Assembly (NCBI GenBank): GCA_964415895.1
Contig: CAYQCC010000007.1
Location: 1-53,201 of the forward strand
Length of the DNA stretch: 53,201 nucleotides
Direction of reading: 5' to 3'
From: an uncultured Candidatus Saccharibacteria bacterium
GTDB lineage: Bacteria; Patescibacteriota; Minisyncoccia; Phycocordibacterales; UBA1006
Below the pieces are notes generated by a model. It was not told the origin of the DNA, made no database searches, and saw only the letters and a list, made by a program, of their open reading frames with translations. Numbering within the stretch: the first letter of the stretch is position 1; every line of letters starts with the position of its first letter. Shown here piece by piece: positions 1-53,201 of this stretch. Made by a program: the position numbers and the translations under genes.

Positions 1-1
1 G

Positions 2-307
2 CACAGCACCCTACTGATTTATGTGAAGGGAGAGAAAATGGAAATACCTGCCAATATAGGACAGGGTGCCGTCCATAATCCTATCAATACGCATGTTGAG
101 GATGCCCCAGCAGGAATCATCCATCTGGAATTTTCAGGACTCGTGCGAAACAGCAATACACGGCTCGATGAATTTTTTAAGGCTTGGAATAAAACCATAA
201 GAACGTTTAGCGAGAACGTAACCATGACGGTGAACGGCGAACCAAGCACCGCGTATGAGAATTATTATATGAAGGACGGAGATGTTATAGAGCTCCGGTA
301 TGAATAG
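2..307 (+). CDS. 5'-truncated hypothetical protein (H-x-L-x-I...IPANIG...GIIHLE family, possibly metal-related)
   Basis: Frame is open from position 2 (HSTLLIYVKGEKMEIPANIG...), so the gene probably starts before the window; IPANIG and GIIHLE motifs. Confidence 0.6.
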   Translation, partial: HSTLLIYVKGEKMEIPANIGQGAVHNPINTHVEDAPAGIIHLEFSGLVRNSNTRLDEFFKAWNKTIRTFSENVTMTVNGEPSTAYENYYMKDGDVIELRYE

Positions 308-369
308 TTGGTTACTTTTATTAATTTAATTATCACTATTGTTTCAATGAAATATAAAAAATTATAATT

Positions 370-1395
370 ATGTCCACCCAAACCTATCAATTTCATATTC
401 ATGGAATGCATTGCAATGCGTGCGTTCTTCTGACGGAAAACGAGTTGAAAGATATTCCTAACATCACTTCTGCAAAAGCAAGTCTGAATAATCATTCAGT
501 CGAGGTAGTCGGGGATTTTGGAGACAAAACTCCTGAGCAGATTGCAGAGGAGCTTACGGTTCCATTGAAACCGCTCGGCTATACGGTATCTGTTGAAAAA
601 CAGCAAAGAAAAGGTAACTGGAGCGAGTTCAAAACAGCAGCTCCTATCGCACTTGCATTTGCAGTCCTGTTTGTGTTCCTTCAAAAGATCGGTATGGTAA
701 ATCTGGTGGACGGAGGAAATGTAAACTACAGTACTGCATTCGTCATTGGTATCATTGCTTCGCTCTCCACTTGCATGGCAGTAGTTGGAGGATTACTTCT
801 TTCCATGTCCGCAACCTTTGCAAAGGAAGGTGACAAGATAAAGCCCCAGCTCATGTTCCACGGTGGTCGCCTTGTTTCTTTCTTCATTCTGGGTGGTGCG
901 ATCGGGGCAATCGGATCGGCATTTACTTTGAACACCTCGGCAACGTTCGTCCTTGGAATGGTGATCGGAATCGTGATGCTCATCTTGGGAATCAATCTAC
1001 TTGATGTGTTCCCTTGGGCAAAGCAATTACAGCCATCTATGCCGAAGTTTATCGGAAAGCGTGCTCATGGAGTTTCAAAATACAATCACACCCTTACACC
1101 ACTTTTGGTGGGAGTACTCACATTCTTTCTACCATGTGGATTTACGCAGTCCATGCAGCTCTATACGCTGACCACAGGGAACTTCCTCACAGGTGGACTG
1201 ACCATGCTTGCGTTTGCACTTGGTACGCTCCCCGTACTTGCTATGATTAGTTTCAGTTCGTTTAGTATTCAGAACAATTCAAAAGCAGGAATATTTTTCA
1301 AGACTGCAGGACTCGTCGTTATCCTGTTTGCACTGTTCAATATTATCAACTCATTGGTTGTGCTCGGTCTTATACCGCCAATATTTAATTTCTAG
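370..1395 (+). CDS. Heavy-metal-associated (HMA) domain fused to DsbD_2 / TauE-SafE-like membrane domain
   Basis: N-terminal GMHCNAC metal-binding motif; multi-TM region with STCMAVVGG and FFLPCGFTQ motifs. Confidence 0.85.
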   Translation: MSTQTYQFHIHGMHCNACVLLTENELKDIPNITSAKASLNNHSVEVVGDFGDKTPEQIAEELTVPLKPLGYTVSVEKQQRKGNWSEFKTAAPIALAFAVLFVFLQKIGMVNLVDGGNVNYSTAFVIGIIASLSTCMAVVGGLLLSMSATFAKEGDKIKPQLMFHGGRLVSFFILGGAIGAIGSAFTLNTSATFVLGMVIGIVMLILGINLLDVFPWAKQLQPSMPKFIGKRAHGVSKYNHTLTPLLVGVLTFFLPCGFTQSMQLYTLTTGNFLTGGLTMLAFALGTLPVLAMISFSSFSIQNNSKAGIFFKTAGLVVILFALFNIINSLVVLGLIPPIFNF

Positions 1396-1408
1396 TATAA
1401 TTAAAACT

Positions 1409-1801
1409 ATGAAGATAATAATTATTTCAATCTTGGTCGCACTAATCCTCGTTGGAGGAGCGTTCATGCTGACAAAAGAAAAAAGTGAACCGAAGGCAGA
1501 TACAGCCCCAGTAAATAATGTGTCCATCATAGATGGCAAGCAAATTATTACTATTACTGCCAAAGGAGGTTATAAACCAACTAATAGTGTTGCGAAAGCA
1601 GGTATCTCAACGATTATTCGTTTTGATACTAGGGGAACATTTGATTGTTCATCATCGGTAAACATCCCAAGTATGAACATTTCAAAAATATTACCACAGA
1701 CAGGATCTACAGATATCGATATTGGGATACCGGGGGTAGATGCGCTCCAAGGAACATGTGGAATGGGGATGTATCCATTTTCGATTACGTTCCAAGAATG
1801 A
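1409..1801 (+). CDS. Cupredoxin-domain protein with N-terminal membrane anchor
   Basis: Start moved to ATG 1409 (MKIIIISIL, hydrophobic anchor); C-terminal CGMGM motif and an upstream Cys (FDCSS). Confidence 0.8.
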   Translation: MKIIIISILVALILVGGAFMLTKEKSEPKADTAPVNNVSIIDGKQIITITAKGGYKPTNSVAKAGISTIIRFDTRGTFDCSSSVNIPSMNISKILPQTGSTDIDIGIPGVDALQGTCGMGMYPFSITFQE

Positions 1802-1901
1802 TTAAGACACTTCCGTCAGGAACGACGGTAATTCTTTCATAAAGAAAATATGATGAGATTCCTCGAGTATTAAGGTTCGAACAGCCCTGAACTGGGCGAG
1901 C
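1802..1901 (-). repeat. att-like site B / relic recombinase tail
   Basis: Plus-strand AGGTTCGAAC..CGAGC, 26 nt from TTCGAA to GAGC; minus frame LAQFRAVRTLILEESHH...VS* open for 32 codons and ending 1 nt from the cupredoxin stop. Confidence 0.6.
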
Positions 1902-1906
1902 TAATC

Positions 1907-1937
1907 AAAAAACACCTGTTTATAGGGGTGTTTTTTT
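1907..1937. terminator. Bidirectional terminator-like hairpin after site B
   Basis: AAAAAACACC-TGTTTATAGG-GGTGTTTTTTT. Confidence 0.7.
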
Positions 1938-1960
1938 ATAAAAGGTATATAATAAACTAT

Positions 1961-3226
1961 ATGTTTGCTTACTTAATTCTTGAGATAGTTACAGGTATTA
2001 TTGGCTTATTAGCATTAATTGTATTAATGGTCCATTTGTATAAAAAACCTACCATTCATAAAATTGTAAAACAGCGAGGGATTTATATTCCGATAATATT
2101 ATTTATTGTTGCAGTTTTTGCAGGGTTAATTGCAAACCGTACCTATCCACCAAATTTTGCAATGCCTGTATTTATGCATTCACATGCACCAGGTGGTGTT
2201 CCTGCATCTATTCCTTTTAATAAAATTATAGATTTTTTTATTCATAAAAATCATTTTGAGAAAGTTGCCGATATTTCAACTGACCCAGCATCTGTACCGT
2301 CAACCCCACAGCTTCCAGATGCAGATGGAATTGTCCGCATTCATTTAACTGCAAAGGAAGTTATTTCAGAAATAGCACCAGGAATTTATTTTAATTATTG
2401 GACATATAATGGACAGGTACCTGGTCCGATGTTAAGAGTACGTGAAGGTGATACAGTCGAGTTATCATTAACGAATGATCCATCAAGTTTGCATCACCAT
2501 AATATTGATTTACATGCCGTTACTGGTCCAGGAGGCGGTGCATCAATTACTGATGTAAATCCAGGGGAGACAAAAACATTCAGATGGAAAGCCTTGAATC
2601 CAGGATTGTACGTGTATCATTGTGCAATGCCAAATGTCAGTACACATAATTCACATGGGCAATATGGTTTAATTATGGTTGATCCAAAAGATTCTACTAT
2701 TGGATTATCCAAAGTAGACCATGAGTTTTATATCATGCAGGGTGAATTATATACTGAAGGGCAATTAGGAAAACGTGGGTTGGTTCCATTTGATTCAGAT
2801 GCATTACTTGCAGGAGATCCAAACTATGTAGTGTTTAACGGTAAAATTGAAAGCGCTCCACGAATACATGCAAAGGTTGGTGATACAGTACGTATGTATG
2901 TTGGTAACGGTGGGGTAAATTTAATTTCATCGTTCCATGTAATTGGTGAAATTTTTGACAAAGTATATCCAGAAGCTGCAATAGGTGTCGGGTCATCGGT
3001 ATTTAAAAATGTACAAACAACTGCAGTATTGCCAGGAGGCGCAACAATAGTTGAATTTACAGTTGATGTACCAGGAAAATTTCTATTAGTAGATCATGCG
3101 CTCGCTCGGATGAATAAAGGGGCTTGGGCGGTTCTGGAGGTAACAGGAGATGAACAACCAAGTATTTTTTCTAAAACCAAATCCTTAATGGAGACTGTTC
3201 CTGCAGAAATGGAACATATGCAATAA
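1961..3226 (+). CDS. nirK: Copper-containing nitrite reductase (AniA-like), N-terminally membrane-anchored
   Basis: HNIDLH, YHC, SSFHVIG and VDH motifs supply the type-1/type-2 Cu ligands and catalytic Asp/His; hydrophobic N-terminus; likely start ATG 1961. Confidence 0.9.
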   Translation: MFAYLILEIVTGIIGLLALIVLMVHLYKKPTIHKIVKQRGIYIPIILFIVAVFAGLIANRTYPPNFAMPVFMHSHAPGGVPASIPFNKIIDFFIHKNHFEKVADISTDPASVPSTPQLPDADGIVRIHLTAKEVISEIAPGIYFNYWTYNGQVPGPMLRVREGDTVELSLTNDPSSLHHHNIDLHAVTGPGGGASITDVNPGETKTFRWKALNPGLYVYHCAMPNVSTHNSHGQYGLIMVDPKDSTIGLSKVDHEFYIMQGELYTEGQLGKRGLVPFDSDALLAGDPNYVVFNGKIESAPRIHAKVGDTVRMYVGNGGVNLISSFHVIGEIFDKVYPEAAIGVGSSVFKNVQTTAVLPGGATIVEFTVDVPGKFLLVDHALARMNKGAWAVLEVTGDEQPSIFSKTKSLMETVPAEMEHMQ

Positions 3227-3261
3227 AAGTATGGTGTATTCTAAAATCATTTAGTTACCAT

Positions 3262-3335
3262 AGTTACCTTACATTACCCTTACTAACCTCTGTATATCTC
3301 TCACACAGGTTCGAAGTGTAACCGATAGGCGGAGC
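3262..3335. repeat. att-like site A (putative attL), encodes the last 21 aa of the recombinase
   Basis: Ungapped direct repeat of 12642-12715; 3314-3335 vs 12694-12715 match at 21/22 nt. Confidence 0.85.
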
Positions 3336-5005
3336 ATAGTAGAAAAAACAGACGAAAACTCGTCTGTTTTTTCGTTAGACGATGTAAACAAAGGAGTTTT
3401 ATTAGGTTCGAACTTTGGATTCTCACTCTTCATTGTAATGAATCCATCCAAGAGTGCTTGAACCGATTTTGTATTGATAATACTAATCATTTCATCATTC
3501 CAGACTAGGTTCGAACGAAGTTTAGTAAGAATACTTCTTTTAGAATTAATCTGACCCTTACGCATAACGAATATAAACTCTTCAGCAAGATTAACTATCT
3601 CATTCGCACGAATAGTCCAATCAAGACTCACAGGCTTCTCTGAGGGCTTGTAGCGGGTCTCCAGGTCCAGTAAGTCAGATTTATATTCGTCATCAGTTAT
3701 CATTTTTTCGGCAAGCATCTCTCGGAGCCGTTTCTTTTTTGATTGATAGTCGGTAGCTTCTTTTTGTAGGATTTCTTCCTTGAAGAGGTTTCTATTAACC
3801 TCTTCATCTCTCATTTCCTTAATATGCTTTCTGCACCAGTCTGCAAGTTCTGAAGAAAGAGGTATTTTTTCTCCAACTTCTTTTATTAGGTAATCGGTTA
3901 GTCTTTCATCGCTTACAGATTTGTATTTGAGACCATTCTTCTTTTTCGAATTATTGTAATAATACGAATAATCAAGATACTTAGGGTTTTTCATCTCATC
4001 TATAGGTGTATTACATTGGGGGCAGTGTGTTTTATCCCTATGTGCAAATTTTTTCTTACAATCACAGATGACTTGGTATTTCTTATCAAGACCAATAAAA
4101 TCATTCTCTGGAGAAATTACAAAACCAGAAAATGTAGCCTCGTGTTTCTGAGTCTTCGGGATATTTCTTTTGCCGAGAATCATTTTGATTTCATTATGCT
4201 CATCTTCGGTAATAAGCCTAGGTAAGCTTTTGTCTAGCTCATATCTTTCACCCCCATAAAAGAAGAAGCCTGCATAGGTAGAATCTTTCAAAATTTCATA
4301 TATTCGTGAGGACTGTATTAGTTTGCCTCCAATCTTTTTTCGCTTTACAGTAGTCAATTTAAGCTCTTCTACGGCATACTTATAGAGCTTGCCAGCAGAA
4401 AATTCTTTAGTAAGAAACATCTTTAGAAGAATTTTAACTTTTTCTAACGTTGGCTCATCCACTAGCCATTTTCTATTTCCTTTCTCTTCCGTTTTATCAT
4501 TCAAGAAGCCTAGTGTTGCTACTCCGTGGGGAACACCAATAGAAGCTTTTTTAGCCTGACCTCGTTTTACATTTACTGAAAGGTCTTTAACAAATTGTTT
4601 GCCTTGACCAAACTCTACTGCTAGAACAATCACATTGTCCCAAGGGTAATAAACCTTGTCGTGGGTAATAATAGCTTTTAATACTCCTGAACTCAGGAGG
4701 TCGATAATCTTTCCACCCTCAGTCATATTTCTTGCCAGTCGGTCTGGCTTCCAACAAACTATTGTATCTACCTGACCTTTTTCAATCATCTGTATAAGGC
4801 TGGTAAACCCAGGACGAGCAAATTCTTTCTTTGCAGATTTTGATTCTTCAAATGTCTCAATAAAATCAGGAAGCTTATAAAAATCCACTATTCGCTTCGC
4901 TTCATCTTTTTGAGATTCAATAGAAAGCATCTGCCTATCTTCAGCCTCAGATGACTTTCTGTTGTAACTAGCAGGTTTTAGTTTTGTGAAATCTATATTA
5001 TTCAT
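3269..5005 (-). CDS. Large serine recombinase (resolvase + recombinase + Zn-ribbon/coiled-coil)
   Basis: YNRKSS catalytic Ser motif, DRLARN motif, CDC...CPQC Zn ribbon, coiled-coil region. Confidence 0.92.
   Translation of the reverse strand: MNNIDFTKLKPASYNRKSSEAEDRQMLSIESQKDEAKRIVDFYKLPDFIETFEESKSAKKEFARPGFTSLIQMIEKGQVDTIVCWKPDRLARNMTEGGKIIDLLSSGVLKAIITHDKVYYPWDNVIVLAVEFGQGKQFVKDLSVNVKRGQAKKASIGVPHGVATLGFLNDKTEEKGNRKWLVDEPTLEKVKILLKMFLTKEFSAGKLYKYAVEELKLTTVKRKKIGGKLIQSSRIYEILKDSTYAGFFFYGGERYELDKSLPRLITEDEHNEIKMILGKRNIPKTQKHEATFSGFVISPENDFIGLDKKYQVICDCKKKFAHRDKTHCPQCNTPIDEMKNPKYLDYSYYYNNSKKKNGLKYKSVSDERLTDYLIKEVGEKIPLSSELADWCRKHIKEMRDEEVNRNLFKEEILQKEATDYQSKKKRLREMLAEKMITDDEYKSDLLDLETRYKPSEKPVSLDWTIRANEIVNLAEEFIFVMRKGQINSKRSILTKLRSNLVWNDEMISIINTKSVQALLDGFITMKSENPKFEPNKTPLFTSSNEKTDEFSSVFSTMLRLSVTLRTCVRDIQRLVRVM
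3343..3372. terminator. Terminator-like hairpin inside the recombinase 3' coding region
   Basis: AAAAAACAGACG-AAAACT-CGTCTGTTTTTT, perfect 12-bp stem. Confidence 0.65.
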
Positions 5006-5140
5006 AACAAAAATGAGGTAACGACATTACTTTAGTTGCTACACCAAGCGTGTCATTACCTCGTTTTTATTCACAAAAACACCCATACTAATAATAATTT
5101 CACAGTGTGTTTTTATGGACATATCGCCTGGTGTAGCTCT
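5006..5140 (-). promoter_or_regulatory. Structured leader of the recombinase gene (attenuator-like)
   Basis: Long hairpin ending in CTCATTTTTGTT directly before the ATG; 9-nt complementarity between 5038-5046 and 5129-5137. Confidence 0.45.
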
Positions 5141-5499
5141 TACATTTTATCAAGATAAGGTCTTAATAACAATTAAGCTAACTTGATACAAAACAGTAAA
5201 CTTTATTTTTGGTGATAGGAAGACTCCATAGCCCCCTTACCCCCAAGCTTGGAAGTATTCGTGAAGAAACTTATTTCCGCTGTATCTCGGAGTTTCTTAG
5301 GTCCCACTCTAAGAGCTTTAATCTTAGCTCCCGATATTCCGTCATTCGCCAGGACCACCGTTCACGGCAACGAATGACTTAGAAGAAGTTTACTTCATTT
5401 TCGTATGATGAGGTTTCCTCCATCCTATGAATTAAGCTGGCATCCAAGAGAGGCTCATAGGTTCGCCCACCTTTCTCTCAGGTTTGAGTCATTGCTGAC

Positions 5500-5535
5500 T
5501 CAGAACACTACCCACTGCAATGGGTAGTGTTCTGA
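5500..5535. repeat. Perfect 15-bp inverted repeat
   Basis: TCAGAACACTACCCA-CTGCAA-TGGGTAGTGTTCTGA, immediately downstream of the 55-aa ORF. Confidence 0.85.
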
Positions 5536-5536
5536 A

Positions 5537-5704
5537 TTAATAATGCTTCTGTGGTTTTAGTTTCAAACTTTGGACCATAATTTCAAGAAAAAATTGTCCC
5601 AGATTGTTAATATCCTCGTCGCTTAACTTGCACTCAAAATCTTCACCGTGCGTTTTACGGAGAATTTCTCGAAGTTCAGTTAGTGCTAGTTTGCTGAGGA
5701 CCAT
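5537..5704 (-). CDS. Small 55-aa protein (not in the ORF track)
   Basis: Manual translation MVLSKLALTELREILRKTHGEDFECKLSDEDINNLGQFFLEIMVQSLKLKPQKHY*; co-oriented upstream of the LSR. Confidence 0.65.
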   Translation of the reverse strand: MVLSKLALTELREILRKTHGEDFECKLSDEDINNLGQFFLEIMVQSLKLKPQKHY

Positions 5705-5787
5705 ATTTAGGGGTCCTCTTGTTGCAAAAAAGCAGTCTAGAGGACTGCTTCTATCTTGCTACTTATTCAAATTTACCTCAGCCTGGT

Positions 5788-6627
5788 TTAAGGAATTTGC
5801 TTAATTAATCCAGTTTTAATTTGAGTCTTATTATCCTTGGCTTTTTTAATAATCGACTTAATATAATTTCCTGAATAGGGTTTTCCATCGGGTTTTTTTA
5901 GATTAAACCTGTGGAAAATGTAATTCGCAATTAATTCATCCTTTGCTCTCTCCAAGGCTTTTCTTTTGCCATTAATAGTAAACTTTTCCTTATATTCAGA
6001 TGAAAATCTTAAAGCAAAGGCACTTCTAATTTCTTCAGAAGAGAATGTATCTAGAACTCGAATCCACAATTCAAGCCCGCCAGTATCTGTTTTGGTTGCG
6101 CGTTTTTTTACCTTAGGAACACCTATTCCAATCTCTTTAAATTTTCTCAAAACATCATTTCCTGGAGTTCTTAAGAAATCAAAAATCTGTTGGTTGTCAG
6201 CCCCTGGGATAATTTTCAAATATAGGGCATCAGTGTCTGTTGTATCTTTAGTCCAAAATACATTTCCAAAAGGAATATTTTTATAAGTATCTTCTTGGAT
6301 ATCACCGAAAATAAATAATTCCGAAATCACAGGCTCCCACTCAGGTCGCAGTATTAAGTATTTATATTCAGGGTATTTCTTCGTTAGGGCCTTACGGAAA
6401 CCAATAAAAGCTTTAGACAAGATAGGTTTTTCATTGATAATTTCTTTAACAAAGCTATTTCTCAATACTAAGTTTGTCCAGTCGTATTTATCAATGAGAT
6501 ATTCAAAATCCTGATTATCAATACCGCCAGTTTTTCTGTACTTTACAGCTATTTTCTCGGTCTCTGCACTTGCTATAGTTTCAATGGCAAGATTCTTCCT
6601 ATTGTTGTTTGGTGTAGCATTTCTCAT
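5788..6627 (-). CDS. Hypothetical protein, possible C-terminal DNA-binding helix region
   Basis: 279-aa ORF; basic helical C-terminus; no family recognised. Confidence 0.65.
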   Translation of the reverse strand: MRNATPNNNRKNLAIETIASAETEKIAVKYRKTGGIDNQDFEYLIDKYDWTNLVLRNSFVKEIINEKPILSKAFIGFRKALTKKYPEYKYLILRPEWEPVISELFIFGDIQEDTYKNIPFGNVFWTKDTTDTDALYLKIIPGADNQQIFDFLRTPGNDVLRKFKEIGIGVPKVKKRATKTDTGGLELWIRVLDTFSSEEIRSAFALRFSSEYKEKFTINGKRKALERAKDELIANYIFHRFNLKKPDGKPYSGNYIKSIIKKAKDNKTQIKTGLIKQIP

Positions 6628-6740
6628 CTTCCAATCTTACCAATTTCAAGGAAAAATGATAGAATTAGCATTAACAATTCAATATTGCCGACCTAACCCT
6701 CATCGCTTGCGGTGAGATATGGTCAAATCCGCAAAAGTAT

Positions 6741-6840
6741 AAAGAACCCCTAGTCAGGGTCTGACTTTTGCAGTCCCATCGGGAAACTGGTGGTGTTGCT
6801 CTCTTCGGAGGGCGTACGCTTGGCTAGGGGCTTTTTGTAT
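6741..6840 (+). ncRNA. Putative C4/CI-like antisense RNA (three-way junction)
   Basis: Outer stem CCCCTAGTCA/TGGCTAGGGG, inner hairpin 6771-6789, C(UUCG)G hairpin 6798-6813; ACTTTTGC (6764-6771) is complementary to flanking GCAAAAGT copies. Confidence 0.55.
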
Positions 6841-6888
6841 GGCTAATTCTGGCAAGCGCATTATCAAAAAACCCGCAAAAGTAAAACT

Positions 6889-7110
6889 ATGGAATATTTT
6901 ATACAGGTGGCGATTGTTGCCTTTCTCGTCTGGGAATTTAATAGACGAATTAATAAGCTAGAGCGTCTGGTTTTAAGTCTGGAATTGCGACTTGGCGATA
7001 AGGTAAATAAGCCCAATGATTTTGATAAGTGGGCTGAAGAGCATAAGAAAAAACCTTTTCTATCTAAAGAAGAGTTGGAAAAAGAAAAGCACGAAGCTGG
7101 GGAAATTTAG
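6889..7110 (+). CDS. Small protein with N-terminal TM helix and charged coiled-coil
   Basis: 73 aa; hydrophobic YFIQVAIVAFLVW followed by a charged helix. Confidence 0.65.
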   Translation: MEYFIQVAIVAFLVWEFNRRINKLERLVLSLELRLGDKVNKPNDFDKWAEEHKKKPFLSKEELEKEKHEAGEI

Positions 7111-7505
7111 TCTTGCTGAGAGAGTTTTTCTACCACTCTTCGAGCAATTTCATCGTGATTTAAATCGAAACCAAAAGGAGGAAAATCGTAAAGCTGGGAA
7201 CTATCAAGTCTTGGGTCCGTAGAGAAATCCTTTTTGAATTTTCTCTCAAGAATCCACGCTGTAGCTTTCCAGTCTTTTTCACCAGCTTTCTCAATTTTCT
7301 GTATAAGCTTCTGTTTATATTCAATCACTTTTTGACCCATTTGTTCTGAAAATTCTGAATTTGTACGCTTCCATCCGCACAGGGTATCTTCTGAGATGCC
7401 AGCCAGCATTGAGGCATCTCTTTGAGTCATTCCGTTACCTAGAGCCTCTAGGATTATTGTGACCCTTTCGGGGGTCATTTTGTATGGTTTAGAAGGTTTT
7501 GCCAT
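7107..7505 (-). CDS. Phage terminase small subunit-like HTH protein
   Basis: N-terminal HTH (QRDASMLAGISEDTLCGW) followed by DWKATAWILERKF, a pattern I associate with putative phage TerS proteins. Confidence 0.55.
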   Translation of the reverse strand: MAKPSKPYKMTPERVTIILEALGNGMTQRDASMLAGISEDTLCGWKRTNSEFSEQMGQKVIEYKQKLIQKIEKAGEKDWKATAWILERKFKKDFSTDPRLDSSQLYDFPPFGFDLNHDEIARRVVEKLSQQD

Positions 7506-7584
7506 AGGAAATCATAGGTTGATTTGCTATTGCAGTAGCCTAATTATTATATCAAAAAATGGGTGAAAATGGTAAAATCCACTT

Positions 7585-10500
7585 ATGCACGGGCTACACC
7601 AAGGATACTCTTATCAAGACTTATTATCTGCTTTTTTAATATCAGAAAATCTGCATAAAAAGGATTTTAAAATAGCGATAGAGCAACAAGATTCTATACA
7701 AGACAAGTTTGATGACATTGTAGTTTTTTATGATGGCAGAAAATCTAAATTCCAAGTAAAACACACGTCAGCAAATAATTCAGTTGCAAAGAAAGATTTT
7801 ATAAATAAATCTAGCGACCTTAATTTAGCTGAATTAGCCAAGTCTTTTCTTGATGATAAAAAAACGACTTATATAATTGCCACAAATAGGAATGTTGAAT
7901 CTGACAGTTTCTTTAGCAATCAGGGTGACTCAGGAATATTTTCACTTAAAAATGAATCTTTTCAAATTAGTGGAACTGCTTCTCATAAAAGTTTTACAAA
8001 GAAACTTTTTATTGAATCGTCACTACCTGGAGCTTCCTTTGACCTGAGTAAGCCTGGGAGTCTTGAAAAAGAATTATTGGAATCTTTGCGTACCCAAGTA
8101 GGCATCGGTCAGTATCCAAATAATCAAGTTTCAGAGAGGGATGTTGCTGGTCGTTTAATACTACTAGCTTCTCAATTAAGAAGTACTGGCAAGGGAAAGT
8201 TTTTTGACAGAGATTATATTTTCAAGTATATAAATCTTAATTTTGAATACGGTCATATTGTACAAAATTTCCCATTCATTTCTACAGAGTATAGGCTATA
8301 TAGGACAGAGGTCGTAACAAAAATCCAAGGTCTTTTGTCGGTACATAAATATGCAATTCTTCAAGGTGCGCCTGGTGGTGGAAAATCTCACGTATTTGAT
8401 GACTTGTTTCAAAAGTATAAAGATGAAAAGGTTACAGTTGTCCGTCATTTTTGCTATTTGGAGCCAACAGACCGCCTGGCTCAAGAAAGAATTGTTGTAG
8501 ATGCGATGTATGGTAACTTTCTACATCAACTTGAAAGAAGTGAGCCTAAAATAGCTGAGGAGTTAAAACCCTATTTTTCAGCGACTAAATCAAATCTAGA
8601 AAAGATGCTAATTAAGTTAGCCGAAGCAGGAAAAAAGACTGTTTTGATGGTGGATGGATTAGACCATTTGAATCGAGTAGTTGCTCAGAATAGACTCTCT
8701 GAAGATTTGGTCCAAAGTTTTATTTCTGACCTGTTGGATTTAAAGCTTCCTGAAAATTGTTCCATCTTTATCGCCTCTCAGCCAAGTCTTGAATTGAATC
8801 AAATAATAGAGCATAGAGATGTTGGGGTATACACACTTCTTCCTTGGAGTGAAAAAATGGTTGAGGAATTTTTGAAAAAACATAATGACCATTTGCCGTC
8901 CGAAAGAAAACTTCTCGTAGATAAGGAAATAATAAAGCTTTTATTGCAAAAAACCGAAGGTAATCCTTTGTATCTAACATATGTTCTAAAAGAGGTAATT
9001 AGTTCAAGTAGTGAATCAGATATTCCATCTTTCCTTGAAAAACTACCCCAGCTCAGCAGTGATTTAAATAACTATTATAGATATTTAACAAAAACATCAA
9101 GTGTCTCAGATTTTGCTGTGATGCAAACCTTGGCGTTGCTCGATTTTAGTGTGTCGTCAGAAGAGATAAAAGAAATGTTTCCTCCAATCCAAAAGCCAGT
9201 TATTGAGGCAACAATTAAAAAAATAAAACCAATATTGAAATCAGGGATAGTACACGGAGGTATAAGAATTTATCACGAAAGTTTTCGCCGTTTTATAATT
9301 GAGGAAAGCCATAAGAACAAACAGCAAGATAGTGAGCTATATAAACACATAACAGATTGGCTTGATAAGAAAGGTTTTTATGTCTCCCAAAGAACATACA
9401 GGTATTTAATTCCTTATCTCATTAGGTCGGGCGAAGAAGATAAGGTTTATTCTCTTTTACCAAAAGATTTCATATCGCAAAGTTTGTACTTCTTTCATTC
9501 CCCCGAGAGTATTACTAGCAACCTAAATAGAATTGCGGACTTTGCAGGACTGAAACAAAGATGGGATGTGTACTGTAAGGCTGTTGAATTAAAAAGGGCT
9601 TTACATACTTATACATACGAAAGGGCGGAATCAACAGATGATGTTTATTATCAAGCGATTTTAGACGTGCAGGGCGCGGATATGTTTTGCGAGAGATTAA
9701 TGTTTGATGGAAAGCCAGTTTTTTCTAAACTAGGAGGCATATTAATGTGTCAAAAGGCAGAACATAGTGGAGGAAACCCGCCGTGGGATTTTTATGATGT
9801 TCAAGGAATTTCGATGTCTGTTGGTAGTCCTGCGCAGATTTACCATTTTCAGGAAGTTGAATCAGCTAATTTTCTAAGTTCAATTCGAAAGGCATCAGTT
9901 AAATATGCTATTAGGGTAATGTGGAGATTAATGATGCGAAACAGATTCTTGAATACGGAACAACGTCAAATCAATTGGCTTCTGAACGAATTTGATTTTG
10001 TATTTGGTGTTTCAGCCAACTATAAGGAATTAATTACTCTTCCTATGGCTCGAAAAAAGAAGGCGTGTTTACACTTAGCAGTAGCAAAATACTTGTATAA
10101 GGATGGAAAAAAGAAAGAAGCCAGTCAAATAAGTACAGGTGTATTAAAGACAACAAAAGATAGTAACCAGATTCTTGAAAGCCTAAAACTGGATGGTAAA
10201 ATTGCCAGCCCTGTTTTAATTGGTGATATATCAAAATTAACAGCCTCGATTTTCGGTTTTCAGCATCTATATGACGACAAAGAAGTTCCTGTATTTAAGG
10301 AATGGTATGAGGCTTTACAAATTTTGTCCCACATTAAGCGAGATGAAGTAAAAAATGCAAGAAAATTGATAAATAGAATTGATGGATGGTATCGTGCGTG
10401 GCTCTTGTTTCTTGTCGATTTATCTCTGTTAGAAGCCGAGAATAGTTCGGTTGTAAGGAAAGAAAAAGCTTTCGAGATTATGCTATCTGAACTTGTTAAA

Positions 10501-12234
10501 TATGCAGCCCCTTTCACTGGTACTCCAAGGGCAATGGACCTTTATTCAATTCGGGAATTTTGCACGGATTCTTTTCGTAGAGTATTGATACTTGGAAAGG
10601 ACTTTTCTAATTATGAATTCATATTAAATTCTCTAGGGACAATAAGCTCCGAAACTACTTCTTATCTACAAGGCTCAAGCGATGGTCCGCTAGATGGTGA
10701 AAAATTTAATACACTACTCAAAGAAATTTATTTGTTGTTAGATGAGTCTAAAAGAAAAGTGGTATTGAAAAGATTAAAAGAGAATGTATATAACGGTTTT
10801 GCATCTTCACATTATTATGACTCTTCTTCATTTGAACATTTAAAGTTATCAAGCGTACTTTCTCAAGCGGGAAAAACTAAGGACTCGAAAACAGAGCTCT
10901 TGATGGGCTGTGTCCATCTAGTTGCATACGGACATAGGAAAGATTCTACTCTGTTTGAAATAATCGAACCCATAGGTTTTATTGCTAAGAAAGATTTAGG
11001 CTTTGCAGCTAAAGCTCTATTGAAAACCTATCCCTTGGCTGAGACAGTCTGGAGATATACAGATGGTAGTACTACAAAATGGAGTCTTACTTACTGGATA
11101 GAATCTTTAATTGCCTCAAATGTTAATATGGCTGTTCAGGTAATGACGGAGCTAATAATTAAAGACCCTGGTAGAGATTGGCGGGTAGAGTTAGGCACTG
11201 AGCATCTTTGTAAAAAGTTGGTTGAAGAGAAAGTGTCTATTGCAATAGTGGCAGACCTCTACGAGACCATATTTAGATTAAAGGATACAAGGATTAATGT
11301 TTCAGTGGGATTAGAAATTGCGCAACTCTTAATAGTTTCGGGGAAATATGAACGAGCGCAAAAGATTTTTGACCATATAGCCTATAACCTTTACCACGTT
11401 TCAGTTTTTGAATATGTATCTGAGAAGGAAAATTTCGAAAAGATTCTTTCTTTTGCAAAAAAATACAAATTAAAACTCAAGGACTATCATAAGAAGAATT
11501 TTGAAGCGAATAGGGATAAAACTGCAATGAAAAGTCCGCTTGCCGATATTCCAAAGACTAAAGAGGTGATTGAAAAGTTTAAGTTTAAAGGTCTCGATGC
11601 AGAGGAGATGCAAAGGTTGCTGGATGAAAATCCTAGAGGGCAATTTCTTTATTCTCAAAATGTGCAGAATCTTGGAGAGGCATTGTCTCTAATTGCTAAA
11701 GATAAGCCAGAAAAGAGTCAGAATATTGTACTTTCGTTGGTAAGAACAGGTTTCTATAAGGACCAAGATATTAAAGGATTAATTGCTCTCAGAGAAATCT
11801 TTATCAAAAATGGACAGAAAGAATTGGCTTCATTTGTTTCAATGCTAGGTTTAGTATACGCGCGTGGTAGTGGTGGATGGCACAGCTTGGCTGACAGTCA
11901 ATATAACTATCTAGGTTCTGATGCTTTTAAGTTATCAAAAAAGACAGCGGAAAAGACTCTCTCAAGTGAAATGTCTTATATTTTTTCCAAGGATGGATAT
12001 TTTAGTGGGCCAGTACGACATCTAGTAGAATTTTTCTCACAGGCATCCCAGGTTAGATTGGCTGAAAATATATGGAATGAGGCTTATGATGTTATAAAGT
12101 TTCGATTGCCAACTCCAATAGAACTGGATGAAATGCTTGAAAAAGAAACTCCTAGTCTCACATATAATCTCAGGAAACCAATAAATACCGCCCTTAAAGA
12201 GCTTATAAAAGAGCGACTCAAGATTACTGGTTAG
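7585..12234 (+). CDS. PD-(D/E)xK nuclease-STAND NTPase, Avs/AVAST-like antiphage protein
   Basis: N-terminal GYSYQD..DKFDDIVV..FQVK nuclease motif; Walker A GAPGGGKS, Walker B VLMVDGLDH, STAND GNPLYL; long helical C-terminal region. Confidence 0.8.
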   Translation: MHGLHQGYSYQDLLSAFLISENLHKKDFKIAIEQQDSIQDKFDDIVVFYDGRKSKFQVKHTSANNSVAKKDFINKSSDLNLAELAKSFLDDKKTTYIIATNRNVESDSFFSNQGDSGIFSLKNESFQISGTASHKSFTKKLFIESSLPGASFDLSKPGSLEKELLESLRTQVGIGQYPNNQVSERDVAGRLILLASQLRSTGKGKFFDRDYIFKYINLNFEYGHIVQNFPFISTEYRLYRTEVVTKIQGLLSVHKYAILQGAPGGGKSHVFDDLFQKYKDEKVTVVRHFCYLEPTDRLAQERIVVDAMYGNFLHQLERSEPKIAEELKPYFSATKSNLEKMLIKLAEAGKKTVLMVDGLDHLNRVVAQNRLSEDLVQSFISDLLDLKLPENCSIFIASQPSLELNQIIEHRDVGVYTLLPWSEKMVEEFLKKHNDHLPSERKLLVDKEIIKLLLQKTEGNPLYLTYVLKEVISSSSESDIPSFLEKLPQLSSDLNNYYRYLTKTSSVSDFAVMQTLALLDFSVSSEEIKEMFPPIQKPVIEATIKKIKPILKSGIVHGGIRIYHESFRRFIIEESHKNKQQDSELYKHITDWLDKKGFYVSQRTYRYLIPYLIRSGEEDKVYSLLPKDFISQSLYFFHSPESITSNLNRIADFAGLKQRWDVYCKAVELKRALHTYTYERAESTDDVYYQAILDVQGADMFCERLMFDGKPVFSKLGGILMCQKAEHSGGNPPWDFYDVQGISMSVGSPAQIYHFQEVESANFLSSIRKASVKYAIRVMWRLMMRNRFLNTEQRQINWLLNEFDFVFGVSANYKELITLPMARKKKACLHLAVAKYLYKDGKKKEASQISTGVLKTTKDSNQILESLKLDGKIASPVLIGDISKLTASIFGFQHLYDDKEVPVFKEWYEALQILSHIKRDEVKNARKLINRIDGWYRAWLLFLVDLSLLEAENSSVVRKEKAFEIMLSELVKYAAPFTGTPRAMDLYSIREFCTDSFRRVLILGKDFSNYEFILNSLGTISSETTSYLQGSSDGPLDGEKFNTLLKEIYLLLDESKRKVVLKRLKENVYNGFASSHYYDSSSFEHLKLSSVLSQAGKTKDSKTELLMGCVHLVAYGHRKDSTLFEIIEPIGFIAKKDLGFAAKALLKTYPLAETVWRYTDGSTTKWSLTYWIESLIASNVNMAVQVMTELIIKDPGRDWRVELGTEHLCKKLVEEKVSIAIVADLYETIFRLKDTRINVSVGLEIAQLLIVSGKYERAQKIFDHIAYNLYHVSVFEYVSEKENFEKILSFAKKYKLKLKDYHKKNFEANRDKTAMKSPLADIPKTKEVIEKFKFKGLDAEEMQRLLDENPRGQFLYSQNVQNLGEALSLIAKDKPEKSQNIVLSLVRTGFYKDQDIKGLIALREIFIKNGQKELASFVSMLGLVYARGSGGWHSLADSQYNYLGSDAFKLSKKTAEKTLSSEMSYIFSKDGYFSGPVRHLVEFFSQASQVRLAENIWNEAYDVIKFRLPTPIELDEMLEKETPSLTYNLRKPINTALKELIKERLKITG

Positions 12235-12307
12235 GACTATCTATCGCTAGAGGAGCTTGTTGCTCGTCGATTATTGCTTTTCGAACATCATCCCAGGTGC
12301 GGAGCCA
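12224..12307 (-). repeat. att-like site D / relic recombinase tail
   Basis: TTCGAAC..GGAGC with 26-nt span; minus frame WLRTWDDVRKAIIDEQQAPLAIDSPNQ*. Confidence 0.7.
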
Positions 12308-12311
12308 AGCT

Positions 12312-12342
12312 AAAAGACACCTAATTCACATAGGTGTTTTTT
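12312..12342. terminator. Terminator-like hairpin after site D
   Basis: AAAAGACACCTA-ATTCACA-TAGGTGTTTTTT. Confidence 0.7.
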
Positions 12343-12378
12343 GTTACCGTTGGTAGGCAATCGAACATGTGGTAAAAT

Positions 12379-12624
12379 GTGGATATGAATATGAAATTCA
12401 AATCTCTAATTACTGGTCTTTTAATTTTATCGCCTATGTCCGTCTTTGCGCAAAATCCTGGATTCGGCGCAGAACCAACTCCATTTTTTGAGATGCTATT
12501 TATCAAATCATATTGTACAACACCTTTTGAATGTATACTTAATAATTATATTTTAAATCCATTAATAATATTACCTGTGTTTATAGTCATTGGGGTAGTT
12601 ATTTATAAAAAAATGAAAAAATAA
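12379..12624 (+). CDS. Small membrane protein (signal peptide plus C-terminal TM helix)
   Basis: 81 aa; signal-like N-terminus ending VFA, C-terminal TM with KKMKK tail; upstream TGGTAAAAT extended -10. Confidence 0.65.
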   Translation: MDMNMKFKSLITGLLILSPMSVFAQNPGFGAEPTPFFEMLFIKSYCTTPFECILNNYILNPLIILPVFIVIGVVIYKKMKK

Positions 12625-12641
12625 ATTGAGTTTAATTATTC

Positions 12642-12715
12642 AGTTACCTTATATTACGCTCATCAATCTCTGTATTTCCAATGTATAGATTCTAAGTGTA
12701 ACCGATATGCGGAGC
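12642..12715. repeat. att-like site A' (putative attR), alternative recombinase tail
   Basis: Minus frame LRISVTLRIYTLEIQRLMSVI*, same length as and homologous to the LSR's real tail LRLSVTLRTCVRDIQRLVRVM*. Confidence 0.85.
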
Positions 12716-12794
12716 CCTTGAAAAATGCCTTTATATGGGGTATTTTTTGTTTATCTAAATAGGGTTTAGAACTCAAATCTGTTAAAATGATGCC

Positions 12795-13652
12795 ATGTCT
12801 GAATATCAACCAAAAAATAAGTCCTTTGAGCAATATATACAATTAGGCTACGAGTTTGCTTCTGGGAAAAAATTGTCTGAAAATGAGATGGTTCTTTTAG
12901 AAAAAATATCCGATATAGATACTAGTATTATCAAAATTGATGATATTCTTGACCACGAAGAATACCGAAATAATCGCAAAGCAATTCACCTTATTGATGG
13001 GATAGAAAAGACGATCATAAATGCCAAGCTCGATGAAATTAATGGTGTTCAAGCACTTACTGATTTAATTGAGTTTAGAAAATGCTTTCCTCTTTTCAGT
13101 TACGAAATACTTAAAGTATTTAATAATGACTATATGCGAGGAATATATGAAGGGCAAAAAATTGATAAGGAGTTGGAAGAAATAGAAAATATAACACCAG
13201 AAATGATCCATAAGTATTTTTTAATGACCAAAAAGTTCACGGGAGGTCATATAAGATATGGATTAGAAATCGGGCAACTATTAGGCGGTAAAATCCCTGA
13301 TAAAAGCGTTAGTGAGATTGCCGAAAATTTAGGCATTAATCGACAGATTGTAGATGATTTCGAAGATTATTTTAAAGCCCATCATTATCCATTCGGAGAT
13401 ATTAAAAGGGGTGCAAAAAGACTTCCTGAGATATTATTTACCTTGAAAGGTGGTAGTAGAGAAACTGTTCTAGAGCTTATTACGAAGAAAGATTTTTCAG
13501 GAATAGTAAAACTTGTTTTAAATGAGGAGGTTAGAAAATCGCTCTATGATTATTGTAAAACGAATATAGAGCAATGCGAGCAAATTACAACTGATTTTGA
13601 TTGGGCAAAGATTTCAGTTGATATTGAACAAATACTAAGAAAAGAAATTTAA
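12795..13652 (+). CDS. Polyprenyl synthetase-family protein (divergent)
   Basis: First Asp-rich motif DDILD..R, GQKID, second motif QIVDDFED. Confidence 0.75.
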   Translation: MSEYQPKNKSFEQYIQLGYEFASGKKLSENEMVLLEKISDIDTSIIKIDDILDHEEYRNNRKAIHLIDGIEKTIINAKLDEINGVQALTDLIEFRKCFPLFSYEILKVFNNDYMRGIYEGQKIDKELEEIENITPEMIHKYFLMTKKFTGGHIRYGLEIGQLLGGKIPDKSVSEIAENLGINRQIVDDFEDYFKAHHYPFGDIKRGAKRLPEILFTLKGGSRETVLELITKKDFSGIVKLVLNEEVRKSLYDYCKTNIEQCEQITTDFDWAKISVDIEQILRKEI

Positions 13653-13731
13653 ATTTAAAATTTCACCTAATTCGAGCTCGCTTTTAATCTGAACCCAGTT
13701 AAGGATTCTGAACTTGTCCACGAGAGGGAGT
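13635..13731 (-). repeat. att-like site C / relic recombinase tail
   Basis: TTCTGAAC..GGAGT with 26-nt span; minus frame LPLVDKFRILNWVQIKSELE... open for 31 codons; 16-bp hairpin follows at 13750-13786. Confidence 0.65.
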
Positions 13732-13853
13732 CAACCATTGACATATGATAAAAGGACAGTATTATGCTAAATAATATTGTTCTTTTGCTTTGCGTTTAAT
13801 TGGTTTTCAGAGAAGATCCTGTCTTTTGTGATAGCCAATTAAATACTTACAAA

Positions 13854-14153
13854 ATGGGAACGATTAATATTGAAAATAATGAAACTGATTTGGAAACTTT
13901 TGAATCATTGTGCAAAGAATTCAGAATATACATCGATGAACTAAAAACAAAATGGAAGGTTAATAATAGACCGCCTCAGTTTAAAGATGTGTATGAAATT
14001 TTACGTCCAGATGAGAAAGCGCAAATAGAAAGTCATATCAACAATTGGGACAGATACATAACACCCATTGCAGAAGAGTGGTGGAAACAACGTGGTTATG
14101 GAGTCAATTGGCCAGATGATAATTCAAAGCCAGTAGGATATTATAAGCTTTAA
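13854..14153 (+). CDS. Hypothetical protein (about 99 aa)
   Basis: Likely start ATG 13854; no family recognised. Confidence 0.65.
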   Translation: MGTINIENNETDLETFESLCKEFRIYIDELKTKWKVNNRPPQFKDVYEILRPDEKAQIESHINNWDRYITPIAEEWWKQRGYGVNWPDDNSKPVGYYKL

Positions 14154-14202
14154 TTGAATACGGTTACCAAATTAGTAAAAGACTGTTTTTTAAATAGTCT
14201 TT

Positions 14203-14247
14203 TCATTTACTCAAAATTTTCGATCGAACATTTCCCATGTTTGGAGC
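14203..14247 (-). repeat. att-like site E (degenerate, 1-nt deletion)
   Basis: ATCGAAC..GGAGC with 25-nt span; restoring 1 nt gives LQTWE(N)VRSKILSK*, resembling site D; imperfect hairpin follows at 14254-14282. Confidence 0.55.
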
Positions 14248-14345
14248 TAAATTTAAAACACCTATTACACAGAGATGTTTTAGTTATTCTTTATTTCTTA
14301 AAAATATTAAGATATAAATGGTATTTATTATTTTAACTTTTAACT

Positions 14346-14747
14346 ATGTTTCAAATAACAATTATGTGGATCGTGTCTGTTCTGCAGATCTTAATAGCCC
14401 TTGGATTAATTAATGTATGGATTATTCGATCTGGACGTGCGACAAAATACCGCGGCGCTGGAGCTCAAAACATGAAACAGGAATTTAGTGCGTATGGATT
14501 ACCGGTCTGGACAATGTATGTGGTGGGATTTTTAAAGATGGTAATTGCACTAGTTATGGTTTTGGTGTTGTTCGTACCTTATGTAATGATTCCGTTTGGC
14601 ATTGCTGCTTTTGCGCTACTTGTTATATTAATGCTTGGTGCAATCACCATGCATGTTAAAGTTAAAGATCCATTAGTAAAGGTTCTTCCTGCTATAAGCA
14701 TGTTACTGATGTCGGTACTGGCTTTATGTCTTGTATTGTTAGTATAA
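14346..14747 (+). CDS. DoxX-family membrane protein
   Basis: Four TM helices; F..YGLP.W...VG..K and GAITMH.KVKD motifs. Confidence 0.8.
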   Translation: MFQITIMWIVSVLQILIALGLINVWIIRSGRATKYRGAGAQNMKQEFSAYGLPVWTMYVVGFLKMVIALVMVLVLFVPYVMIPFGIAAFALLVILMLGAITMHVKVKDPLVKVLPAISMLLMSVLALCLVLLV

Positions 14748-14827
14748 AGGATAAAAACACCTAATTTATAAGTGTTTTTTTGTAACGAGTCATTGTATTT
14801 ATAAAAGAGATATGAGATAATTTACTC

Positions 14828-17347
14828 ATGAAACTTAAAGCAACCTTTCGAGCGCTCTTTTTATCTGTATTATTTTTACTCGGTATTTTTTTTGTGACCA
14901 ATAACGCATTGGCAGCAGGAGAACCTGTAGTTATCGACCGCTTCGTAGAAGATATTATGCCGACGTCAGCACTACCAACAGCAGAGGTTACTGACGAGGG
15001 TCTTGCTGCTGTTATTGGAGTTTGGGTTGAATATGGAACTACTGATAGTTATGGATCAGAAGTACAGCGATATAATCTTCATGAATTAACCATTCCAGGT
15101 ATTATTGATGCATCGCTTACTGGATTAACATGTGATACAACTTATCACTATCGTTTCAAGGTTCGAAATAATGGGATGTTGGATGGATACAGTCCTGACG
15201 CGACATTTACCACAACGCCTTGTTATCCAAGTGATAATATTAGTCACTGGACACTGAACGAGGCGAGTGGAACTCGAGTTGATAGTGTTGGGAATAATGA
15301 CCTTTCTCCAATAAATGCACCACTTGCAAAAACAGGACAAGTTAACGATGGGGTAGAGGCAACAGTTGCTGGTACAGATTATCTTTCAATTGCAGATAAT
15401 GCATCGTTAAGTACAGGGGGCGAAACATCATTTACAATTTCCATGTGGGTAAAATTAAATGCAAAAACAGGAACGCAAGTATTTGCTTCTAAATTTTCAT
15501 CTGTAAGCACAGGTGAATATGCTGTTTATTTTGAAAATCTTGCCAACAGGTTTGTGTTTTCTACCTATGGAAATAATCAGAACTATTTTGTATACGCAGA
15601 TGAACTTGGCTCACCTGATATTGGTACTTGGTATTATATTACTGCAACACACAATGCACTTACCAATACAAACTCCATAGCGGTTAATAACGGAGTTGCG
15701 GATACACTTTCAAGTGTTGCAGAACATCAAGATAGTACGGCTAGTTTTTTGATTGGAGCATTTGGCTCAGGACCACTTTACTACGCAAATGCTGTAATTG
15801 ATGAGGTGCGATTTTCAAAGACTGAGCATGGAATAGTTAGTAATAACGCGCCTGTACTTGATGCAACAAGAACTCCAATACTTGGAACGGTTGCTGAAAA
15901 TGCAAGTGTACCAACTGGCGCCGTAGGAATGCAGATAGCAAGTTTGGTTGATTTTACAATACCAGCAGGAGGTCTTGATAACGTTTCTGATATCGACAAC
16001 AGTCCTTCAACAGGTATTGCAGTTACGGCAACAAATTCAAGTCTGACTTGTTATTACTCGATAAACTCAGGGGCGACCTGGACTCTTCTGGGGTCGGTTT
16101 CAAATACATCTGCACGATTACTAAGCGCAGGCGTAACTAATCGAGTTTATTGTCGTGCAGGAACAGGAACATTTGGAACATTTTCAAATGCAATTACGTT
16201 CCGTGCATGGGATCAAACATCTGGAACAAGCGGATCAACCGCAGATACGTCTACGAACGGCGGAACAAGCGCATTCTCATTGGCTACTGACACAGCAGGT
16301 TTGACAATCACATCAGCGGGAAACCATGCGCCAGTTGCGAGTGATGATGAATATACGGTTGATCAAGATTCCATAGGCGTAGCACTTGCAGTAAGGGGTA
16401 ATGATACGGATCCTGATAATGATGCGTTTACCATAACAGATGTTGGTACGCCTGATCAGGGCGGTAATGCGCAAAACATCTTATCAGGAACAGAAATCGG
16501 CTATACGCCTGCAGCAGGCTTTTGTGGTGATGAGGAATTTACGTATGAAATTAATGACGGAAACGGAGAAATAGACGTGGCTACTGTGACGATTCATGTT
16601 GTTAATTGCGACACTGTGACTCAGGCGCCAACATTAGTATCACCAGCAACAGGCACCACCTATTACAATAATGTTCTTCTTCCGATCACGTTCACTCTTC
16701 CTGAAACATTACTTCATAATTCACTTAGGTTGATATTTACATCATCATTAGAAACTTCATTTGTATTAAACTTGAGAGATGCTGCACCAGGAACAAATAC
16801 ATTTAATGTTGATCCAAAAGGAAACATTGATACGTTAACTGAAGTCCTTTCCACGACATCAAACAGTATTCCTGTAGGAACCTATACCGTGACGCTTACA
16901 TATCAGGATGTTTATGGAAATACAGCCGCAAGTGCTACGTCAACAAACGTGATCATTGCAAATCCAATCGTAGCAAGTACTCCGTCATCTGGTTCTGGAT
17001 ATAACCCAGCTCTTGCATGGACGCCAGCCAAATCAACACCTACTGTTGATGTGAAGAAAGCATGTCCTGCTGACAAAGTACTTACACAAAATCTGCGATC
17101 AGGAGCTCGAAACGGAAAGTATGATTCCTACACAAAAGCAATAGTCAAAGAAGCTAAAATTCTTCAGGCACATTTGAATCGATTAGGATTTTCATCAGGA
17201 GCAGAAGATGGAATTCTTGGTCCAAAATCTGATAGTGCTATCAAGAAACTTCAGAAATTCCTTGGTACATTACAAGATGGAAAAGTTGGTCCGCAAACAA
17301 GAGGACTGATTAATAATTCTTGTGGTAATAATGGATTAGGTGCATAA
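14828..17347 (+). CDS. Large secreted surface protein: FN3-like, LamG/ConA-like and Ig-like domains, C-terminal peptidoglycan-binding domain
   Basis: Signal peptide; HWTLNE..DSVGNN and IDEVR LamG motifs; PVASDD..NDTDPD..FTY.IND Ig-like repeat; LQAHLNRLG..DGILGPK..LQ..DGKVGPQT PG-binding tail. Confidence 0.8.
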   Translation: MKLKATFRALFLSVLFLLGIFFVTNNALAAGEPVVIDRFVEDIMPTSALPTAEVTDEGLAAVIGVWVEYGTTDSYGSEVQRYNLHELTIPGIIDASLTGLTCDTTYHYRFKVRNNGMLDGYSPDATFTTTPCYPSDNISHWTLNEASGTRVDSVGNNDLSPINAPLAKTGQVNDGVEATVAGTDYLSIADNASLSTGGETSFTISMWVKLNAKTGTQVFASKFSSVSTGEYAVYFENLANRFVFSTYGNNQNYFVYADELGSPDIGTWYYITATHNALTNTNSIAVNNGVADTLSSVAEHQDSTASFLIGAFGSGPLYYANAVIDEVRFSKTEHGIVSNNAPVLDATRTPILGTVAENASVPTGAVGMQIASLVDFTIPAGGLDNVSDIDNSPSTGIAVTATNSSLTCYYSINSGATWTLLGSVSNTSARLLSAGVTNRVYCRAGTGTFGTFSNAITFRAWDQTSGTSGSTADTSTNGGTSAFSLATDTAGLTITSAGNHAPVASDDEYTVDQDSIGVALAVRGNDTDPDNDAFTITDVGTPDQGGNAQNILSGTEIGYTPAAGFCGDEEFTYEINDGNGEIDVATVTIHVVNCDTVTQAPTLVSPATGTTYYNNVLLPITFTLPETLLHNSLRLIFTSSLETSFVLNLRDAAPGTNTFNVDPKGNIDTLTEVLSTTSNSIPVGTYTVTLTYQDVYGNTAASATSTNVIIANPIVASTPSSGSGYNPALAWTPAKSTPTVDVKKACPADKVLTQNLRSGARNGKYDSYTKAIVKEAKILQAHLNRLGFSSGAEDGILGPKSDSAIKKLQKFLGTLQDGKVGPQTRGLINNSCGNNGLGA

Positions 17348-17422
17348 CAAACAAAAACACCGATTGGTGTTTTTGTTTTAAAATATTATTACCTTATCTT
17401 AAATATGTGATAATATTTAAAT

Positions 17423-18613
17423 ATGATTAATGACCAACTATTACATTTTATCAAAGATGAGTCAGAAAAAGGCTTCAGCAAAGAAGAAATTACCAAAGGA
17501 TTACTAAGTAATAGCTGGTCTGCACAAGACATAGAAGAAGGCTTCAATGCGGTAAAACCTGGGACAAACACTACGGTTCCTCCTACAATAAAAAAACATT
17601 CAAAAATGAGAATCGCTTCATTGATCGTCATTGCTACTGTATTAATATGTCTTATTATTGTCTTTTTTGGGAAACAAGGACCAAACGAAGGTGCTATCGA
17701 GCTGGGAAGTGGCCCCGCTAATTCTGCTACAAAAATATCTTGCAGTAGTGATCAGATACCGCTTATTGCAAATGGAGAGACTGCAGACAGTAAAAGAATT
17801 GATATGGATAAAGATGGAATTGATGAGCTTATTGTTACGTACAGTAGAGAAGTATCTGGATGGGAAGGAATGCCTGACACGATTACCAGGGTTTCGTTTT
17901 TTACATGTGAAAATAATATCTTAAAGGAGTCTTATAAAATTAATCCAGGAATTGTCCTGGGAGAGATCAGCGCCGAAGGCCATATAGGGTTGGCAGTTAA
18001 TACCTATGACGATTGGAGTGTTTTTTTAAAAAATGGTGCAACATTTCATAAGATAATTCCCGAGGAATCCAGAAATGTGGCTCTTAAGAAATATAATATG
18101 CAATTTCAATCCAATAATTACAGACCATTAAAAGTAATTAATAATTCCGTTGAAGAAATTATTCCTGGATTTACTCCAAATTATCCCTATACTGAAGGTG
18201 CGCGACCAGAAATAAAAATAATATATACAGTCAAGGATACTACGATAGTTGTAACAAGCATATCCGACTCCAAAGTTCTTGAGGTGAACGCAAGAGAGAT
18301 AAGGTATCCGACCAATTGGCTGTGTGAATTTAATGACGGCGAAAGCATAAAGCCTTGCGGGAATAATATTCCTGGCAGTCACATGTTTGAATTCACATTT
18401 TACCCTACGGCAAGCAAGGTATCCGAGGACTCGATCTTTCTCCAATCAATTTATCCAGGCGATAATAATTGCTTGAGTTGGATAAAGCAAAACTCTTTTT
18501 TGCACGAAGGATGCATTTCATATGACGGAGGAAAGAATTATGCCGTTTATAGTAATTCTAAAAAAACATCCATAGTTAGTGCGTTCCATACATTCATTGA
18601 TAGAAACCACTAA
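17423..18613 (+). CDS. Hypothetical single-pass membrane protein
   Basis: N-terminal helical module (L..FI..G.S.EEI...L....W...DI), TM helix, extracellular region with an FG-GAP-like DMDKDGIDE motif. Confidence 0.7.
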   Translation: MINDQLLHFIKDESEKGFSKEEITKGLLSNSWSAQDIEEGFNAVKPGTNTTVPPTIKKHSKMRIASLIVIATVLICLIIVFFGKQGPNEGAIELGSGPANSATKISCSSDQIPLIANGETADSKRIDMDKDGIDELIVTYSREVSGWEGMPDTITRVSFFTCENNILKESYKINPGIVLGEISAEGHIGLAVNTYDDWSVFLKNGATFHKIIPEESRNVALKKYNMQFQSNNYRPLKVINNSVEEIIPGFTPNYPYTEGARPEIKIIYTVKDTTIVVTSISDSKVLEVNAREIRYPTNWLCEFNDGESIKPCGNNIPGSHMFEFTFYPTASKVSEDSIFLQSIYPGDNNCLSWIKQNSFLHEGCISYDGGKNYAVYSNSKKTSIVSAFHTFIDRNH

Positions 18614-18647
18614 GAGTGCATATTGTATAAAATAATATAAGGAAATT

Positions 18648-18687
18648 AAAACAAGCTTCTGCATAAATCGCAGAAGCTTGTTTTTTT
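18648..18687. terminator. Bidirectional terminator between convergent genes
   Basis: AAAACAAGCTTCTGC-ATAAATC-GCAGAAGCTTGTTTT perfect stem. Confidence 0.85.
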
Positions 18688-18711
18688 ATTGTTGTTATTA
18701 AAATTAAAATG

Positions 18712-19560
18712 TTAAAGGTATATGAAAACATAACTATTTACTGTCTTAGTCATATGGTCATATCCTAATCCAAACAAACCATTTATAAACTTTACTTTAA
18801 CAGGAATATAGCAACCCCATTCGCCGCGTAACATGCTGCCGTCATTGGTATTGAATCCAATATCGGAATACAGGGAAAATCCTTTTGCTTTTGGAATTTC
18901 CAATGTCTGCATGGCTCCTGCGTTTTTACGATGGTTGTACATCAATGCAGTTGTAAAGATTTTATAACCGAATGTCAGCGCTGCGCCAAAACTGTGATTG
19001 TCCAATTGGTAGTAACCGGCAACTTTTGTATAGGGAACGGAAATTCCTGCTTCAATTGTTGCATAACTGCCTCGCCATATTCCACCGGTTACCAGTGAAA
19101 TTTTACTGGTTGGGCTATACGTAAGTTTTCCACCAAATCCTGAGCCTGGAATCTGTGCCTGCGTCCATGTTTCGAACTGTCCGCTACCCGTAGTTGGTAA
19201 TGGGCGAAGTTCTGTCATAGGACTTGCAATTTTTCCCAGAGAAATCAAAACTTTTTTATGTGGTTTTAGTTTAACGGCAATTACTGCAAATGGTTCAACA
19301 GAACCAGTTTCGTCAATTTCGCCTGCACCAAGTCCGTATAACGACAGCCATTGTTTCGGTCTCCATTCCACAGAGCCACCCAGTCGTACTGTCACAGTTG
19401 CAGATGGTTTTTTGGTTATTACGGATATTTTTGGCGATGTAAGAACGCCAGCATATCCTGTAATGGTAATGTTTCGGATACTGTCATTAAATACATATTG
19501 TCCAAATGACAGTGTCCATGTGATTGCAATCACTAAGATGCTTAAGATAACTTTTTTCAT
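18712..19560 (-). CDS. Secreted beta-rich protein, possibly beta-barrel-like
   Basis: Start moved to MKKVIL (19560); signal peptide; alternating hydrophobic/aromatic strands. Confidence 0.6.
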   Translation of the reverse strand: MKKVILSILVIAITWTLSFGQYVFNDSIRNITITGYAGVLTSPKISVITKKPSATVTVRLGGSVEWRPKQWLSLYGLGAGEIDETGSVEPFAVIAVKLKPHKKVLISLGKIASPMTELRPLPTTGSGQFETWTQAQIPGSGFGGKLTYSPTSKISLVTGGIWRGSYATIEAGISVPYTKVAGYYQLDNHSFGAALTFGYKIFTTALMYNHRKNAGAMQTLEIPKAKGFSLYSDIGFNTNDGSMLRGEWGCYIPVKVKFINGLFGLGYDHMTKTVNSYVFIYL

Positions 19561-19591
19561 TGTGTAATTTTTAGAATTAATAATCATTTCT

Positions 19592-20830
19592 TTAAGAAGC
19601 GATTATTAATCTTGGAATGACTCCAATGTCAGGATAAAATCCGGCTGAAAGCGGTGTGTCATCTATGACCAATCTTATTTTCTGTAAGATTTGTAGTGTG
19701 ACTTCTTGTTCATAATTTGTTACCAATGCGATGAAATGTGCAATGGAAGGATGGTGAATGTCTGGTCCGCCGTAATCAGGATTAGTATACGAAATCGTAT
19801 ACTTTATCTTAGAATCTGTTTGATGAAGTGGTTTTGCTGATATTAATTTCGGTGTAACCGTAATGATAATCAGCATGATGAAACCAAGTCCGAACGAGTG
19901 TTGTTTCTGTAAACCCAAACTGTCCAAGTATCTGCGAAATTCGCGAATACTCATTGTTTTTCCAGCTTTTAAAATCTGCTCTTCTGCTTTTGAAAAAACA
20001 GTCAACATCTTTTTTCTGCGAATTAACACATCAGTCTGGTGAAAGGCTTCGGTCATTCTTGCTCGAATATCAAGTCCCAATATGATTGGCCACAATAATA
20101 ACGATACAAAGAATGATAAAGGCCCTAAGTTAATAGCAGAATCTGGTTTTTGAAGTCCATACCAATATTCCTTATCAATGTCATCTTTAAAGCGTAATCG
20201 CCAAATCAGAAGCATGATAAATGCCACAGGTAGTCCGCGCAGATAAATCTGCAAGAACCAGTATAGAAAGGGAATAAAAACTTTTGGATTCCAATGGAAA
20301 GGTTCAGGATCTTTTTCATGAAGCAGTACCTTTCGCGCTTGTTCCAGAGACATTGTTTCTGGTAATCGCATCGGTCCCATTCCGTGAAATCCACTACCAC
20401 GTTTTTGCTGTTCGGTCCTTGAATTATCGAACATCGTGTATAACTGCGCCTGCATGCCGTTGGTAAATCCAGAAACAATGTTTAAAAGAATTTTTCTACT
20501 TTCGATAGTTTCATCCATTTCTTTTCCATATCGCAGATTAAATAACTGGATCTGTTTAAAGTCATAAATGTAATCGTAAGGATCGTAAATACCTTTTTGT
20601 GCAATTGTCTGCTTACGAAGCGCAATGACACTGTCTTTGTATTTTAGTGCGTTGTGTGGATGAATTTGCATCGTTGCAAAATCTTCCTTTGTATAACCAC
20701 GCATACCAGAAGTGTAATCTTTTGATTCTTTTTCCAGTGTCATGATTCCGTTGAATAATCCTGTCGTCCAAAATATGAACAAGACAGGAATTATAAGGTG
20801 ACGAATCACCCAAATTAATGGCTTGTTCAT
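19592..20830 (-). CDS. Hypothetical multi-pass membrane protein
   Basis: 412 aa with several TM segments; own sigma70-like promoter at 20880-20908. Confidence 0.7.
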   Translation of the reverse strand: MNKPLIWVIRHLIIPVLFIFWTTGLFNGIMTLEKESKDYTSGMRGYTKEDFATMQIHPHNALKYKDSVIALRKQTIAQKGIYDPYDYIYDFKQIQLFNLRYGKEMDETIESRKILLNIVSGFTNGMQAQLYTMFDNSRTEQQKRGSGFHGMGPMRLPETMSLEQARKVLLHEKDPEPFHWNPKVFIPFLYWFLQIYLRGLPVAFIMLLIWRLRFKDDIDKEYWYGLQKPDSAINLGPLSFFVSLLLWPIILGLDIRARMTEAFHQTDVLIRRKKMLTVFSKAEEQILKAGKTMSIREFRRYLDSLGLQKQHSFGLGFIMLIIITVTPKLISAKPLHQTDSKIKYTISYTNPDYGGPDIHHPSIAHFIALVTNYEQEVTLQILQKIRLVIDDTPLSAGFYPDIGVIPRLIIAS

Positions 20831-20984
20831 ATTTTAAATCGTTTAGTTTATAAAATTGAAAAGGAATATTCCTGGCGTTACAATATCACTCATATGTAGA
20901 GATGTCAAATGATACATCTGAGTTTACTAGGAAGGGATATACACATAAAAAACAACTGATATATCAGTTGTTTTTTATGTGTAA

Positions 20985-22340
20985 TTATTTACATCCGTAC
21001 TTATCTTTAACTTCTTGATACAGCTCAGGTGTGGCACCTCGTGCTTTTACTGACCAACAGAACCGTGGGCTGTAAAATAACTTTAGTGAGGATGCAGGAT
21101 TTACTGCATACTTGCCGTTGGTGATAATTCCATTAACTGGCTTTGCGTTCACGTTCAATTTTTTATAAATCATTCCGAATTCAGGACCGTCTGTGAAATA
21201 CTGGTGCATGAAATAGTAATCCGTATTATTGGTTGGTTTATCAAATACAGTTGCCATTTGCTCAAATGCCGAAACCTGACTTACTGAATCGTCGACTGCG
21301 CCACCTCCTGCAGAAAATTCGGTAAACCATAGGCGTCGGTTACCATAAAATGTTTTAAATCCATCGATATCTTTTTGGAGGTTGGTTGCTGCAGTCGATA
21401 CGTTACTTGTGTTAATAGTTGAATAATAATGCGGAATCAATGCATCAAGCCATTGTCCATCATCGCGAATACGTTCAGCATAATATTTATTCCAAGTCTT
21501 CACGTCGCTGTAAATTAATGACGCAGGTCCTGGAATTGGTACTCCATATTTTGGATGAGGCAATCCCCGAGAATCCATCAAAGTATTGATGCTGTCACGG
21601 TATGTGGATAAAAGGCCTATATACTTGTCCATTCCTTGTTTAAAATGTGCACGTTGATAATCAGTGTTAAGCTTGTAAGTAAGCTTGATTTCTACCAATG
21701 CTTGTATATTTTCTGCTACTGTATCAATTGGTTTCCAAGGTTTGTTGGCAAAGCTCCAAAACAATTCTGGTGTAGCCGTTTCCTCGTTACCAAGTTCTAC
21801 AAGAGGAACTTTGAATCCGTGATCTAATAAATAGGTTAGCGTTTTCAAGTTGTCATTGATCATCTCTTGATCAGTTCCTTTATAGTTTACGTGGCGGAAA
21901 TGATCGTCCAGATTTACGACGAATGAAATGCGTGCAACTGGGTTGTTGTTCGGTGCAAAGATGTTTGTAAACGGAATAATGTAGTTTTGAGTTTCGCCGC
22001 CTTGTTTGCCATCATAGCCTGGAAGGTTTATGTGATATGTCCGGGCAACGGTTCCTCCAGGAAATCGAATAATCGCATCGTTTAAATAGCGTGCTGCCTG
22101 GGTAAGTTCTGCCGCAGTGCCTGCTGGGCCATGAGTAACACTGTACATCCACGGCGCATTGTAACCCAGACCTTTATGGATGTCAGATTGGACTACTACA
22201 CTGTCAGCTCCTGGGACAAGGGCGGTTAGTTCTTTTCCAGAATTATTGCGTTGAATAACGCTTACGATTCCAATAATGACTGCAATCACAAGAAGGAAAA
22301 GCACCACATGAGAACCTTTGATTTTTTTGAAAAACTGCAT
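20985..22340 (-). CDS. Membrane-anchored clan GH-A glycoside hydrolase-like protein
   Basis: IRFPGG, ELGNE (acid/base) and WFTEF (nucleophile) motifs; N-terminal TM helix. Confidence 0.7.
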   Translation of the reverse strand: MQFFKKIKGSHVVLFLLVIAVIIGIVSVIQRNNSGKELTALVPGADSVVVQSDIHKGLGYNAPWMYSVTHGPAGTAAELTQAARYLNDAIIRFPGGTVARTYHINLPGYDGKQGGETQNYIIPFTNIFAPNNNPVARISFVVNLDDHFRHVNYKGTDQEMINDNLKTLTYLLDHGFKVPLVELGNEETATPELFWSFANKPWKPIDTVAENIQALVEIKLTYKLNTDYQRAHFKQGMDKYIGLLSTYRDSINTLMDSRGLPHPKYGVPIPGPASLIYSDVKTWNKYYAERIRDDGQWLDALIPHYYSTINTSNVSTAATNLQKDIDGFKTFYGNRRLWFTEFSAGGGAVDDSVSQVSAFEQMATVFDKPTNNTDYYFMHQYFTDGPEFGMIYKKLNVNAKPVNGIITNGKYAVNPASSLKLFYSPRFCWSVKARGATPELYQEVKDKYGCK

Positions 22341-22426
22341 ATATGATAAGTTATCTAATAATAATCCAGTATAACATTCTTGGGCATGGGCTGTATATGG
22401 TGCTTATCGTGTGATATAATTACTGT

Positions 22427-22930
22427 ATGAAAACGAATACAAAAACAATTATTAGTCTTATTGTTGTCATATTAACAATTGTCGCTATTGTTCTGCTTAC
22501 AAAAGGAGGATTAGTGAATCGTGAAAATGATCTGCTTCCCGTTGAGCAAGCAACAGTCTCTGATCTAACATCACCCGTATCAACATTCACATGGCGTTAT
22601 GAAGCGGGTAATATGAGTCTTGATGGGCTACCAAAAACGATTGTGTTTCTGGATGTAATGTATGAAAACAAAAAAATACTGCCGATTCGAATCGAGGAAG
22701 TGGAAGGAAGTTGTAATGATGTCGATCCTAACAAGAAAGAGGATACTGATATGCTAGATGGAACAACAAAGATTCAATGTTATGCGGCAGGATTCGGAGA
22801 ATTATATAAAATAACAAACGGAGCAGATTCATATCAAGTGGTGCGAAAACATATCGAGGAAGGTAACCCAGAGGTTACACCTGTAAATTTTGAATATGAA
22901 AAAATAACAGAGGTTCCGTTATTTCAATAA
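22427..22930 (+). CDS. Hypothetical membrane-anchored protein
   Basis: N-terminal TM helix; Cys pair (GSC..QC). Confidence 0.7.
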   Translation: MKTNTKTIISLIVVILTIVAIVLLTKGGLVNRENDLLPVEQATVSDLTSPVSTFTWRYEAGNMSLDGLPKTIVFLDVMYENKKILPIRIEEVEGSCNDVDPNKKEDTDMLDGTTKIQCYAAGFGELYKITNGADSYQVVRKHIEEGNPEVTPVNFEYEKITEVPLFQ

Positions 22931-23018
22931 TAGAAAAATTAAAAAACCATAATATATGGTTTTTTAATTTTTAATATAATTTTCTTTAATTTTAATTTCT
23001 CTGTGATATAATTTATCC

Positions 23019-25130
23019 ATGAAAACAAAGATATCTGCCTTTTCGACGTTTGTGCTTTTCTGCACACTACTTATTACTTCATCAGCGCGCGCGGCTACAT
23101 TTCCGATCACCCAGGATTTTTCAGGAAGTAAGCCCTCGAGCTGGGAACTACGATCAGCTGCTACATGGAATACAACTGTTTCAGGTGATCAAGCATTACT
23201 TCTGACACCTGCTGTAAACACGCAGAGCGGTCTTGGATTTTTCAATGACTCATTTTCATCAGGACTTGGTATTGTGGCACAGTTTCGATACTACACCGGC
23301 GGAGGAAGTGGGGCTGATGGCATTACATTTTTTCTTGTCGATGGCGATCAAGTAGATCAGACTAATATAGCGGCAGGCGCGTCAGGTGGTTCGCTCGGAT
23401 ATTCTCAGTCAGGAGCGACTCCAGGTGTTCCACATGCATACATTGGTATCGGTTTTGATGAATATGGTAGCTTCATCGCAGTAAATGGTAGTGGTTTCCC
23501 AACAACTCCCAATACGGTTGTAGTCCGAGGAAGTGGTAATGGTACAACTGGATATGGGTATCTTGCTCATACGAATGTTGCAACACTATTCGGACAAAGT
23601 ATTGATGGTGGATGGCGCACAGCACGTGTGACTGTTATTCCTGGATCAGGCAACGCAAAGATTCGTGTGGAAATGAGCTGGGACGAGGGCGTGACATGGA
23701 ACACAGTTATTAATGATTATGTATACAATGTTGCTCCACCAACAAATTTGAAAATGGGATTCACAGGAGGAACAGGTGGATCAAACAATATTCATGCAAT
23801 TGGAAACTTGGAAGTAATTTTACCGGTTGATCTGCAGACACAGGTAACTGTTCCACCGGTAGGAACGTATCATCGTGGTGATGCGTTCACATATACCTAC
23901 ACGGTAACAAACACTAGTGGTAATAGTTCAAGTGATACAACAATCACCAACACTATGCCTATTGGTGCGCTTGGAATAAACAATGTGACGTGGAATCTAA
24001 CATCAACAGCAGGAGTCGGAGCGTCACAATCAGGAACGGGTGCGGATATCGGAACAATTCATACGCCAATTCCCGCAGGTGCTACTGTGACTATTGTTGT
24101 TAATGGAACAGTTGGCGCGCAAATATTAAACACAACAAACCTTAATCATACGATTACTGCAGTGCCTGAAACGGGTGTAAAAGACCCTTCTCCAAGTGAT
24201 GCAATTTCTTCAATTACTGTAACAACGTCCGCGCCGACGGCTGCTCAATCGGCACTTTTGGTAATTACAGACTATGCTTCGTCAGGTGGAACAACCATAG
24301 CGCCAACCCTAGGTGATTATACAACTGCAGGAATTACAGGTGTTACAACGACTATTTTAACCTACTTAAACAGTTTACTTCCAGCAAGCGGTGCAACCAC
24401 TCAAGGCGCAGTTCAAGCACTTGCAACTCTTGCTGCTACTCCTGCTGTGATTACAACAGATGCGTTGAATCTACAACGGTATTCTGCATCATTGAACGGA
24501 AACTTTACGAGCGCAGGAACTCAAACCATTACTGTGTACGGATTCTCGTATGGACCAACAACCGAATATGAATTAGGAACCGTGCATACATCAAGTAGTC
24601 CTGCTCCTACAACCTATTCATTGCCCGTAACAAATCTGGAATGTGGTACAACCTACCACTTCCGTGCATATGTTGAAAATGGAGCGGTAGTGCACTGGGA
24701 AGGTAGTGATAGAACATTCACAACTTCGCCCTGTCCTACAAATGGTTCAGGTGGTGGAATACTTGTTTCGTCTCAGGTAAAAAACTTGATTGATGCTGGA
24801 AATACAAAACTTGCACAGGAATTAAAAAATCAGTATCCAGCTGCGTTTTCAGATCAAGCAACTACATCTACAAATAATACATGCCAGCTCGGAATTATCA
24901 CACGAACTCTACGACTGGGCTCAACAGGTGAAGACGCAAGAAGTCTTCAGAAGTTTTTGAACTGTTCAGGTTTTACTGTCTCAACAGTTGGTCCAGGTTC
25001 AGTTGGAAATGAAACGAATAAAATAGGTGCAAGTAGTGTAAAAGCTATCAAAGCACTTCAGAAGTATTACAAATTGAAGATCGATGGAGTATTTGGAATC
25101 AAGACCAGAACAGTAATTGGAAATAAATAA
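23019..25130 (+). CDS. Secreted surface protein: L-type lectin, DUF11-like, FN3-like and C-terminal peptidoglycan-binding domains
   Basis: GADGITFFL and GFTGGTGGSNNIH lectin motifs; GDAFTYTYTVTN; LRLGSTG..LQKFLN..DGVFG tail. Confidence 0.8.
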   Translation: MKTKISAFSTFVLFCTLLITSSARAATFPITQDFSGSKPSSWELRSAATWNTTVSGDQALLLTPAVNTQSGLGFFNDSFSSGLGIVAQFRYYTGGGSGADGITFFLVDGDQVDQTNIAAGASGGSLGYSQSGATPGVPHAYIGIGFDEYGSFIAVNGSGFPTTPNTVVVRGSGNGTTGYGYLAHTNVATLFGQSIDGGWRTARVTVIPGSGNAKIRVEMSWDEGVTWNTVINDYVYNVAPPTNLKMGFTGGTGGSNNIHAIGNLEVILPVDLQTQVTVPPVGTYHRGDAFTYTYTVTNTSGNSSSDTTITNTMPIGALGINNVTWNLTSTAGVGASQSGTGADIGTIHTPIPAGATVTIVVNGTVGAQILNTTNLNHTITAVPETGVKDPSPSDAISSITVTTSAPTAAQSALLVITDYASSGGTTIAPTLGDYTTAGITGVTTTILTYLNSLLPASGATTQGAVQALATLAATPAVITTDALNLQRYSASLNGNFTSAGTQTITVYGFSYGPTTEYELGTVHTSSSPAPTTYSLPVTNLECGTTYHFRAYVENGAVVHWEGSDRTFTTSPCPTNGSGGGILVSSQVKNLIDAGNTKLAQELKNQYPAAFSDQATTSTNNTCQLGIITRTLRLGSTGEDARSLQKFLNCSGFTVSTVGPGSVGNETNKIGASSVKAIKALQKYYKLKIDGVFGIKTRTVIGNK

Positions 25131-25199
25131 TAATAAAAACCATCGATTACGGTGGTTTTATTATTGCTATAATAGTTATTAGGTATATTATTAAAGTAT

Positions 25200-25898
25200 A
25201 TGAATAAACAAAGCACAATTATCATTTCACTACTCGTAATATTAATAGCGCTCGTTGGATATGTTGCGTTTAAGCCAAAAGAGGTTATGAATAATTCGAG
25301 TGTCGTAATTCCAAGTAATGATGTAGTATTGGACAATAATAGCATTTCTGCAGAACCTATAAAAACGACGCCAACTAAACCTATGTCTGTTCCAACGGGC
25401 TGGAAAGCGTTTACCAGTTCTAATAATGATTTTAGCATTCAGTATCCAACGACATACTTGGCAGAAGAAAGTAATAATGGTGGATATTATAACGAGGTTA
25501 ATCTTCATAATCTGAGTATTCGATTTCCTATAGGTTATCAAAAGGGGACAGATTTTAATGTTGGATTTATTTCAGTCAGTGTTAGTCCAACAACAAATAA
25601 ATGTTATGCTTCTGGCGGACAGGACCAAGACATGACAGCAACAAAAACAATTGGCAGTACTGTATTTCACTATAATCCATCACAACCGACTGATGATAGT
25701 GCGATGGGCGGACAACGAGGAAAGGCATGGTTGTATTCCACTATTCAAAACGGTAAATGTTATCGCATTGAAAAAACAATCGGATATAGAGACGTACATG
25801 GATACGTTGATGAGCCATATAATTATCCAGCGCATTATGACGAAGCAAAGGCAAGTGCAGATTTGGATGCTGTTATTGCAACGCTTGTATTGAAATAG
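25200..25898 (+). CDS. Hypothetical membrane-anchored extracellular protein
   Basis: N-terminal TM; W..F...FSIQYP motif. Confidence 0.7.
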   Translation: MNKQSTIIISLLVILIALVGYVAFKPKEVMNNSSVVIPSNDVVLDNNSISAEPIKTTPTKPMSVPTGWKAFTSSNNDFSIQYPTTYLAEESNNGGYYNEVNLHNLSIRFPIGYQKGTDFNVGFISVSVSPTTNKCYASGGQDQDMTATKTIGSTVFHYNPSQPTDDSAMGGQRGKAWLYSTIQNGKCYRIEKTIGYRDVHGYVDEPYNYPAHYDEAKASADLDAVIATLVLK

Positions 25899-25937
25899 AT
25901 ATATAAAAAACCCTTATTTCCAAGGGTTTTTTATATA

Positions 25938-25966
25938 TTGACATCATCATACATATATGCTATAAT
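25938..25966 (+). promoter_or_regulatory. Consensus sigma70 promoter
   Basis: TTGACA-17 nt-TATAAT with TG extension. Confidence 0.8.
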
Positions 25967-26009
25967 AGATATATTCAGTACATTGTTAAAACATTTAAAA
26001 TAAAACAAC

Positions 26010-26441
26010 ATGAAAAAGCTATTTTTTATTACCGCTATTGCCTTACTTACTTTCGGACACTCTTACGCTGAAGCATCAAAAGATGTTAAAGAATTAAAAG
26101 TGCAAATGAGTAATGGATTTTTAAGAGAATATTCTACTTCAGAAGTAGTAACAAACTATTCCATCGAAACCTCAACTTCTAAATTATCTGGTGATTTTAC
26201 TAAATATTCCTATACAACTGGAATAGATACAATTCTAACAAATTCTGCAACTTATCAATATTTTGCAGGAAAAAAAGATTGTGTAATCATTTCGGTAATA
26301 GAAAGCGGTATTGCTAAAGTATATGTAGATATCAATGCTGATGGAATTTTAGATGAATTCATTAGTGGCGGTAAAAAATACACTGGAAACGCGTATCAAA
26401 AAGGATACGAAACGTTTTTAGATTTTGCGCTTCATGGATAA
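26010..26441 (+). CDS. Hypothetical secreted protein
   Basis: Signal peptide MKKLFF...SYA; own promoter and downstream hairpin. Confidence 0.7.
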   Translation: MKKLFFITAIALLTFGHSYAEASKDVKELKVQMSNGFLREYSTSEVVTNYSIETSTSKLSGDFTKYSYTTGIDTILTNSATYQYFAGKKDCVIISVIESGIAKVYVDINADGILDEFISGGKKYTGNAYQKGYETFLDFALHG

Positions 26442-26589
26442 TATTATCTTCTTTTGAAAGATAGAAATGCGTCTGCTAATTAAAGCAGACGCATTTTTGT
26501 TTTTAAGAGGTTGTTGTTTTTAAATAGTTGACAATCTGCCCATCAGAATTCGTAGTTCTTTACTTTCACATTAATGGTATACTGTTAAC

Positions 26590-26901
26590 ATGAAACCATT
26601 CATAAAAAACTCACTGATTATTGTAGGGCTTATTGTTGTAATTGTGTTACTTGCTCGATTTGTTTTCTTTAAAAAACATTTCGAAGAATTGAGTGCAAAA
26701 TTTGATAGTATGCAGCAATGGCAAGATGATTATCGAAAAAATAATCCAACTGCAACAAAAGAACAAGAAGATGCAGCGTTCAAAGCGGGAATTGCAAATA
26801 TTGAGGTTTGGCAGGCAGAGTTCAAGAAAGATCATCCAGATGCAACAAAGGCCGAAATGGATGCGGCATTTAATGCCATGTTCAAAAAGGAAGATAAATA
26901 A
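26590..26901 (+). CDS. Small membrane-anchored protein with a two-copy internal repeat
   Basis: WQDDYRKNNPTATKEQEDAAF / WQAEFKKDHPDATKAEMDAAF. Confidence 0.7.
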   Translation: MKPFIKNSLIIVGLIVVIVLLARFVFFKKHFEELSAKFDSMQQWQDDYRKNNPTATKEQEDAAFKAGIANIEVWQAEFKKDHPDATKAEMDAAFNAMFKKEDK

Positions 26902-26974
26902 TAGTAGCTTGCTGATTTCTTATAATCAGGTATACTCCCATTATCTAACGAATTATTAATAATCATTATACTTT

Positions 26975-27106
26975 ATGGCAAAACGAGGAACAACATTGGC
27001 GCAGCACGTGAAATCAAAAAATTCACCAAAGACCAAAAAACGACTTGCAGTTAAATTTGCAGCAATCGAAGCAAAAGCAAAGAAAGGAATCTTCAAGAAG
27101 AAATAA
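26975..27106 (+). CDS. 43-aa Lys/Ala-rich basic protein (not in the ORF track)
   Basis: MAKRGTTLAQHVKSKNSPKTKKRLAVKFAAIEAKAKKGIFKKK*, followed directly by terminator AAAACCGCAGGATATGCGGTTTT. Confidence 0.6.
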   Translation: MAKRGTTLAQHVKSKNSPKTKKRLAVKFAAIEAKAKKGIFKKK

Positions 27107-27260
27107 AACCGCAGGATATGCGGTTTTATTTGACTTTTAGCAGATACATATATAATATGTGACTTAATATAATTCCTATTTATCATGATAGGTGGTCAGA
27201 AATGATACCAGAGGAAGACTTCACCTCTTATTACATTGAAGTTGTTCTTAATTAAATAAT

Positions 27261-27827
27261 ATGAACACAATTAATTATTTTCAGGGAGAATATCGATTTC
27301 TCTCAAATTTTTACCCATTCCATTTGGTATTTTGGGGAATCCATTATTCAACAATTGAACATGCTTATCAGGCAGCAAAAAGCAGTAGTTCTTTCGTTAA
27401 ACAGGCAATTGCAAACTGCCAAACACCTGGAAAGGCAAAAGCTTATTTTAAAGACCAAAACATGGAACCAAGCCATCATTGGAATCTTGACTACAAGCTT
27501 ATAACTATGGAAGAACTGCTGCGATTAAAATTCAGCGGTTCTGAGCCGTTAATGTTGCAGGCGCTACTTAAGACTGGCGAAGCCGAACTTATCGAAGGTA
27601 ATGACCATGATGATACGTTTTGGGGTGTTTATAACGGTGTTGGTGAAAATCATTTAGGAAAGCTCTTAATGAAAATCAGAGCTGACCTAAAAGAAGAAAA
27701 GTTAAAGATTGAAGAACTGTTACTGCTGCATGAAGGAAGTAAAAAAACTACAGCAAAAGAACTTGGTATTGATCAACGTCAATTGTATGAAAAAATCGTA
27801 GCGTACGAAATTGTTCACAAAAAGTAA
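27261..27827 (+). CDS. NADAR (YbiA-like) protein with C-terminal Fis-type HTH
   Basis: FLSNFY, TIEHAYQA, LLKTGEAELIEGN..DTFWGV..GENHLGKLLMKIR; tail KKTTAKELGIDQRQLYEKI. Confidence 0.85.
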   Translation: MNTINYFQGEYRFLSNFYPFHLVFWGIHYSTIEHAYQAAKSSSSFVKQAIANCQTPGKAKAYFKDQNMEPSHHWNLDYKLITMEELLRLKFSGSEPLMLQALLKTGEAELIEGNDHDDTFWGVYNGVGENHLGKLLMKIRADLKEEKLKIEELLLLHEGSKKTTAKELGIDQRQLYEKIVAYEIVHKK

Positions 27828-27943
27828 AACCGTTTATTACGGAAAAAGAGTCTGTTTTTGCAGACTCTTTTTATTTTATAGATTTTTTAATTTACCACAC
27901 TGCTTCTTTTGAAGGACTTGTTTTTTCTGTTATAATTACCTAT

Positions 27944-28432
27944 ATGCAAAAAATAACACCCAATTTTTGGTTCGATAAAGATGCAGAAGAAGCCGTAAAT
28001 CTGTATGTTTCATTATTCCCAAATTCATCAATCGGAACTATGTCTCGATTTGGAAAGGAAGGATTCGAATTTCATCATATGCCAGAAGGAACCGTGATGA
28101 CGGTTGATTTTGAATTGAATGGACAGAAATTTCTTGCACTGAATGGTGGTCCGATCTTCCAATTTACTGAAGCGGTTTCATTTATCATTGACTGCAAAGA
28201 CCAAGCGGAAGTTGATCACTATTGGAACGGATTAACTGCAAACGGTGGACAGGAATCGCAGTGCGGTTGGTGTAAGGACAAGTTCGGACTGTCATGGCAG
28301 GTTGTTCCACGACAGTTTGGTGAATTGATGAAGAGCGGAACACCAGAACAAGCATCTCGCGTAATGAACGCAATGTTCCAGATGAAGAAATTTGATATAA
28401 CGAAGCTACAAGCCGCGTACGATGGTGAATAG
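27944..28432 (+). CDS. VOC/PhnB-like protein (3-demethylubiquinone-9 methyltransferase family)
   Basis: QKITPNFWF, LNGGP, CGWCKDKFGLSWQVVP motifs. Confidence 0.9.
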   Translation: MQKITPNFWFDKDAEEAVNLYVSLFPNSSIGTMSRFGKEGFEFHHMPEGTVMTVDFELNGQKFLALNGGPIFQFTEAVSFIIDCKDQAEVDHYWNGLTANGGQESQCGWCKDKFGLSWQVVPRQFGELMKSGTPEQASRVMNAMFQMKKFDITKLQAAYDGE

Positions 28433-28539
28433 GTTTTAAAGCACTCTTTACGGGTGCTTTATTATTACTTGACTATTTATATAATTTACGTTACTATATT
28501 AATATATCTCATCGCTAACGATAAGACGCTCAATTATTT

Positions 28540-29169
28540 ATGGAAAGTTCAAGAAAAGGAGGATTTGGAAAAGGTGGTAATGGTGGAGGATTCCGAAAGT
28601 CAGGTGGATTTAGTGATCGAAAATCATTTTCAAAGCCATCATTCGGTGGTGATTACAACAAAAAACCTTGGGACAAAGGTGGAAAAAGCTTCAATAATGA
28701 TGACCGAGAAATGTTTTCAGCAACATGTAGTGGATGTGGTAAATCATGCCAAGTTCCATTTCGTCCATCATCTGGAAAGCCAGTATTCTGCGATGATTGT
28801 TTTGCAAAACAGCGTAATGACGGTCCAGCACGTGGAGATTCACGACCATCATATAACGACCGAGGTGATCGTAGTGCTCGACCTGTACCATCAGTTTCGT
28901 CTGCAAATAACGACGCACTATCTCGACAGATTCAAACTATCTCAGGAAAATTGGATACATTAATTGATTTGATGTCTAAACAATCACAACCTGCAAAGCA
29001 AACATCTACACCTGTTGTAGTTGCTGCTAAAAAGGAGACTGCACCAAACGTTGAACTAAAAGCTGCTGTTAAAAAAGCGGTAAAAGTTGCAAAAACTGTA
29101 CCAACTGCAAAAGCTCCAGCTAAAAAAGTTGTTGCAAAGAAAGTTGCAAAAACTGCAAAGAAGAAATAA
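28540..29169 (+). CDS. CxxC-x17-CxxC domain protein with Gly-rich N-terminus and Lys/Ala-rich tail
   Basis: MFSATCSGCG..CQVPFRP..GKPVFCDDCF; tail AKKVVAKKVAKTAKKK. Confidence 0.85.
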   Translation: MESSRKGGFGKGGNGGGFRKSGGFSDRKSFSKPSFGGDYNKKPWDKGGKSFNNDDREMFSATCSGCGKSCQVPFRPSSGKPVFCDDCFAKQRNDGPARGDSRPSYNDRGDRSARPVPSVSSANNDALSRQIQTISGKLDTLIDLMSKQSQPAKQTSTPVVVAAKKETAPNVELKAAVKKAVKVAKTVPTAKAPAKKVVAKKVAKTAKKK

Positions 29170-29238
29170 TTTCTTACCAAGAATACTCGCAAAGTCGGGT
29201 ATTTTTGTTATAATCAAACATATTATTAATTAAGCGTT

Positions 29239-29331
29239 TATTTCCTTAAAAACCTCTTTCCAATATTCTGCGTAACGCAAGCGCCCCAAGGGTTTCACCT
29301 CGAATATCTCCAAGAGGTTTTTAAGGAAATA
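29239..29331. repeat. Perfect 20-bp inverted repeat enclosing a branched structure
   Basis: 29239-29258 pairs with 29312-29331; ends 8 nt before the DUF305 ATG. Confidence 0.85.
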
Positions 29332-29339
29332 TCATCTAC

Positions 29340-29999
29340 ATGAAGAAAAACATTTTAATTGGCTTATTGTTGTTAGGAACAGGGTTGTTGGGCGGATGGT
29401 TGATTTGGGGGATGTCTTCTCAGAAGGCTATTGGGATGCATCAAATGCCGGATGGAAGTATGATGAGTAATAATGGATCAAATATGCAAACAATGATGCA
29501 CGATATGAATGCAGCGCTTAGTGGAAAAACAGGCGATGAATTTGATAAGACATTTTTATCTGAAATGATAATTCATCATGAAGGTGCAGTGGAAATGGCG
29601 CAAGCAGTGCTGAAAAATTCAAAACGAGCAGAGTTAATTAAACTAGCAAACGATATTATTTCTGCACAATCGATAGAAATCAATATGATGAAGAATTGGC
29701 AATTTGCATGGTTTAAGAAAACGAGTAATAAAGGATCTTTACCTAACGACTCTTCTGTAGACGCAAAAACTGGTTTAAGATATCCAAGCGGTTTCACTAC
29801 TGATTATTCTAATAAGGATATGGTAGTCAGATATGTCAAAGGAGCTGAATTTATAGACATAGCCGAGAAGCTCGATAATGACCCAACATGTAAAAAGTTT
29901 TTCGAAGGAGAAGAGGCTTTTGGTTTCTGTGTGAAGGGTTATCATGGCGAAGCATCTAACGATGTCTTGGCAGACTTATTTATTAATCTTAACAAATAA
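29340..29999 (+). CDS. DUF305 (ferritin-like, CopM-like) protein
   Basis: Met/His-rich segment; FDKTFLSEMIIHHEGAVEMA..LANDIISAQSIEI..M..W. Confidence 0.85.
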   Translation: MKKNILIGLLLLGTGLLGGWLIWGMSSQKAIGMHQMPDGSMMSNNGSNMQTMMHDMNAALSGKTGDEFDKTFLSEMIIHHEGAVEMAQAVLKNSKRAELIKLANDIISAQSIEINMMKNWQFAWFKKTSNKGSLPNDSSVDAKTGLRYPSGFTTDYSNKDMVVRYVKGAEFIDIAEKLDNDPTCKKFFEGEEAFGFCVKGYHGEASNDVLADLFINLNK

Positions 30000-30004
30000 T
30001 AGTT

Positions 30005-30364
30005 ATGAAAAAAGACAAAGTAATTTACTGGGTAAGTACCATTGCTTTAGCGTTGTTTATCTTGCCAGGAATTTTTTACATTAACAGTGCAATGGCGATC
30101 GAAGGCGTTCGACATCTTGGACTTCCTGAATGGTTCCGCTACGAAACAAGTATTGGAACATTTATTGGTGGGCTGTTATTGATCCTCCCCGTTGGAAAGC
30201 GGTTAAAAGAATGGAACTATGTAGCCCTTGGAATTGTGTATATTTCTGCTTTAATTGCTCATTTGTCAGTAGATGGGTTTGTATTAATGTCATTTGCGCC
30301 TGTGGTTACATTCGTAACCCTATTGATTTCATATATTTACTATCACCGAATTCATCGGAGCTAG
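30005..30364 (+). CDS. DoxX-like membrane protein
   Basis: HLGLPEWF, RLKEWNY..G and AH..VDG motifs. Confidence 0.8.
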   Translation: MKKDKVIYWVSTIALALFILPGIFYINSAMAIEGVRHLGLPEWFRYETSIGTFIGGLLLILPVGKRLKEWNYVALGIVYISALIAHLSVDGFVLMSFAPVVTFVTLLISYIYYHRIHRS

Positions 30365-30472
30365 TAGTAAAAAACCAAGGAATTTTCTTGGTTTTTTACT
30401 TGCACACTGCGTAATTATGTGGTAAGGTTTGTTTTTAGTTCTTTAAATAACCTTTTAAAATTTTAACAAAAA

Positions 30473-30700
30473 ATGGCAAAGAAAACCTCTGGTTTTGTTC
30501 CAAAACAGACCACAACCAACACAAGCGCAGCGAATGCTGGCAACAGAAACGGACAACCTATTAAGCCGAGAGACCGTGGAATCGATATTCTACTAGAAGC
30601 TAAGTTTGATCCAAAAGAAATTGACTCTGGAATTCTGAGTAAGAAATATGATTCAGATCCAGATCATAATAAGCTCTACAGGCCAGACACCGTTTCGTAA
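30473..30700 (+). CDS. Small hypothetical protein
   Basis: 75-aa ORF in its own intergenic space, flanked by hairpins. Confidence 0.5.
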   Translation: MAKKTSGFVPKQTTTNTSAANAGNRNGQPIKPRDRGIDILLEAKFDPKEIDSGILSKKYDSDPDHNKLYRPDTVS

Positions 30701-30785
30701 AAAAACATTTAAACATGTTAAACCTTTTATGGGCTGCGATGATTCGCAGCTTTTTGTTTTCCTGTATTCTGATATACTTCACATT

Positions 30786-32009
30786 ATGTTTAAATCTATG
30801 TCTCGTGATCAGCGTGTAATGATAATTGTGCTGACTCTTATTAATTTTTTGAATTACCTGGACCGTCAGGTGATTTTTCCATTGTTTGCACATTTAAAAT
30901 TGGAGTTTGGACTAACGGATTTTCACCTTGGAGTGCTAGGAACCGTATTTTTATTAGTTCAATCACTGGCAACATTTCCCATGGGATTATTGGCTGATAA
31001 GTTAAGTCGAAAGGTTATTATTGCAGCAGGTGTTGCTGTATGGAGCGTTGCTTCATTTGGATCAGGATTAGTAAATAGTTTTAAAGGGTTGCTCGGTATG
31101 CGCGCAGTTGTAGGTGTGGGCGAGGCAACCTACGCGCCAGCAGCAGTAGCGATGATTACGGATAATTTTCCAGACAAGTATAATGCGCGCATCCAAGGAA
31201 TTTTTAATGTTGGAATGTTGATTGGTGGAACATCTGGTGCGATCATTGGAGGATTGGTAGCGTTTTATTTTAATAATTGGCGTTTGGCATTCTTTATCGT
31301 ATCCATTCCTGGTGTTATTTTGGCATTTCTTGCTTTGAAATTAAAAGATAAACGAGTTGTTCATAACGAACCAGTTCTTCCGTTAAAATCATTAATTAAA
31401 AATCCGGCCTATATCTGGATTATTATCAGTGGAACATTGATTTCATTTGCGTCAGGTGCGTTTATCACGTGGGGAATTGAGTTTATTAGTCGGTACAAGA
31501 ATTACAATGTACGAGATGCATCATTAATTTTGGGTGTTGGTATGATGATCTCGAGTGTCATTGGTGTATTAATTGGCTCCTATGTTGCTGACTGGCTACA
31601 TAAAAAATATGCATGGGGTCGCAGTGTTGTTGTTGCAGTATCGCTGTTAATTTCTGCGCCATTGATGTATTTTGGACTTGCTGATACAAATGCGTTTATG
31701 TTTTTGGTATTCTTTTTCTCGGGGGCCATCTTTCTATCTGTATATTTAGGGCCTGTTACGGCAGTGCTTCATGATGTGGTTCCTAAACAATTTCGAGCGT
31801 CTGCGTTTGCGTTGTATGTGTTATTTATTCACCTTGTCGGCGAGGCGTTCGCACCAGCCATTATTGGTGTGATTTCAGATAAATATAGTTTGCGAACAGG
31901 TCTTGAATTTGCAACATTCTTTGTATTTTTGGCAGGACTTGCTTTTATTCCAGTTGCAAAGATTGTGGCAAAACATCATTCACATATTGTTCAAGCTGAG
32001 TCAGTCTAA
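30786..32009 (+). CDS. MFS transporter (spinster-like)
   Basis: INFLNYLDRQ, G.LADK.SRK and RAVVGVGEA motifs; start moved to ATG 30786. Confidence 0.9.
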   Translation: MFKSMSRDQRVMIIVLTLINFLNYLDRQVIFPLFAHLKLEFGLTDFHLGVLGTVFLLVQSLATFPMGLLADKLSRKVIIAAGVAVWSVASFGSGLVNSFKGLLGMRAVVGVGEATYAPAAVAMITDNFPDKYNARIQGIFNVGMLIGGTSGAIIGGLVAFYFNNWRLAFFIVSIPGVILAFLALKLKDKRVVHNEPVLPLKSLIKNPAYIWIIISGTLISFASGAFITWGIEFISRYKNYNVRDASLILGVGMMISSVIGVLIGSYVADWLHKKYAWGRSVVVAVSLLISAPLMYFGLADTNAFMFLVFFFSGAIFLSVYLGPVTAVLHDVVPKQFRASAFALYVLFIHLVGEAFAPAIIGVISDKYSLRTGLEFATFFVFLAGLAFIPVAKIVAKHHSHIVQAESV

Positions 32010-32029
32010 TAGTAATAAAAAATCCATCG

Positions 32030-32632
32030 TTATGCGATGGATTTTTTATGGTCGTGTTTCATATGAAAGAACTCGTCTGCCAAGTGGTGAATAATATCAC
32101 CAAGAAATATAAATATAGTCATGGCAATGTATCCGTTGAGCGATGAATATTGACTCACATGCGAACTTGCGAATGTTCCAATATACATAGCAATCAACCA
32201 TACGCCGGTTACTGCCAATACTGACATGATGACCTTGTGGTAATGCTTGCCAAACGGCGCAAGCATGCCCCAAATGACGACGTACAGCGCAGGTTGACGA
32301 ATCAATTCATGAGAATAGATAGCAATCGTTCGATACCCTGTGGAAAAGCTCGCCGATAGGATTCCATCGAATAATGAATGAATGAAATTTAATATAACAA
32401 ACAATCCAAGGGTCATCCAAATACCATATTTCTTCGAATGCGTTCCGCAGGTAATCTTTCCAAAATAATATCCTGCAATCAGGTAAATAGGAATGATCCA
32501 AATGTGAGTGAATTCTCCTCGCATATGGAATAACAACATTCCAAATACAATTGTAATCAGTCCGGTTTTTGCTCCAAACCAAATCCTTTCTTTTTTAAGT
32601 GTGGTGCCCGTTTTCATAGTGATATGTGTCAC
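32030..32632 (-). CDS. Membrane protein, ZIP zinc-transporter-like
   Basis: TM helices containing HSLFDG and HELIRQ, resembling ZIP TM4/TM5; His-rich C-terminus. Confidence 0.5.
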   Translation of the reverse strand: MTHITMKTGTTLKKERIWFGAKTGLITIVFGMLLFHMRGEFTHIWIIPIYLIAGYYFGKITCGTHSKKYGIWMTLGLFVILNFIHSLFDGILSASFSTGYRTIAIYSHELIRQPALYVVIWGMLAPFGKHYHKVIMSVLAVTGVWLIAMYIGTFASSHVSQYSSLNGYIAMTIFIFLGDIIHHLADEFFHMKHDHKKSIA

Positions 32633-32682
32633 TATAGCATATAAATCTACGGTCAGTCACAAAATACGGTATACTACGTAAT

Positions 32683-33240
32683 ATGATAATGAATAGGTTG
32701 AACAATCTTTTCGAGCTTTTTGAAGACCACTGCGAACCTGATTCATTTGAACAGTTGTACAGCGAATACTTCACGCCGATCTATCGCTATGTGTTCACGC
32801 GCCTGCATGACAAGGATCTTTCCATGGATATTGTCCAAACAGTATTTATGAAAGCATTTGAACATCGTTCTACTATTAGGTATGCGGAAGGTCTGCGTTA
32901 TTTATATACTATTGCACGAAACCAAGTTATTGATCATTTACGTAAGAAACATGCAATCAGTATGAATGATTTCGATGAATTTATTGAGCACGTTGCCGAT
33001 AGTTCGATTATTCAACCAGAATATTCTGCAATTTCAGGTGATAATGTACAACTGGTTCAGGAACTACTTATGCATTTATCCGAATCACAACGTGAGGCAA
33101 TCACAATGCATTATATTCAGGAATTAGATTATGCGGAAATGGCGTTAATCACAGGGAAATCAGAAAACACATTGCGTCAATCGGTCTCACGTGGTCTGCG
33201 CGCACTTTCGGAGTATTATCAAACATATTATGACAAATAA
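32683..33240 (+). CDS. ECF RNA polymerase sigma factor
   Basis: Region 2 (DIVQTVFMKAF, LYTIARNQVIDH) and region 4 (LSESQREAI..YAEMA..RGLRAL). Confidence 0.9.
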   Translation: MIMNRLNNLFELFEDHCEPDSFEQLYSEYFTPIYRYVFTRLHDKDLSMDIVQTVFMKAFEHRSTIRYAEGLRYLYTIARNQVIDHLRKKHAISMNDFDEFIEHVADSSIIQPEYSAISGDNVQLVQELLMHLSESQREAITMHYIQELDYAEMALITGKSENTLRQSVSRGLRALSEYYQTYYDK

Positions 33241-33706
33241 AAAAATCACAATCGAAAGATTACTAAGCCAATCTCGCGACAGAGTCGAGATTCCTTCGCG
33301 TACTGAATTTAGTTCGTTAATGAACAATGTCACACATGAATCAATTAACCGTAATACACCACAGAAGGGAATAAAATCACCCTTTATAATCATTATGAAT
33401 ATCACAAAAAATAAACTCGTGCTGGCTGGTTCAGTCGCACTCCTTGCTATTATCGTTATTATTCCTACTGTGCGCCATCAACGTATAGTAGCAACACCTA
33501 TGCAGAATGTTGGACAAGAGGCATTTATGCCGACCGATGAACAGTCTGTTGCTGTCATACAGGAATCAAAAGGTGCTGTTAGTGAAGATATCGTTGCGGA
33601 TATTATGAAAGAATTTAACGAGGAAGATGCCGTAACGCAGCAGGAACTTGCTGATGATGGATATATTGAAAGCGATTACGAGGTAGATAGTGCGATTAAC
33701 GGTTAA
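33230..33706 (+). CDS. Putative anti-sigma-like single-pass membrane protein
   Basis: Overlaps the sigma stop; short cytoplasmic N-terminus, TM helix, acidic C-terminus. Confidence 0.6.
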   Translation: MTNKKITIERLLSQSRDRVEIPSRTEFSSLMNNVTHESINRNTPQKGIKSPFIIIMNITKNKLVLAGSVALLAIIVIIPTVRHQRIVATPMQNVGQEAFMPTDEQSVAVIQESKGAVSEDIVADIMKEFNEEDAVTQQELADDGYIESDYEVDSAING

Positions 33707-33718
33707 TAATATAATTAT

Positions 33719-34495
33719 ATGAATACAACATTTTATAAAAAGTTAGGAATGATCGCATTATTGGGGGCAATTATAGTTCCTCAATTTACATTTGCAGCAG
33801 GACCATTAGCAGAACGACGTGCAGCTAATGTAAATGCAGACAAGGGAAGTGCGGCACAATTTTGTACCAATCTTTCCACACGTGCTGATGGATGGGCAAC
33901 AAAAATAGATGCAAAGACTGCCAAAGTGGATATTAATCGAAATGAACAAATAAACAAAAAAGCAGAAAATCGTGCCGATCGTGATGCGCGATTAGACCAG
34001 CACCGAGATGGTTGGGACAATAACCGTAGTGCGCGATTCGCAAAATTGGAGGCAAAAGCTACAACCGATGCTCAAAAGGCAGCTGTAGCCGAGTTTAAAG
34101 CTACTGTGACAGCTGGAATTACAGCTCGACGTACAGCAATTGATTCTGCAATTGCAGCATTCCGTTCAGGAGTTGATGCACTTAATACGTCTAATAAAAC
34201 TGCAATCGATTTAGCGATTACAAACTTTAAAACTGCTTATCAGGCAGCGTTAACAAAGGCAACTGCAGATTGTGCGGCTAAAGTTGACCCAAAAACAGTA
34301 AAAGCAACATTCGAGGCATCAGTTAAAGCTGCGTCTGATACATTTAAGGCTGCAAAAGACGCAATTATCAAAAAATCAGCCGTTGAAGCACTTGCTGCGA
34401 CACGACGCACCGCGGTGAATAAAGCAATCAGTGATTTTAAGGTGGTATTACAAGCGGCTCAGCAAAAATTACAGCTAGCGTTCCCTAAAAAATAA
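33719..34495 (+). CDS. Secreted Ala/Lys-rich coiled-coil protein
   Basis: Signal peptide, two Cys, long helical heptads. Confidence 0.7.
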   Translation: MNTTFYKKLGMIALLGAIIVPQFTFAAGPLAERRAANVNADKGSAAQFCTNLSTRADGWATKIDAKTAKVDINRNEQINKKAENRADRDARLDQHRDGWDNNRSARFAKLEAKATTDAQKAAVAEFKATVTAGITARRTAIDSAIAAFRSGVDALNTSNKTAIDLAITNFKTAYQAALTKATADCAAKVDPKTVKATFEASVKAASDTFKAAKDAIIKKSAVEALAATRRTAVNKAISDFKVVLQAAQQKLQLAFPKK

Positions 34496-34710
34496 CAAAT
34501 GACTTTTTTAATACTCAAAAACCATCCAATTTGGATGGTTTTTGAGTTGAAAATTACTCGGAAATCAGGAATTTTCAAAAATTGGTTTTGTGTCTGTGAA
34601 TCCGAAAAACCGCTCACATTTTCAGGTTGTGACACTAAATTTCGATCTCTTCAGAGCCTTATAAAATAAGGATATTTCTGGATATTACGCCATTACACCA
34701 CGAAAATAGC

Positions 34711-34739
34711 TTGACAGCAAGACCTAGACATGCTATCAT
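34711..34739 (+). promoter_or_regulatory. sigma70 promoter
   Basis: TTGACA-17 nt-TATCAT with TG extension. Confidence 0.7.
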
Positions 34740-34848
34740 GCATTCATACCCATTTCGGGTCTTTTTATTACAGTCTGTTTTTCACTTGTGGAAATTGGAC
34801 AGTAGCAAATATCAGTCACGATGTTCGACGGAGCACACACCGTCAATT

Positions 34849-35514
34849 ATGCCCACATCTATACAAATTATATCAAGTGCTGCCCACATTATCACTAATT
34901 CTTTTAAAAAGTTTAAGGGCGTGCGTAAATCATCAGCAATCGCAATGATTGTTGTAATCGTGACTACGTCAATTTGGGCACAAACTGCTCAAGCTGACGG
35001 ACCTATTGATCTCGTTACAAAAGCCTTAGATTCTGTTATTACTGAATCTAAGCCACTAGAAGAAAAAATCGTCGATGGAATGACTGCAACAGAACGTGCA
35101 GCAAAAATCGATGCCTACTTTGCAAAATATGACTTGCCATTGGCTGGTTATGGAAAAGCATTCGTAGATGCTGCTGACCGTGAAGGTATTGATTGGCGAT
35201 TCGTTGCCTCAAAATGTTTCATCGAGTCAACATGTGGAAAGTTCATGCCAAAGGGTACAAATAACCCATTGGGATGGGGATGTTCTACAGCAGCAAAATG
35301 TATTCGTTTTGAATCATACGAACAGGCTATCGATGAGGTAACTGCCAACTTGGCAGGTAACCGAGAAGGTACTGCAAAATACTATGCAGGAAAAACGCTG
35401 TCACAAAAGATGTCTTTCTATAACTCTGTAAACCCTAAATATCAAACATTGGTATTTCGGACTATGGACAAGATTGCGTCGATTGATGCTCCAGCCGTAC
35501 TTGCAATGAAATAA
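34849..35514 (+). CDS. Membrane-anchored or secreted lysozyme-fold (glucosaminidase-like) cell-wall hydrolase
   Basis: IDAYF..PLAGYG..F..AA...IDWRF..IESTCG..NNPLGWG; start moved to ATG 34849. Confidence 0.75.
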   Translation: MPTSIQIISSAAHIITNSFKKFKGVRKSSAIAMIVVIVTTSIWAQTAQADGPIDLVTKALDSVITESKPLEEKIVDGMTATERAAKIDAYFAKYDLPLAGYGKAFVDAADREGIDWRFVASKCFIESTCGKFMPKGTNNPLGWGCSTAAKCIRFESYEQAIDEVTANLAGNREGTAKYYAGKTLSQKMSFYNSVNPKYQTLVFRTMDKIASIDAPAVLAMK

Positions 35515-35647
35515 TTGCATCAAAAAACTACTCGAAAGAGTGGTTTTTTGTTTCCTTATAGATTTATACGAGAAACAAAAAACCAGCCTGTCATATATTA
35601 TTTTAATATGAGCGAGGTCTGGTTTTTTATTAAATAAAGAACTAAGT

Positions 35648-36229
35648 TCAAGCAGCTTCATTATTTTCTTCATCCTCGTGCTCTTTTTGTTCTATTCCAT
35701 CCAAAATCTTCTTTTCTGGAATTTGCCAGTACTCGCCTGTGTTATCAGGCACATCACATTCTTTATTTCGCTTGAATGTCGCAAAAACCGGAAGCTTGGA
35801 TTTCCAGAGCGCCACTCTGTTTTCGTCAATTCTTTTAACAATTGGCTTTATCTTGATGGAAAACCCATCAAGATCAAAAAGAAATTCAGGATAGGCAAAA
35901 TTATCTGCTTTTTCCTTACAAAAGTCATCTTCTGGCGCGATTCCAATTGTTTCCCAGCGTTCATCGACAATGCTTGGTAAGAATTGCTGTAAGTTGCACG
36001 CAAAATCAAAAACATTTCGATCTTGGATAATATGTCTTTTTTTCAATTGTAAAAAAAGCCACGTAAGTGCGATTCGCGCGCTATCATAATGATCGCCTGC
36101 GAATGCTTTTCTTTGTTCATCTTCTGTTTTATATTTTAAAGCAGGAACAAAGTTGGATGAAAGGTTTTCATTGTGAAAAATTTCCAACGCCTTCCATGCG
36201 ATTTTCTTGTAAATGTTTTCTACTAACAT
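35648..36229 (-). CDS. Hypothetical protein
   Basis: 193-aa ORF filling the gap between terminator and metG. Confidence 0.6.
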   Translation of the reverse strand: MLVENIYKKIAWKALEIFHNENLSSNFVPALKYKTEDEQRKAFAGDHYDSARIALTWLFLQLKKRHIIQDRNVFDFACNLQQFLPSIVDERWETIGIAPEDDFCKEKADNFAYPEFLFDLDGFSIKIKPIVKRIDENRVALWKSKLPVFATFKRNKECDVPDNTGEYWQIPEKKILDGIEQKEHEDEENNEAA

Positions 36230-36333
36230 GATTGATTAAGTTTTTTATTTGGTTAATTACCTTAACTATATCCCTTTGGTAGCTATTGGTCAATTTTCTT
36301 TGGAATTGGCTCTTTTTTATGTATAGTATATAT

Positions 36334-37776
36334 ATGAATGAACAAAAACCCTTTTATATAACAACGACATTGCCGTATGTAAATGCTGATCCACACGTTG
36401 GTTTTGGTATGGAATTGGTGCGCGCAGATGTGCTGGCTCGCTATAAAACTCTTACTGGTCACGAGGTATTTTTCAATACAGGAACTGACGAGCATGGCCA
36501 GAAGCTTCTTGATGATGCAAAAAAAGCAGGCGAAGACGTGAAAGCGTATGTAGATCGATTCGCAAAAGAATTCAAAGGCCTTTCAAGTCTGTTGGATATT
36601 TCATCAGACGTTCATTATATTCGAACTACTGATACTCACCACGAATCTGCTGCGCAGGAATTTTGGAAGCGTGTATCTGACAATGGATACATTTACAAAA
36701 AACCGTATCAGATAAAATACTGTGTCGGGTGTGAACTTGAAAAAACAGATTCAGAATTAGTAGATGGTCAGTGTCCAATTCACCCAACATATACACTTGA
36801 AGTTATTGATGAGGAAAATTATTTCTTCAAACTGTCAGAGTTTCAGCAACCATTGTTAGATTTTTACGCACAGAATCCGCATTTTGTTGTGCCCGATTTT
36901 CGATTTAACGAGATTAAGTCATTTATTGAACGAGGATTGGAAGATTTTTCAATCTCACGCTTGAAATCAAAAATGCCATGGGGAATTTCTGTTCCAGGTG
37001 ATGATACCCAAGTGATGTATGTTTGGTTTGACGCCCTTGTAAATTATATTTCAACACTTGGCTGGCCAGAAGATAATGCTAATTATGAAAAGTTCTGGGG
37101 CAATGGTACTCCGACACAATACTGTGGAAAGGATAACTTGCGACAGCAATCTGCGATGTGGCAGGCGATGTTGATGGCTGCAAAATTACCAAATTCACAC
37201 CAAATTATCATCAATGGATTTTTTACAGGTGAAGGTGGAATTAAAATGTCTAAATCAATTGGCAATGTTGTGAATCCGTATGACGCAGTTGCAGAATATG
37301 GAACAGATGCATTTCGACTATTCGTCTGCAAGGAAGTTTCCATGTTTGAAGATTCGCCGTTTACGATCGAACGATTTGCTGCAGCGTACAATTCAAATTT
37401 GGTAAATGGACTTGGAAACCTGGTTTCGCGAACGCTTACTATGGCGCAATCCTATGATGTTGATATTTCAGATTTGATATTTCCAGAATTTGAAACAATT
37501 GCACATCCTGCATACGAGCGATTTGATTACGCAGAAGTTACGACTTCATTGTGGTCTGAAATTGCGGACTTGGACAAATATATTACTGACACAGAACCGT
37601 TCAAAACATTTAAAGTTGATCCAGATAAAGCTCGGGCCGATGTTCATCATGTTATTACTGGTCTTGCTCGAGTTTCAGTATTGCTTCAGCCGATTATGCC
37701 AACAAGTGCAGCGAAAATTGCAGAGCTTATCAAGAAACGAGAAAAGCCAGCAGAGCCGTTGTTTGTGCGGAAATAA
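36334..37776 (+). CDS. metG: Methionyl-tRNA synthetase (short form)
   Basis: YITTTLPYVNADPHVG (HIGH-like), GTDEHG, YVWFDALVNY, KMSKS; start moved to ATG 36334. Confidence 0.95.
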   Translation: MNEQKPFYITTTLPYVNADPHVGFGMELVRADVLARYKTLTGHEVFFNTGTDEHGQKLLDDAKKAGEDVKAYVDRFAKEFKGLSSLLDISSDVHYIRTTDTHHESAAQEFWKRVSDNGYIYKKPYQIKYCVGCELEKTDSELVDGQCPIHPTYTLEVIDEENYFFKLSEFQQPLLDFYAQNPHFVVPDFRFNEIKSFIERGLEDFSISRLKSKMPWGISVPGDDTQVMYVWFDALVNYISTLGWPEDNANYEKFWGNGTPTQYCGKDNLRQQSAMWQAMLMAAKLPNSHQIIINGFFTGEGGIKMSKSIGNVVNPYDAVAEYGTDAFRLFVCKEVSMFEDSPFTIERFAAAYNSNLVNGLGNLVSRTLTMAQSYDVDISDLIFPEFETIAHPAYERFDYAEVTTSLWSEIADLDKYITDTEPFKTFKVDPDKARADVHHVITGLARVSVLLQPIMPTSAAKIAELIKKREKPAEPLFVRK

Positions 37777-37778
37777 TT

Positions 37779-38927
37779 ATGGAAGGACATACTCCAAAAA
37801 GTAAAATAGAAACAAAAGGCGCTCCAGTAATAAAAGAAGGAGTTGATTTTGTGTTCAAGCAGAATCCCGAACTTAAAAGAATCGCATATGAAAATTTGGG
37901 ATACAGTTATAAGAACTATCGAGGTGACGCTACGCCTGTGATTATTGATTATTTCGGACAAGGTACTGCTGGAGAGATAGGTTTTTCTTCAAAAAATAAG
38001 GGAATTAAAACAGCCGATAAGGCAAAAATAGACGAGCTTGTTAAAAGTTTTTTGAATATCGGACAAGGTAACTTTTTAGAGATACATACTGAAAGCGGCA
38101 TGCGTAGATTTGACTTTCATTTTATTGCAAGAGGTCCAGAGGATACGAGTAGAAAGGGGTATCACGGAGGCATCAGCTTGTTTTTTAAAGACAAGCTACC
38201 TAATCCTGTAGATCTAATAAAATCTATCAATAAAGCATTAAAAGATTATAAGAAAGAAAATTATATTCTTCATGAAGATGGAAGATATATACCTATAAAA
38301 TCGAACTTCACGGAATTTTCGTCTCCTAAAATATATCCAACTTTTTCAAGTAGTTTGGATATTCCAAAGGACTTGTCTGAAAATGACTTCAAAAGATTTT
38401 TTATGAAAGAGTTCAATTCAGAACTAGAAAGGCAAAATAGATTAGAACAAGAATCAACACAGCTCTATTCTAACTATCTCGAAACAATTTTTCCCGAGAG
38501 TAAGGTTAAAGAGATTGTATGGCACGGTACAGATGTTGATTTCAAAAACGAAGGATTCAAGGCAATGCCTCCTTCTTCACATACAAAATGGTTTACAGAT
38601 GAATCATTAGGGAATAGGTTCTATTTCACTAACGATTATAACAAAGCTCAAAAAAGATATTCATTACAAAATGGCAAACCAGGAATAATGGTTGCGGCTT
38701 TGCTAAATCTAAAGAATCCTAAGGACGACGATACTTATGATGGCACAGATTTGAGAGATAAAGATTTATCAGGATACGATTCTTATATTCAAAAAGCCAC
38801 ATACCAAGCCGATGGTACTAAAAATAGTCAGTATTTCGTGGCGTTTGATCCAGAACAAATTCATATTTTGGGTTCGCAATCAGACATTGAAGGATTTAAA
38901 AAGTTTGTTGAATCTAAAGAAAAATAA
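37779..38927 (+). CDS. Protein with ADP-ribosyltransferase-like (ART-PolyVal-like) C-terminal domain
   Basis: WHGT, FYFT, LNLKNP, GYDS and FDPEQI motifs in order. Confidence 0.65.
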   Translation: MEGHTPKSKIETKGAPVIKEGVDFVFKQNPELKRIAYENLGYSYKNYRGDATPVIIDYFGQGTAGEIGFSSKNKGIKTADKAKIDELVKSFLNIGQGNFLEIHTESGMRRFDFHFIARGPEDTSRKGYHGGISLFFKDKLPNPVDLIKSINKALKDYKKENYILHEDGRYIPIKSNFTEFSSPKIYPTFSSSLDIPKDLSENDFKRFFMKEFNSELERQNRLEQESTQLYSNYLETIFPESKVKEIVWHGTDVDFKNEGFKAMPPSSHTKWFTDESLGNRFYFTNDYNKAQKRYSLQNGKPGIMVAALLNLKNPKDDDTYDGTDLRDKDLSGYDSYIQKATYQADGTKNSQYFVAFDPEQIHILGSQSDIEGFKKFVESKEK

Positions 38928-38929
38928 TC

Positions 38930-40351
38930 ATGCAACCAATCAACCCAACAACCTATTGCATTATTGGAATGAGTCCTGGAAACAGTTATTTCAAGGACGA
39001 TGAAATCAAGTATCTTTTGAAAACCACGATTGAACGATATGGTCGCGTGGCTATTATGATCGCCGACATTCCGGCGATTTCAACGTATATGGCGTTTGGG
39101 TATCCTGCGAATCTTGCTCGTCGTACAAAAGCTTTGCCACAGGGAAATTTGCTTAAAAATAGAACCCGAAGAGCAATGCATGAATTAGGTTATTTGGACG
39201 AACAGGTTTGTATTATTGATTGGGAAAACGAAGTAGAAACAAATAGTGAATATAAAAAATCATATCAGCATATTCGAGATCTGTATAATAACAATACTCA
39301 GTTTATGAGCGATGTTGATGAAACAACAAGAGCTGTATTAATTGGATCAAAGCGTGAGATTGCAGATATAAATGTGGCGACAAAAACAGCGGTTCATTAT
39401 TTGCTTTCAGAATTCGCGTTTTTAAATTGGGCGCCAGAATTCTTGAATGTTGAAAAAGTTACATATGTGTATCACAAAAACTGGTTGGTATATGAAAACT
39501 ATATTGCTGGTAAATATGATGGAATTCCAAAAACATCTACTGATTTTGTGTTACTTGAAAATCCATATGAAACATATAATCCGATCTGGGGACTGGAAGA
39601 CGAAAACCAGGGCGAGTATTCCGACGTGTTTGAACGGATCGAATCAACAAAAACGCTTCGCGTAGGATTTACGAATTATATTCCTGCGTTCATGTACGAT
39701 TCTGATTACAATAATTTTTCCGGAATCTTTTACGAGATTATTATCGAGATTGCAAAGAAACACGGTTGGCGCGTTATCTGGACCGAGGAAACAGGATACG
39801 GTGTGATCGTGGATGGGTTGAACAACAATCGCTTTGATTTGTTTGGAAGTGCAGTATGGCCAACACCTGAAAGATTAGCACAAGCTGACTTTTCAAATTC
39901 ACTTTATAAAAGTAATGTGTTTGCGTGGGTGCGATCAGATTTTAATAAAATAAATGATGAAATGAAGTCTGATATGACTATTCGCGTTTCAGTAAAGGAA
40001 AATGATATTTCAGATTCAATTGCAACTGCAGATTTTCCAAGTAATCGACAAGTAAAAGTTCCTCAGCTTTCTGACACGATGGAATTGTTACAATTTGTCG
40101 CCGATGATCGTGCAGATTTTACATTTGTCGAACCCTATATAGCTTCGCAGTTTAATGAGAAATCCAGTATTCAATTAACTCAATCTTCAACTGAACCAAT
40201 TAGGACTTATGATAACAGTTTCATGATAAAGAAAAGTGAGCAGAAGCTTGTCGATTTGATAAATAACGAACTTGCAATCTTGGAGTCTAATGGAACCATT
40301 GAAAAGCTGATTAAAAAGTACACTGGCACTGATGATACGTATATGAGATAA
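38930..40351 (+). CDS. tRNA-dependent cyclodipeptide synthase (NYH-type) fused to a family-3 solute-binding domain
   Basis: GMSPGNSYF, YLLSE and YVYH (AlbC-like S37/N40, Y178/E182, Y202/H203); C-terminal LRVGFTNY.PAF..G...EI..IAK..RADFS.SLY SBP fold. Confidence 0.8.
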   Translation: MQPINPTTYCIIGMSPGNSYFKDDEIKYLLKTTIERYGRVAIMIADIPAISTYMAFGYPANLARRTKALPQGNLLKNRTRRAMHELGYLDEQVCIIDWENEVETNSEYKKSYQHIRDLYNNNTQFMSDVDETTRAVLIGSKREIADINVATKTAVHYLLSEFAFLNWAPEFLNVEKVTYVYHKNWLVYENYIAGKYDGIPKTSTDFVLLENPYETYNPIWGLEDENQGEYSDVFERIESTKTLRVGFTNYIPAFMYDSDYNNFSGIFYEIIIEIAKKHGWRVIWTEETGYGVIVDGLNNNRFDLFGSAVWPTPERLAQADFSNSLYKSNVFAWVRSDFNKINDEMKSDMTIRVSVKENDISDSIATADFPSNRQVKVPQLSDTMELLQFVADDRADFTFVEPYIASQFNEKSSIQLTQSSTEPIRTYDNSFMIKKSEQKLVDLINNELAILESNGTIEKLIKKYTGTDDTYMR

Positions 40352-40358
40352 TAGGTCT

Positions 40359-40769
40359 ATGAAAAAGAATGACTTAACATCACAACAATATAATGTCCTT
40401 GCAGAACGTGGCACAGAGATGCCGTTTTCTGGTGAATACGATAATCATTATGACAAGGGAACTTATGTTTGCGGATGGTGCAATAATCCATTATACAAAT
40501 CCGATGACAAGTTTGATGCGCACTGCGGTTGGCCAGCTTTTGATGACGAAATCCCTGGAGCTGTTGTACGACATTTGGATGCAGATGGACGACGTGAGGA
40601 AATCACCTGTGCACATTGCGGCGGGCATCTTGGTCATGTATTTCAAGGTGAATACATTACACCAAAGAATACTCGTCATTGTGTGAATTCGCTCGCATTA
40701 ACATTTATTCCTGAAGGAAAACCGTTGCCGCCAGTTGCAGACGAAGATGTGTTGAGCTCCCTCTCCTAA
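40359..40769 (+). CDS. msrB: Peptide-methionine (R)-S-oxide reductase
   Basis: GTEMPFSG, CGWC, KFDAHCGWPAF, CAHCGGHLGHVF, RHCVNS. Confidence 0.95.
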   Translation: MKKNDLTSQQYNVLAERGTEMPFSGEYDNHYDKGTYVCGWCNNPLYKSDDKFDAHCGWPAFDDEIPGAVVRHLDADGRREEITCAHCGGHLGHVFQGEYITPKNTRHCVNSLALTFIPEGKPLPPVADEDVLSSLS

Positions 40770-41220
40770 TTTAGGAGAGGGTCGGGGTGAGGTCGTGGCA
40801 TAGAGAAACTAATTAATATTTTATTCAGTATGATTCGAAGAATTATCAGTAACTCACATCGAATACCGAGAAGAAAATCGCTTCGACAAACTCAAACCCT
40901 AGAAGAATCTATTATTTGGAATATTGTTCGCAATAGCAAATTAGGAGTTCGATTTAGAAGACAGGTTAGTATTGGAAGTTATATAGTCGATTTCTATTGT
41001 CCTGAAAAGAAGCTGATTATTGAAATTGATGGATCCCAACATCTAGATAATAAACAATATGATAAGGAGCGAGAGGATTATCTTTTGTCGCTTGGGATGA
41101 AAACCATACGTTTTTGGAATAATGAAATCAATCAAAATATTGATGGAGTTTATATGAGAATCATAAACATTATTAACAACTAACGACCTCACCCTAGCCC
41201 TCTCCTAAATTAGGAGAGGG
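40759..41220. mobile_element. DUF559 endonuclease cassette bounded by 38-bp inverted repeats
   Basis: 40759-40796 and 41183-41220 are inverted copies (35/38 identical), each containing a CCCTCTCCTA/TAGGAGAGGG palindrome. Confidence 0.7.
40830..41183 (+). CDS. DUF559 / very-short-patch-repair-like endonuclease
   Basis: LRQTQTLEE..W..RN..LGVRFRRQ..IGSYIVDFYC..LIIEIDGSQH..YD..R..L..IRFWN. Confidence 0.92.
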   Translation: MIRRIISNSHRIPRRKSLRQTQTLEESIIWNIVRNSKLGVRFRRQVSIGSYIVDFYCPEKKLIIEIDGSQHLDNKQYDKEREDYLLSLGMKTIRFWNNEINQNIDGVYMRIINIINN

Positions 41221-41230
41221 AACAATACAT

Positions 41231-41650
41231 ATGTTTGAAAAACTATTTATGTTGCCGAAACTGGCGAAATATGCGAAAGGAGGTAAAAAATGGATCGATC
41301 TGTTAGGTTTTGATGTGCGTGATATTAAAACCTGTGCCGACAGGATTTCCTGCACTATTTCATTTCCTGAAAAACTTACGGGCAATGATGGAATTATTCA
41401 TGGGGGAATTTTGTGTTTTGTGATGGATTCAATGGCGGGTATTTTTGCGAGCATTATAGAAACAGACTCATCAAAGAAAATATTAACGAAAACAATGTCC
41501 GTATCTTTTGTAAAACCTGTTGTTCCAAAAGCTACTTATACGGTCATTATTACAAAAATATTTGTGAATGAAATACTGGCAAGAATTATAGATGAACACG
41601 AGGAAGAAGTTACAGTAGGCAGGTTAGAGATGATCGCAAAAGAGAATTAA
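41231..41650 (+). CDS. PaaI-family (hotdog-fold) thioesterase
   Basis: GIIHGGILCFVMDSMAG; SVSFVKP. Confidence 0.85.
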   Translation: MFEKLFMLPKLAKYAKGGKKWIDLLGFDVRDIKTCADRISCTISFPEKLTGNDGIIHGGILCFVMDSMAGIFASIIETDSSKKILTKTMSVSFVKPVVPKATYTVIITKIFVNEILARIIDEHEEEVTVGRLEMIAKEN

Positions 41651-41696
41651 GCTTTTATGGTATAATGGATATTATTAGCTTAATTTCAAGATTTTT

Positions 41697-42083
41697 ATGA
41701 TTACACCATATGTAAACAATATTGAAGACGAGACATTGGGAAATGATAATTTCCGAAAAGAAGTGTTCACAGGCGAACACTTGCAAATGACTGTCATGTC
41801 ATTGCTTCCAGGTGAAGATATTGGCGCAGAAGTTCATCCGACAACTGATCAGTTCTTGCGAGTTGAACAAGGAAGTGGAAAAGCACTTATCGGCGAACAA
41901 GAATACGATGTTTCTGATGACTTCGCGATTATTATTCCAGCAGGCATGAATCACAACGTGACTAATACCGGAGAGGTTGTGATGAAGCTCTACAGTATCT
42001 ATACTCCACCAGAACATCCGAAAGGAACGGTTCATAAGGACAAGGCAGAAGCCATGGCTGCAGAAGCGGAACATCATCATTAA
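41697..42083 (+). CDS. Cupin-domain protein
   Basis: GEDIGAEVH..DQFLRVEQG; IPAG..HNV.N..LYSIY.PPEH. Confidence 0.9.
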   Translation: MITPYVNNIEDETLGNDNFRKEVFTGEHLQMTVMSLLPGEDIGAEVHPTTDQFLRVEQGSGKALIGEQEYDVSDDFAIIIPAGMNHNVTNTGEVVMKLYSIYTPPEHPKGTVHKDKAEAMAAEAEHHH

Positions 42084-42126
42084 TCTCAAAATCGGCTAAA
42101 TGCCGATTTTGTGTTAGAGTAATTCC

Positions 42127-42924
42127 ATGAACTTAGATTATATTGATATCCATTCACATTTAAATCTTCCACCGCTTTCTGAAAACCAAGAGGTGACTTT
42201 GGCGAAAATGCGAGAAATGCAGGTTGGAACAATAACCGTGGGTACGGATATGAAGACATCAAAAATGGCGATAGATATAGCTGAACAGAATCCTGATCTA
42301 TGCTTCGCAACAGTAGGGTTTCATCCATGTGATGGATTTGTTCCAAGTCATGATTCCGATTGGGACGAACTTTATAACCTGGCGCAGCATGCACAGGTGG
42401 TAGCGATTGGTGAAACAGGGTTGGATTATTTTCGTGATCAATCCGAAGAATTAAAAACACAACAAACATGGATTTTCAAGAAGCATATTGAACTAGCAGT
42501 AAAAACTAATAAACCGTTAATGATGCATGTTCGCGCATCAAAAGGAACTGATGATGCGCATTATGATGCACTTGAAATATTGAAAAGCGAACGCTATACA
42601 GGTCGTGCAGACTTCCATTTCTTTTCTGGTTCAAGAAGGTGTATGGAGGATATTATTGCAGCTGGCTTTACGGTATCAGTCGACGGTCCAATTACATTTT
42701 CACATGACTATGACGATATGATTCGTGCATGCCCGATCGAATCACTGATGGTTGAAACTGATTCACCATTTGCAGCACCTGTTCCATATCGTGGAAAACC
42801 GTGCGAGCCATGGATGGTTGTTGAGATTGCAAAAAAGATTGCGGAACTAAAACAATTAGATATTGAAACAGTGCGCGTTCAGCTACTTGAAAATACAAAA
42901 AAGTTTTTCAATATCCAGTTTTAA
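42127..42924 (+). CDS. tatD: TatD-family hydrolase
   Basis: DIHSHL, GFHP, AIGETGLD, HVR, HFFSG, ETDSPF. Confidence 0.92.
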   Translation: MNLDYIDIHSHLNLPPLSENQEVTLAKMREMQVGTITVGTDMKTSKMAIDIAEQNPDLCFATVGFHPCDGFVPSHDSDWDELYNLAQHAQVVAIGETGLDYFRDQSEELKTQQTWIFKKHIELAVKTNKPLMMHVRASKGTDDAHYDALEILKSERYTGRADFHFFSGSRRCMEDIIAAGFTVSVDGPITFSHDYDDMIRACPIESLMVETDSPFAAPVPYRGKPCEPWMVVEIAKKIAELKQLDIETVRVQLLENTKKFFNIQF

Positions 42925-42963
42925 AGGGCTAACTTCATTATGAAGCAGCCCTTTAATTTTTTC

Positions 42964-43482
42964 CTATGCAGTTTTATTAATCAGATTCTCACTTAATAGT
43001 TCCGTATAGCTTTCCTGGAATGTGCCATTTTTCTTATACCATGTATAAATGCTTTTTGGACAATATCCATGAAGCAGGTCTCTGCTTGTTAATATGTTGT
43101 AATTGTATGATCGAGCACTTACTGCCGTTTCATACACACATATTCCTCCGTTAATGCCCATTAATAACAAATTTTTAATTGAATTAACTTCTAAATAAGT
43201 ATTTAGTCGTTGGTTAGAGAAACTATCATTTGCATACTTTGTAAACGTACTTACTAATTTTTTTGGAAATGTAGCAATTGCATTACGAAGATCATAAGAA
43301 ATATCTCCATACCCTGCAGATTCTATTATAATGAGCGGAACGTTTTGTTTTTTGTAAAAATTAATAACTTTTACATGGTTAGGAATAATTGTTTCTTTTT
43401 TCTTGTTTAGGAAGCTTTCTTGCATATCTATAATCATGATTGCAAATTCGCTTGTTTTCTTAGTTTGTTTGTTTGCCTTCAT
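42964..43482 (-). CDS. Isochorismatase-family cysteine hydrolase
   Basis: IIDMQ, K..DSF, GINGGICVYETA catalytic triad pattern. Confidence 0.85.
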   Translation of the reverse strand: MKANKQTKKTSEFAIMIIDMQESFLNKKKETIIPNHVKVINFYKKQNVPLIIIESAGYGDISYDLRNAIATFPKKLVSTFTKYANDSFSNQRLNTYLEVNSIKNLLLMGINGGICVYETAVSARSYNYNILTSRDLLHGYCPKSIYTWYKKNGTFQESYTELLSENLINKTA

Positions 43483-43642
43483 GGTTATTATTTTTTGTGG
43501 ACAATATCACTTGTGTGTAGTTATGTCAATACGTCTCATGATGACCAATAAAACCCTCTAGACTTATCCATCAATTTATGTTAAGGTAACCGCACTTTGA
43601 TATTTTCAAAGTGCTTATTAGTTAAATAAATATATATAAAAT

Positions 43643-44215
43643 ATGGCACGAAAAAAGGCAGTTACTCAAGCCTCGACTGAAACGCTGGAGCCTCGAGTTT
43701 ACGAACTCGGCTTCCTATTGTCACCAGCTGTTCGCGAGGAAGATCTTGACTCAAAGGTAGACGAGATCAAAACAATTATCACAAATACGGGAGGTTCAAT
43801 CATCACTGATGGACGACCAGAATTTATTGATATTGCTTATCAAATGGATAAAACTATCGATAACAAGAAAGTTAAATTCAATCAAGGTTACTTTGGTTGG
43901 ATTAAGTTCACTACAACTCCTGACATGATCAAATCAATTCAGGAATTAATGGATAAGAATTTATTGATCATCCGATTCATGCTTACTCTTACGGTGGCAG
44001 AAAACACGATCATCAGCAAAAAACCTCTTTCAAAAATCTTGAAATCAAATGTTCGATCAGAAATGGGCGAAGATGAGATTATTGCAGATGTAGAAGAAGT
44101 TGAGGAAGATGAAATTGATCCAGGAATTGCTGCAGTAGAATTGCAGACTCCAATCAATGAAGTAGAAGACGAAGTGGTCGAACCATTAGCTGAAACTGAT
44201 AAAGAAGCTGAATAA
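43643..44215 (+). CDS. rpsF: 30S ribosomal protein S6 with acidic C-terminal extension
   Basis: YELGFLLSP, IAY.M.K, GYFGWIKF, IIRFML; first gene of rpsF-ssb-rpsR. Confidence 0.9.
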   Translation: MARKKAVTQASTETLEPRVYELGFLLSPAVREEDLDSKVDEIKTIITNTGGSIITDGRPEFIDIAYQMDKTIDNKKVKFNQGYFGWIKFTTTPDMIKSIQELMDKNLLIIRFMLTLTVAENTIISKKPLSKILKSNVRSEMGEDEIIADVEEVEEDEIDPGIAAVELQTPINEVEDEVVEPLAETDKEAE

Positions 44216-44301
44216 AGAAAAGATAAAAATTGGAAAAACTTGTCATCAAAAATGCTTTGGGATATACTCTGATTATTGTTAGAAATAATTAAGAAATCAC
44301 T

Positions 44302-44769
44302 ATGTATATCAATAAAGCAATCATTGCAGGAAATGTAACACGAGATCCCGAACTAAAATCATTGCCATCAGGCATCAAAATTACGACTTTTTCAATCGCA
44401 ACCAATCGTTTCTGGAAAGATGCGACAACGGGTGAACGAAAGGAAATGGCTGAATATCACAATGTTGTGGTATTCGGACGCCAAGCTGAAACATGTGCAC
44501 AATATGTAAAGCGAGGAAGTCAGATTTCAGTTATCGGACGAATTCAAACTCGAAGCTGGGAGCAGGACGGTCAAAAAAAATACCGAACTGAAATCATCGC
44601 CGAGGATGTACAATTCGGATCACGGCCTCAAACAGGGAACAGTGGTTCTGCCACACCTTCTTATTCAAACTCGAATTCAGGTGGTGCACCAGCTCCATCC
44701 AATGATTCGCCAATTGATTATCCAGACGCAGACGCTCTCGACATCAATCCTGACGACATTCCATTTTAA
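44302..44769 (+). CDS. ssb: Single-stranded DNA-binding protein
   Basis: [24 protein letters not shown]-terminal DDIPF. Confidence 0.97.
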
Positions 44770-44795
44770 TCTTACATATTCAGTCAACAAACTGT

Positions 44796-45002
44796 ATGTC
44801 ACAACAACAATGTTATTTCAAATCTAATAATATCAAGTATATTGATTACAAAGATATTGAAATCTTGAAGAAATTCCTTGGTTCAACTGGTAAAATCTTA
44901 CCTCGAAAACGAACAGGAACAACGCTTAAAAACCAACGAGCTCTGTCTCTAGCGGTAAAACGAGCTCGATTTATGGGATTATTGCCATATATCGAAGCAT
45001 AG
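44796..45002 (+). CDS. rpsR: 30S ribosomal protein S18
   Basis: IDYKD...[25 protein letters not shown]. Confidence 0.97.
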
Positions 45003-45097
45003 AGCACAACCCAGTAGGTCATTTTGCGAAATGAAAAAGCCTTATTTATAGGGTTTTTTTGTTGTTTTCACACATATAAATTATGTCAATAGATGAC

Positions 45098-45126
45098 TTG
45101 ACAAATATGTCTAAATATGCTAACAT
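45098..45126 (+). promoter_or_regulatory. sigma70 promoter of the 662-aa orphan
   Basis: TTGACA-17 nt-TAACAT with TG extension. Confidence 0.65.
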
Positions 45127-45257
45127 ATGGGTAATTGGTGTTCCTTGTAAAATATTGATTAATTTAATAATTAGATGATTTTCAGGCCTTAAACCGTTTT
45201 GAGAGTTGAAAATCATCTAATTAAAAACAATTAAATTAATCATTAAAAATCAATATC

Positions 45258-47246
45258 ATGAACACAACAACAACAGTAAACAAATTAGACGCCTTGAAAG
45301 AATTATCAGGCGCAACCACTCTAAGTGGTATGAGAAAAATATTGGAAAAAGCTGGACAAATGCTTTCTCCAACATTCTCAAAAATGGAAAGTGATGAACA
45401 AAACGCGAAAGTAGTAAAGTTCATCATATTTATCATCGCACTGGTAGCCATCTGCATAGTAACATCGTTTGCTTATGCTGGTGGTGATATCGCTATGTCA
45501 CATGGTGGTAGTGCAGCACTTGTATGTGGTGCAGTAGATGCATCACTTGCTATATTTTTATACGCACAAGTGATTAAAGGAAAAGCACGTTGGGGTGCTC
45601 TTGGTTTTGAAATTGTAACATTGGCATTACTTGGTTACTTAATGACTGGGTATTTCGGAAAGGATAATCTTAAAACGGTTACCGAATCCAAAATATCTGC
45701 AGATTATGAAATCGTAAACAAATACAGAACCAGTGTTCAATCTATTGCAGATCAAGCTACTCGCGCAGCACAAAACGCTGCAGAAGTTGCACAATTAGAA
45801 TTCGATCGTGACGGTAAAGGTGTTGTATATGAAAAAGGAATGATGATCGCTGGAATGAAAATAGATAGCGTTCCATCAGCTCCACAATTCACTAAAACAC
45901 CAGACTTTGCTTCATTAAAAGATGCAAACAAATATTTACGCGACGAAAGAAAAAAACTTTCTGATATGATTTCCAAAATAAGCGCTACCGGTACTGCTAT
46001 TCAACAGCAAGTAGGTGGTGTAAATGAAGGATTGAAACAGGCGTTTGTTATGGGTTTATCTCAGCAACAAACAAACAACTTACAGGTATTGTCTGGAACA
46101 TTGACTGCCATTGAAAAAGCTGACATTGCAAATGCTAAATTATCTGAAAGTGTTTTAACGCATGACGATTTAAAAGCAGATGGAATGCAAGGATTATTCG
46201 GATACGGCGCTGACATTATTGTTATATTTTTTATTGTAATGCTTGCATTGCAAAAAGAAAATACAACTAATATCGACAGTGTTCGTGATTCAGAAGGTAA
46301 GTTGTTGGCTCAAGAAATCTTATCTGAAGAAAACATTCCTTTTGATTCTGAAAAAATATCAAACATAAAATTCAAAACACTGCATGAAGCAATAAAAGCT
46401 ATTATGAGTGACGAAACATTAAAGTTATATGTTAAAAAACAAATGAGCTTTAATGAGTATTTGGAATTTATGAGAGATGAGCCTGTTTTAGCTAAAAAAT
46501 TAGGCAGCTCAAAATGGGCATTTAGAGACATTAAAAAAGAGCTGAATAAAAATGAAGAATTTTTATCAGTGGCACAAGATGCCATCCAAATGTCTCCATC
46601 AGCATGGAAAGCAGTAAGTGTGATTGTTAAAGATCCAGGTATTGTTTTTGAAATGGAAGAAACAACAAGAGAAAGTTTCCTTCAAATGCTGTTAAGCTTA
46701 AATGGTAAGTTAGATAAGCCAGCAAAAGTAAGTGAATTTATGGGAAGAATTATCACAAACTATTCTGACCTTTCAAAATCTTATTTAAAAACACTGGAAA
46801 CATGTATTGAAAAGCTTCCAGCAACGCAATTATCTAATTTACAACCTGAATTCATTAAAAACATCTCTGCAGATGTAGCGGCACATTTATGCCCTATGAT
46901 CGACGCCGATTCATCAGTGTTTAATTCCATCGTGAGAGCGTGGAAAGAACAAACAAATGATGATTATCAGTTGATAATAGGAAACGGTGTTGTTAATCAA
47001 CCATTATTCGAAAGATTGTGGAAGCAAGGTATTATTAATGGAGGAATGGATGGATTATTGGCTATGATCCAGGCTTACAAAGCTAAAAAGCAAGAATGTA
47101 ATTCAACTACGGTTGGAAACAAGTTTGTTTCTATAGAGCCAAAGTTCAAAGAATTGGAAACTGCCTTAAACAGTGAAAACACTACAGAATTCTTAAGAAT
47201 TCTGAAAGAATCATTTGTTGCAAAAGTAAGACCAATGAACGCTTAA
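45258..47246 (+). CDS. Hypothetical membrane protein with coiled-coil and helical cytoplasmic regions
   Basis: Three N-terminal TMs, coiled-coil, a fourth TM, then about 330 aa helical C-terminus. Confidence 0.7.
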   Translation: MNTTTTVNKLDALKELSGATTLSGMRKILEKAGQMLSPTFSKMESDEQNAKVVKFIIFIIALVAICIVTSFAYAGGDIAMSHGGSAALVCGAVDASLAIFLYAQVIKGKARWGALGFEIVTLALLGYLMTGYFGKDNLKTVTESKISADYEIVNKYRTSVQSIADQATRAAQNAAEVAQLEFDRDGKGVVYEKGMMIAGMKIDSVPSAPQFTKTPDFASLKDANKYLRDERKKLSDMISKISATGTAIQQQVGGVNEGLKQAFVMGLSQQQTNNLQVLSGTLTAIEKADIANAKLSESVLTHDDLKADGMQGLFGYGADIIVIFFIVMLALQKENTTNIDSVRDSEGKLLAQEILSEENIPFDSEKISNIKFKTLHEAIKAIMSDETLKLYVKKQMSFNEYLEFMRDEPVLAKKLGSSKWAFRDIKKELNKNEEFLSVAQDAIQMSPSAWKAVSVIVKDPGIVFEMEETTRESFLQMLLSLNGKLDKPAKVSEFMGRIITNYSDLSKSYLKTLETCIEKLPATQLSNLQPEFIKNISADVAAHLCPMIDADSSVFNSIVRAWKEQTNDDYQLIIGNGVVNQPLFERLWKQGIINGGMDGLLAMIQAYKAKKQECNSTTVGNKFVSIEPKFKELETALNSENTTEFLRILKESFVAKVRPMNA

Positions 47247-47283
47247 AATTGAAAATTTTCATTAGTTTTATAAAACTAATAGG

Positions 47284-47315
47284 GGTGCGATTACGTAAGT
47301 AATCGCACCTTTTTT
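47284..47315 (+). terminator. Intrinsic terminator
   Basis: GGTGCGATTAC-GTAA-GTAATCGCACC followed by TTTTTT. Confidence 0.85.
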
Positions 47316-47390
47316 GTATGATTTTTTTCTCTAAATGTGCTATACTAATACGTATTAACCAGCATTATATCCTTAATTTGAAACATTATT

Positions 47391-49448
47391 ATGGCAAAAG
47401 ATGAAGAAAAAAAGGCTAAAAAAGTAGAGTCTTATGGAGCAGATTCCATCACAGTCCTAGAAGGGTTGGATCCAGTGCGAAAGCGTCCTGGAATGTATAT
47501 TGGTTCAACAGGAACAGAAGGTCTGCACCACTTAATTACGGAAATCTTCGATAACTCACGAGATGAGGCAATGGCAGGACATGCGAACCATATCGAGGTT
47601 TCGCTTCTTCCAGGTAACCGCGTACGCGTTGTAGATAATGGTCGTGGTATTCCTGTTGGAATCCATTCGAAAACAAAAGTTTCAGCTCTTGAGACTATTT
47701 TAACTGTGCTTCATGCCGGTGGAAAATTCGGTGACGGTGGATATAAAGTTTCTGGAGGTCTTCACGGAGTAGGTTCATCTGTGGTAAATGCGCTTTCAAT
47801 TTATATGCGTGCGGAAGTTCACCTAGGTGGAGAAATTCACATGCAGGAATATTCAATTGGTAAACCAAAAGCAAAAGTAAAAGTTATCGGGAAGACAAAA
47901 TTCCAGGGAACTATCATTACGTTTGAACCTGATATTGAAATTTTCAAGGAGATTAAATTTAACTGGCACAAGATTACGAGTCGTTTACGCGAGCAAGCAT
48001 ACCTTGCAAAGAAATTACGTATTTCTGCAATTGACGCACGTGAATCTACGAATGTTCCAGATCTACTTACAAAAACGTTCTTGATCGATATGGGAATCGA
48101 GCTTCCATCAATGTCGTTCTATTTTGAAAGCGGATTACCATCAATGGTTCTGTCTATGAACATGGGCAAGAAACCAGTTCACCAAAACATGTTTTATGTG
48201 GAAAAAGATATCGATGATATTAATGTAGAAATTGCATTGCAATACGTAGATGATATTGATAGTAAAATTATTCCATTTGCAAACCACATTTTTACAATTG
48301 AAGGTGGACAGCATGTAACGGGATTTAAAACTGCGCTGACACGAACATTAAATACGTATAATAAGGAAAAGAAAATCTTGAAAGACGGTGAAACATTTGA
48401 CGGAGGCGATGTACTTGAAGGGCTAACAGCGGTGATTTCGATCAAGATGCCCGAAATCCAATTCGAAGGTCAAACTAAGGCAAAACTTGGAAGTCCAGAA
48501 GCGCGAGGTGCTGTAGAAACTGTATTTGGAGAAGCACTTTCAACATTCTTTGAGGAACATCCAGATGATGCAAAATCTATTTTGCAAAAGGCAGTACTTG
48601 CGCTTCGTGCACGAAAAGCTGCAAAAGCCGCAAAGGATTCGATCTTACGAAAAGGTGCTCTTGAAGGGTTCACACTTCCTGGAAAACTATCTGATTGTCA
48701 GTCAAAAGACGCTGCAGATTCAGAGTTGTTTATCGTAGAGGGAGACTCTGCGGGTGGAACAGCAAAACAAGGACGTGATCGAAAGACTCAGGCTATTCTT
48801 CCTTTGAAAGGAAAGCCATTGAACGTGGAACGCGCACGACTTGATCGTATTGTTGGATCTGATGAAATTAAACATATCGTTATTGCACTTGGAACATCAA
48901 TCGGCGAAACATTTGATATAACAAAAGCGCGTTATCAAAAGATAATTGTGGCGACAGATGCCGACGTCGATGGTTCACACATTACGACATTGCTGCTTAC
49001 ATTATTTTATCGATATTTGCGACCAGTTATAGAGCATGGATATTTGTATATTGCGCAGCCGCCTTTGTACAAGATCAAAAAAGGAAAGGAAATTGCATAT
49101 GCCTTTTCAGATGATGAACGAGATGCAGTAATCAAAGGTATGGGTGGCGACTCAGCTGTAGTCGTTGATGAGTCTGAAGGAGATGAAGAAGTAGAAGAGA
49201 CAGAAACAACTAAAGCAAAACGATCTAATAAAATATCAACACAACGATATAAAGGACTTGGAGAGATGAACGCAGAGGAGTTATGGGAAACCACCATGGA
49301 TCCAGCGCGACGTATCCTAAAGCAAGTTACAATTGACGATGTGATTGAAGCTGATAAAACTTTTGATATGTTGATGGGAACGGATGTTCCTGCGCGAAAA
49401 TTATTCATTCAGACAAACGCGAAGTCTGTTCTAGATGTAGACTTGTAA
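47391..49448 (+). CDS. gyrB: DNA gyrase subunit B
   Basis: LEGLDPVRKRPGMYIG, GGLHGVG, EGDSAGG, QAILPLKGK, DADVDG, QRYKGLGEMN. Confidence 0.93.
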   Translation: MAKDEEKKAKKVESYGADSITVLEGLDPVRKRPGMYIGSTGTEGLHHLITEIFDNSRDEAMAGHANHIEVSLLPGNRVRVVDNGRGIPVGIHSKTKVSALETILTVLHAGGKFGDGGYKVSGGLHGVGSSVVNALSIYMRAEVHLGGEIHMQEYSIGKPKAKVKVIGKTKFQGTIITFEPDIEIFKEIKFNWHKITSRLREQAYLAKKLRISAIDARESTNVPDLLTKTFLIDMGIELPSMSFYFESGLPSMVLSMNMGKKPVHQNMFYVEKDIDDINVEIALQYVDDIDSKIIPFANHIFTIEGGQHVTGFKTALTRTLNTYNKEKKILKDGETFDGGDVLEGLTAVISIKMPEIQFEGQTKAKLGSPEARGAVETVFGEALSTFFEEHPDDAKSILQKAVLALRARKAAKAAKDSILRKGALEGFTLPGKLSDCQSKDAADSELFIVEGDSAGGTAKQGRDRKTQAILPLKGKPLNVERARLDRIVGSDEIKHIVIALGTSIGETFDITKARYQKIIVATDADVDGSHITTLLLTLFYRYLRPVIEHGYLYIAQPPLYKIKKGKEIAYAFSDDERDAVIKGMGGDSAVVVDESEGDEEVEETETTKAKRSNKISTQRYKGLGEMNAEELWETTMDPARRILKQVTIDDVIEADKTFDMLMGTDVPARKLFIQTNAKSVLDVDL

Positions 49449-49486
49449 TAAAAAACCACTCAATCGAGTGGTTTTTATATTTTTTA

Positions 49487-49687
49487 TTATTTCATTTCTA
49501 AAGCAATAACTGCTTTCAGATCTTCAATCAATAATTGCTTTTCTGCAGCAACTTCAGTCCAGAATGCTTTTAACTCTTTGTCTTTTCCAGCGTCTTTTGT
49601 GTATTCGCTTTGGATGCGCCACAATGATTTCTGCTCTTGTACCAATTGAGTCATTAGGTTATATAGGTTGTTGTTATCTTTTTTCAT
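49487..49687 (-). CDS. Small helical hypothetical protein
   Basis: 66 aa, NLMTQLVQEQKSLWRI..Y..DA; divergent promoter region upstream. Confidence 0.7.
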   Translation of the reverse strand: MKKDNNNLYNLMTQLVQEQKSLWRIQSEYTKDAGKDKELKAFWTEVAAEKQLLIEDLKAVIALEMK

Positions 49688-49816
49688 AGGTTTTTATATT
49701 ATTGGATAATATTTATATTTTACCATAAAAATCCATCTTTCATAAGACATATTGACATAGATATAATATGTGATATGATAATATAGAATTTTATTTACGA
49801 ATGAAAAAATTAAAAC

Positions 49817-50395
49817 ATGAAGAAATTTCTCATCTTATTTGCAACCGTTCTTTTATTGAGCGCTTGCGCTGGTGTTTCTAAAAAGAAAAACGCCAACTCC
49901 TGCTCCATTGTCATCGTTGACGATAAGGTAGCTCACACGTCTGCCGATATCACGATACTGGCATTCAAGGAATCTGCAGAAGGAATTGGAAAACAGCATC
50001 CTGACTGGAACTTGAATCAGATTGATAGTGCTGCCGTTATGGCAACTCTTGATTATGCCAAGAAGCATGATAGGGGCTTTCAATACGTGGCACCGCTTTT
50101 CCAGCTGATAGTGCTTCATTCAGGTGAAGGCAAGTATGCATTGACCGATAGTATTATGCATTATGCCCTTTCTGACATGGACAAGATGTATGCTAACGGC
50201 CCTGAAGTAGCTCATCTCAACCGAAGTGCGATCCTGTACTTCAGGGCAATGTTCCTTTGCCAAGGAGACAACACAGGATTAGTAACTTATGGTCCTTGGC
50301 AAAAAAAATACGACATGCAGCTAAGGGCTCAGGAAAAAAGATTCGAAGATTTTCTGGACCAGCAGACAACGGCAGGAAACTACCCAAAAAATTAA
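49817..50395 (+). CDS. Putative lipoprotein
   Basis: Lipobox LSAC. Confidence 0.7.
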   Translation: MKKFLILFATVLLLSACAGVSKKKNANSCSIVIVDDKVAHTSADITILAFKESAEGIGKQHPDWNLNQIDSAAVMATLDYAKKHDRGFQYVAPLFQLIVLHSGEGKYALTDSIMHYALSDMDKMYANGPEVAHLNRSAILYFRAMFLCQGDNTGLVTYGPWQKKYDMQLRAQEKRFEDFLDQQTTAGNYPKN

Positions 50396-50453
50396 TAGCT
50401 TTTGCTGTTAAACGCAAAAAAAGAAGCAGTCTTAACTGCTTCTTTTTTATTAC

Positions 50454-52211
50454 CTAATTCAACGTTCGTTCGCTAATTTCTGTTTGAAGTTTTGCGAGTA
50501 GTTCATCAATTGAGATGTTCTCGATCTTTAAATCGTTGCGTCCTTCAACAGTTAATGTGTTTGATTCTTTTTCCTTGTCACCAATAATGATTTGGTAGGG
50601 AATCTTTTGCATTTTTGCGGCCCGAACTCGTTTTCCAAGTGAATCATCATCAAGCAATATAATGCGGATGCCGGCGTCTTTCAAGCGCTTATAAACCCCA
50701 TCTGCATATTCACCGTGATGTTCACGTGATACTGGAAGCACTGCAACTTGTACTGGTGTAAGCCATACAGGGAATGCTCCAGCGAAGTGTTCAATCATGA
50801 CACCCATAAATCGTTCAAGGGATCCAGAGATAGCGCGGTGGATAACCACAGGTCGTTCTTTCTCGCCTTTTTCATTGATGAATGAAAGATCAAATCGTTC
50901 TGGAAGATTGAAGTCACATTGAATAGTTGCCAATTGCCATTGTCGGCCAATCGCATCCTTAAACATGAAATCTAGTTTTGGTCCGTAGAATGTCGCTTCG
51001 CCTTCGACTCGTTTATAATTAAGTCCATTTGCAGTAGCTGCAGACTCAAGTGCTCCTTCCGCTGCACTCCACGCCTCTTCTGTTCCTAGGTATGCATCAG
51101 GCGTTTTAGGATCGCGTACTGAAAGTGAAACCCAGTATCCGTCCATCATTCCCATGGTTGTGTAGAACTGTTTAATGATTCCGACAATCGTTGAAACTTC
51201 CTCATTGATTTGCGATACGCGACAGAATAAGTGCCCGTCATCTTGTGTGATTGCTCGCACTCGAGTTAATCCTGAAAGCTGTCCAGTTTTTTCATCGCGA
51301 TACACTGTTGCAGGCTCGAAATAACGAACTGGCATGTCACGATAGGAAAATTGATTGTCTGCAAAGATCTGCATGTGGTGCGGACAGTTCATTGGCTTCA
51401 TGATAAATGATTCATCCTTTCCTTGAACGCGGAATAGTTCGTCACCGAATTTTGCGGCATGCCCTGATGTTTCATACAATGCAACTTTTGCAATATGCGG
51501 AGTCCACACACGTTGGTATCCTTTGTTTTTATGAAGTTCCCACAGGTATTTTTCAACCTCACTACGAATAATCATTCCATTTGGCATAATCAAAGGAAGT
51601 CCTGATCCTACAAGTGGCGACAATGTGAAGAGTTTCATTTGCGTACCAATCTTTCGATGGTCGCGTTTTTCAGCTTCAATGATTTGTGTTTCGTATGCTT
51701 GTAAATCTTCTTTTGTAGAAAATGCCAATCCGTAAATTCGTGTGATCATCTTATTTTTCTCGTCACCACGCCAGTAGGCACCAGCAATGCGATCAAGTTT
51801 GAATGCGTCAGCTTCGATTTCAGTTGCAGGATTATGAACGTGTCCACCTCGACATAGGTCGGTAAATCCACCACATGTATATAGTGTAATTATTTCTCCT
51901 CGAGATACAATTTCATCGATCAGTTCATGTTTGTATATATTTCCCTTAAAGACTTCTTTTGCTTCATCGGCTGAAACTTCTTTATGTGTAAATTCAGTCC
52001 AGTTTTTTAAGTTCTTTCGCATTGATGTTTGGAATTTCTTCAAGTCTTCTTCTGCGATCTTGTCAGTGCCAAAATCAACATCGTAATAAAATCCATTATC
52101 AATCGCAGGTCCAAGCGTTAATTGTGCGTTTGGATAGTATTCCAAAACAGCCTGTGCGAGCAGGTGGGCGAGTGTATGGCGCATAGGCGCTAGGTGTTCG
52201 ATTTGTTCCAT
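50454..52211 (-). CDS. thrS: Threonyl-tRNA synthetase (no N-terminal TGS domain)
   Basis: RHTLAHLLA, DLCRGGH, RDHRKIG, KPMNCP, QDDGHLFC, FYGPK, HRAISGSLERF; start moved to ATG 52211. Confidence 0.96.
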   Translation of the reverse strand: MEQIEHLAPMRHTLAHLLAQAVLEYYPNAQLTLGPAIDNGFYYDVDFGTDKIAEEDLKKFQTSMRKNLKNWTEFTHKEVSADEAKEVFKGNIYKHELIDEIVSRGEIITLYTCGGFTDLCRGGHVHNPATEIEADAFKLDRIAGAYWRGDEKNKMITRIYGLAFSTKEDLQAYETQIIEAEKRDHRKIGTQMKLFTLSPLVGSGLPLIMPNGMIIRSEVEKYLWELHKNKGYQRVWTPHIAKVALYETSGHAAKFGDELFRVQGKDESFIMKPMNCPHHMQIFADNQFSYRDMPVRYFEPATVYRDEKTGQLSGLTRVRAITQDDGHLFCRVSQINEEVSTIVGIIKQFYTTMGMMDGYWVSLSVRDPKTPDAYLGTEEAWSAAEGALESAATANGLNYKRVEGEATFYGPKLDFMFKDAIGRQWQLATIQCDFNLPERFDLSFINEKGEKERPVVIHRAISGSLERFMGVMIEHFAGAFPVWLTPVQVAVLPVSREHHGEYADGVYKRLKDAGIRIILLDDDSLGKRVRAAKMQKIPYQIIIGDKEKESNTLTVEGRNDLKIENISIDELLAKLQTEISERTLN

Positions 52212-52330
52212 AAGTGAATAGACTATAGCATTTAATGTTCGATTTGTGGAGTAGTTTGACATGATACACCATATATGCTATTATAAATTCAGAAGTTATT
52301 TGTATTACATCACTTATTAAAAGTAAAAAC

Positions 52331-52969
52331 ATGAAAAAAGGAATTATTAGATTAGGCATTTATGCCACAGTCGCAATCGGAATCATCTGCATTATTGCAT
52401 CTTGCCATCCTAAGAAAGCGGCGACCGTTCCAATAGAAGCGGCAGCAGCAACGAAGGTAAAACATTTTCCTGAATGGGTTATCAAATCAAATTACACAGA
52501 TCCTGTTAAGTATCAGATTTCGGCGTATGAAGCATTGTGTTGCCAAGATGAAGCAGCTGCAGACAGCACGTATGACACATTGGTGGCGAATATCCTGAAG
52601 CATGTGAAAACAATGACACTTGATAAGATTGATATTGGCGATATTGCATACGCGTATCAATTGCGCGCGTTTTATTTCAATGAAGAGCATACAGCTGAAA
52701 TGATGAAGTCCATACTTCCGTTGCTAGAGCAGCGCGTTCACGGGATCGAGCAACAGGCAAGCCGTGTTAAAAACAAAGAACGAAAAGCAGATTTGGCTGA
52801 TGATGCGTCATTTGAACGAGTTGCAATACTTAATTTAAGAGGCGGAATTCTTTACGGAGGATTTCGAGGTCAATATAATGCACAGATTGACAAATGGGAT
52901 CACCAATTGATTGCTTATGAAAACCGTTTGTATACCGTTATCAAAAAATTAGGAGCTGCCGGTGTTTAG
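52331..52969 (+). CDS. Putative lipoprotein
   Basis: Lipobox-like IASC; promoter TTGACA-17-TATTAT at 52256-52284. Confidence 0.7.
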   Translation: MKKGIIRLGIYATVAIGIICIIASCHPKKAATVPIEAAAATKVKHFPEWVIKSNYTDPVKYQISAYEALCCQDEAAADSTYDTLVANILKHVKTMTLDKIDIGDIAYAYQLRAFYFNEEHTAEMMKSILPLLEQRVHGIEQQASRVKNKERKADLADDASFERVAILNLRGGILYGGFRGQYNAQIDKWDHQLIAYENRLYTVIKKLGAAGV

Positions 52970-53062
52970 TAAAAAAAGAATACCAAAAAAGAAATAAAAA
53001 ATCCTGAACATTGTGTTCAGGATTTTTTATTTCTCAATTTTCAGCTATACTCTCTTTATTAT

Positions 53063-53201
53063 ATGGACATTACATTCTGGAAAGGAATATTTATGGGATT
53101 GTTGATTGCACTGCCGACAGGCGCAGTGAGTTTTATTATCATTCGCCGTATGTATTTGTTCGGAATGAAATCTGGAATGTATTCGGTTATTGGATCAATA
53201 G
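53063..53201 (+). CDS. 3'-truncated LysE-family translocator
   Basis: MDITFWKGIFMGLLIALPTGAVSFIIIRR..G..SG..SVIG; runs off the window end. Confidence 0.65.
   Translation, partial: MDITFWKGIFMGLLIALPTGAVSFIIIRRMYLFGMKSGMYSVIGSI

What the first reader, a model, noticed from the sequence alone, without database searches (positions are those of the whole stretch)
1802..14282. Integron-like gene-cassette array delimited by copies of a serine recombinase's own C-terminal att site
Seen: six co-oriented sites share TTC(G/T)(A/G)A...GAG(C/T) at fixed spacing. They end at 1901, 3335, 12305, 12715, 13731 (26-nt span) and 14247 (25-nt span). Each sits right after a + strand gene (cupredoxin, nirK, STAND, 81-aa gene, polyprenyl synthase-like, 99-aa gene). 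Each is followed by an A-tract/stem/T-tract hairpin and, at all but site A (where the recombinase continues), by the next + strand gene. On the - strand each reads as a recombinase tail with L-x5-[VLF]-R: LAQFRAVRT, LRLSVTLRT (the real LSR end), LRTWDDVRK, LRISVTLRI, LPLVDKFRI and LQTWE(N)VRS (1-nt deletion). Five tails stay open for 21-32 codons. Established: integrons array cassettes with a tyrosine integrase and attC sites; LSRs normally use one attB/attP pair. Inference: a mobile LSR whose crossover lies in its own 3' end repeatedly integrates at, and excises between, these sites, building an array of self-promoted single-gene cassettes. I do not recall this being described.
Basis: partly seen in the sequence, partly recalled or inferred. 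Interest (0 to 1): 0.92.

Follow-up and report, generated by a model that had tools for sequence, protein, structure and literature searches.

The report
Serine-recombinase gene-cassette array in a Parcubacterium
A row of small self-expressed genes in an ultra-small (CPR/Parcubacteria) bacterium is separated by copies of the donor-type half of a large serine recombinase's attachment site; a related genome carries different genes between the same sites, so this looks like an integron-like gene-capture array built by a different enzyme family.

Summary
Five sites match TTCKRA-N16-GAGY exactly, all on the + strand (0.6 expected). The sixth, F, is a decayed copy.

**What the sites are.** They are attP-type half-sites ("P arms") of a large family of Parcubacteria large serine recombinases (LSRs).
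- The family's crossover lies in the recombinase's own last conserved codons (Met-Leu = GAGCAT on the + strand).
- Its usual target is the 3' end of tRNA-Asn.
- The TCGAAC word lies 12 nt from the crossover in tRNA targets and 16-17 nt away in these arms. That is the published 5-bp attB/attP shift.

The LSR's native arm is C, not D. The LSR element is 8,970 bp (3336-12305) and is itself one unit inserted into an older array.

**Comparative evidence.** A related contig (L111) has the same copper genes and the same nirK cassette. It lacks the LSR element precisely at GAGC, carries an extra 191-aa cassette, and has different downstream cassettes. Metagenome contig graphs break at the site cores, and each core has several partners. 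Arrays of 2-5 co-oriented arms flank LSR homologues in at least six other genomes.

**Limits.** Catalysis by the LSR and circular intermediates are inferred, not shown. I found no published description. The closest known systems are SCC composite islands and Dehalococcoides ssrA islands.

The parts
1409..1801 (+). Cupredoxin gene, last gene of a copper cluster (with the 341-aa HMA/DsbD-like gene at 370-1395). It is the left neighbour of the array.
   Evidence: Pfam Cupredoxin_1. Homologous clusters lie next to LSRs in L057 and L030, and next to the array in L111.
1802..1901 (+). Site A: tail plus P arm (core 1876-1901, TTCGAACAGCCCTGAACTGGGCGAGC).
   Evidence: Exact motif match. It is similar to the tail arm of the L057 LSR over its first ~30 nt (33 of 61 nt identical overall), and that tail also follows a cupredoxin cluster. 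A 90%-identical A' arm with a different upstream sequence occurs in runs X1 and X2.
1902..3335 (+). nirK cassette (1,434 bp): hairpin 1907-1937, promoter, NirK-type multicopper oxidase 1961-3226, then tail plus P arm B (3262-3335, core 3306-3335).
   Evidence: L111 2284-3710 matches window 1909-3335 at 92.4%. The homology ends exactly at 3335. In L111 and X9 the cassette has different left neighbours, joined at GAGC.
3336..12305 (.). 8,970-bp LSR element inserted into the array.
   Evidence: The L111 junction 3650-3790 equals window B-left plus window C-right, so this is a precise insertion at GAGC. The backbone is shared with L109 and L001. In X1 it assembles as a separate 9,270-nt Logan contig at depth 39.9, against flanks of 50-56.
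3269..5005 (-). Large serine recombinase, 578 aa. Its last 21 codons (RLSVTLRTCVRDIQRLVRVM) are encoded by arm B of the neighbouring cassette.
   Evidence: Pfam Resolvase 2.3e-15 and Recombinase. The catalytic R16/S18 and four Cys (314, 316, 328, 331) are invariant across 18 homologues. There are 599 homologues, mostly from Parcubacteria.
3342..3373 (.). 14-bp A-tract/T-tract hairpin inside the LSR coding sequence (peptide EKTDEFSSVFS), 6 nt from GAGC. It is probably the terminator the element supplies to the convergent gene (tRNA-Asn in the canonical state).
   Evidence: dG -19 kcal/mol, z -7.3. The same hairpin, with compensatory changes in the inner stem, occurs in 36 of 38 distinct homologue 3' ends (mean z -5.0).
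5788..6627 (-). 279-aa backbone protein of unknown function.
   Evidence: 58% identical homologue in the tRNA-Asn-integrated element L001. A 285-aa gene of the same size sits just upstream of the LSR in L109 and L030; the L109 DNA comparison found no match over this gene. No Pfam or PADLOC hit.
6690..6813 (+). LOOT RNA (RF03000) in the element backbone.
   Evidence: Rfam hit of 51.1 bits against a gathering score of 46.4. Window 6674-6884 is 92% identical to L109 3382-3595.
7107..7505 (-). 132-aa HTH backbone protein.
   Evidence: Pfam HTH_28 (weak). 71% identical homologue in L001 and DNA homology to L109.
7585..12234 (+). 1,549-aa NACHT/STAND NTPase (Avs1b-like): the defence cargo of the element.
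   Evidence: Pfam NACHT 5.9e-08. PADLOC Avs1b 4.4e-20. Relatives carry Type III RM plus Abi at this position instead.
12264..12305 (+). Site C: the native P arm of the LSR element (core 12272-12305).
   Evidence: 90.5% identical over 42 nt to the far-end arm of L109 (905-946). This LRTWDDVR class is the commonest far-end arm of tRNA-Asn-integrated relatives.
12306..12715 (+). 81-aa cassette (410 bp): hairpin 12312-12341, extended -10 promoter 12350-12378, 81-aa membrane gene 12379-12624, then tail plus arm D (12642-12715).
   Evidence: Hairpin z -4.8 and promoter. The 5' module 12303-12375 is present at 17-122x depth (binned contig depth) in runs from other studies that lack the gene, and it heads other genes there. 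D is 77% identical to B over 74 nt.
12716..13731 (+). Polyprenyl-synthase-like cassette (1,016 bp): hairpin, 285-aa gene 12795-13652, then arm E (core 13695-13731, GAGT variant).
   Evidence: Pfam polyprenyl_synt 8e-17. The E tail LPLVDKFRILNW..IKSEL matches a tail class carried by several LSR homologues (P0024, P0039, P0042). The E core occurs in contigs with other flanks.
13732..14247 (+). 117/99-aa cassette (516 bp): promoter TTGACA-16-TATTAT 13738-13765, gene 13800/13854-14153, then decayed arm F (14223-14247).
   Evidence: This is the best promoter match in the region, 11 of 12. F has a 1-nt deletion and one mismatch and is about 77% like the C-class arm. The hairpin after F is weak.
14346..14747 (+). 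DoxX-like membrane gene: the right neighbour. No arm follows it.
   Evidence: Pfam DoxX_2. No motif or position-weight-matrix (PWM) hit lies beyond F.

Best explanation
The six sites are donor-type (attP-type) half-sites, or P arms, of a Parcubacteria-wide family of large serine recombinases.

**Site anatomy.** Each site reads [about 33 nt P arm: GGTTCGAA, 16 nt, GAG]|C, then 3-7 nt, then a terminator hairpin and/or a -35 box. The strand exchange lies within the shared GCGGAGC, probably at the AG/GA.

**The canonical reaction.** The family normally recombines its attP with the 3' end of tRNA-Asn. That attP is a P arm joined to the last conserved codons of the recombinase gene.
- The recombinase's Leu codon supplies the tRNA's terminal GAGC.
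- A hairpin encoded in its C-terminal codons supplies a new terminator.
- The protein's tail is therefore rewritten at every move.

**The window.** The sites delimit a stack of units: copper cluster > A | nirK > B | 8,970-bp LSR defence element (LSR, LOOT RNA, HTH, Avs1-like STAND) > C | 81-aa gene > D | polyprenyl-synthase-like gene > E | 117-aa gene > F (decayed) | DoxX. Each unit begins with its own hairpin and promoter and ends with a P arm.

**Inferred mechanism.** Units exist transiently as circles whose joint [P arm]·[hairpin or promoter arm] mimics attP. LSRs supplied in cis or in trans insert and delete them at GAG|C.
- The right-hand arm is generic: the LSR's own 3' hairpin resembles the hairpin arms of the cassettes.
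- So every product junction remains a usable site, which lets units stack.
- The array therefore works like an integron but uses a serine recombinase, double-stranded one-sided sites and self-promoted cassettes.

**Shown:** the identity of the sites, the position of the crossover, the canonical target, recurrence of arrays, and unit-level differences between relatives at exactly these junctions.

**Inferred:** catalysis by these LSRs on array sites, circular cassette intermediates, and current activity.
For: 1. **Not chance.** There are 5 co-oriented exact matches against 0.6 expected. In 830 kb around LSR homologues, the strict motif GCTC-N16-TTCGAA occurs 23 times on the LSR strand and 2 times on the other. 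A position-weight matrix (PWM) gives 58 against 4 (it was partly trained on these hits).

2. **Crossover in the LSR's own 3' end.** 120 homologues at 55-88% identity are conserved through ...FSTML and then fall into discrete tail classes. The classes of sites C/F, E and A are among them.

3. **Canonical attB.** In about 35 loci a tRNA-Asn(GTT) on the opposite strand ends inside the LSR's Leu codon.

4. **P-type geometry.** The TCGAAC word lies 12 nt after CTC in 31 tRNA-type tails and 16-17 nt after it in 10 P-type tails and in sites A-E. Rutherford et al. 2013 (PMC3783163) showed that the zinc-ribbon-domain (ZD) motif of attB is shifted 5 bp towards the centre relative to attP. Arms of this kind also sit at the far end of tRNA-Asn-integrated elements, where by definition they come from attP: L008, L012, L015, L017, L023, L025, L065 and L109.

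5. **Native arm.** The L109 far-end arm is 90% identical to site C.

6. **Relative with different content at the same junctions (L111).** Its order is copper cluster > E-like arm | 191-aa | B arm | nirK | B arm | 271-aa | B arm | 138-aa, with no LSR. The nirK homology stops at 3335. The junction after nirK equals window B-left plus C-right.

7. **Population data.**
   - Logan contigs break at the site cores.
   - The B core has 5-7x the depth of its flanks and at least 6 different right-hand partners.
   - In X3 a 2,231-nt contig (depth 5.5 against 53) replaces the LSR element between the same two junctions.
   - X10 holds [B core]GAGC-T-[12308...], that is, the unoccupied site.
   - In X9 nirK is joined at GAGC to a different arm.

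8. **Arrays elsewhere.** Arms are spaced about 0.09-1.6 kb apart in L008, L012, L014/48/49, L015, L023 and L043. In the larger intervals the genes converge on the arm, and hairpins or -35 boxes lie 3-7 nt after GAGC.

9. **Tandem accretion seen directly.** L040 has a family LSR with a P-type tail, followed 8 kb further on by a second LSR reading into tRNA-Asn.
Against: - No circular junction of any cassette or of the LSR element was found. The one 'goes back 1434' joint is explained by the L111-type order (a B arm in front of nirK) and not by a circle.
- No tRNA gene lies in the 53-kb window, so the array is not visibly anchored at the canonical attB.
- Insertion of the LSR element between a P-type arm and a hairpin arm implies recombination between two sites that both carry P-type left arms. 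Canonical serine integrases forbid this.
- The arm after cupredoxin differs between the window (A) and L111 (E-like), although the upstream genes are 80% identical. Exchange at GAG|C alone does not predict that.
- The junction modules are long (arms 74-100 nt, 5' modules about 80 nt) and conserved, so homologous recombination could account for part of the shuffling.
- The read evidence consists of assembled contigs, which drop rare variants and cannot phase contexts across a 30-nt repeat.
Confidence: 0.72

Rival explanations
1. Graveyard of scars. The arms are passive relics of full-size LSR elements that integrated one after another at a single hotspot and then decayed by deletion. The small 'cassettes' are leftover cargo and were never mobile as units.
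For: - Tandem accretion of full elements does occur (L040).
- Arms of different classes imply visits by different LSR lineages.
- F is visibly decayed.
- The hairpin arms sit at the same distance from GAGC as the hairpin inside the LSR 3' end, so they could be its remains.
Against: - Units are uniformly small: about 0.4-1.6 kb here, and 0.09-1.6 kb in six other arrays.
- I saw no obvious LSR remnant between arms, although I ran no dedicated search.
- Each unit begins with a hairpin or promoter within 3-7 nt of GAGC (18 nt at E). Random deletions would have to end at nearly the same point every time.
- The same nirK unit occurs behind three different arms, with homology ending at the junctions.
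- Many unrelated genes share the same 5' module and the same B-class arm.
Confidence: 0.12
2. Homologous recombination between conserved junction modules (arm, hairpin, promoter) shuffles the genes. The LSR moves only its own 9-kb element, and the other arms matter merely as repeated DNA.
For: - Modules are long enough for homologous recombination: B/D 74 nt at 77%; L111 B arms 54-92 nt at 90-96% to B; 5' modules 76-81 nt at 83-88%.
- nirK in L111 is flanked by two B-class arms.
- The arm after cupredoxin differs between relatives, which exchange at GAG|C alone does not explain.
Against: - Junctions join unrelated left and right modules (A arm or B arm or an LRQLDMFRT arm, each with the same nirK 5' end). 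Likeness switches within a few bases of GAGC.
- The B, C and E cores are shared by contigs whose flanks differ on both sides, and identity stops at GAG(C).
- The co-orientation and strand bias of the arms relative to LSR genes (23 against 2) point to a site-specific system.
Confidence: 0.1
3. Chance or a generic intergenic motif. The sites are ordinary terminator-proximal sequence, or tRNA-gene fragments unrelated to the recombinase.
For: - TTCGAA is the tRNA T-loop word.
- AT-rich terminators are common in this genome (for example 14752-14781, which has no arm).
Against: - 0 of 100 shuffles reach five matches.
- ARAGORN finds no tRNA in the window.
- The spacing is 5 nt longer than in a tRNA.
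- The same sequences form the C-terminal tails of real LSR genes and the far-end junctions of integrated elements.
Confidence: 0.02

Closest known systems
Staphylococcal cassette chromosome (SCC/SCCmec) composite islands and pseudo-SCC elements (CcrAB/CcrC large serine recombinases)
   Same: - Large serine recombinases insert elements at the 3' end of one conserved gene.
- Elements stack in tandem, bounded by repeated att sequences.
- Units without a recombinase sit in the same stacks and are thought to be moved in trans.
- Integration regenerates a usable site.

   Basis: my own knowledge, plus the composite-island papers listed.
   Different: - SCC units are several kb to tens of kb, the target is rlmH, and the repeats are about 15-18 bp direct repeats of the target.
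- Here the units are mostly single genes of about 0.4-1.6 kb with their own promoters.
- The repeated site is a ~33-nt attP-type half-site that comes in several sequence classes.
- The canonical target is tRNA-Asn.
- The crossover lies inside the recombinase's own reading frame.
Dehalococcoides ssrA-specific genomic islands (DsiB, a CcrB-like serine recombinase; McMurdie et al. 2011, PMC3146451)
   Same: - Multiple tandem islands lie downstream of a tRNA-like gene (tmRNA).
- The insertion point is in the T-loop/3' end.
- Island boundaries are marked by repeats.
- Some islands lack the integration module and were proposed to be cis-mobilizable by accretion.
   Different: - The islands are multi-gene and carry a six-gene integration module.
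- The boundary repeat is a 20-bp copy of the target.
- That paper reports no single-gene cassette scale, no crossover inside the recombinase gene and no alternative recombinase tails.
Integrons (IntI tyrosine recombinase, attI, attC cassette arrays)
   Same: - One-directional arrays of small, mostly single-gene units, each ending in a recombination site.
- The sites within one host lineage are alike: B-class arms here, compared with species-specific attC.
- Related genomes differ by whole units.
- Defence genes occur among the cargo.
   Different: - The enzyme is a serine, not a tyrosine, recombinase.
- The sites are one-sided double-strand half-sites and not folded single-strand attC palindromes.
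- Cassettes carry their own promoters and terminators, with no common Pc promoter.
- The recombinase is itself on a mobile unit inside the array.
Phage-type serine integrases (Listeria A118/LI, phiC31, Bxb1) and their attP/attB architecture
   Same: - Resolvase, recombinase and zinc-ribbon domain organisation.
- The half-site motif lies 5 bp closer to the centre in attB than in attP (PMC3783163).
   Different: - Those enzymes use one attP x attB pair and are blocked on other pairings without a directionality factor.
- Here the product junctions are evidently re-used. One insertion (the LSR element between arm B and a hairpin arm) involves two sites that both have P-type left arms.

Membership tests
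Large serine recombinase (serine integrase) integrative element | N-terminal resolvase catalytic domain with the conserved Arg/Ser motif | tested here: met
   PF00239 at 2.3e-15. Y14, R16, S18, S19 and Q25 are invariant in 18 homologues.
Large serine recombinase (serine integrase) integrative element | Recombinase domain plus zinc-ribbon (four Cys) C-terminal region | tested here: met
   PF07508 is weak in this protein (19.5 bits, below the cut-off) but is precomputed for many homologues. C314, C316, C328 and C331 are invariant. No structure was predicted.
Large serine recombinase (serine integrase) integrative element | attP and attB half-sites carry the same distal motif, shifted about 5 bp towards the centre in attB | tested here: met
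   TCGAAC lies 12 nt from CTC in 31 tRNA-Asn arms and 16-17 nt from it in 10 P-type tails and in window sites A-E. The rule comes from PMC3783163.
Large serine recombinase (serine integrase) integrative element | Strict attP x attB pairing; hybrid sites inert without a directionality factor | tested here: inconclusive
   Sequence evidence suggests re-use of product junctions (L040 tandem; LSR element inserted at [B arm]·[hairpin]). No enzymology is possible with these tools.
Integron | IntI-type tyrosine recombinase next to attI | tested here: not met
   The only recombinase in the region is a serine recombinase.
Integron | attC sites: imperfect palindromes recombined as folded single strands | tested here: not met
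   The arms are conserved as linear ~33-nt sequences that also encode recombinase tails. The adjacent hairpins are A-tract/T-tract terminators and lie on the other side of the crossover.
Integron | Mostly promoterless cassettes expressed from a common Pc promoter | tested here: not met
   Units carry their own promoter-like sites directly after the crossover, for example TTGACA-16-TATTAT at 13738-13765 and TG-extended TAAAAT at 12350-12378. -35 boxes lie 3-7 nt after GAGC in other arrays.
SCC-like / ssrA-island-like tandem accretion by serine recombinases | Insertion at the 3' end of one conserved gene, with units stacked in tandem and bounded by repeated att sequence | tested here: met
   The family target is the tRNA-Asn 3' end. 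Stacks of arms occur in the window and in six other loci. In the window itself no tRNA is present.
SCC-like / ssrA-island-like tandem accretion by serine recombinases | CcrA/CcrB-type recombinase pair, or membership of the CcrB clade | not tested
   No phylogeny against Ccr or DsiB was made. Only one recombinase gene is present in the element.

The most novel reading that the evidence does not exclude
Patescibacteria run a true serine-recombinase counterpart of the integron, with these features:
- Single-gene cassettes, each with its own promoter and terminator, carry only a one-sided ~33-nt attP-type arm.
- Cassettes are captured, stacked, deleted and exchanged at internal array sites as well as at tRNA-Asn. 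The recombination is between two P-armed sites, which canonical serine integrases cannot perform.
- The LSRs that do this ride on small defence elements.
- Each move rewrites the recombinase's C-terminal tail. The tail could act as a built-in record or switch of the enzyme's state.
Probability: 0.4. Interest if true: 0.9.

Novelty: new variant of a known kind. Interest (0 to 1): 0.8.

Why it matters
**Gene capture beyond integrons.** Integrons are the only well-understood natural platform that captures and stacks single genes, and they depend on a tyrosine recombinase and folded single-strand sites. A serine-recombinase analogue would show that this solution evolved twice.

**CPR genome biology.** It would explain how ultra-small CPR bacteria with streamlined genomes exchange accessory and anti-phage genes. 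Examples here are NirK, copper handling, Avs-like STAND and Type III RM.

**Genome engineering.** Serine integrases are leading tools for inserting large DNA. An enzyme family with these properties would be directly useful:
- it needs only one informative ~33-nt half-site;
- its product sites stay reusable;
- it tolerates several arm classes.

**What this window adds.** It provides an unusually clean test case: the recombinase element sits inside the array, an unoccupied version of its insertion site exists in a relative, and the same wastewater communities were sampled repeatedly.

Tried and rejected
1. **tRNA relics.** ARAGORN finds no tRNA in the window. The spacing is 5 nt too long for a T-arm/acceptor end.

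Rejected because the closest complete relative, L109, ends in a C-class arm. In addition, L111 joins B-left directly to the C-right module.

3. **The 'goes back 1434' joint (3331>1898, overlap GAGC) as a circular nirK cassette**. Rejected as proof, because L111 has a B-class arm directly in front of nirK.

4. **Open reading of the tails as strong evidence.** The effect is only mild (product P about 0.014).

5. **Search for an empty site or circle junction of the LSR element in the window's own population (X1-X5).** No joint was reported. Contigs drop rare variants, so this is not evidence of absence.

6. **Exact look-ups of the window's nirK product.** They failed with both start codons. The relatives were reached through the search for homologous proteins instead.

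7. **nirK homologues at 77-81% identity.** They sit in ordinary chromosomal contexts (gene maps). The loose motif scan of L114, L116 and L118 gave only scattered weak matches that I judged to be chance. nirK is therefore a cassette only in this lineage.

8. **C-class arm pattern in IMG/VR viral contigs.** No match.

9. **Half-site symmetry of the right arms and the T-arm-like box in the cassette 5' module.** I looked at both but could not resolve them.

10. **Literature searches.** Searches for serine-recombinase cassette arrays, and for LSR elements in CPR, found no description.

11. The rest of this genome, including its tRNA-Asn locus, could not be examined.

Full report

The pattern TTCKRA-N16-GAGY has five matches in the 53,201-nt window. 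All are on the + strand, at 1876-1901 (A), 3310-3335 (B), 12280-12305 (C), 12690-12715 (D) and 13706-13731 (E). Shuffles give 0.6 on average and never reach five.

The sixth site, F (14223-14247), has one mismatch and a spacer one base short. As a bare pattern it is not above chance. I keep it as a decayed C-class copy because of its place and its likeness to C.

Each site follows a + strand gene by 46-84 nt. At A-D an A-tract/stem/T-tract hairpin starts 5-7 nt after GAGC (z -3.5 to -7.3). At E it starts 18 nt after GAGT (z -3.6), and at F it is weak. B is the real end of a 578-aa large serine recombinase (LSR; Resolvase plus Recombinase domains). B and D also share a 74-nt repeat at 77% identity.

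**2. The recombinase family and its crossover**

The LSR has hundreds of homologues, almost all from Parcubacteria/Paceibacterota metagenome bins. Their C-termini are conserved up to ...EKTxxFSPVFSTML and then split into discrete tail classes.

- The commonest tail, RG-stop, reads straight into the antisense of a tRNA gene. ARAGORN calls tRNA-Asn(GTT) there in about 35 loci, with its 3' end inside the LSR's Leu codon.
- The family's canonical attB is therefore the 3' end of tRNA-Asn. The crossover lies at the recombinase's own last conserved codons, and the element supplies the tRNA's terminal GAGC.
- The antisense of the last ~45 nt of the LSR gene folds into a 13-14-bp hairpin in 36 of 38 distinct homologues, with compensatory changes in the inner stem (mean z -5.0). 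I read it as the terminator the element provides for the tRNA.
- The remaining tails are the classes seen in the window: RTWDDVRK (C, F), PLVDKFRT.NW..IKSDL (E), GLNSVRTALIEE-like (A) and RLSVTLRT (B, D).

**3. What the sites are**

In tRNA-type tails the word TCGAAC (the T-loop) starts 12 nt after CTC (31 cases). In the other tails, and in window sites A-E, it starts 16-17 nt after (10 cases). Rutherford et al. 2013 showed for serine integrases that the zinc-ribbon-domain motif sits 5 bp closer to the centre in attB than in attP (PMC3783163). By that rule the window sites are attP-type half-sites.

Position gives independent support. In elements integrated at tRNA-Asn, the same kind of arm lies at the far end, 7-10.5 kb upstream of the LSR. 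That junction must carry the attP-derived arm. Examples are L008, L012, L015, L017, L023, L025, L065 and L109.

The strand bias is strong. The strict motif occurs 23 times on the LSR strand and 2 times on the other in 830 kb. A position-weight matrix gives 58 against 4.

**4. Anatomy of the window**

L109 is the closest complete relative (LSR 83% identical; integrated at tRNA-Asn; cargo Type III RM plus Abi). It shares the backbone: the HTH gene, a region 92% identical that Rfam calls LOOT RNA, and the LSR with its upstream non-coding leader. A 285-aa gene also sits just upstream of its LSR, where the window has its 279-aa gene, but the DNA comparison did not match that gene. It ends in an arm 90% identical over 42 nt to site C.

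So the native arm of the window's LSR element is C, and the element is 3336-12305, or 8,970 bp. Its cargo is an Avs1b-like STAND NTPase.

The tail the LSR now carries (B) belongs to the neighbouring nirK unit. B and D are the arms on either side of the place where the LSR element and the 81-aa unit sit.

The resulting map is: copper cluster > A | nirK > B | LSR element > C | 81-aa > D | polyprenyl-synthase-like > E | 117-aa > F | DoxX. Units have their own promoter-like sites directly after the crossover.

**5. The decisive comparison**

A nirK homologue (94% aa identity) led to contig L111, from another sample. It has the same 341-aa gene and cupredoxin (80% nt identity). After these come, in order:

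1. an E-like arm;
2. a 191-aa gene;
3. a B-class arm with an identical core;
4. the nirK unit (92.4% over 1,427 nt, with homology ending exactly at window 3335);
5. a B-class arm;
6. a hairpin-promoter module 88% identical to window 12299-12374;
7. a 271-aa Exo_endo_phos gene;
8. another B-class arm;
9. a 138-aa gene.

There is no LSR. The junction after nirK in L111 equals window B-left plus window C-right. The 8,970-bp element is therefore a precise insertion at GAGC|, or a precise loss in L111.

More distant nirK homologues (77-81%) are ordinary chromosomal genes.

**6. Population data**

Wastewater runs X1-X4 hold the window at about 100%.

- Their Logan contigs break at the site cores. 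In X1 the element contig has depth 39.9 against 50-56 for the flanks.
- The 30-nt B core has 5-6x the flank depth and several right-hand partners: the LSR body, a hairpin-promoter module (Y) and a minor one.
- In X3 a 2,231-nt contig (depth 5.5 against 53) starts with the B core and ends with the C-right module. A different 2.2-kb insert therefore occupies the place of the LSR element.
- In X1 the depths fit the assembled join: nirK-B is 45.4, close to LSR 39.9 plus about 5 for the minor form.
- Runs from other studies (X8, X9, X12) hold the nirK unit but not the LSR. X9 joins nirK at GAGC to a different arm (LRQLDMFRT class). X10 holds [B core]GAGC-T-[12308...], the unoccupied site.
- The 81-aa, polyprenyl-synthase-like and 117-aa genes are absent in those runs. 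The 5' module 12303-12375 is nevertheless present at high depth and heads other genes.
- The joint 3331>1898 ('goes back 1434', overlap GAGC) is explained by the L111 order and is not proof of a circle.

**7. Generality**

Arrays of 2-5 co-oriented arms, spaced 0.09-1.6 kb apart, lie beyond the far end of LSR elements in L008, L012, L014/48/49, L015, L023 and L043. Where the spacing holds a gene, the gene converges on the arm, and a hairpin or a -35 box lies 3-7 nt after GAGC.

L043 repeats the window's layout: its LSR tail is homologous to an arm 7.6 kb upstream, followed by arms of other classes. L040 shows two different LSR elements in tandem at tRNA-Asn.

Earlier notes of this scan describe similar arrays at tRNA-Asn in other genomes. 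They are unchecked AI notes and I do not count them as evidence. One of them pointed me to the Dehalococcoides paper, which I then read.

**8. Mechanism**

*Shown:* site identity, the place of the crossover (within the shared GCGGAGC), the canonical target, stacking, and unit-level differences between relatives.

*Inferred:*
- Units circularise, and their joint mimics attP.
- LSRs insert and delete units in cis or in trans.
- The right-hand arm is generic: the LSR's own 3' hairpin resembles the hairpin arms of the cassettes. Product junctions therefore stay usable and units can stack.

The window and L111 share the copper-nirK order but differ internally. This argues that internal array sites are used, which means recombination between two sites with P-type left arms. 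That would be unusual for a serine integrase.

**9. What remains unexplained**

- The arm after cupredoxin differs between the window (A) and L111 (E-like).
- The cassette 5' module carries a T-arm-like box, GGTAGG(Y)AATCGAAC.
- No tRNA-Asn lies on this contig.
- No circle was seen.

**10. Novelty**

Full-text searches found no description of serine-recombinase cassette arrays, or of these elements in CPR bacteria. The closest known systems are SCC composite islands (plus my own knowledge) and Dehalococcoides ssrA islands with a CcrB-like recombinase (PMC3146451). Both are tandem accretion of multi-gene islands.

This case differs in four ways:
- single-gene units with their own promoters;
- a one-sided attP-type site in several classes;
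- a crossover inside the recombinase gene, with swapped tails;
- a recombinase element lodged inside the array.

I rate it a new variant of a known kind, of high interest.

Noticed in passing
window 6690-6813 (+): LOOT RNA (Rfam RF03000, 51.1 bits) sits in the backbone of the LSR element. The surrounding 210 nt are 92% identical to the L109 element, more conserved than the flanking protein genes.
   Followed up: partly
window 3342-3373, and the 3' ends of LSR genes in L002-L109: The conserved C-terminal peptide EKTxxFSxVFS of the LSR family is encoded by a 13-14-bp A-tract/T-tract hairpin. The inner stem covaries in 36 of 38 homologues. It lies 6 nt beyond the 3' end of tRNA-Asn and looks like a terminator donated to the tRNA gene, so protein sequence and RNA structure are constrained together.
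   Followed up: yes
window 12342-12378; L111 1575-1615 and 3745-3785: The 5' module shared by many unrelated cassettes contains a T-arm-like box, GGTAGG(Y)AATCGAAC(C), between the hairpin and the -10 box. It resembles the tRNA-Asn T-arm (the B-type arm). Its role is unknown: promoter element, second recombinase-binding site or relic.
   Followed up: no
window 1802-1901 vs L111 1440-1537: The tail-plus-arm module after cupredoxin is A-class in the window and E-like in L111, although the upstream genes are 80% identical. Arms are therefore not strictly inherited with the upstream gene, which exchange at GAG|C alone does not predict.
   Followed up: partly
L012 11674-11715; L030 8228-8275: Two LSRs from different genomes read into the same truncated tRNA-Asn 3' fragment (broken at the anticodon loop), not into a whole tRNA gene. 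This may be a displaced 3' half left by another element.
   Followed up: no
L040 11671 (+) and 18002 (-): The P-type tail arm of the family LSR recurs as an identical inverted copy just upstream of a second, 500-aa LSR gene that reads into tRNA-Asn 8 kb further on. This is a tandem of two different LSR elements with an inverted arm.
   Followed up: partly
L007, L011, L014, L015, L023, L025, L027, L028 (contig ends): Many public contigs end within 0-120 nt of the LSR 3' end. This is the signature of an assembly break at a junction that exists in more than one context.
   Followed up: no
runs X1-X3, partners of the B core (window 3306-3335): A second major context of the B core (right partner TAATCAAAAAACACCTGTTTTATATGGGTGTTTTTTGATATTGACTTAAT, depth 52-62) is as abundant as the genome itself. 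Either this genome or a co-resident one has another array with identical B arms.
   Followed up: partly
window 5006-5790: An ~780-nt stretch between the LSR start and the 279-aa gene has no long ORF. It is 78-79% identical to L109 (9119-9625 and onward) and includes a 28-nt palindrome at 5490-5545. It may be a conserved leader, regulatory region or origin region.
   Followed up: no

What the first reader, a model, noticed from the sequence alone, without database searches (positions are those of the whole stretch)
2615..2668. NirK with Gln replacing the type-1 copper axial Met
Seen: YHCAMPNVSTHNSHGQYG (CAA at 2660-2662) aligns to AniA-type YHCAxAPVGMHIANGMYG. The Cys and His ligands, the type-2 His residues and the catalytic Asp/His are all retained. 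Established: the axial ligand of CuNiR is Met; Gln axial ligation (stellacyanin-type) lowers the redox potential. Inference: this is a natural low-potential NirK, plausible in a fermentative symbiont that lacks the usual high-potential donors.
Basis: partly seen in the sequence, partly recalled or inferred. Interest (0 to 1): 0.65.

Follow-up and report, generated by a model that had tools for sequence, protein, structure and literature searches.

The report
Nitrite reductase with glutamine copper ligand
This gene from an ultra-small (Patescibacteria/CPR) bacterium encodes a membrane-anchored copper nitrite reductase whose electron-entry copper site has glutamine where methionine normally sits; the swap is real, fixed across a large clade and probably lowers the site's redox potential, but one solved precedent exists in Thermus.

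Summary
ORF 1961-3226(+) is a class II (AniA-like) NirK, and CAA at 2660-2662 (Gln234) aligns without gaps to AniA's axial Met. All other copper ligands and the catalytic Asp/His/Ile are retained. It is not a sequencing error. Contigs from four studies carry the same bases. All 120 closest protein clusters, 29 species genomes and 106 loci overall have Gln, coded by both CAA and CAG. The Gln enzymes form one fully supported clade nested among Met- or Leu-bearing Patescibacteria NirKs. The clade also fixed Asn230 and Ser227 in the ligand loop and a Met/His motif (FAMPxFMHSHAPGG) after its two-helix anchor. This 98%-complete genome has no plastocyanin/azurin-type cupredoxin, c-type cytochrome, NOR/oxidase, UbiA or complex I hits. 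The "low-potential NirK" reading fits known chemistry (rusticyanin M148Q, -104 mV) but was not measured. The adaptive story is not shown: Met-type sisters occur in similar genomes, and about 8 of 30 Gln-type genomes do have a cupredoxin. Gln-ligated type-1 copper is already solved in TsNirK (6HBE, 2019). The two CPR nirK papers I checked describe the sites as conserved, and my searches found no mention of the Gln. Verdict: new variant of a known kind, moderate interest.

The parts
1961..3226 (+). nirK: 421-aa membrane-anchored class II copper nitrite reductase (an alternative GTG start lies at 1928)
   Evidence: TIGR02376 scores 304 bits against a cut-off of 296.3. The AF2 core has pLDDT above 90, and Foldseek gives target-normalised TM-scores of 0.95 to 6THE and 0.92 to AniA.
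1964..2140 (+). N-terminal two-helix transmembrane hairpin (residues about 2-60) that places the catalytic domain outside the cell
   Evidence: The AF2 model has helices at 2-36 and 39-60. The sequence is hydrophobic, with a K/R-rich connecting loop.
2156..2197 (+). Juxtamembrane Met/His motif FAMPVFMHSHAPGG (residues 66-79), conserved in the Gln clade and absent from the Met-type CPR sisters
   Evidence: the Gln-clade consensus is NrTY.P.FAMP.FmHSHAPGg, while the Met-type sisters read xxYPFxLKTFGPS. The model is of low confidence here.
2498..2515 (+). HNIDLH: His180 (T1), Asp183 (catalytic), His185 (T2)
   Evidence: These columns are invariant in alignment A1; codons are given.
2615..2668 (+). 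Type-1 copper ligand loop YHCAMPNVSTHNSHGQYG: His220 (T2), Cys221, His229, Gln234
2660..2662 (+). CAA, Gln234, at the axial-ligand position
   Evidence: Across 29 species genomes the codon is CAA in 20 and CAG in 9.
2639..2650 (+). Clade-specific loop substitutions Ser227 and Asn230 (the residue after the His ligand; Ile, Val or Met elsewhere)
   Evidence: The separate Gln lineage P0168 has Gln at the same His+1 position.
2936..2944 (+). His326 (catalytic His) and Ile328 (catalytic Ile)
   Evidence: Invariant.
3095..3097 (+). His379, the third T2 copper ligand
   Evidence: Invariant.
370..1395 (+). Upstream neighbour: HMA (MxCxxC) domain fused to a DsbD_2 membrane protein, a probable metal (Cu) trafficking protein. 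It is not a conserved partner of nirK.
   Evidence: Pfam hits and CopZ-like hits. One search (35 loci) found it with nirK only in L004.
1406..1801 (+). Upstream neighbour: anchored Cupredoxin_1-like protein with Cys...CGMGM and no His. It is therefore not a blue-copper electron carrier and is more likely a Cu(I) handler.
   Evidence: and the sequence. It recurs near Gln-type nirK in 5 other loci of 107.

Best explanation
The gene encodes a genuine NO-forming copper nitrite reductase (NirK, class II/AniA-like). A two-helix hairpin anchors it in the membrane with the catalytic domain outside the cell. Its type-1 (electron-entry) copper is bound by His180, Cys221, His229 and the side-chain oxygen of Gln234 instead of Met sulfur, which makes a stellacyanin-type site. 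The type-2 catalytic site is canonical (His185, His220, His379; Asp183, His326, Ile328). The Met-to-Gln change arose once at the base of a large Patescibacteria clade and is kept by purifying selection. It came together with Asn at His+1, Ser at His-2 and a juxtamembrane Met/His motif. By analogy with every Met/Gln pair measured so far, the T1 potential should be roughly 100 mV lower than in Met-type NirKs. That would favour electron flow from T1 to T2 and make classical high-potential donors poorer reductants, which fits an organism that has none of them. Shown here: the identity of the residue, its conservation, its phylogeny, the fold, and the absence of the classical donor families tested. 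Inferred: Gln coordination, the size and direction of the potential shift, nitrite reductase activity, and the nature of the electron donor (unknown).
For: The Gln aligns without gaps to AniA's axial Met at E about 1e-95, and all other ligands are invariant. The protein passes the NCBIfam equivalog cut-off for Cu nitrite reductase (304 against 296.3 bits). The AF2 core is confident and superposes on class II NirK cores (TMt 0.95 and 0.92). Gln is present in 120 of 120 close clusters, 29 of 29 species genomes of the clade and 106 of 106 loci. The codon varies synonymously, CAA 20 and CAG 9. The Gln clade is a single clade (100/100 support) and is sister to Met/Leu CPR NirKs, also when the ligand-loop columns are removed. 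Six positions are specific to the clade (Tyr143, Ser227, Asn230, Gln234, Glu297, Leu357), three of them in the T1 loop. Identical DNA occurs in runs from four studies, and fragments with no differences occur in wastewater RNA-seq runs, one covering the Gln codon. The genome has no hit to PF00127, cytochrome c, heme-copper oxidase/NOR, UbiA or complex I families. Gln O-ligation of a NirK T1 site is crystallographically established in TsNirK (PMC6400189). Rusticyanin M148Q is 104 mV below wild type (PMC11881046, Table 1).
Against: There is no measurement of potential, spectra or activity for any member of this clade. No coordinates were available from the model, so Gln-Cu geometry was not checked. 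Second-sphere effects can offset an axial-ligand effect, so the absolute potential is unknown. The link between donors and ligand type is weak. Met- and Leu-type NirKs sit in comparable CPR genomes. About 8 of 30 Gln-type genomes carry a PF00127 cupredoxin, mostly with Met. No gene is consistently linked to Gln-type nirK in 107 loci. The RNA evidence consists of a few short contigs and could include DNA carry-over.
Confidence: 0.72

Rival explanations
1. The Gln was fixed for robustness and not for redox matching. An amide oxygen cannot be oxidised to a sulfoxide and binds Cu(II) more strongly. The swap would then protect or stabilise an exposed, membrane-surface T1 site in oxic, nitrosative or copper-poor wastewater and groundwater habitats, and the potential shift would be a side effect.
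For: The enzyme faces outward on a cell without an outer membrane (TM hairpin). The gene is found in wastewater, activated sludge and freshwater metagenomes. The comparison of donors against ligand type does not discriminate. A Met/His motif that could bind copper co-occurs with Gln.
Against: Other Met residues are kept near-invariant in the same domain (M157 in 28 of 29), and a Met-rich arm was gained, which argues against general avoidance of Met.
Confidence: 0.15
2. The substitution is functionally near-neutral and became fixed by founder effect in a gene that spreads horizontally among CPR bacteria. The enzyme would behave like any class II NirK.
For: The gene is patchy (3 of 401 sampled Patescibacteria genomes carry the Gln type). 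It sits in variable contexts and cassettes, so a single successful mobile allele could explain the dominance of Gln. Leu and Ala variants also exist in the family.
Against: Gln is invariant across sequences down to about 58% identity, with synonymous codon turnover. Loop substitutions changed with it. A second, phylogenetically separate Gln lineage also has an amide at His+1. Met-to-Gln needs two base changes. Measured Met/Gln swaps in other blue-copper proteins are not neutral for potential (PMC11881046).
Confidence: 0.08
3. The protein is NirK-like, but nitrite reduction is not its physiological reaction. It might reduce O2, dismutate superoxide, or make NO as a signal or weapon against the host.
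For: The genome has no NO reductase and no respiratory chain, so classical denitrification is excluded. CuNiRs are reported to have oxidase and SOD side activities (abstract of PMC5755574, listed). Danczak et al. also question the role of the gene (PMC5581439).
Against: The complete nitrite-binding and proton-delivery set (Asp183, His326, Ile328) is invariant, and the protein passes the equivalog model. NO production by nitrite reduction is still the NirK reaction.
Confidence: 0.05
4. The Gln codon is a sequencing or assembly error, or the gene is a pseudogene.
For: None was found for this gene. One relative (G178, locus L083) carries an in-frame TAG.
Against: The bases are identical in contigs from four independent studies. 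Gln is present in all relatives of the clade. The 421-aa frame is intact.
Confidence: 0.01

Closest known systems
AniA of Neisseria gonorrhoeae and other class II NirK cores (PDB 1KBV, 5TB7, 2ZOO, 6THE, 3ZIY)
   Same: The catalytic core is 50-55% identical. The T1 loop has the same length (C-x7-H-x4-X), and the T2 His3 and Asp/His/Ile catalytic residues are identical. The two-cupredoxin fold matches (TMt 0.92-0.95).
   Different: The axial residue is Gln, not Met, and Asn follows the His ligand where AniA has Ile. The anchor is an N-terminal two-helix hairpin with a Met/His motif, whereas AniA is lipid-anchored (from my own knowledge). The host has no cytochrome c or cupredoxin donors.
TsNirK of Thermus scotoductus SA-01 (PDB 6HBE; Opperman et al. 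2019, PMC6400189)
   Same: It is a natural NirK whose T1 copper next to the catalytic site is ligated His2-Cys-Gln. The structure is solved, the site is stellacyanin-like, and the enzyme is active.
   Different: TsNirK is a distant lineage (E 2.6e-32 against 1e-95 for AniA). It has Ser in place of the catalytic Asp, a longer Cys-to-His spacing (Cys115, His125), and an extra C-terminal Met-type cupredoxin domain that feeds the Gln site. The window protein has two domains, keeps Asp183 and has no fused donor domain.
Stellacyanin (plant phytocyanin) type-1 copper site
   Same: By sequence, the predicted ligand set is the same: His2-Cys-Gln.
   Different: Stellacyanin is an unrelated single-domain plant electron carrier. 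Here the site is the entry point of a two-copper enzyme.
Engineered axial Met-to-Gln variants: AcNiR M150Q (Kataoka et al. 2003, cited in bioRxiv 10.1101/2022.04.07.487406; paper not held) and rusticyanin M148Q
   Same: The same ligand swap in the same kind of site. Rusticyanin drops from 667 to 563 mV (PMC11881046).
   Different: Those are laboratory point mutants without compensating changes. Here the swap is natural, ancient and accompanied by the Asn230 and Ser227 substitutions.
CPR/Parcubacteria nirK clade (Danczak et al. 2017, PMC5581439; Adv Sci 2025, PMC12931201)
   Same: The same gene family in the same organisms. A distinct CPR clade, patchy distribution and an unknown electron donor are already reported.
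   Different: Both papers describe the copper-binding or catalytic residues as conserved. I found no mention of the Gln ligand in the passages I retrieved.

Membership tests
Copper-containing nitrite reductase (NirK, TIGR02376, EC 1.7.2.1) | Score above the curated equivalog cut-off | tested here: met
   304 bits against a cut-off of 296.3.
Copper-containing nitrite reductase (NirK, TIGR02376, EC 1.7.2.1) | Two tandem cupredoxin domains with the NirK fold | tested here: met
   The AF2 core has pLDDT above 90. Foldseek gives TMt 0.95 to 6THE and 0.92 to AniA.
Copper-containing nitrite reductase (NirK, TIGR02376, EC 1.7.2.1) | Type-2 Cu His3 plus catalytic Asp, His and Ile | tested here: met
   H185, H220, H379, D183, H326 and I328 are invariant.
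Copper-containing nitrite reductase (NirK, TIGR02376, EC 1.7.2.1) | Type-1 Cu ligands His-Cys-His-Met | tested here: not met
   H180, C221 and H229 are present, but the fourth ligand is Gln234. TsNirK shows that this does not exclude NirK function (PMC6400189).
Copper-containing nitrite reductase (NirK, TIGR02376, EC 1.7.2.1) | Homotrimer with T2 Cu at subunit interfaces, and nitrite-to-NO activity | not testable with these tools
   Only a monomer was modelled, and no assay was possible.
Class II (AniA-like) NirK | Closest to AniA/PhNiR/RpNiR cores, with loop spacing C-x7-H-x4-axial | tested here: met
   The best PDB hits are all class II. The loop alignment is ungapped and the protein sits inside the class II tree.
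TsNirK-type three-domain NirK | Gln axial ligand at the T1 site next to T2 | tested here: met
   Gln234.
TsNirK-type three-domain NirK | Ser replacing the catalytic Asp, and a C-terminal cupredoxin domain | tested here: not met
   Asp183 is retained. The protein ends about 20 residues after the core, and Pfam finds no third domain.
Two-domain multicopper oxidase / laccase | H-C-H motif and the HxH pairs of a trinuclear copper cluster | tested here: not met
   The sequence reads H220-C221-A222. Only three T2-type His residues are conserved. The MCO equivalogs in NCBIfam score far below their cut-offs.
Stellacyanin-type (His2-Cys-Gln) blue copper site | Gln Oe1 coordinated to Cu, with stellacyanin-like spectra and a lowered potential | not testable with these tools
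   Only the ligand set can be read from the sequence. Spectroscopy and electrochemistry are needed.

The most novel reading that the evidence does not exclude
The Gln clade is a distinct functional class of NirK. It would be a membrane-tethered enzyme whose low-potential Gln/Asn-tuned T1 site and juxtamembrane Met/His arm form an electron-entry module fed by a non-classical donor, with no cytochrome c, blue-copper protein or quinone involved. Candidate donors include a flavin- or thiol-based export route or a NOX/b5-type pair. This would give otherwise fermentative, cytochrome-free CPR episymbionts an extracytoplasmic electron sink with nitrite as acceptor.
Probability: 0.22. Interest if true: 0.75.

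Novelty: new variant of a known kind. Interest (0 to 1): 0.5.

Why it matters
Axial-ligand tuning of blue-copper sites is a textbook case of how proteins set redox potentials, but in nitrite reductases it has been studied almost only with point mutants. This clade is a large natural experiment. It spans hundreds of sequences in at least 29 species genomes. Gln is fixed together with second-sphere changes, and the catalytic site is otherwise canonical. Met- and Leu-bearing sisters are available as built-in controls. The clade also bears on an open question: what nirK does in CPR bacteria, which lack respiratory chains. If the T1 site is tuned to a lower potential, the search for its donor should move away from the plastocyanin-type carriers proposed in the literature. 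Two published CPR nirK surveys state that the copper sites are conserved, and that statement needs correcting for this clade.

Tried and rejected
1. Sequencing error was rejected.

2. A substitute axial Met was rejected. No Met in the catalytic domain is both invariant in the Gln clade and specific to it.

3. I looked for a conserved neighbouring gene that could be the electron donor in 107 Gln-type loci and found none. The most frequent neighbours were ribonucleotide reductase (18 loci), a PNPOx-like protein (12), a 4-Cys ArsR regulator (9), an ECF-riboflavin S-component-like protein (9) and the Cys/Met cupredoxin-like protein (6).

4. I compared PF00127 cupredoxins in Gln-type and Met-type CPR genomes. 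The result does not discriminate: about 8 of 30 against 1 of 5 real hits (two other Met-type hits fall on ORFs of NirK length, one at the nirK locus, so they look like the NirK itself), and MAG incompleteness adds uncertainty.

5. The viral-contig scan gave only one distant (53% identity) hit, which I did not examine further.

6. A quick-tree AU test seemed to allow all Gln sequences to form one clade, but the free search there had missed a better tree. A careful tree without the loop columns rejects that grouping (delta lnL 35, p-AU 0.005).

7. No model coordinates were available in the Python box, so Gln-Cu geometry could not be measured.

8. The Kataoka 2003 paper on AcNiR M150Q is not held, so I give no numbers from it.

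Full report
**Observation**

The window has an ORF at 1928(GTG)/1961(ATG)-3226 on the + strand. Bases 2615-2668 read YHCAMPNVSTHNSHGQYG, and CAA at 2660-2662 codes Gln234 in the 421-residue numbering from ATG 1961. Pfam finds the two multicopper-oxidase cupredoxin domains. phmmer against PDB puts AniA of Neisseria gonorrhoeae (1kbv, 5tb7) first at E about 1e-95, followed only by class II copper nitrite reductases. The ligand loop aligns without a gap (yhcampnvsthnshgqygli against yhcavapvgmhiangmygli), so the Gln falls exactly on AniA's axial Met. The protein exceeds the curated NCBIfam equivalog cut-off for copper nitrite reductase (304 against 296.3 bits).

In a 60-sequence alignment spanning the Gln clade, its Met sisters and diverse class II enzymes, the following are invariant: His180, Cys221 and His229 (T1), His185, His220 and His379 (T2), Asp183, His326 and Ile328. 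An AlphaFold2 model has pLDDT above 90 over residues about 100-400. It superposes on class II cores with target-normalised TM-scores of 0.95 (6THE) and 0.92 (AniA). The model also shows two N-terminal helices (2-36 and 39-60), which form a membrane hairpin.

**Not an error, and not chance**

All 120 closest 90%-identity clusters (72-100% identity, named Patescibacteria where named) carry Gln. In species-representative genomes, 27 loci from one scan and 2 more from a phylum sample carry Gln. Their genomes are all 0.5-1.5 Mb. A back-translated THNSHGQ(Y/F)G pattern finds 85 metagenome stretches. Across the 110 sequences examined, I found a Gln-type nirK ORF in 106.

The codon is CAA in 20 and CAG in 9 of the 29 genomes, and Asn230 varies between AAT and AAC, so the residues are maintained under synonymous turnover. 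Logan contigs of runs from four different studies match the window over 2400-2900 with no difference in the loop. Short fragments with no differences occur in three wastewater RNA-seq runs, one spanning the Gln codon. This is weak evidence of transcription.

**Distribution and origin**

Among the 150 best 50%-identity representatives of the whole family, the regex count gives 124 Met, 5 Gln, 4 Leu, 1 Ala and 1 spurious His match (P0210). Another 15 had no regex match and were re-read by pairwise alignment. A 97-row tree, and a careful 54-row tree built without the ligand-loop columns, both recover the Gln enzymes as one clade (SH-aLRT 100; UFBoot/SH-aLRT 100/100). This clade is sister to a group of Patescibacteria NirKs that carry Met (or Leu in L029), and the two together have 98/89 support. 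So the swap happened once within the CPR nirK radiation.

One further Gln sequence (P0168) groups with a Leu and a Met enzyme elsewhere in the tree. A quick-tree AU test did not separate it (where the free search was poor). The careful tree rejects a single Gln clade (delta lnL 35, p-AU 0.005). The caveat is that P0168 is a long, compositionally odd branch.

The gene is rare and patchy. Eight of 401 sampled Patescibacteria genomes have any NirK-like hit, and three of those are Gln-type.

**What changed along with the Gln**

Six positions are specific to the clade: Tyr143, Ser227, Asn230, Gln234, Glu297 and Leu357. Three of them lie in the T1 loop. Asn230 directly follows the His229 ligand, where other NirKs have Ile, Val or Met. 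The separate lineage P0168 has Gln at that same position (HQTLGQ). This suggests that an amide at His+1 is coupled to the axial Gln.

The Gln clade also has a conserved juxtamembrane motif, NRTYxPxFAMPxFMHSHAPGG (residues 59-79). The Met-type CPR sisters keep the membrane hairpin but lack this motif.

**Context**

The genome is 804 kb and 98.5% complete. It gave no hit to the following families:
- plastocyanin/azurin (PF00127)
- cytochrome c (PF00034, PF13442)
- heme-copper oxidase/NOR (PF00115)
- UbiA (PF01040)
- complex I antiporter-like subunits (PF00361)

The positive controls for these searches worked. The genome does have a thioredoxin reductase and a weakly NDH-2/SQR-like flavoprotein.

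The comparative argument does not hold. About 8 of 30 Gln-type genomes do encode a PF00127 cupredoxin, and Met-type CPR genomes mostly lack one. In 107 Gln-type loci no neighbour is conserved. The window's upstream pair is an HMA-DsbD_2 protein and a His-less Cys/CGMGM cupredoxin-like protein. The cupredoxin-like protein recurs in only five other loci, and the pair looks like copper handling and not an electron donor. Earlier notes of this scan describe nirK here as one cassette of a serine-recombinase island. Consistent with that, the X1 and X3 contigs are only about 1.4 kb and end near 1885 and near 3280 and 3334.

**Mechanism**

Gln Oe1 ligation of a NirK T1 copper is crystallographically shown in TsNirK (PMC6400189). 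Stellacyanin and Met-to-Gln mutants have lower potentials than their Met counterparts (rusticyanin 667 to 563 mV; AcNiR wild type 240 mV; PMC11881046).

I therefore infer a His2-Cys-Gln T1 site with a potential about 100 mV below Met-type NirKs, feeding a canonical T2 nitrite-reducing site. This is an inference. No spectra, potentials or activities exist for this clade, and I could not inspect model coordinates. The donor remains unknown.

**Comparison with the literature and novelty**

CPR nirK is known (PMC5581439, PMC12931201), and a natural Gln-ligated NirK is known (TsNirK, 2019). TsNirK is a distant three-domain enzyme with Ser in place of the catalytic Asp and a fused Met-type cupredoxin. 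The window enzyme has two domains and keeps the canonical Asp and His.

The two CPR papers state that the Cu-binding or catalytic residues are conserved. I found no mention of Gln in them or in full-text searches.

Several earlier follow-ups in this scan reached the same conclusion on other genomes. I read them only after my own analysis and did not use them as support.

I rate this a new variant of a known kind, of moderate interest.

Noticed in passing
L102 (genome G419) and L103 (genome G315), ORFs starting near 1225: Two Gln-type-nirK genomes encode a membrane-anchored, 179-180-aa plastocyanin-family cupredoxin whose ligand motif is C-SVGQ-H-RKNG-Q. Its axial ligand is therefore also Gln. 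Homologous cupredoxins in other CPR genomes (L096, L100, L101) have Met. This may be a matched low-potential donor-acceptor pair.
   Followed up: partly
L084, L085, L086 (genomes G340, G301, G182): A Met-type NirK core (57% identity over residues 179-406) lies inside open frames of about 1,300 aa in three Patescibacteria genomes of one family. This looks like a giant NirK fusion protein.
   Followed up: no
L029, L043, L047 (second copy), P0123, P0140, P0209, P0254, L087/L088; P0141: Natural class II NirK-like proteins with Leu (several apparently independent lineages) or Ala at the axial position. These sites would be three-coordinate and presumably high-potential. L029 is a Patescibacteria sister of the Gln clade.
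   Followed up: partly
window 1885-3334: Logan contigs of runs X1 and X3 that carry nirK are only 1,396 and 1,450 bases long. They end at about 1885 and at about 3280 and 3334, which is at the repeated sites earlier notes call cassette boundaries. nirK therefore assembles as a separate unit in other samples.
   Followed up: no
window 3288-3358: In metatranscriptome X25 the 31-32-nt stretch 3303-3335 (the repeat or att site at the recombinase gene's 3' end) has far higher contig depth (up to 80-117) than nirK itself.
   Followed up: no
window 370-1801; also L004, L121, L172, L178, L142: The window's upstream gene pair is an HMA-DsbD_2 membrane protein and an anchored cupredoxin-like protein with no His but conserved Cys...CGMGM. 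The cupredoxin-like gene lies near Gln-type nirK in five other loci; the full pair was confirmed only in L004. It is a candidate Cu(I) delivery module.
   Followed up: partly
L002, L003, L013, L114, L161, L175 and others (cluster 5): A 117-132-aa ArsR-type HTH protein with four conserved Cys (CPDC...HCFEEC) occurs in 9 of 107 Gln-type loci. In 6 of them it lies directly upstream of nirK on the same strand. It is a candidate dedicated regulator.
   Followed up: partly
clusters 2, 3, 6, 8: Genes related to flavins and ribonucleotide reductase recur near Gln-type nirK: a PNPOx-like FMN protein in 12 loci, an ECF-riboflavin S-component-like membrane protein in 9 (adjacent and divergent in 8), an FAD_binding_4 oxidase in 7, and ribonucleotide reductase in 18.
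   Followed up: partly
L083 (genome G178, contig C10, 7684-8895): The Gln-type nirK of a same-order relative has one in-frame TAG. It may be a pseudogene, an assembly error or recoding.
   Followed up: no

What the first reader, a model, noticed from the sequence alone, without database searches (positions are those of the whole stretch)
3262..12715. 9,380-bp element whose integration or excision swaps the recombinase C-terminus
Seen: 3261-3335 and 12641-12715 align without gaps (57/75 identical by manual count; last 22 nt 21/22). The LSR reads through the left copy to end in LRLSVTLRTCVRDIQRLVRVM*. The right copy encodes LRISVTLRIYTLEIQRLMSVI*, same length with the stop in register. Inference: the excised circle would make an LSR with the right-hand tail and the integrated form uses the chromosomal tail, so integration state changes the protein. 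This could act as a directionality or stability switch, analogous to integrase/repressor systems where attP lies inside a gene.
Basis: partly seen in the sequence, partly recalled or inferred. Interest (0 to 1): 0.8.

Follow-up and report, generated by a model that had tools for sequence, protein, structure and literature searches.

The report
Serine integrase with a borrowed tail
The repeat is real, but its two copies are the end-pieces of two neighbouring gene cassettes, not the two ends of the recombinase's own element; the recombinase gene has no stop codon of its own, so its last amino acids come from whatever DNA lies next to it.

Summary
Positions 3262-3335 and 12642-12715 match at 57 of 74 positions without gaps, and both read as same-length tails in the recombinase frame.

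- **The repeat ("X") is a multi-copy attachment-site arm.** It mimics the 3' end of tRNA-Asn and closes recombinase-less cassettes stacked beside tRNA-Asn in Patescibacteria.
- **The two copies belong to neighbouring cassettes.** The left copy ends the resident nirK cassette. The right copy ends a separate 411-bp cassette that encodes an 81-aa protein.
- **The recombinase's own unit is 3336-12305 (8,970 bp).** It ends in a different arm, "D", at 12267-12305.
  - An 83%-identical relative shows tRNA-Asn|recombinase...D|flank.
  - A 7.77-kb circular relative shows D joined to the recombinase's 3' end.
The reading frame crosses the crossover point, so the tail depends on the neighbour. Among 120 homologs the tail is 1-2 or 11 aa next to tRNA-Asn and 7-34 aa next to an element arm (13-26 aa for D-type).

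The tail follows a low-confidence linker and varies freely, so a functional switch is unproven. No circle or empty-site reads were found for this element.

The parts
1863..1901 (+). 'Y' arm: a P-type attachment arm (GGTTCGAA-N13-GGCGAGC) that closes the copper-resistance cassette. It is followed at 1902-1937 by TAATC plus a terminator hairpin, the head of the nirK cassette.
   Evidence: Geometry search and arm profile. The same TAATC-plus-terminator follows tRNA-Asn in L006 and X in L007.
1902..3335 (+). nirK cassette: head (5 nt plus terminator), promoter, a copper nitrite reductase-like gene (ORF 1928-3226) and the X arm.
   Evidence: Pfam Cu-oxidase domains. 91% identical to L023 6467-7734. 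nirK plus X occurs without the LSR in other strains.
3262..3335 (+). Left repeat, 'X' arm of the nirK cassette: a tRNA-Asn 3'-end mimic ending in GCGGAGC. On the minus strand it supplies the last 21 codons and the stop of the LSR.
3331..3335 (.). Shared core GGAGC holding the inferred crossover. It is the junction between resident DNA and the LSR unit.
   Evidence: Relatives diverge exactly here. The position of the crossover dinucleotide within the core is inferred from LI integrase geometry.
3336..3373 (+). P' arm of the LSR unit: ATAGTAG plus a terminator hairpin (3342-3373). It lies inside the codons ...EKTDEFSSVFSTM of the LSR.
   Evidence: Fold. The hairpin is conserved with six different stems and is always more stable on the tRNA-sense strand.
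3269..5005 (-). Large serine recombinase ORF as it stands in the window (578 aa). Codons 1-556 and two bases of codon 557 lie in the unit; the rest is read from the X arm.
3336..12305 (.). The LSR's own mobile unit (8,970 bp): P' arm, LSR, a 279-aa ORF, LOOT RNA, a TerS-like HTH gene, an Avs1b-like STAND gene and the D arm.
   Evidence: Boundaries set by comparison with L030 (attL/attR) and the circle L028/L029. Cargo.
12267..12305 (+). 'D' arm: the LSR unit's own P-type arm (cgattattgcttTTCGAACATCATCCCAGGTGCGGAGC).
   Evidence: Best hit of the arm profile, E 4e-8. Near-identical to the attR arm of L030 and to the attP arms of L025, L026 and L028. D-type tails occur in 9 LSR homologs.
12306..12715 (+). 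Separate 411-bp cassette: head (CAAGCT, terminator, promoter; 12306-12378), an 81-aa membrane ORF (12379-12624) and the right repeat, the X' arm (12642-12715).
   Evidence: An 84%-identical homolog lies in L023 directly behind its nirK cassette; no LSR was found in that locus.
12716..12748 (+). Right flank: CCTT plus a terminator hairpin (12720-12748), the head of the next unit (polyprenyl synthase gene, 12795-13652).

Best explanation
The window holds a stack of cassettes of the kind found beside tRNA-Asn in Patescibacteria.

**Cassette layout.** Each unit starts with 5-7 nt plus an intrinsic terminator hairpin (the right or P' arm). It ends with a roughly 40-90-nt left (P) arm that copies features of the tRNA-Asn 3' end: a TTCGAA T-loop motif and a GCGGAGC acceptor end. 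In the arm the TTCGAA sits 5 bp further from the junction than in the tRNA. That is the attP-versus-attB geometry known for large serine integrases.

The two 74-nt copies are two paralogous X-type arms. One closes the resident nirK cassette and the other closes an 81-aa cassette.

**The LSR unit.** The unit that carries the LSR lies between them, at 3336-12305, and ends in its own D-type arm.

**Why the tail varies.** The LSR gene has no stop codon before the crossover. Its last codons before the junction also form the P' half-site and a terminator. After insertion, that terminator ends transcription coming from tRNA-Asn or from the upstream cassette. Translation therefore runs into whichever left arm is adjacent:
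- tRNA-Asn gives 1-2 aa, or 11 aa in one tRNA variant.
- The unit's own D arm, in the circle, would give 25 aa (a 583-aa protein).
- The nirK cassette's X arm, the present state, gives 20 aa.

**Shown:** the junction positions, the arm geometry, attL/attR in an 83%-identical relative, a circular relative carrying D|P', and the census of tails.

**Inferred:**
- the exact crossover dinucleotide;
- that stacking arose by repeated insertion at tRNA-Asn, with attL still serving as a target;
- that the cargo cassettes are moved in trans;
- that the tail is mostly a tolerated by-product and not a switch.
For: 1. LSR relatives overlap an antisense tRNA-Asn by 13 nt, and their similarity to this LSR stops at GCTCCGC.
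2. L006 reads tRNA-Asn|TAATC-terminator-CsoR. L007 and L013 have 99.7% identical downstream DNA, but an extra cassette ending in X lies between the tRNA and TAATC.
3. X copies close recombinase-less cassettes in L013, L020-L024 and L006-L010. No LSR was found in those loci.
4. TTCGAA lies 28 nt from the junction in the X, Y and D arms and 23 nt in tRNA-Asn. All long tails have R8 followed by T or K at position 9. This matches the 5-bp ZD-motif shift of LI integrase (PMC3783163).
5. L030 (LSR 83% identical) reads tRNA-Asn|ATAGTAG-hairpin-LSR ... D arm|flank.
6. L028 and L029 are 100% identical circular permutations from two samples, about 7.77 kb, with a D arm joined to the LSR 3' end.
7. Census of 120 homologs: 68 tails of 2 aa or fewer, 11 antisense-tRNA tails, 27 long tails including 9 of D type. 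Only this protein has an X tail.
8. The hairpin is kept through compensatory changes. It is more stable on the tRNA-sense strand (-11.7 to -15.1 kcal/mol) than on the LSR-sense strand (-5.8 to -14.8).
9. The AF2 model is a full large serine integrase. Residues 534-561 have pLDDT below 50 and the tail scores about 40-57.
Against: - No circle or empty-site contig for this particular unit was found in eight runs. Those are assemblies, which drop rare forms.
- No recombinase specific for X-type arms was identified. X and D differ in the 13 nt between the motif and the core.
- Canonical serine integrases do not use attL as a target, so the stacking route is an assumption.
- In X, codons 13-17 vary at all five third positions, mostly synonymously (p about 0.02, post hoc). 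This hints at some coding constraint on the tail.
Confidence: 0.8

Rival explanations
1. One 9,380-bp element (3336-12715) is bounded by attL and attR, the two 74-nt copies. The left copy plus the right flank form the chromosomal attB. The exchange of the X and X' tails acts as a directionality or stability switch.
For: The repeat is real and both copies keep the frame and the stop in register. The break point at 3335/3336 is correct. In an array of like junctions a two-cassette circle is conceivable.
Against: - An internal D arm at 12305 matches the attR and attP arms of relatives.
- The 81-aa cassette with its X occurs in L023, where no LSR was found.
- X arms are spread over many LSR-less cassettes.
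- The family's attB is tRNA-Asn.
- The two tails are alike, so this swap changes little.
- No junction reads were found.
Confidence: 0.07
2. A family-level state switch. The free circle makes a long-tailed integrase (D-type or other P-arm tail). The copy integrated at tRNA-Asn makes a tail-less one. The tail tunes activity, directionality or half-life. This is compatible with the anatomy above and differs only in giving the tail a function.
For: - The ORF crosses attP in every member examined.
- Recurrent tail families exist: xTWD[DN]VR.. and PLLDxFRTANW..ELQN.
- There is period-3 variation in X codons 13-17.
- Precedents exist among tyrosine recombinases: SSV-type integrases (PMC7253208) and Mx8 IntP (my own recollection, not checked here).
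Against: - Tails next to tRNA-Asn are 1-2 or 11 aa, depending only on the tRNA's T stem.
- D-type tails vary from 13 to 26 aa, with stops at different places.
- The conserved part (TWDDVR) coincides with the DNA half-site the enzyme must bind.
- Overall variation by codon position in X is flat: 6/6/8.
- The tail follows a low-confidence linker.
Confidence: 0.12
3. X is a small RNA or a 3'-UTR element with its own terminator and has nothing to do with recombination. The LSR element landed beside one copy by chance.
For: X is about 90 nt, conserved, multi-copy, intergenic and usually followed by a terminator.
Against: - X alone folds no better than shuffles (z -0.10 and -1.18), and it has no Rfam or tRNA hit.
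- Flanks break exactly at GGAGC|, and X replaces tRNA-Asn upstream of identical DNA.
- Its geometry is shared with proven attP arms.
- The terminators belong to the next cassette's head.
Confidence: 0.03

Closest known systems
Staphylococcal cassette chromosome (SCC/SCCmec) composite islands moved by the CcrAB/CcrC large serine recombinases (my own knowledge)
   Same: Large serine recombinases insert at the 3' end of a conserved gene. Repeated insertions build tandem stacks. Recombinase-less units (psi-SCC) sit in the stack, and a short site recurs at every joint.
   Different: The target here is tRNA-Asn, not rlmH. Here the recombinase's own gene, not the target gene, crosses the joint. The arms are tRNA mimics with a 5-bp offset, not repeats of the target core. 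Each unit also brings a replacement terminator.
SSV-type archaeal tyrosine integrases (attP inside the integrase ORF; PMC7253208) and Myxococcus phage Mx8 IntP, whose C-terminus changes on integration into a tRNA gene (my own recollection)
   Same: The recombination site lies inside the recombinase's reading frame, so integration changes the protein that is encoded. The target is a tRNA gene.
   Different: Those are tyrosine recombinases. SSV integration splits the gene into two large parts and inactivates it. Here only a short tail after the folded domains is exchanged, and the enzyme is a serine recombinase.
Phage-type large serine integrases (Listeria A118/LI, phiC31, Bxb1, SPbeta)
   Same: The domain architecture matches, by Foldseek against full-length structures. 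The sites are short, and the distal motif lies 5 bp further out in attP than in attB (PMC3783163).
   Different: I know of no described case where attP overlaps the 3' end of the integrase gene. Stacks of recombinase-less cassettes are not a feature of those phages.
Tycheposons of Prochlorococcus (bioRxiv 10.1101/2020.12.28.424599)
   Same: Cargo elements insert at tRNA genes. New arrivals push older ones further in, and attachment-site remnants are scattered through the island. Cargo includes defence and metal or nutrient genes.
   Different: 910 of the 937 integrase-carrying elements in that study use tyrosine recombinases, and partial tRNA copies mark the joints. Here the enzyme is an LSR, the arms are offset mimics, and many units are single genes without a recombinase.
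Integrons
   Same: The array consists of mostly single-gene, co-oriented cassettes, each ending in a recombination site and docked at one fixed position.
   Different: There is no IntI tyrosine recombinase and no folded single-stranded attC. The cassettes carry their own promoters and terminators, and the docking site is a tRNA gene.
Tn4451/Tn4453 TnpX (my own knowledge)
   Same: In an LSR element, the joint of the circular form changes how the recombinase gene is expressed.
   Different: There the joint creates a promoter. Here the joint supplies the end of the coding sequence.

Membership tests
Large serine recombinase (serine integrase) | N-terminal resolvase-type catalytic domain with the nucleophilic serine | tested here: met
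   Pfam PF00239, E 2.3e-15. R16 and S18 are invariant in 49 homologs. Catalytic-domain matches to 3g13, TnpX and TP901-1.
Large serine recombinase (serine integrase) | Recombinase domain plus a zinc-ribbon domain with an embedded coiled coil | tested here: met
   The AF2 model (pLDDT 78.7) has long helices at 385-483 between strands. C314, C316, C328 and C331 are invariant. Foldseek gives full-length hits to 9dxd (E 8e-17), phiC31, Bxb1 and 4kis.
Large serine recombinase (serine integrase) | Short attP and attB sites with a shared core, and the distal (ZD) motif 5 bp further out in attP | tested here: met
   On the left arms, TTCGAA is 28 nt from the junction in X, Y and D and 23 nt in tRNA-Asn. 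GGAGC is shared. The right arms gave no clear symmetric motif.
Large serine recombinase (serine integrase) | Catalyses attP x attB unidirectionally; excision needs a directionality factor | not testable with these tools
   No biochemistry was possible and no RDF candidate was identified.
Integron | IntI-type tyrosine recombinase next to attI | tested here: not met
   The only recombinase among the ORFs scanned in 1-13.7 kb is the LSR.
Integron | attC sites that fold as imperfect hairpins | tested here: not met
   X arms fold no better than shuffles.
SCC-type composite island | Insertion at the 3' end of rlmH by Ccr recombinases | tested here: not met
   The target is tRNA-Asn. Relatedness to Ccr was not tested.
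SCC-type composite island | Tandem stacks that include recombinase-less units bounded by the same site | tested here: met
   L013, L022 and L023 and the window.
SSV-type 'attP inside the integrase gene' | Recombination site within the recombinase ORF | tested here: met
   The ORF crosses the junction in the window, in L001, L002, L004, L005 and L030, and in the circle L028.
SSV-type 'attP inside the integrase gene' | Tyrosine recombinase, with the gene split into two non-functional parts on integration | tested here: not met
   This is a serine recombinase. Only the part after residue 557 is exchanged.

The most novel reading that the evidence does not exclude
Patescibacteria run an integron-like gene-capture platform with a large serine recombinase. 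tRNA-Asn is the docking site, and offset tRNA-mimic arms mark every cassette. The recombinase's form is set by topology. The circle encodes a long-tailed enzyme read through its own attP arm. The copy docked at the tRNA encodes a tail-less one. A copy buried in the stack, as here, wears the tail of whichever cassette arrived next. In this reading the tail tunes activity or stability, so position in the stack controls mobility.
Probability: 0.12. Interest if true: 0.85.

Novelty: new variant of a known kind. Interest (0 to 1): 0.6.

Why it matters
Serine integrases are major genome-engineering tools, and their sites are normally treated as separate from the gene. Here one short stretch of DNA does several jobs. 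It is the end of the enzyme's reading frame and half of its recombination site. It also looks like a replacement terminator for the tRNA gene it lands beside.

This arrangement explains why the protein ends differently in different genomes. It also gives a simple rule for finding the attP, attB, attL and attR sites of hundreds of uncultured-bacterial integrases from sequence alone. And it shows how ultra-small bacteria that lack classical integrons can stack defence and metal-resistance genes at one tRNA gene.

Whether the exchanged tail regulates the enzyme can be tested directly with four constructs.

Tried and rejected
- **X as a tRNA, tmRNA or known RNA.** ARAGORN and Rfam found nothing at the repeat. 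Hand folding into a cloverleaf failed, and fold z-scores were insignificant.
- **Runs holding 42% of the words of 2900-3700.** I first guessed they carried the element in another context. Laying them showed the opposite: they hold nirK plus X without the LSR.
- **Circle or empty-site junctions.** I looked in eight runs; none were found. One apparent 8,975-nt "skip" in X4 is an X|AAGCT joint from another, low-depth organism, with 2 mismatches in 48 nt.
- **A long direct repeat of tRNA-Asn at the far end of relatives' elements.** None was found, as expected for serine recombinases.
- **Coding constraint on the X tail.** The frame is open in 15 of 15 unique copies, but the other frames are nearly as open. 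The codon-position counts are flat at 6/6/8.
- **A clean empty site via polyprenyl synthase homologs.** Their contexts are unrelated. L023 is mosaic and not a clean empty site.
- **A symmetric motif in the right arms.** Hand inspection was inconclusive.
Full report
**Observation.** The two stretches 3262-3335 and 12642-12715 align without gaps at 57 of 74 positions, 9,380 bp apart. The last 22 nt match at 21 of 22. A 26-mer from the repeat with up to three mismatches occurs only at these two places in the window, against 0.00 expected from shuffles. The minus-strand ORF 3269-5005 encodes a 578-aa protein ending LRLSVTLRTCVRDIQRLVRVM*. The right copy reads LRISVTLRIYTLEIQRLMSVI* in the same frame, with the stop in register.

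**The protein.**
- It has a resolvase catalytic domain (Pfam PF00239, E 2.3e-15) and a weak Recombinase-domain match. It also matches phage integrase phrog_95.
- R16, S18 and four cysteines (314, 316, 328, 331) are invariant across 49 homologs.
- An AlphaFold model built from that alignment (mean pLDDT 78.7) shows a catalytic domain, a recombinase domain and a zinc ribbon with a long coiled coil.
- Foldseek aligns the model over its full length to solved large serine integrases: 9dxd at E 8e-17, then phiC31, Bxb1 and the Listeria LI integrase 4kis. It is a large serine recombinase (LSR).
- Residues 534-561 have pLDDT below 50 and the last 20 residues score about 40-57. The exchanged tail therefore hangs on a low-confidence linker after the last folded element.

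**Relatives show where the element ends.**
- Five genome loci from Patescibacteria-type MAGs encode relatives whose similarity stops at residue 557-559.
- In four of them the LSR's last 13 nt, including the stop, overlap an antisense tRNA-Asn(GTT) gene. The common sequence ends at GCTCCGC, which is the reverse complement of the tRNA's ...GCGGAGC 3' end.
- In the window the same position is followed not by a tRNA (none was found in 53 kb) but by the 74-nt repeat.

**What the repeat is.**
- An exact search for its 3' 26 nt found further copies in genome and metagenome contigs, often several per contig. I call it X.
- In wastewater and sludge runs the last 30 nt reach 170-300x word depth with many different flanks.
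- All copies share about 85-90 nt and diverge exactly after GGAGC.
- The clearest comparison is L006 against L007/L013. Downstream DNA (TAATC, a terminator, then a CsoR-CopA operon) is 99.7% identical over 1.2 kb. Upstream of TAATC stands tRNA-Asn in L006 and X in L007/L013.
- L013, from a 230-kb contig, shows the whole arrangement: tRNA-Asn|AAGCT-terminator-promoter-400-aa gene-X|TAATC-terminator-Cu operon-arm|...117 aa-X|...176 aa-X|...250 aa-X|...nirK.
- So X is the terminal arm of cassettes stacked behind tRNA-Asn. Each cassette begins with 5-7 nt plus a terminator hairpin. No LSR gene was found in these loci.

**Geometry.**
- In X, and in the variants I call Y, D and Z, the motif TTCGAA lies 28 nt from the junction when counted from GGTTCGAA. 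In tRNA-Asn it lies 23 nt away.
- A distal motif placed 5 bp further out in attP than in attB is what Rutherford et al. showed for the zinc-ribbon motif of LI integrase (PMC3783163).
- The arms are therefore P-type (element-side) half-sites that imitate the tRNA, which is the B-type half-site.

**The LSR's own unit.**
- The window has four sites of exact geometry on the plus strand. Their junctions fall after 1901 (Y), 3335 (X), 12305 (D) and 12715 (X').
- Three lines of evidence show that D, not X', is the LSR's arm.
  - L030 carries an LSR 83% identical to this one, in the canonical layout tRNA-Asn...GGGGGAGC|ATAGTAG-hairpin-LSR ... Abi, type III R-M ... cgattattgctttCCGAACATTGTCCCAGGTGCGGAGC|flank. 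Its arm is almost the same as window 12267-12305.
  - L028 and L029 come from two samples and are 100% identical circular permutations of a molecule of about 7.77 kb. L028 has a 23-nt terminal overlap. In them a D-type arm is joined directly to ATAGTAG-hairpin and the LSR's 3' end, which is an attP in the free form. That LSR ends RTWDDVRLAILQSK*.
  - Among the 120 best homologs, D-type tails (xTWD[DN]VR...) are the commonest long tail, with 9 proteins. An X-type tail occurs only in this protein.
- The right copy X' belongs to a 411-bp cassette (head, 81-aa gene, X'). Its 84%-identical homolog sits in L023 directly behind that locus's nirK cassette, and no LSR was found there.
- The left copy is linked to nirK in strains that lack this LSR at that place.
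- The mobile unit is therefore 3336-12305 (8,970 bp).

**The tail.**
- The LSR has no stop codon before the junction in any member examined.
- The census of 120 homologs, all at least 55% identical, gives:
  - 68 that end 2 aa or fewer past the conserved ...FSxxL. Here the stop is the TAG of the tRNA's T stem.
  - 11 that read QDSNLRPIA*-type tails. These lie next to a tRNA-Asn variant without that TAG, and the stop falls in the anticodon loop.
  - 27 with long arm-encoded tails of 7-34 aa.
  - 14 that were not classifiable by my motif.
It does not hold in the specific form proposed.

**Is the tail functional?**
- Against a function:
  - Integrated tails are 1-2 or 11 aa, depending only on the tRNA sequence.
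  - D-type tails differ in length, and their conserved part coincides with the DNA half-site.
  - Variation by codon position in 15 unique X copies is flat at 6/6/8.
  - The other frames of X are almost as open.
  - The tail follows a low-confidence linker.
- For a function:
  - In X codons 13-17, all five third positions vary, mostly synonymously (about p 0.02, post hoc).
  - Recurrent tail families exist.
- I put a real regulatory role at about 12%.

**The hairpin.**
- The 30 nt before the junction (3342-3373) form a perfect hairpin flanked by A and T runs. They lie inside the codons EKTDEFSSVFS.
- Across nine LSR loci the stem sequence changes (six versions) but pairing is kept.
- It is always more stable on the tRNA-sense strand (-11.7 to -15.1 kcal/mol) than on the LSR-sense strand (-5.8 to -14.8). 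The difference arises because G·U pairs on one strand become A·C mismatches on the other.
- I infer that it is the terminator the incoming unit supplies for tRNA-Asn, or for the cassette now upstream. All cargo cassettes start with an equivalent hairpin.

**How the present arrangement arose (inferred).**
- If attL (tRNA-Asn|P') can still serve as a target, each new unit inserts next to the tRNA and pushes older ones outward.
- The L006 versus L013 pair fits this, because the extra cassette is tRNA-proximal.
- On that model the LSR unit arrived before the nirK and copper cassettes and now reads into the nirK cassette's X arm.
- Canonical serine integrases do not use attL, so this step needs a test.
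- Which enzyme moves X-type cassettes is unknown.

**Direct evidence for activity of this unit is lacking.** Contigs of eight runs show the integrated form as continuous: depth in X1 is about 55 on the left, 40 over the unit and 34 on the right. There is no circle or empty-site junction. Assemblies drop rare variants, so this is not evidence of absence.

**Comparison with known systems.**
- The closest analogues for the stack are SCC/SCCmec composite islands (my own knowledge) and tycheposons.
- For a recombination site inside the recombinase's own ORF, the closest are SSV-type archaeal integrases (PMC7253208) and phage Mx8 (my own recollection). Both are tyrosine recombinases.
- Full-text searches found no description of a serine integrase whose ORF crosses attP, and none of such arrays in Patescibacteria.
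- Other agents of this scan have reached similar readings in other genomes. Those are unchecked AI notes and not independent evidence.

**Limits.** The genome's own tRNA-Asn locus and the total number of arms could not be examined.

Noticed in passing
window 6690-6813 (+): Rfam LOOT RNA (RF03000; 51.1 bits against a gathering score of 46.4) lies inside the LSR unit, between the 279-aa ORF and the TerS-like gene.
   Followed up: no
window 7107-7505 (-) and 7585-12234 (+): A TerS-like HTH protein (phrog_4102, E 8e-20) is divergently paired with a 1549-aa NACHT/STAND protein. The STAND NTPase region matches PADLOC Avs1b (E 4e-20). This is a defence gene beside a terminase-like gene on a mobile unit.
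   Followed up: partly
window 13718-13745 and 14213-14247: Weaker arm-like sites follow the polyprenyl synthase gene (..TTCTGAACTTGTCCACGAGAGGGAGT) and the 117-aa gene (..CGAACATTTCCCATGTTTGGAGC, profile E 0.24). The stack may therefore continue to about 14.3 kb. Polyprenyl synthase homologs sit directly behind tRNA-Ser (L017) or tRNA-Thr (L019) in other genomes.
   Followed up: partly
cassette heads, e.g. window 12343-12378; L013 6566-6600: The cassette promoter GTTACCGTTGGTAGGTAATCGAACCTGTGGTAGAAT contains TCGAACCTGTG, an inverted copy of the arm's CACAGGTTCGA. GGTTCGAAC also recurs twice in the LSR 3' coding region (about 3405 and 3507). I cannot say whether this is a binding motif or a coincidence.
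   Followed up: no
L002 11560-11850: The 619-aa LSR of L002 has its C-terminal motif twice (..SIFSVV.. then about 50 aa, including ELRTSE, then ..SIFSTLLRG*). It looks as if a roughly 170-nt empty arm-plus-head module sits between the LSR and tRNA-Asn and is read through.
   Followed up: no
L028/L029: A plasmid-like element of about 7.77 kb, circular by permutation across two samples, carries AAA_25 ATPase and DUF5659 genes and a D-tailed LSR. It is a free form of this element family.
   Followed up: yes
window 3251-3280: The 5' end of X carries a tandem GTTACC-ATA-GTTACC. This 30-mer also occurs at another locus in run X1, with a different left flank at depth 4.9. Its role is unknown, and it lies well beyond the reach of an LSR half-site.
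   Followed up: no
window 370-1801, L006, L013: The copper cassette (CsoR, DUF305, CopA, HMA-DsbD, cupredoxin) is shared between genomes but closed by different arm types: Y in the window, Z in L013. In L006 a 178-aa gene and an X arm follow the cupredoxin gene. This shows arm exchange or mosaic cassettes.
   Followed up: partly

Follow-up and report, generated by a model that had tools for sequence, protein, structure and literature searches.

A LOOT RNA before a small membrane ORF on a CPR serine-recombinase island as a putative leader with two competing folds

LOOT RNA (Rfam RF03000) comes from the intergenic-region survey published in 2017 by Weinberg et al. (PMC5737381); the main text of that survey contains no discussion of LOOT. 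The RNA was shown as a metagenome-based family (PMC7779021) and is listed in PMC11701678, and an extreme 'cross-covariation' has been reported for it (PMC7657543). In Rfam, LOOT is typed as a small RNA without a function, and the model ends at the hairpin P4. A literature search for the function of LOOT found no paper.

Two groups of described regulators are close to the arrangement presented here. One consists of the CI RNA of P4, in which the sites are laid out as seqA / seqB / seqC, and of its C4-family relatives, among them IsrK of Gifsy-1 (PMC4825925). As in P4 CI and P1 C4, the complement resides in a structured RNA at the operon start of a mobile element, with one site upstream and one downstream. 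In these systems the downstream site controls the next gene and termination is involved, for which a counterpart is proposed here from the sequence. Unlike in P4 CI and P1 C4, the upstream site and the complement of LOOT form a stable helix in cis within a conserved fold, and the setting is a serine-recombinase island in a host of the Candidate Phyla Radiation (CPR) rather than phage P4 or P1. The other group consists of riboswitch and attenuator leaders, with which LOOT shares two conserved and putatively competing helices of near-equal energy, one of them with a U-run end, and an alternative pairing over the start region. Unlike in those leaders, the sequence of the switching helix is wholly different between relatives, and one of its strands is copied at the start site.

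With the described LOOT family the locus shares P1 with its CCUAA...AUGG loop, a long variable helix H2, P3 with a GAAA loop, P4, and the occurrence in uncultured CPR-type genomes. Beyond the Rfam model we found a co-varying 3' tail (helix S2 and a U-run), a copy of an H2 strand at the start codon of the next gene, and a promoter-like site. For none of these, i.e. the S2 tail, the start-codon copy and the LOOT promoter, was a description found in the literature searched.

LOOT RNA and its gene on the island

The stretch of DNA that was analysed, referred to as the window, is 53,201 nt long. Positions 6690-6813 of its plus strand are a full-length LOOT RNA member, covering model positions 1-121 of 121 with 51.1 bits at a gathering score of 46.4 (E 9.1e-07). 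An earlier note on this DNA had interpreted the element as a C4/CI-like antisense RNA. Rfam gave no C4-type match at the gathering score in the whole window, and in the region 6500-7150 no covariance-model match to C4 antisense or P4 CI RNA appeared even at E <= 10, i.e. there is no homology to these RNAs in sequence or structure. Thus, the analogy drawn in the note was right as to the layout and wrong as to the family. Its placement of the element on a CPR mobile island was correct, a serine recombinase and further island genes being located alongside:

3269-5005, minus strand: large serine recombinase, island gene
between the recombinase and LOOT, minus strand: 55-aa ORF and 279-aa ORF
between the 279-aa ORF and the 132-aa ORF, plus strand: LOOT RNA, then the 73-aa ORF
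right of the 73-aa ORF, minus strand: 132-aa ORF, TerS-like (HTH/TerS-like protein)
7585-12234, plus strand: STAND NTPase, Avs1b-like, right end of the listed island genes

Homologues of the 279-aa protein were found in mod-res-277aa-55aa-recombinase operons adjoining tRNA-Asn, and in those loci LOOT has the opposite orientation and faces a small ORF. The window shows the same layout, but mod and res have been lost. No tRNA or tmRNA was found in the window, and a search of viral contigs for relatives of the 279-aa neighbour found none.

To collect relatives, species-representative genomes were scanned with three conserved LOOT words. The scan returned 119 stretches, nearly all of them labelled as Parcubacteria, Paceibacterota or other CPR groups, and 20 of the 20 scan loci sampled were LOOT by Rfam with 60-89 bits; the score of the window is the lowest seen. 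The set of 118 loci used below comprises distinct H2 segments with at least 250 nt downstream, taken from the scan and from loci collected earlier, and the alignment of these 118 sequences (A4) was used for the counts of changed base pairs. RNA runs that shared words with the region provided assembled contigs of relatives (with G at 6772), which carry neither direction nor ends.

The RNA and its upstream region consist of the following parts, all on the plus strand:

6637-6665: promoter-like site, TTACCA and TAGAAT (the -10 box, 6660-6665) at a spacing of 17 nt, the latter preceded by TG
6671-6689: short 5' leader before P1, with the conserved word ACAAnTnAATA (AACAATTCAATATTGCC in the window)
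6690-6813: LOOT RNA, Rfam RF03000, covariance-model match
6690-6724: P1, with the outer stem 6690-6693 paired to 6721-6724 and an apical hairpin at 6699-6716
6729-6739: copy 1, which is the H2 5' strand (CCGCAAAAGUA); 6729-6738 pairs with 6773-6764
6764-6773: anti strand, which is the H2 3' strand (ACUUUUGCAG), complementary to copy 1 and copy 2
6776-6793: P3 hairpin, with a GAAA tetraloop at 6783-6786
6798-6813: P4 hairpin, GCUCUC-UUCG-GAGGGC

Both the outer stem of P1 and its internal loop (CCUAAC 6692-6697 / UAUGG 6718-6722, with the LOOT-typical CCUAA...AUGG) were invariant in 118 of 118 relatives, the search pattern having selected for the P1 loop. In the apical hairpin of P1, 6 of 7 pairs were changed on both sides in the 118-sequence alignment. 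The same number was obtained for P3, in which 98% of the cells were paired, and for H2 the changes on both sides extended to 9 of 10 pairs (118 loci). In the window, H2 contains a C6730.A6772 mismatch; L008 and L002, two close relatives, have G in place of A6772. P4 of the window has a UUCG loop where the LOOT consensus has GAAA. When the P1 loop was compared with the 11-nt GAAA-tetraloop receptor (CCUAAG/UAUGG, PMC11381326), 10 of 11 positions matched, with C for G at position 6. From this likeness we infer that P1 and P3 may form a clamp around the base of H2, in which the GAAA loop would dock in the receptor-like loop of P1 and favour the H2 fold. No ligand pocket was seen in LOOT, unlike in riboswitch leaders; the conserved unpaired bases would be accounted for by the tetraloop-receptor contact.

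Transcription is predicted to start near 6672. Among the 102 loci with a match to a TATAAT-like box (5 of 6 positions), this box was located 20-27 nt before P1 in 62, compared with 33 matches in the control interval 240-300 nt upstream, and the -10 box of LOOT often came with an extended TG. On the other side of the RNA, a same-strand ATG that begins an ORF of 35 aa or more was present within about 45-220 nt downstream in all 118 loci; the 73-aa ORF of the window begins 76 nt past the LOOT model. These data support the interpretation of LOOT as a putative 5' leader with its own promoter, and its location between a promoter-like site and a co-oriented gene resembles that of terminator/antiterminator leaders. 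The putative controlled gene is:

6889-7110, plus strand: 73-aa ORF with a hydrophobic N-terminus (MEYFIQVAIVAFLVWEF...), without a Shine-Dalgarno motif

At the equivalent place, L008 and L005 have ORFs that are 59% and 33% identical to the 73-aa ORF, and the only database homologue is near-identical. No family match was obtained in Pfam, PADLOC or PHROGs, and hence the idea of the earlier note that the ORF may be a toxin received no support. Among the 118 loci, the ORFs behind LOOT fall into 61 clusters, and a hydrophobic N-terminal segment was present in 84. Pfam matches of these cargo genes include Ltp lipoprotein, Imm_superinfect, SNase, tRNA_anti-like and SHOCT.

The long-range helix S2 and the two folds

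The apical region of H2, consisting of an A-tract and a small hairpin, is wholly complementary to the tail located just 3' of the Rfam model. The two strands of this helix, called S2, are:

6737-6756, plus strand: S2 5' strand in the apical H2 region, with the A-tract 6739-6746 followed by CCCCUAGUCA at 6747-6756
6821-6840, plus strand: S2 3' strand (UGGCUAGGGGC), with the U-run 6832-6836 and GUAU; a terminator-like tail beyond the Rfam model

S2 is the closing stem of a three-way junction, from which P3 (GAAA) and P4 (UUCG) branch off. The earlier note had described a three-way junction with a UUCG hairpin, and this indeed is the minimum-free-energy fold, in which ACUUUUGC sits in the junction. 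The GC stem is formed by CCCCUAGUCA with UGGCUAGGGG (6821-6830) and is followed by C and UUUUU (6832-6836). When the S2 5' strands were paired with their own tails, the mean energy was -26.0 kcal/mol, compared with -16.1 for cross-locus pairs (p = 4e-58; 110 distinct sequence pairs). On alignment A4, S2 comprises 19 pairs, 17 of which were changed on both sides, and 92.1% of the cells were paired; for the inner hairpin of the Rfam model the paired cells amounted to 62.6%. Thus, on this alignment, S2 is better supported than the inner hairpin of the Rfam model.

A run of at least 4 T follows S2 in 79 of the 118 relatives, and the remaining loci have a separate hairpin terminator, the arms of which are able to pair with the S2 tail. 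A simple terminator scan made no call for S2 because its stem encloses about 64 nt with two hairpins; by this long-range stem LOOT also differs from riboswitch and attenuator leaders. Judged by the stem and the U-run, S2 would terminate transcription.

H2 and S2 share positions 6737-6738, the last two paired bases of copy 1, and both helices co-vary. In full S2, the entire loop of H2 is taken up in a duplex of 17-19 bp, and for steric reasons closed H2 and full S2 are expected to be mutually exclusive in three dimensions. As a pseudoknot, a core of 10 bp of S2 could form alongside H2, and H2 would then not be an antiterminator. The folds were compared by their predicted energies, calculated either under a constraint that forced H2 or under one that left copy 1 single-stranded. 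Across the family the two folds are near-equal in energy, the median difference being -2.0 kcal/mol, and 60 of the 118 loci were within 3 kcal/mol; the S2 fold was the more stable one in 85 of 118 loci. Its advantage in the window was 11.8 kcal/mol (-66.0 vs -54.2), since H2 is A-rich and mismatched there and weak, with 8 bp and the C.A mismatch. This copy, which has the lowest Rfam score seen and lacks mod-res, may be stuck OFF or decaying. The window RNA is a somewhat weakened member of a known family, located before an orphan 73-aa membrane ORF.

The second copy of the H2 strand at the start site

On the plus strand, the sequence CCGCAAAAGTA is present twice, at 6729-6739 and at 6873-6883; ACTTTTGC, the complement of the repeat core, is found at 6764-6771, and the ATG of the 73-aa ORF at 6889 is located 5 nt past the second CCGCAAAAGTA copy. 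The coordinates given in the earlier note for the repeat, the complement and the ATG were all correct. The additional feature is:

6873-6883, plus strand: copy 2 (CCGCAAAAGUA), with which the anti strand could pair instead of copy 1; 5 nt separate the end of copy 2 from the start codon

Shuffle counts of the window ruled out that the CCGCAAAAGTA repeat is significant by itself: exact 11-mer direct repeats not more than 200 nt apart numbered 10 in the window compared with 4.3 in shuffles, and the repeat-complement-repeat pattern with at most one mismatch had 3 matches compared with 0.95 expected, a number reached in 7 of 100 shuffles. The three-part arrangement is real because it recurs with different sequences in 118 distinct relatives.

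The window repeat alone, being within chance, would suit a free-standing small RNA with a function unrelated to the next gene, the second copy in the window then being a chance repeat. The Rfam type of LOOT ('Gene; sRNA') also fits this explanation, as does the finding that about half of the 118 LOOT loci have no copy 2. The comparison between loci contradicts it. An exact repeat of at least 10 nt shared by the H2 segment and the 350 nt downstream in the same locus was detected in 40 of 118 loci, in contrast to 28 of 1180 cross-locus comparisons and 4 of 110 own upstream regions. With at most one mismatch, the H2 5' strand recurred in 46 of 118 own downstream regions, in 43 of 2360 cross-locus comparisons and in 0 of 110 own upstream regions. 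The duplex of the anti strand with the downstream region had a mean energy of -11.8 kcal/mol compared with -7.6 cross-locus (118 loci), and in 57 of 118 loci it was lower than the 5th percentile of the cross-locus values (p = 9e-15); chance is rejected by this cross-locus permutation. Moreover, copy 2 changed together with H2 through the 17 address classes, differing by at least 3 bases, into which the matched loci fall. L004, for example, has CGCGACGAAC at both copy sites where the window has CCGCAAAAGT. The place of copy 2 is fixed as well, its end being 2-6 nt upstream of the ATG in 38 of 46 loci; in one LOOT subtype it is found within codons 4-8. Recent duplication of loci is excluded by the different H2 sequences and the different downstream genes. 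We therefore consider a free-standing RNA with a chance repeat extremely improbable, and LOOT RNA probably controls the following gene.

Copy 1, the anti strand and copy 2 thus co-vary three ways. The earlier note had described the complement as located between an upstream and a downstream copy, both of them targets. The position of the complement between two copies was confirmed and is conserved; the upstream copy is not a separate target, as it is the H2 5' strand and paired in cis. Likewise confirmed, and seen again in relatives, was that the downstream copy overlies the translation start region of a small ORF whose N-terminus is hydrophobic. The matches of the anti strand were local, with 49 at +30 to +200 compared with about 21 in the rest of 0.87 Mb, and no further anti-strand targets above chance were found elsewhere in the loci (0.87 Mb). 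The 5' leader, the sense strand and the P1 tip showed no locus-specific pairing with the downstream region. The absence of copy 2 from about half of the loci indicates that a lock on the start site would be an optional add-on and not the core function.

At 7 of the positions where the two copies differ, the anti strand forms a Watson-Crick pair with copy 2 but a G.U pair with copy 1, and at 8 the reverse was observed, which indicates RNA pairing rather than simple DNA identity. The repeats might act at the DNA level, either as two operators and one inverted site for a DNA-binding protein encoded by the element or as the scar of a cassette exchange (a target-site duplication or a crossover site) by which the cargo gene behind LOOT would be swapped. 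Copy 1 and copy 2 often remain identical for a few bases past the H2 pairing, in the A-rich linker, the cargo is highly variable, as seen from its 61 clusters, and a serine recombinase and an HTH/TerS-like protein are encoded on the island, all of which would agree with such a role. It is opposed by the 7 positions at which copy 2 is the better Watson-Crick partner of the anti strand and the 8 at which pairing is kept via G.U, and also by the occurrence of one address before different genes, both with and without copy 2. In addition, P1 and P3, which flank copy 1, are conserved as a single RNA unit with co-varying helices, so that copy 1 is not an insertion border; an origin of the repeat by target-site duplication or insertion is thereby ruled out. 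A role at the DNA level is in our view improbable.

A Shine-Dalgarno-like motif was detected in 2 of the 43 long ORFs of the window and almost never in LOOT-led ORFs. It is therefore to be expected that initiation relies on a start region free of structure; a helix of 9-12 bp at -16 to -6 would then lock it effectively. On this basis, pairing between the anti strand and copy 2 would block translation.

Possible modes of action and meaning of LOOT

On balance, we lean towards the view that LOOT is the leader of the 73-aa ORF, with its own promoter on the serine-recombinase island, and that it switches between two folds. In fold A, the Rfam fold, copy 1 (6729-6738) would pair with the anti strand (6764-6773) to form H2, and docking of the P3 GAAA loop in the receptor-like loop of P1 may hold this fold. 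As long as H2 is closed and the tail is unpaired, transcription would read through and the start site would stay accessible (ON). In fold B, the three-way junction, 6737-6756 would pair with 6821-6840 to form S2, the U-run end of which resembles an intrinsic terminator. The formation of S2 would release the anti strand, because full S2 is expected on steric grounds to be incompatible with closed H2. Fold B would lead to termination at the U-run, and in transcripts that had been read through, the freed anti strand would pair with copy 2 (6873-6882), cover positions -16 to -6 and block initiation, so that the start site would be locked (OFF).

The same parts would also permit action in trans, as an antisense RNA of the P4 CI / P1 C4 type, which we regard as possible but doubtful. 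In that case an RNA of about 165 nt, ending at the U-run and folded as fold B, would expose the anti strand in the junction. It would pair with copy 1 of nascent leaders, prevent H2 and favour termination; it would also pair with copy 2 of read-through mRNAs and block their translation; and the variable H2 would set the specificity of immunity or incompatibility between related islands. The order of copy, complement and copy corresponds to seqA-CI-seqC of P4 (PMC4825925), also in that the downstream copy is located at the start region. For the terminated window RNA, minimum-free-energy folding gives fold B, with ACUUUUGC unpaired in the junction, and this is also the more stable fold in the 85 of 118 loci mentioned above. 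The many discrete address classes of H2 on a conserved scaffold fit selection for specificity, and one MAG contains two LOOT loci (L076, L081) with the same address and different genes. On the other hand, there was no Rfam match to C4, the targets are almost only in cis and directly downstream, the complement is the strand of a helix and not a loop, and copy 2 is missing from half of the loci. LOOT may act in cis as well as in trans.

Returning to the leader that switches between two folds, the 5' leader position, S2 with its U-run, the start-site match in about half of the loci and the near-equal folds, taken together, give LOOT a concrete candidate job, namely to gate the cargo slot of CPR serine-recombinase islands. 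This slot often holds small membrane or exported proteins, a type that phages use for superinfection exclusion. The 'cross-covariation' reported for LOOT (PMC7657543) is consistent with H2 changing as whole address blocks. For the window alone the result is modest. The RNA family itself was known, and its regulatory design at the family level is new relative to the literature searched.

More tentative still, and in our estimate rather unlikely, is the wider interpretation that LOOT RNAs are addressable riboregulators of CPR mobile islands. Such an RNA would combine a scaffold made of the tetraloop-receptor clamp with an exchangeable H2 address of 9-13 nt, which is copied on the start region of the cargo gene, and the terminated leader would target, in trans, leaders and mRNAs that share its address. 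If this is true, LOOT would be an independent functional analogue of P4 CI and P1 C4 and the first one in the Candidate Phyla Radiation, and the islands would possess an RNA-based code of immunity or incompatibility between them.

Genes flanking the LOOT leader

In relatives (LOOT loci L002 and L004-L008), the mod and res genes of a type III restriction-modification system lie between LOOT (Rfam RF03000) and a 277-aa gene, whereas window positions 5788-6689 contain neither mod nor res. Because both genes are missing, the start of the 279-aa gene in the window is 62 nt away from LOOT. The 277-279-aa protein is conserved, is encoded by the third gene of the mod/res operons and carries no name. 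On the other side, the 73-aa ORF is followed by two genes:

7107-7505, convergent, 132-aa ORF matching small-terminase family phrog_4102 (E 8e-20)
7585-12234, 1549-aa ORF, Avs1b-like STAND/NACHT NTPase (PADLOC, E 4e-20)

The 132-aa ORF overlaps with the stop of the 73-aa ORF by 4 nt. Of the 43 ORFs in the whole window that are 100 aa or longer, only 2 are preceded by a Shine-Dalgarno-like motif at -18 to -4, and initiation in this genome seems to proceed mostly without such a motif.

The end of the serine-recombinase gene (window 3269-3520) is a tRNA-like acceptor/T-arm piece (TGCTCCGCC...TTCGAACC), alignable to the tRNA-Asn 3' end of relatives; no whole tRNA was found at this gene end. The 11-mer TAGGTTCGAAC occurs twice within the same gene, at 3403 and 3506.

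Conserved and variable elements among LOOT loci

Between the -10 box and the conserved hairpin P1, the word ACAAnTnAATA is kept in the window (6671-6689) and at the same place in L005-L128. It falls outside the Rfam model of LOOT, and a pairing partner was sought for it in these loci and not found.

In one LOOT subtype (L019, L038, L072, L077) the 3' tail of the long-range helix S2 lacks a U-run, and a separate terminator hairpin, GCTAGC...GCTAGC-T6, follows this tail about 100 nt past the P3 loop. Here copy 2, the repeat of the 5' strand of the variable helix H2, falls inside the coding region of a zinc-ribbon ORF, at codons 4-8 (PTKK). The address (H2 sequence) of this subtype is also found in L059 and L071, but these loci are associated with other genes and lack copy 2.

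Non-matching address-like words and a shared address

At the position expected for copy 2, directly 5' of the downstream ATG, L015, L045 and L087 carry CGCAAAAG-like words, which do not match the H2 of their own locus and are similar to the address of the window. These words could be decayed copies or could reflect module shuffling.

Two LOOT leaders of one MAG, located on two contigs (L076, L081), have the address CCGAACCAAC in common, and each has its own copy 2, preceding different genes. The common address could mean co-regulation in trans, or it could result from recent duplication.

What the first reader, a model, noticed from the sequence alone, without database searches (positions are those of the whole stretch)
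12224..12715. Internal att site D gives a concrete cassette-deposit mechanism
Seen: inside the element, site D (WLRTWDDVRK...) separates the STAND gene from a self-contained unit of hairpin, extended -10 (TGGTAAAAT), 81-aa membrane gene and site A'. Inference: excision between A and D instead of A and A' would release an 8,970-bp circle with an in-frame LSR tail and leave the 81-aa gene behind as a new cassette. Excision between A and C would instead capture the polyprenyl synthase-like gene. This explains how the flanking cassettes, including nirK, could have arrived.
Basis: inference. Interest (0 to 1): 0.75.

Follow-up and report, generated by a model that had tools for sequence, protein, structure and literature searches.

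The report
Serine-recombinase element end inside cassette array
Site D is real, but it is the true right end of an 8,970-bp serine-recombinase element that sits between two resident gene cassettes (nirK and a 77-aa membrane gene) of a cassette island in an uncultured Paceibacterota bacterium; it is not an extra internal site.

Summary

- **Site D.** Its left arm is the recombinase's own element-side attachment arm (P arm). A relative's element at tRNA-Asn has the same arm at its far end (38 of 45 nt identical). Joining D-left to A-right rebuilds the intact attP seen in four relatives. That junction restores a native recombinase tail (LRTWDDVRK...) carried by nine homologues.
- **The element.** It spans 3336-12305, which is 8,970 bp. 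Similarity breakpoints in five related contigs fall at exactly these two points.
- **Sites A and A'.** They are not the element's two ends. They belong to a ~95-nt repeat family with 22 distinct copies in 13 loci, and each copy closes a cassette in tRNA-Asn-linked arrays.
- **The 77-aa gene.** It is a resident cassette. With its own hairpin and promoter it occurs without any recombinase in four related contigs, in two of them just downstream of nirK.
- **Array junctions.** Most junction left arms encode a recombinase tail, so the array was probably built by this recombinase family.

It is untested. At this locus the roles are reversed: A with D is the element's own pair, and A with A' would be the capture event. 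No read evidence for excision was found.

The parts
1876..1937 (+). Site B. Left arm TTCGAA-N13-GGCGAGC (1876-1901), spacer TAATC, then the hairpin (1907-1937) that begins the nirK cassette.
   Evidence: nirK-cassette similarity in L011, L013 and L014 begins at 1909. Read on the minus strand it gives LAQFRAVRTLILEES, weakly like the recombinase tail class L.GL.SVRTALIEERL (judged by eye).
1961..3226 (+). nirK-type copper nitrite reductase gene. The cassette body spans 1909-3335.
   Evidence: Pfam Cu-oxidase_3 and Cu-oxidase_2. L011 matches window 1909-3335 at 92%, ending exactly at the A crossover.
3251..3335 (+). Site A left arm. This is the A-type cassette-end repeat that closes the nirK cassette. 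The crossover core is GCGGAGC at 3329-3335.
   Evidence: 22 distinct copies in 13 loci. The minus strand supplies the present recombinase tail LRLSVTLRTCVRDIQRLVRVM*.
3336..3375 (-). Element-side arm next to the recombinase gene (P' arm), with a hairpin at 3343-3375. It codes EKTDEFSSVFSTM of the recombinase.
   Evidence: The ...EKT..F..VFST(M/L)L motif is conserved in almost all of the 120 listed homologues. It aligns with the P' side of intact attP sites.
3269..5005 (-). Large serine recombinase gene (578 aa).
   Evidence: Pfam Resolvase 2.3e-15, Recombinase 0.0012. PHROG integrase 2.4e-39. 599 homologues found.
5537..5704 (-). 55-aa ORF just upstream of the recombinase gene. It is conserved in related elements and is a candidate directionality factor or regulator (inference).
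   Evidence: 68% identity in L008, 55% in L010 and 38% in L019, always next to the recombinase gene.
5788..6627 (-). 279-aa ORF of unknown function inside the element.
   Evidence: No Pfam, PHROG or PADLOC hit. No match in the L008 element.
6690..6813 (+). LOOT RNA (RF03000) inside the element.
   Evidence: Rfam 51.1 bits against a gathering score of 46.4.
7107..7505 (-). 132-aa HTH protein resembling a small terminase subunit. It is part of the element backbone.
   Evidence: PHROG 4102, 7.7e-20. 62% identity to the L008 element's ORF.
7585..12234 (+). 1,549-aa NACHT/STAND NTPase, Avs-like. This is the element's cargo.
   Evidence: Pfam NACHT. PADLOC Avs1b 4.4e-20. The L008 element carries type III restriction-modification plus Abi_C in its place, and L019 carries a Gabija-like pair.
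12224..12305 (-). Site D left arm. This is the element's own P arm and its right end. It encodes the native recombinase tail LRTWDDVRKAIIDEQQAPLAIDSPNQ*. The conserved core is about 12261-12305.
   Evidence: Identity to the far-end arm of the L008 element is 23/26 and 38/45, decaying beyond that. It matches intact attP in L010, L017, L018 and L019. Seven homologue tails hit here by tblastn, the best at 5.8e-4.
12306..12390 (+). 5' module of the resident 77-aa cassette: spacer CAAGCT, hairpin 12312-12342, GTTACCGTTGGTAGGCAATCGAAC, -35 TTGGTA, extended -10 TGGTAAAAT (12370-12378).
   Evidence: Similarity of L003, L001 and both L013 copies begins at 12308-12317. Unrelated ORFs sit behind the same module.
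12391..12624 (+). 77-aa signal-peptide and transmembrane protein gene (79 aa from ATG 12385, 81 aa from GTG 12379).
   Evidence: Homologues P0001 and P0002 are 88-90% identical. They occur without a recombinase in L001, L002, L003, L013 and L014.
12636..12715 (+). Site A'. This is the A-type arm that closes the 77-aa cassette.
   Evidence: The same arm follows the gene in L001, L002, L003, L013 and L014.
13650..13731 (-). Site E. A P-arm remnant after the polyprenyl-synthase-like gene. It reads LPLVDKFRILNWVQIKSELELGEILNL.
   Evidence: tblastn with tails of P0041, P0026 and P0007, E = 2e-7 to 5e-5.
14219..14282 (+). Site C. A decayed D-class arm (GGAGC at 14243-14247, reading LQTWEMFDRKF*) followed by a hairpin at 14254-14282.
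   Evidence: The hairpin belongs to repeat family D2. The arm's similarity to D was judged by eye.

Best explanation
**What is shown**

The segment 3336-12305 (8,970 bp) is one integrative element. It carries:
- a large serine recombinase gene;
- a conserved 55-aa ORF;
- a LOOT RNA;
- a small-terminase-like HTH gene;
- an Avs-like STAND defence gene.

Its attachment site overlaps the 3' end of the recombinase gene. The arm next to the gene (P') codes ...EKTDEFSSVFSTM. The far arm (P, which is D-left) codes the native tail LRTWDDVRK....

The element sits exactly at a junction of a cassette island. On its left is the A-type end-arm of the nirK cassette. On its right is the hairpin-and-promoter module of a resident 77-aa gene cassette, which ends in its own A-type arm, A'.

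So D is the element's right junction (its own P arm joined to a resident right arm). A is its left junction (a foreign A-type arm joined to P'). In this state the recombinase carries the substitute tail LRLSVTLRTC....

**What is inferred**

- The island lies downstream of tRNA-Asn, which is the family's usual target.
- The island grew by site-specific recombination among such arms. Alternative partner arms (A', E, C) would allow neighbouring cassettes to be captured and later left behind.
For: **1. D-left is an attachment arm**
- L008 holds an 83%-identical recombinase whose tail reads antisense through tRNA-Asn.
- The far end of that ~10.8-kb element carries MLRTWDNVRKAIIEE. It is 38/45 nt identical to D-left, although the neighbouring cargo differs.

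**2. The rebuilt attP matches real ones**
- D-left plus A-right matches the intact attP downstream of the recombinase genes in L010, L017, L018 and L019.

**3. Tails diverge at the crossover**
- Among 120 homologues the sequences diverge at the Leu codon of the GGAGC core.
- Nine carry the L[RQ]TWD[DN]VR tail, which is the D class.
- tblastn of such tails against about 150 kb hits D, E and the equivalent junctions. There was one chance hit elsewhere.

**4. Similarity breakpoints fall at the two crossovers**
- The L011 nirK cassette matches window 1909-3335 and is then followed by a different cassette.
- Similarity of the 77-aa cassette in L003, L001 and L013 (two copies) starts at 12308-12317.

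**5. The 77-aa cassette occurs without a recombinase**
- It is found in L001, L002, L003, L013 and L014.
- In L013 and L014 it lies just downstream of nirK.

**6. A-type arms are an array-wide repeat**
- There are 22 distinct copies.
- They show a coding signature in the tail frame. Synonymous versus non-synonymous single-base differences are 383/364 there, against 42/575 and 64/628 in the other two frames.

**7. The island sits at tRNA-Asn in relatives**
- L014 has the collinear island inserted between tRNA-Asn and the cd1-type gene.
- Those two are adjacent in L001 and L003.

**8. tRNA-Asn is the family's usual target**
- Short-tailed family members in L020 and L021 also sit at tRNA-Asn.
Against: - No excised circle or empty site was seen in public data. 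Only Logan contigs were available, and these drop rare forms.
- The link from nirK's A-left to the recombinase passes through a 31-nt core that is repeated in the community (depth 110 against about 50). Logan unitigs therefore cannot confirm that nirK itself is the left neighbour. Depth matching (45 against 40) and the 53-kb assembly support it.
- The left arm at A has P-type spacing from TTCGAA to GGAGC: 15 nt, against 10 nt in tRNA-Asn. Insertion there does not fit the textbook attP-by-attB rule.
- No other recombinase in the database carries an A-type tail.
Confidence: 0.85

Rival explanations
1. The element spans A to A' (9,380 bp) and the 77-aa gene is its cargo. D is an internal alternative site, and using it would leave the gene behind as a new cassette.
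For: A and A' are a 74-nt direct repeat at 77% identity, and both read in frame as a recombinase tail.
Against: A-type arms close many unrelated cassettes in 13 loci. The 77-aa cassette, with the same 5' module and 3' arm, exists without a recombinase. D-left is the conserved far-end arm of the related L008 element and one half of the intact attP in four relatives. No other recombinase carries an A-type tail.
Confidence: 0.07
2. The array was shuffled by homologous recombination between the long conserved intergenic modules (the ~95-nt A-type arm and the ~90-nt hairpin-promoter module). The recombinase element is an incidental insertion, and D has no role beyond being its end.
For: The modules are long and 80-95% identical between cassettes. 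Exchanges inside them would look the same as site-specific exchanges.
Against: Many junctions join unlike arms exactly at GGAGC. Examples are tRNA-Asn with a hairpin module, an A-type arm with the cd1-type gene's 5' region, D- or E-class arms with either module type, and an A-type arm with the recombinase arm. D-left and A-left share only 7 + 6 nt. The non-A-type left arms that could be classed match known recombinase tails.
Confidence: 0.15
3. D is only the 3' untranslated region and terminator of the STAND gene, and its likeness to A is chance.
For: Matches to the loose pattern with up to 3 mismatches are at chance level in the window: 9 found, 7.8 expected.
Against: The exact pattern occurs only at A and D. 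D-left is 38/45 identical to the arm beside unrelated cargo in L008. Seven independent recombinase tails align to it from the same Leu codon.
Confidence: 0.02

Closest known systems
Staphylococcal cassette chromosome (SCC/SCCmec) composite islands moved by Ccr large serine recombinases (from my own knowledge)
   Same: A large serine recombinase is involved. Units are stacked at one chromosomal site and separated by co-oriented repeated sites. Units without a recombinase sit beside a unit that has one. In principle, different pairs of sites could excise single units or composites.
   Different: The target is the tRNA-Asn 3' end, not rlmH. The units are mostly single genes with their own hairpin and promoter. 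The separating sites are element-side (P-type) arms that encode the recombinase's C-terminal tail. There is no sequence relationship to ccr beyond the family level.
Integrons (IntI tyrosine recombinase, attI and attC sites)
   Same: A row of co-oriented, unrelated, mostly one-gene cassettes, each closed by a conserved recombination site at its 3' end. Cassette content differs between close relatives.
   Different: There is no tyrosine integrase. The sites are serine-recombinase arms rather than folded attC hairpins. The cassettes carry their own promoters. The docking site is a tRNA gene.
Phage-type large serine integrases (Listeria A118/LI, Bxb1, phiC31) and their attP, attB, attL and attR logic (from my own knowledge)
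   Same: The domain make-up matches: resolvase domain, recombinase domain, Cys-rich zinc ribbon and a coiled-coil region. The arms are short and join at a small common core. Canonical family members sit as attL and attR at tRNA-Asn.
   Different: attP overlaps the recombinase ORF, so integration swaps the last 1-35 residues. Here the element lies at a junction whose left arm has element-type spacing, which is not a textbook attB.
Integration-dependent immunity of mycobacteriophages, where attP lies inside the repressor gene (Broussard et al. 2013; from my own knowledge)
   Same: The attachment site lies in the 3' end of a coding sequence. Integration therefore changes the C-terminus of the protein.
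   Different: In that system the affected gene is the repressor and the enzyme is a tyrosine integrase. Here it is the serine recombinase itself. Any regulatory effect of the tail swap is untested.

Membership tests
Large serine recombinase integrative element | N-terminal resolvase-type catalytic domain with the conserved serine | tested here: met
   Pfam PF00239, 2.3e-15, residues 13-105. PDB hits to the catalytic domains of TnpX and a conjugative-transposon recombinase. The motif YNRKSSEAEDRQ is present.
Large serine recombinase integrative element | C-terminal recombinase domain, zinc ribbon and coiled coil | tested here: inconclusive
   PF07508 scores 19.5 bits, below the 21.1 cut-off, but many close homologues carry the domain. 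The PHROG integrase profile aligns over residues 5-509. CxC...CxxC is seen in the sequence. No structure was predicted.
Large serine recombinase integrative element | Two element ends that rejoin into an attP found intact in relatives, and a defined target site | tested here: met
   D-left plus A-right equals the intact attP of L010, L017, L018 and L019. The related element in L008 is bounded by tRNA-Asn and the same arm. Breakpoints fall at 3335/3336 and 12305/12308.
Large serine recombinase integrative element | Demonstrated excision or integration (circle or empty site) | tested here: inconclusive
   No such joint was found in Logan contigs of five runs. Contigs cannot show rare forms, and no raw-read runs were offered.
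Integron | IntI-type tyrosine integrase next to attI | tested here: not met
   Pfam scans of ten of the larger ORFs in 1-15 kb show no tyrosine recombinase; smaller ORFs were not scanned. The only recombinase found is of the serine type.
Integron | attC sites (imperfect palindromes that fold as single strands, with R and L boxes) | tested here: not met
   The junction arms are not attC-like. Their minus strand encodes recombinase tails. A dyad-symmetry scan found no conserved symmetry.
SCC element | ccr genes and insertion at the rlmH 3' end | tested here: not met
   The family target is the tRNA-Asn 3' end. The comparison is functional only.

The most novel reading that the evidence does not exclude
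Paceibacterota may run a serine-recombinase counterpart of the integron, and this window may catch a live recombinase element inside the array.

The junctions fall into four classes:
- tRNA-Asn joined to a right arm behaves as attB.
- A P arm joined to a right arm behaves as attR.
- tRNA-Asn joined to P' behaves as attL.
- A P arm joined to P' behaves as attP. Site A is of this class.

Ordinary serine-integrase reactions between these classes would then move blocks of recombinase-less cassettes, nirK included, in and out as circles. Those reactions are attP with attB when the enzyme acts alone, and attL with attR when a helper protein is present. Choosing a more distant P arm (A', E or C) would capture neighbouring cassettes. 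Choosing a nearer one would deposit them.

The swap of the recombinase tail between states could bias which reaction runs.
Probability: 0.35. Interest if true: 0.85.

Novelty: new variant of a known kind. Interest (0 to 1): 0.65.

Why it matters
This locus gives both ends of an intact serine-recombinase element, with a reconstructable attP. The element sits at an internal junction of a cassette array whose joints are themselves recombinase arms.

That turns the question "who builds these arrays?" into an experiment with defined substrates: one recombinase in two tail forms, one 55-aa candidate helper, and five kinds of site.

The array carries respiratory and defence genes, including nirK, a cd1-type reductase, a cupredoxin, thioredoxin/DsbD-type genes and an Avs-like STAND gene. 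It may therefore explain how ultra-small CPR bacteria exchange such functions.

My searches of the held literature found no description of this system.

Tried and rejected
- **Whole-genome tools.** I could not test for tRNA-Asn upstream of the window or count sites genome-wide.
- **A nirK circle.** The contig joint 3331->1898 first looked like a nirK circle. Its right side fits site B for only 24 nt in X1 and X3. It is another A-type arm followed by a generic hairpin module, or, in X4 and L004, a nirK cassette preceded by an A-type arm.
- **A recombinase-free subpopulation.** The depth differences in X1 are not reproduced in X2 or X3.
- **A symmetric CGAAAA motif on both attP arms.** It is not conserved in the other four attP sites, so I dropped it.
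- **A-type arm as a tRNA or known RNA.** ARAGORN and Rfam found nothing there.
- **Exact-sequence look-ups.** The 81-aa ORF, the recombinase and nirK are not on record.
- **IMG/VR scans.** Scans for the attP, for the A-type arm and for recombinase relatives found nothing.
- **Stray tail hit.** The single hit at 41256 lies in a 30-codon open stretch and is chance.
Full report
**Observation**

- Site D (12280-12305) has the TTCGAA-N13-GCGGAGC layout of site A (3310-3335). A' (12690-12715) has the same layout with one mismatch.
- The minus strand of D reads AWLRTWDDVRKAIIDEQQAPLAIDSPNQ* in the frame of the recombinase's Leu-Arg codons.
- A hairpin follows at 12312-12342.
- Next comes a TTGGTA-17-TAAAAT promoter with TGGTAAAAT at 12370-12378.
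- The small membrane-protein ORF follows.
- A' is a 74-nt, 77%-identical direct repeat of A.
- The distance between the A and D cores is 8,970 bp.

**A and A' are not the two ends of one element**

The same ~95-nt sequence (TTAGTTACCATAGTTACC...CAGGTTCGAAGTGTAACCGATAGGCGGAGC) recurs at 26 places, as 22 distinct versions. These lie in the window and twelve related contigs from Paceibacterota-type MAGs and metagenomes. Every copy has the same orientation as the cassette genes and follows a small gene. L001 alone has six copies, plus a seventh non-A-type junction arm, in 7 kb. I call these A-type arms.

Each arm ends at ...GGAGC. What follows is a 5-7-nt spacer and one of a few right-hand modules:
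- most often a hairpin (AAAAAACACCT...AGGTGTTTTTT) plus GTTACC..GGTAATCGAAC, an extended -10 box and ATGAATATG;
- or a TTGACA-type module.

**The 77-aa unit is an independent cassette**

Homologues 88-90% identical occur with the same hairpin-promoter module and the same A-type arm, but without any recombinase.
- In L003 the gene directly follows a cd1-type nitrite reductase gene, in a housekeeping context.
- In L001 it is the last unit of the array.
- In L013 and L014 it lies just downstream of nirK. Only one extra ORF and a recombinase-tail arm come between them.

blastn shows that similarity to the cassette begins at window 12308-12317 in four independent contexts. That is just to the right of the D core. 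The nirK cassette of L011 matches window 1909-3335 and then continues into a different cassette. The inserted segment is therefore 3336-12305.

**D-left is the recombinase's own far arm**

- L008 carries an 83%-identical recombinase whose last codons read antisense through tRNA-Asn.
- At the other end of that ~10.8-kb element lies ATGCTCCGCACCTGGGACAATGTTCGGAAAGCAATAATCGAGG, which reads MLRTWDNVRKAIIEE.
- This is 23/26 and 38/45 identical to D-left. Identity decays beyond about 50 nt.
- The cargo next to the arm is unrelated: type III restriction-modification and Abi_C in L008, against the Avs-like STAND gene here.
- The shared backbone is the recombinase, a 55-aa ORF and a small-terminase-like HTH protein.
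- Relatives L010, L017, L018 and L019 hold the two arms joined as an intact attP just inside the end of the recombinase gene. D-left plus A-right reproduces that sequence.

**The recombinase family**

There are 599 homologues, mostly from Parcubacteria/Paceibacterota. Almost all of the 120 listed share ...EKT..F..VFST(M/L)L and then diverge at the Leu codon that lies on GGAGC. The tail classes are:
- very short tails (LRG*, LGR* and similar);
- LPRQDSNLRPIA;
- L[RQ]TWD[DN]VR... (nine proteins; the class of D);
- LPL[LV]D.FRT.NW...LQN;
- L.GL.SVRTALIEERL.

The first two classes are both read-through of tRNA-Asn. The tRNA-Asn 3' end is therefore the usual target.

No other protein in the database carries the A-type tail.

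**Junction arms encode recombinase tails**

tblastn of the long tails against about 150 kb of window and loci hit almost only junction sites, starting at the crossover Leu:
- window D, by seven tails, best E = 5.8e-4;
- window E (13730-13650), E = 2e-7;
- the far-end (right-hand) arm of the L008 element;
- junctions in L003, L011 and L014.

The single hit elsewhere is chance.

Sites B and C resemble tail classes only weakly, judged by eye.

The A-type arms show a coding signature in the same frame. Single-base codon differences are 383 synonymous to 364 non-synonymous there, against 42/575 and 64/628 in the other two frames. Third-position excess has a permutation p of 0.013 to 0.0005. The pairs compared are not phylogenetically independent.

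**Where the island sits**

L014 is collinear with the window: HMA-CcdA, cupredoxin, nirK, then the 77-aa gene. Its island lies between tRNA-Asn and the cd1-type gene, and those two are adjacent in L001 and L003. Cassette content differs among L011, L012, L013, L014 and the window, always at GGAGC.

**Mechanism**

*Shown.* The element's limits, its two arms, the independence of the neighbouring cassettes, and the recombinase-tail nature of the junction arms.

*Inferred.*
- Right arms that follow an unoccupied tRNA-Asn act as host-side arms.
- On that basis most array joints are of the attR kind. Site D is one of these.
- Site A is formally of the attP kind, because a P-type arm is joined to P'.
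- The spacing from TTCGAA to GGAGC is 15 nt in the P arms D, B and A-type, but 10 nt in tRNA-Asn. This recalls the 5-bp offset between the attP and attB half-sites of known serine integrases. That comparison rests on my own knowledge and is untested here.

The present layout can arise in two ways:
- insertion of a cassette-bearing circle at the attL of an element already sitting at tRNA-Asn;
- exchange between the element's attP and an internal joint.

I cannot tell which of the two occurred. Nothing here shows that it happens.

**Reads**

Only Logan contigs were available.
- They confirm the element and the D junction on single unitigs in three runs.
- They show no circle or empty-site joint.
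- The 31-nt core at A is repeated in the community. The nirK-to-recombinase link therefore rests on the window's own assembly and on matching depths.

**Comparison with known systems and novelty**

The closest functional analogue is the SCC composite island. In layout the array resembles an integron but fails its defining features. Literature searches found no description of this system. Earlier notes of this scan describe similar tRNA-Asn arrays in other genomes. Those notes are leads, not independent evidence.

**Tool availability**

Noticed in passing
window 6690-6813 (+): A LOOT RNA (RF03000, 51.1 bits against a gathering score of 46.4) lies inside the recombinase element, between the 279-aa ORF and the small-terminase-like gene.
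   Followed up: no
window 5537-5704 (-): A 55-aa ORF just upstream of the recombinase gene is conserved next to the recombinase in L008 (68%), L010 (55%) and L019 (38%). It is a candidate directionality factor or regulator.
   Followed up: partly
L013 6931/6932; window 12575 and 15410: L013 joins the 77-aa gene at window position 12575 directly to the interior of the 839-aa gene at 15410. This is a 2.8-kb deletion variant or an assembly chimera. X1 unitigs break at the same point (12546-12575).
   Followed up: partly
window 12391-12624; L003 10001-10234; L013 3261-3500 and 6741-6974; L014 8370-8609: The 77-aa signal-peptide and transmembrane gene repeatedly lies just after a nitrite reductase gene (nirK or cd1-type). 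This hints at a functional link.
   Followed up: no
L008 about 690-712: A 22-nt copy of the tRNA-Asn 3' end lies about 290 nt beyond the element's right junction. It is probably a trace of an older event at the same tRNA.
   Followed up: no
runs X1-X3, contig of 15,542 nt (10,706 nt in X3); aligns to window 12272-12304: A D-like 33-nt arm with 3 mismatches sits in another contig of similar depth, with different flanks. It may be a further P-arm remnant elsewhere in the same genome or community.
   Followed up: no
window 1928-1961: The nirK ORF is more likely to start at ATG 1961 (421 aa, as in L011, L013 and L014) than at GTG 1928.
   Followed up: partly
L019 3120-6342: A related element with an intact attP carries a Gabija-like pair (AAA_15/OLD-TOPRIM plus a UvrD-type helicase) as the cargo next to its P arm. 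L008 carries type III restriction-modification and Abi_C. Defence genes recur as cargo.
   Followed up: no
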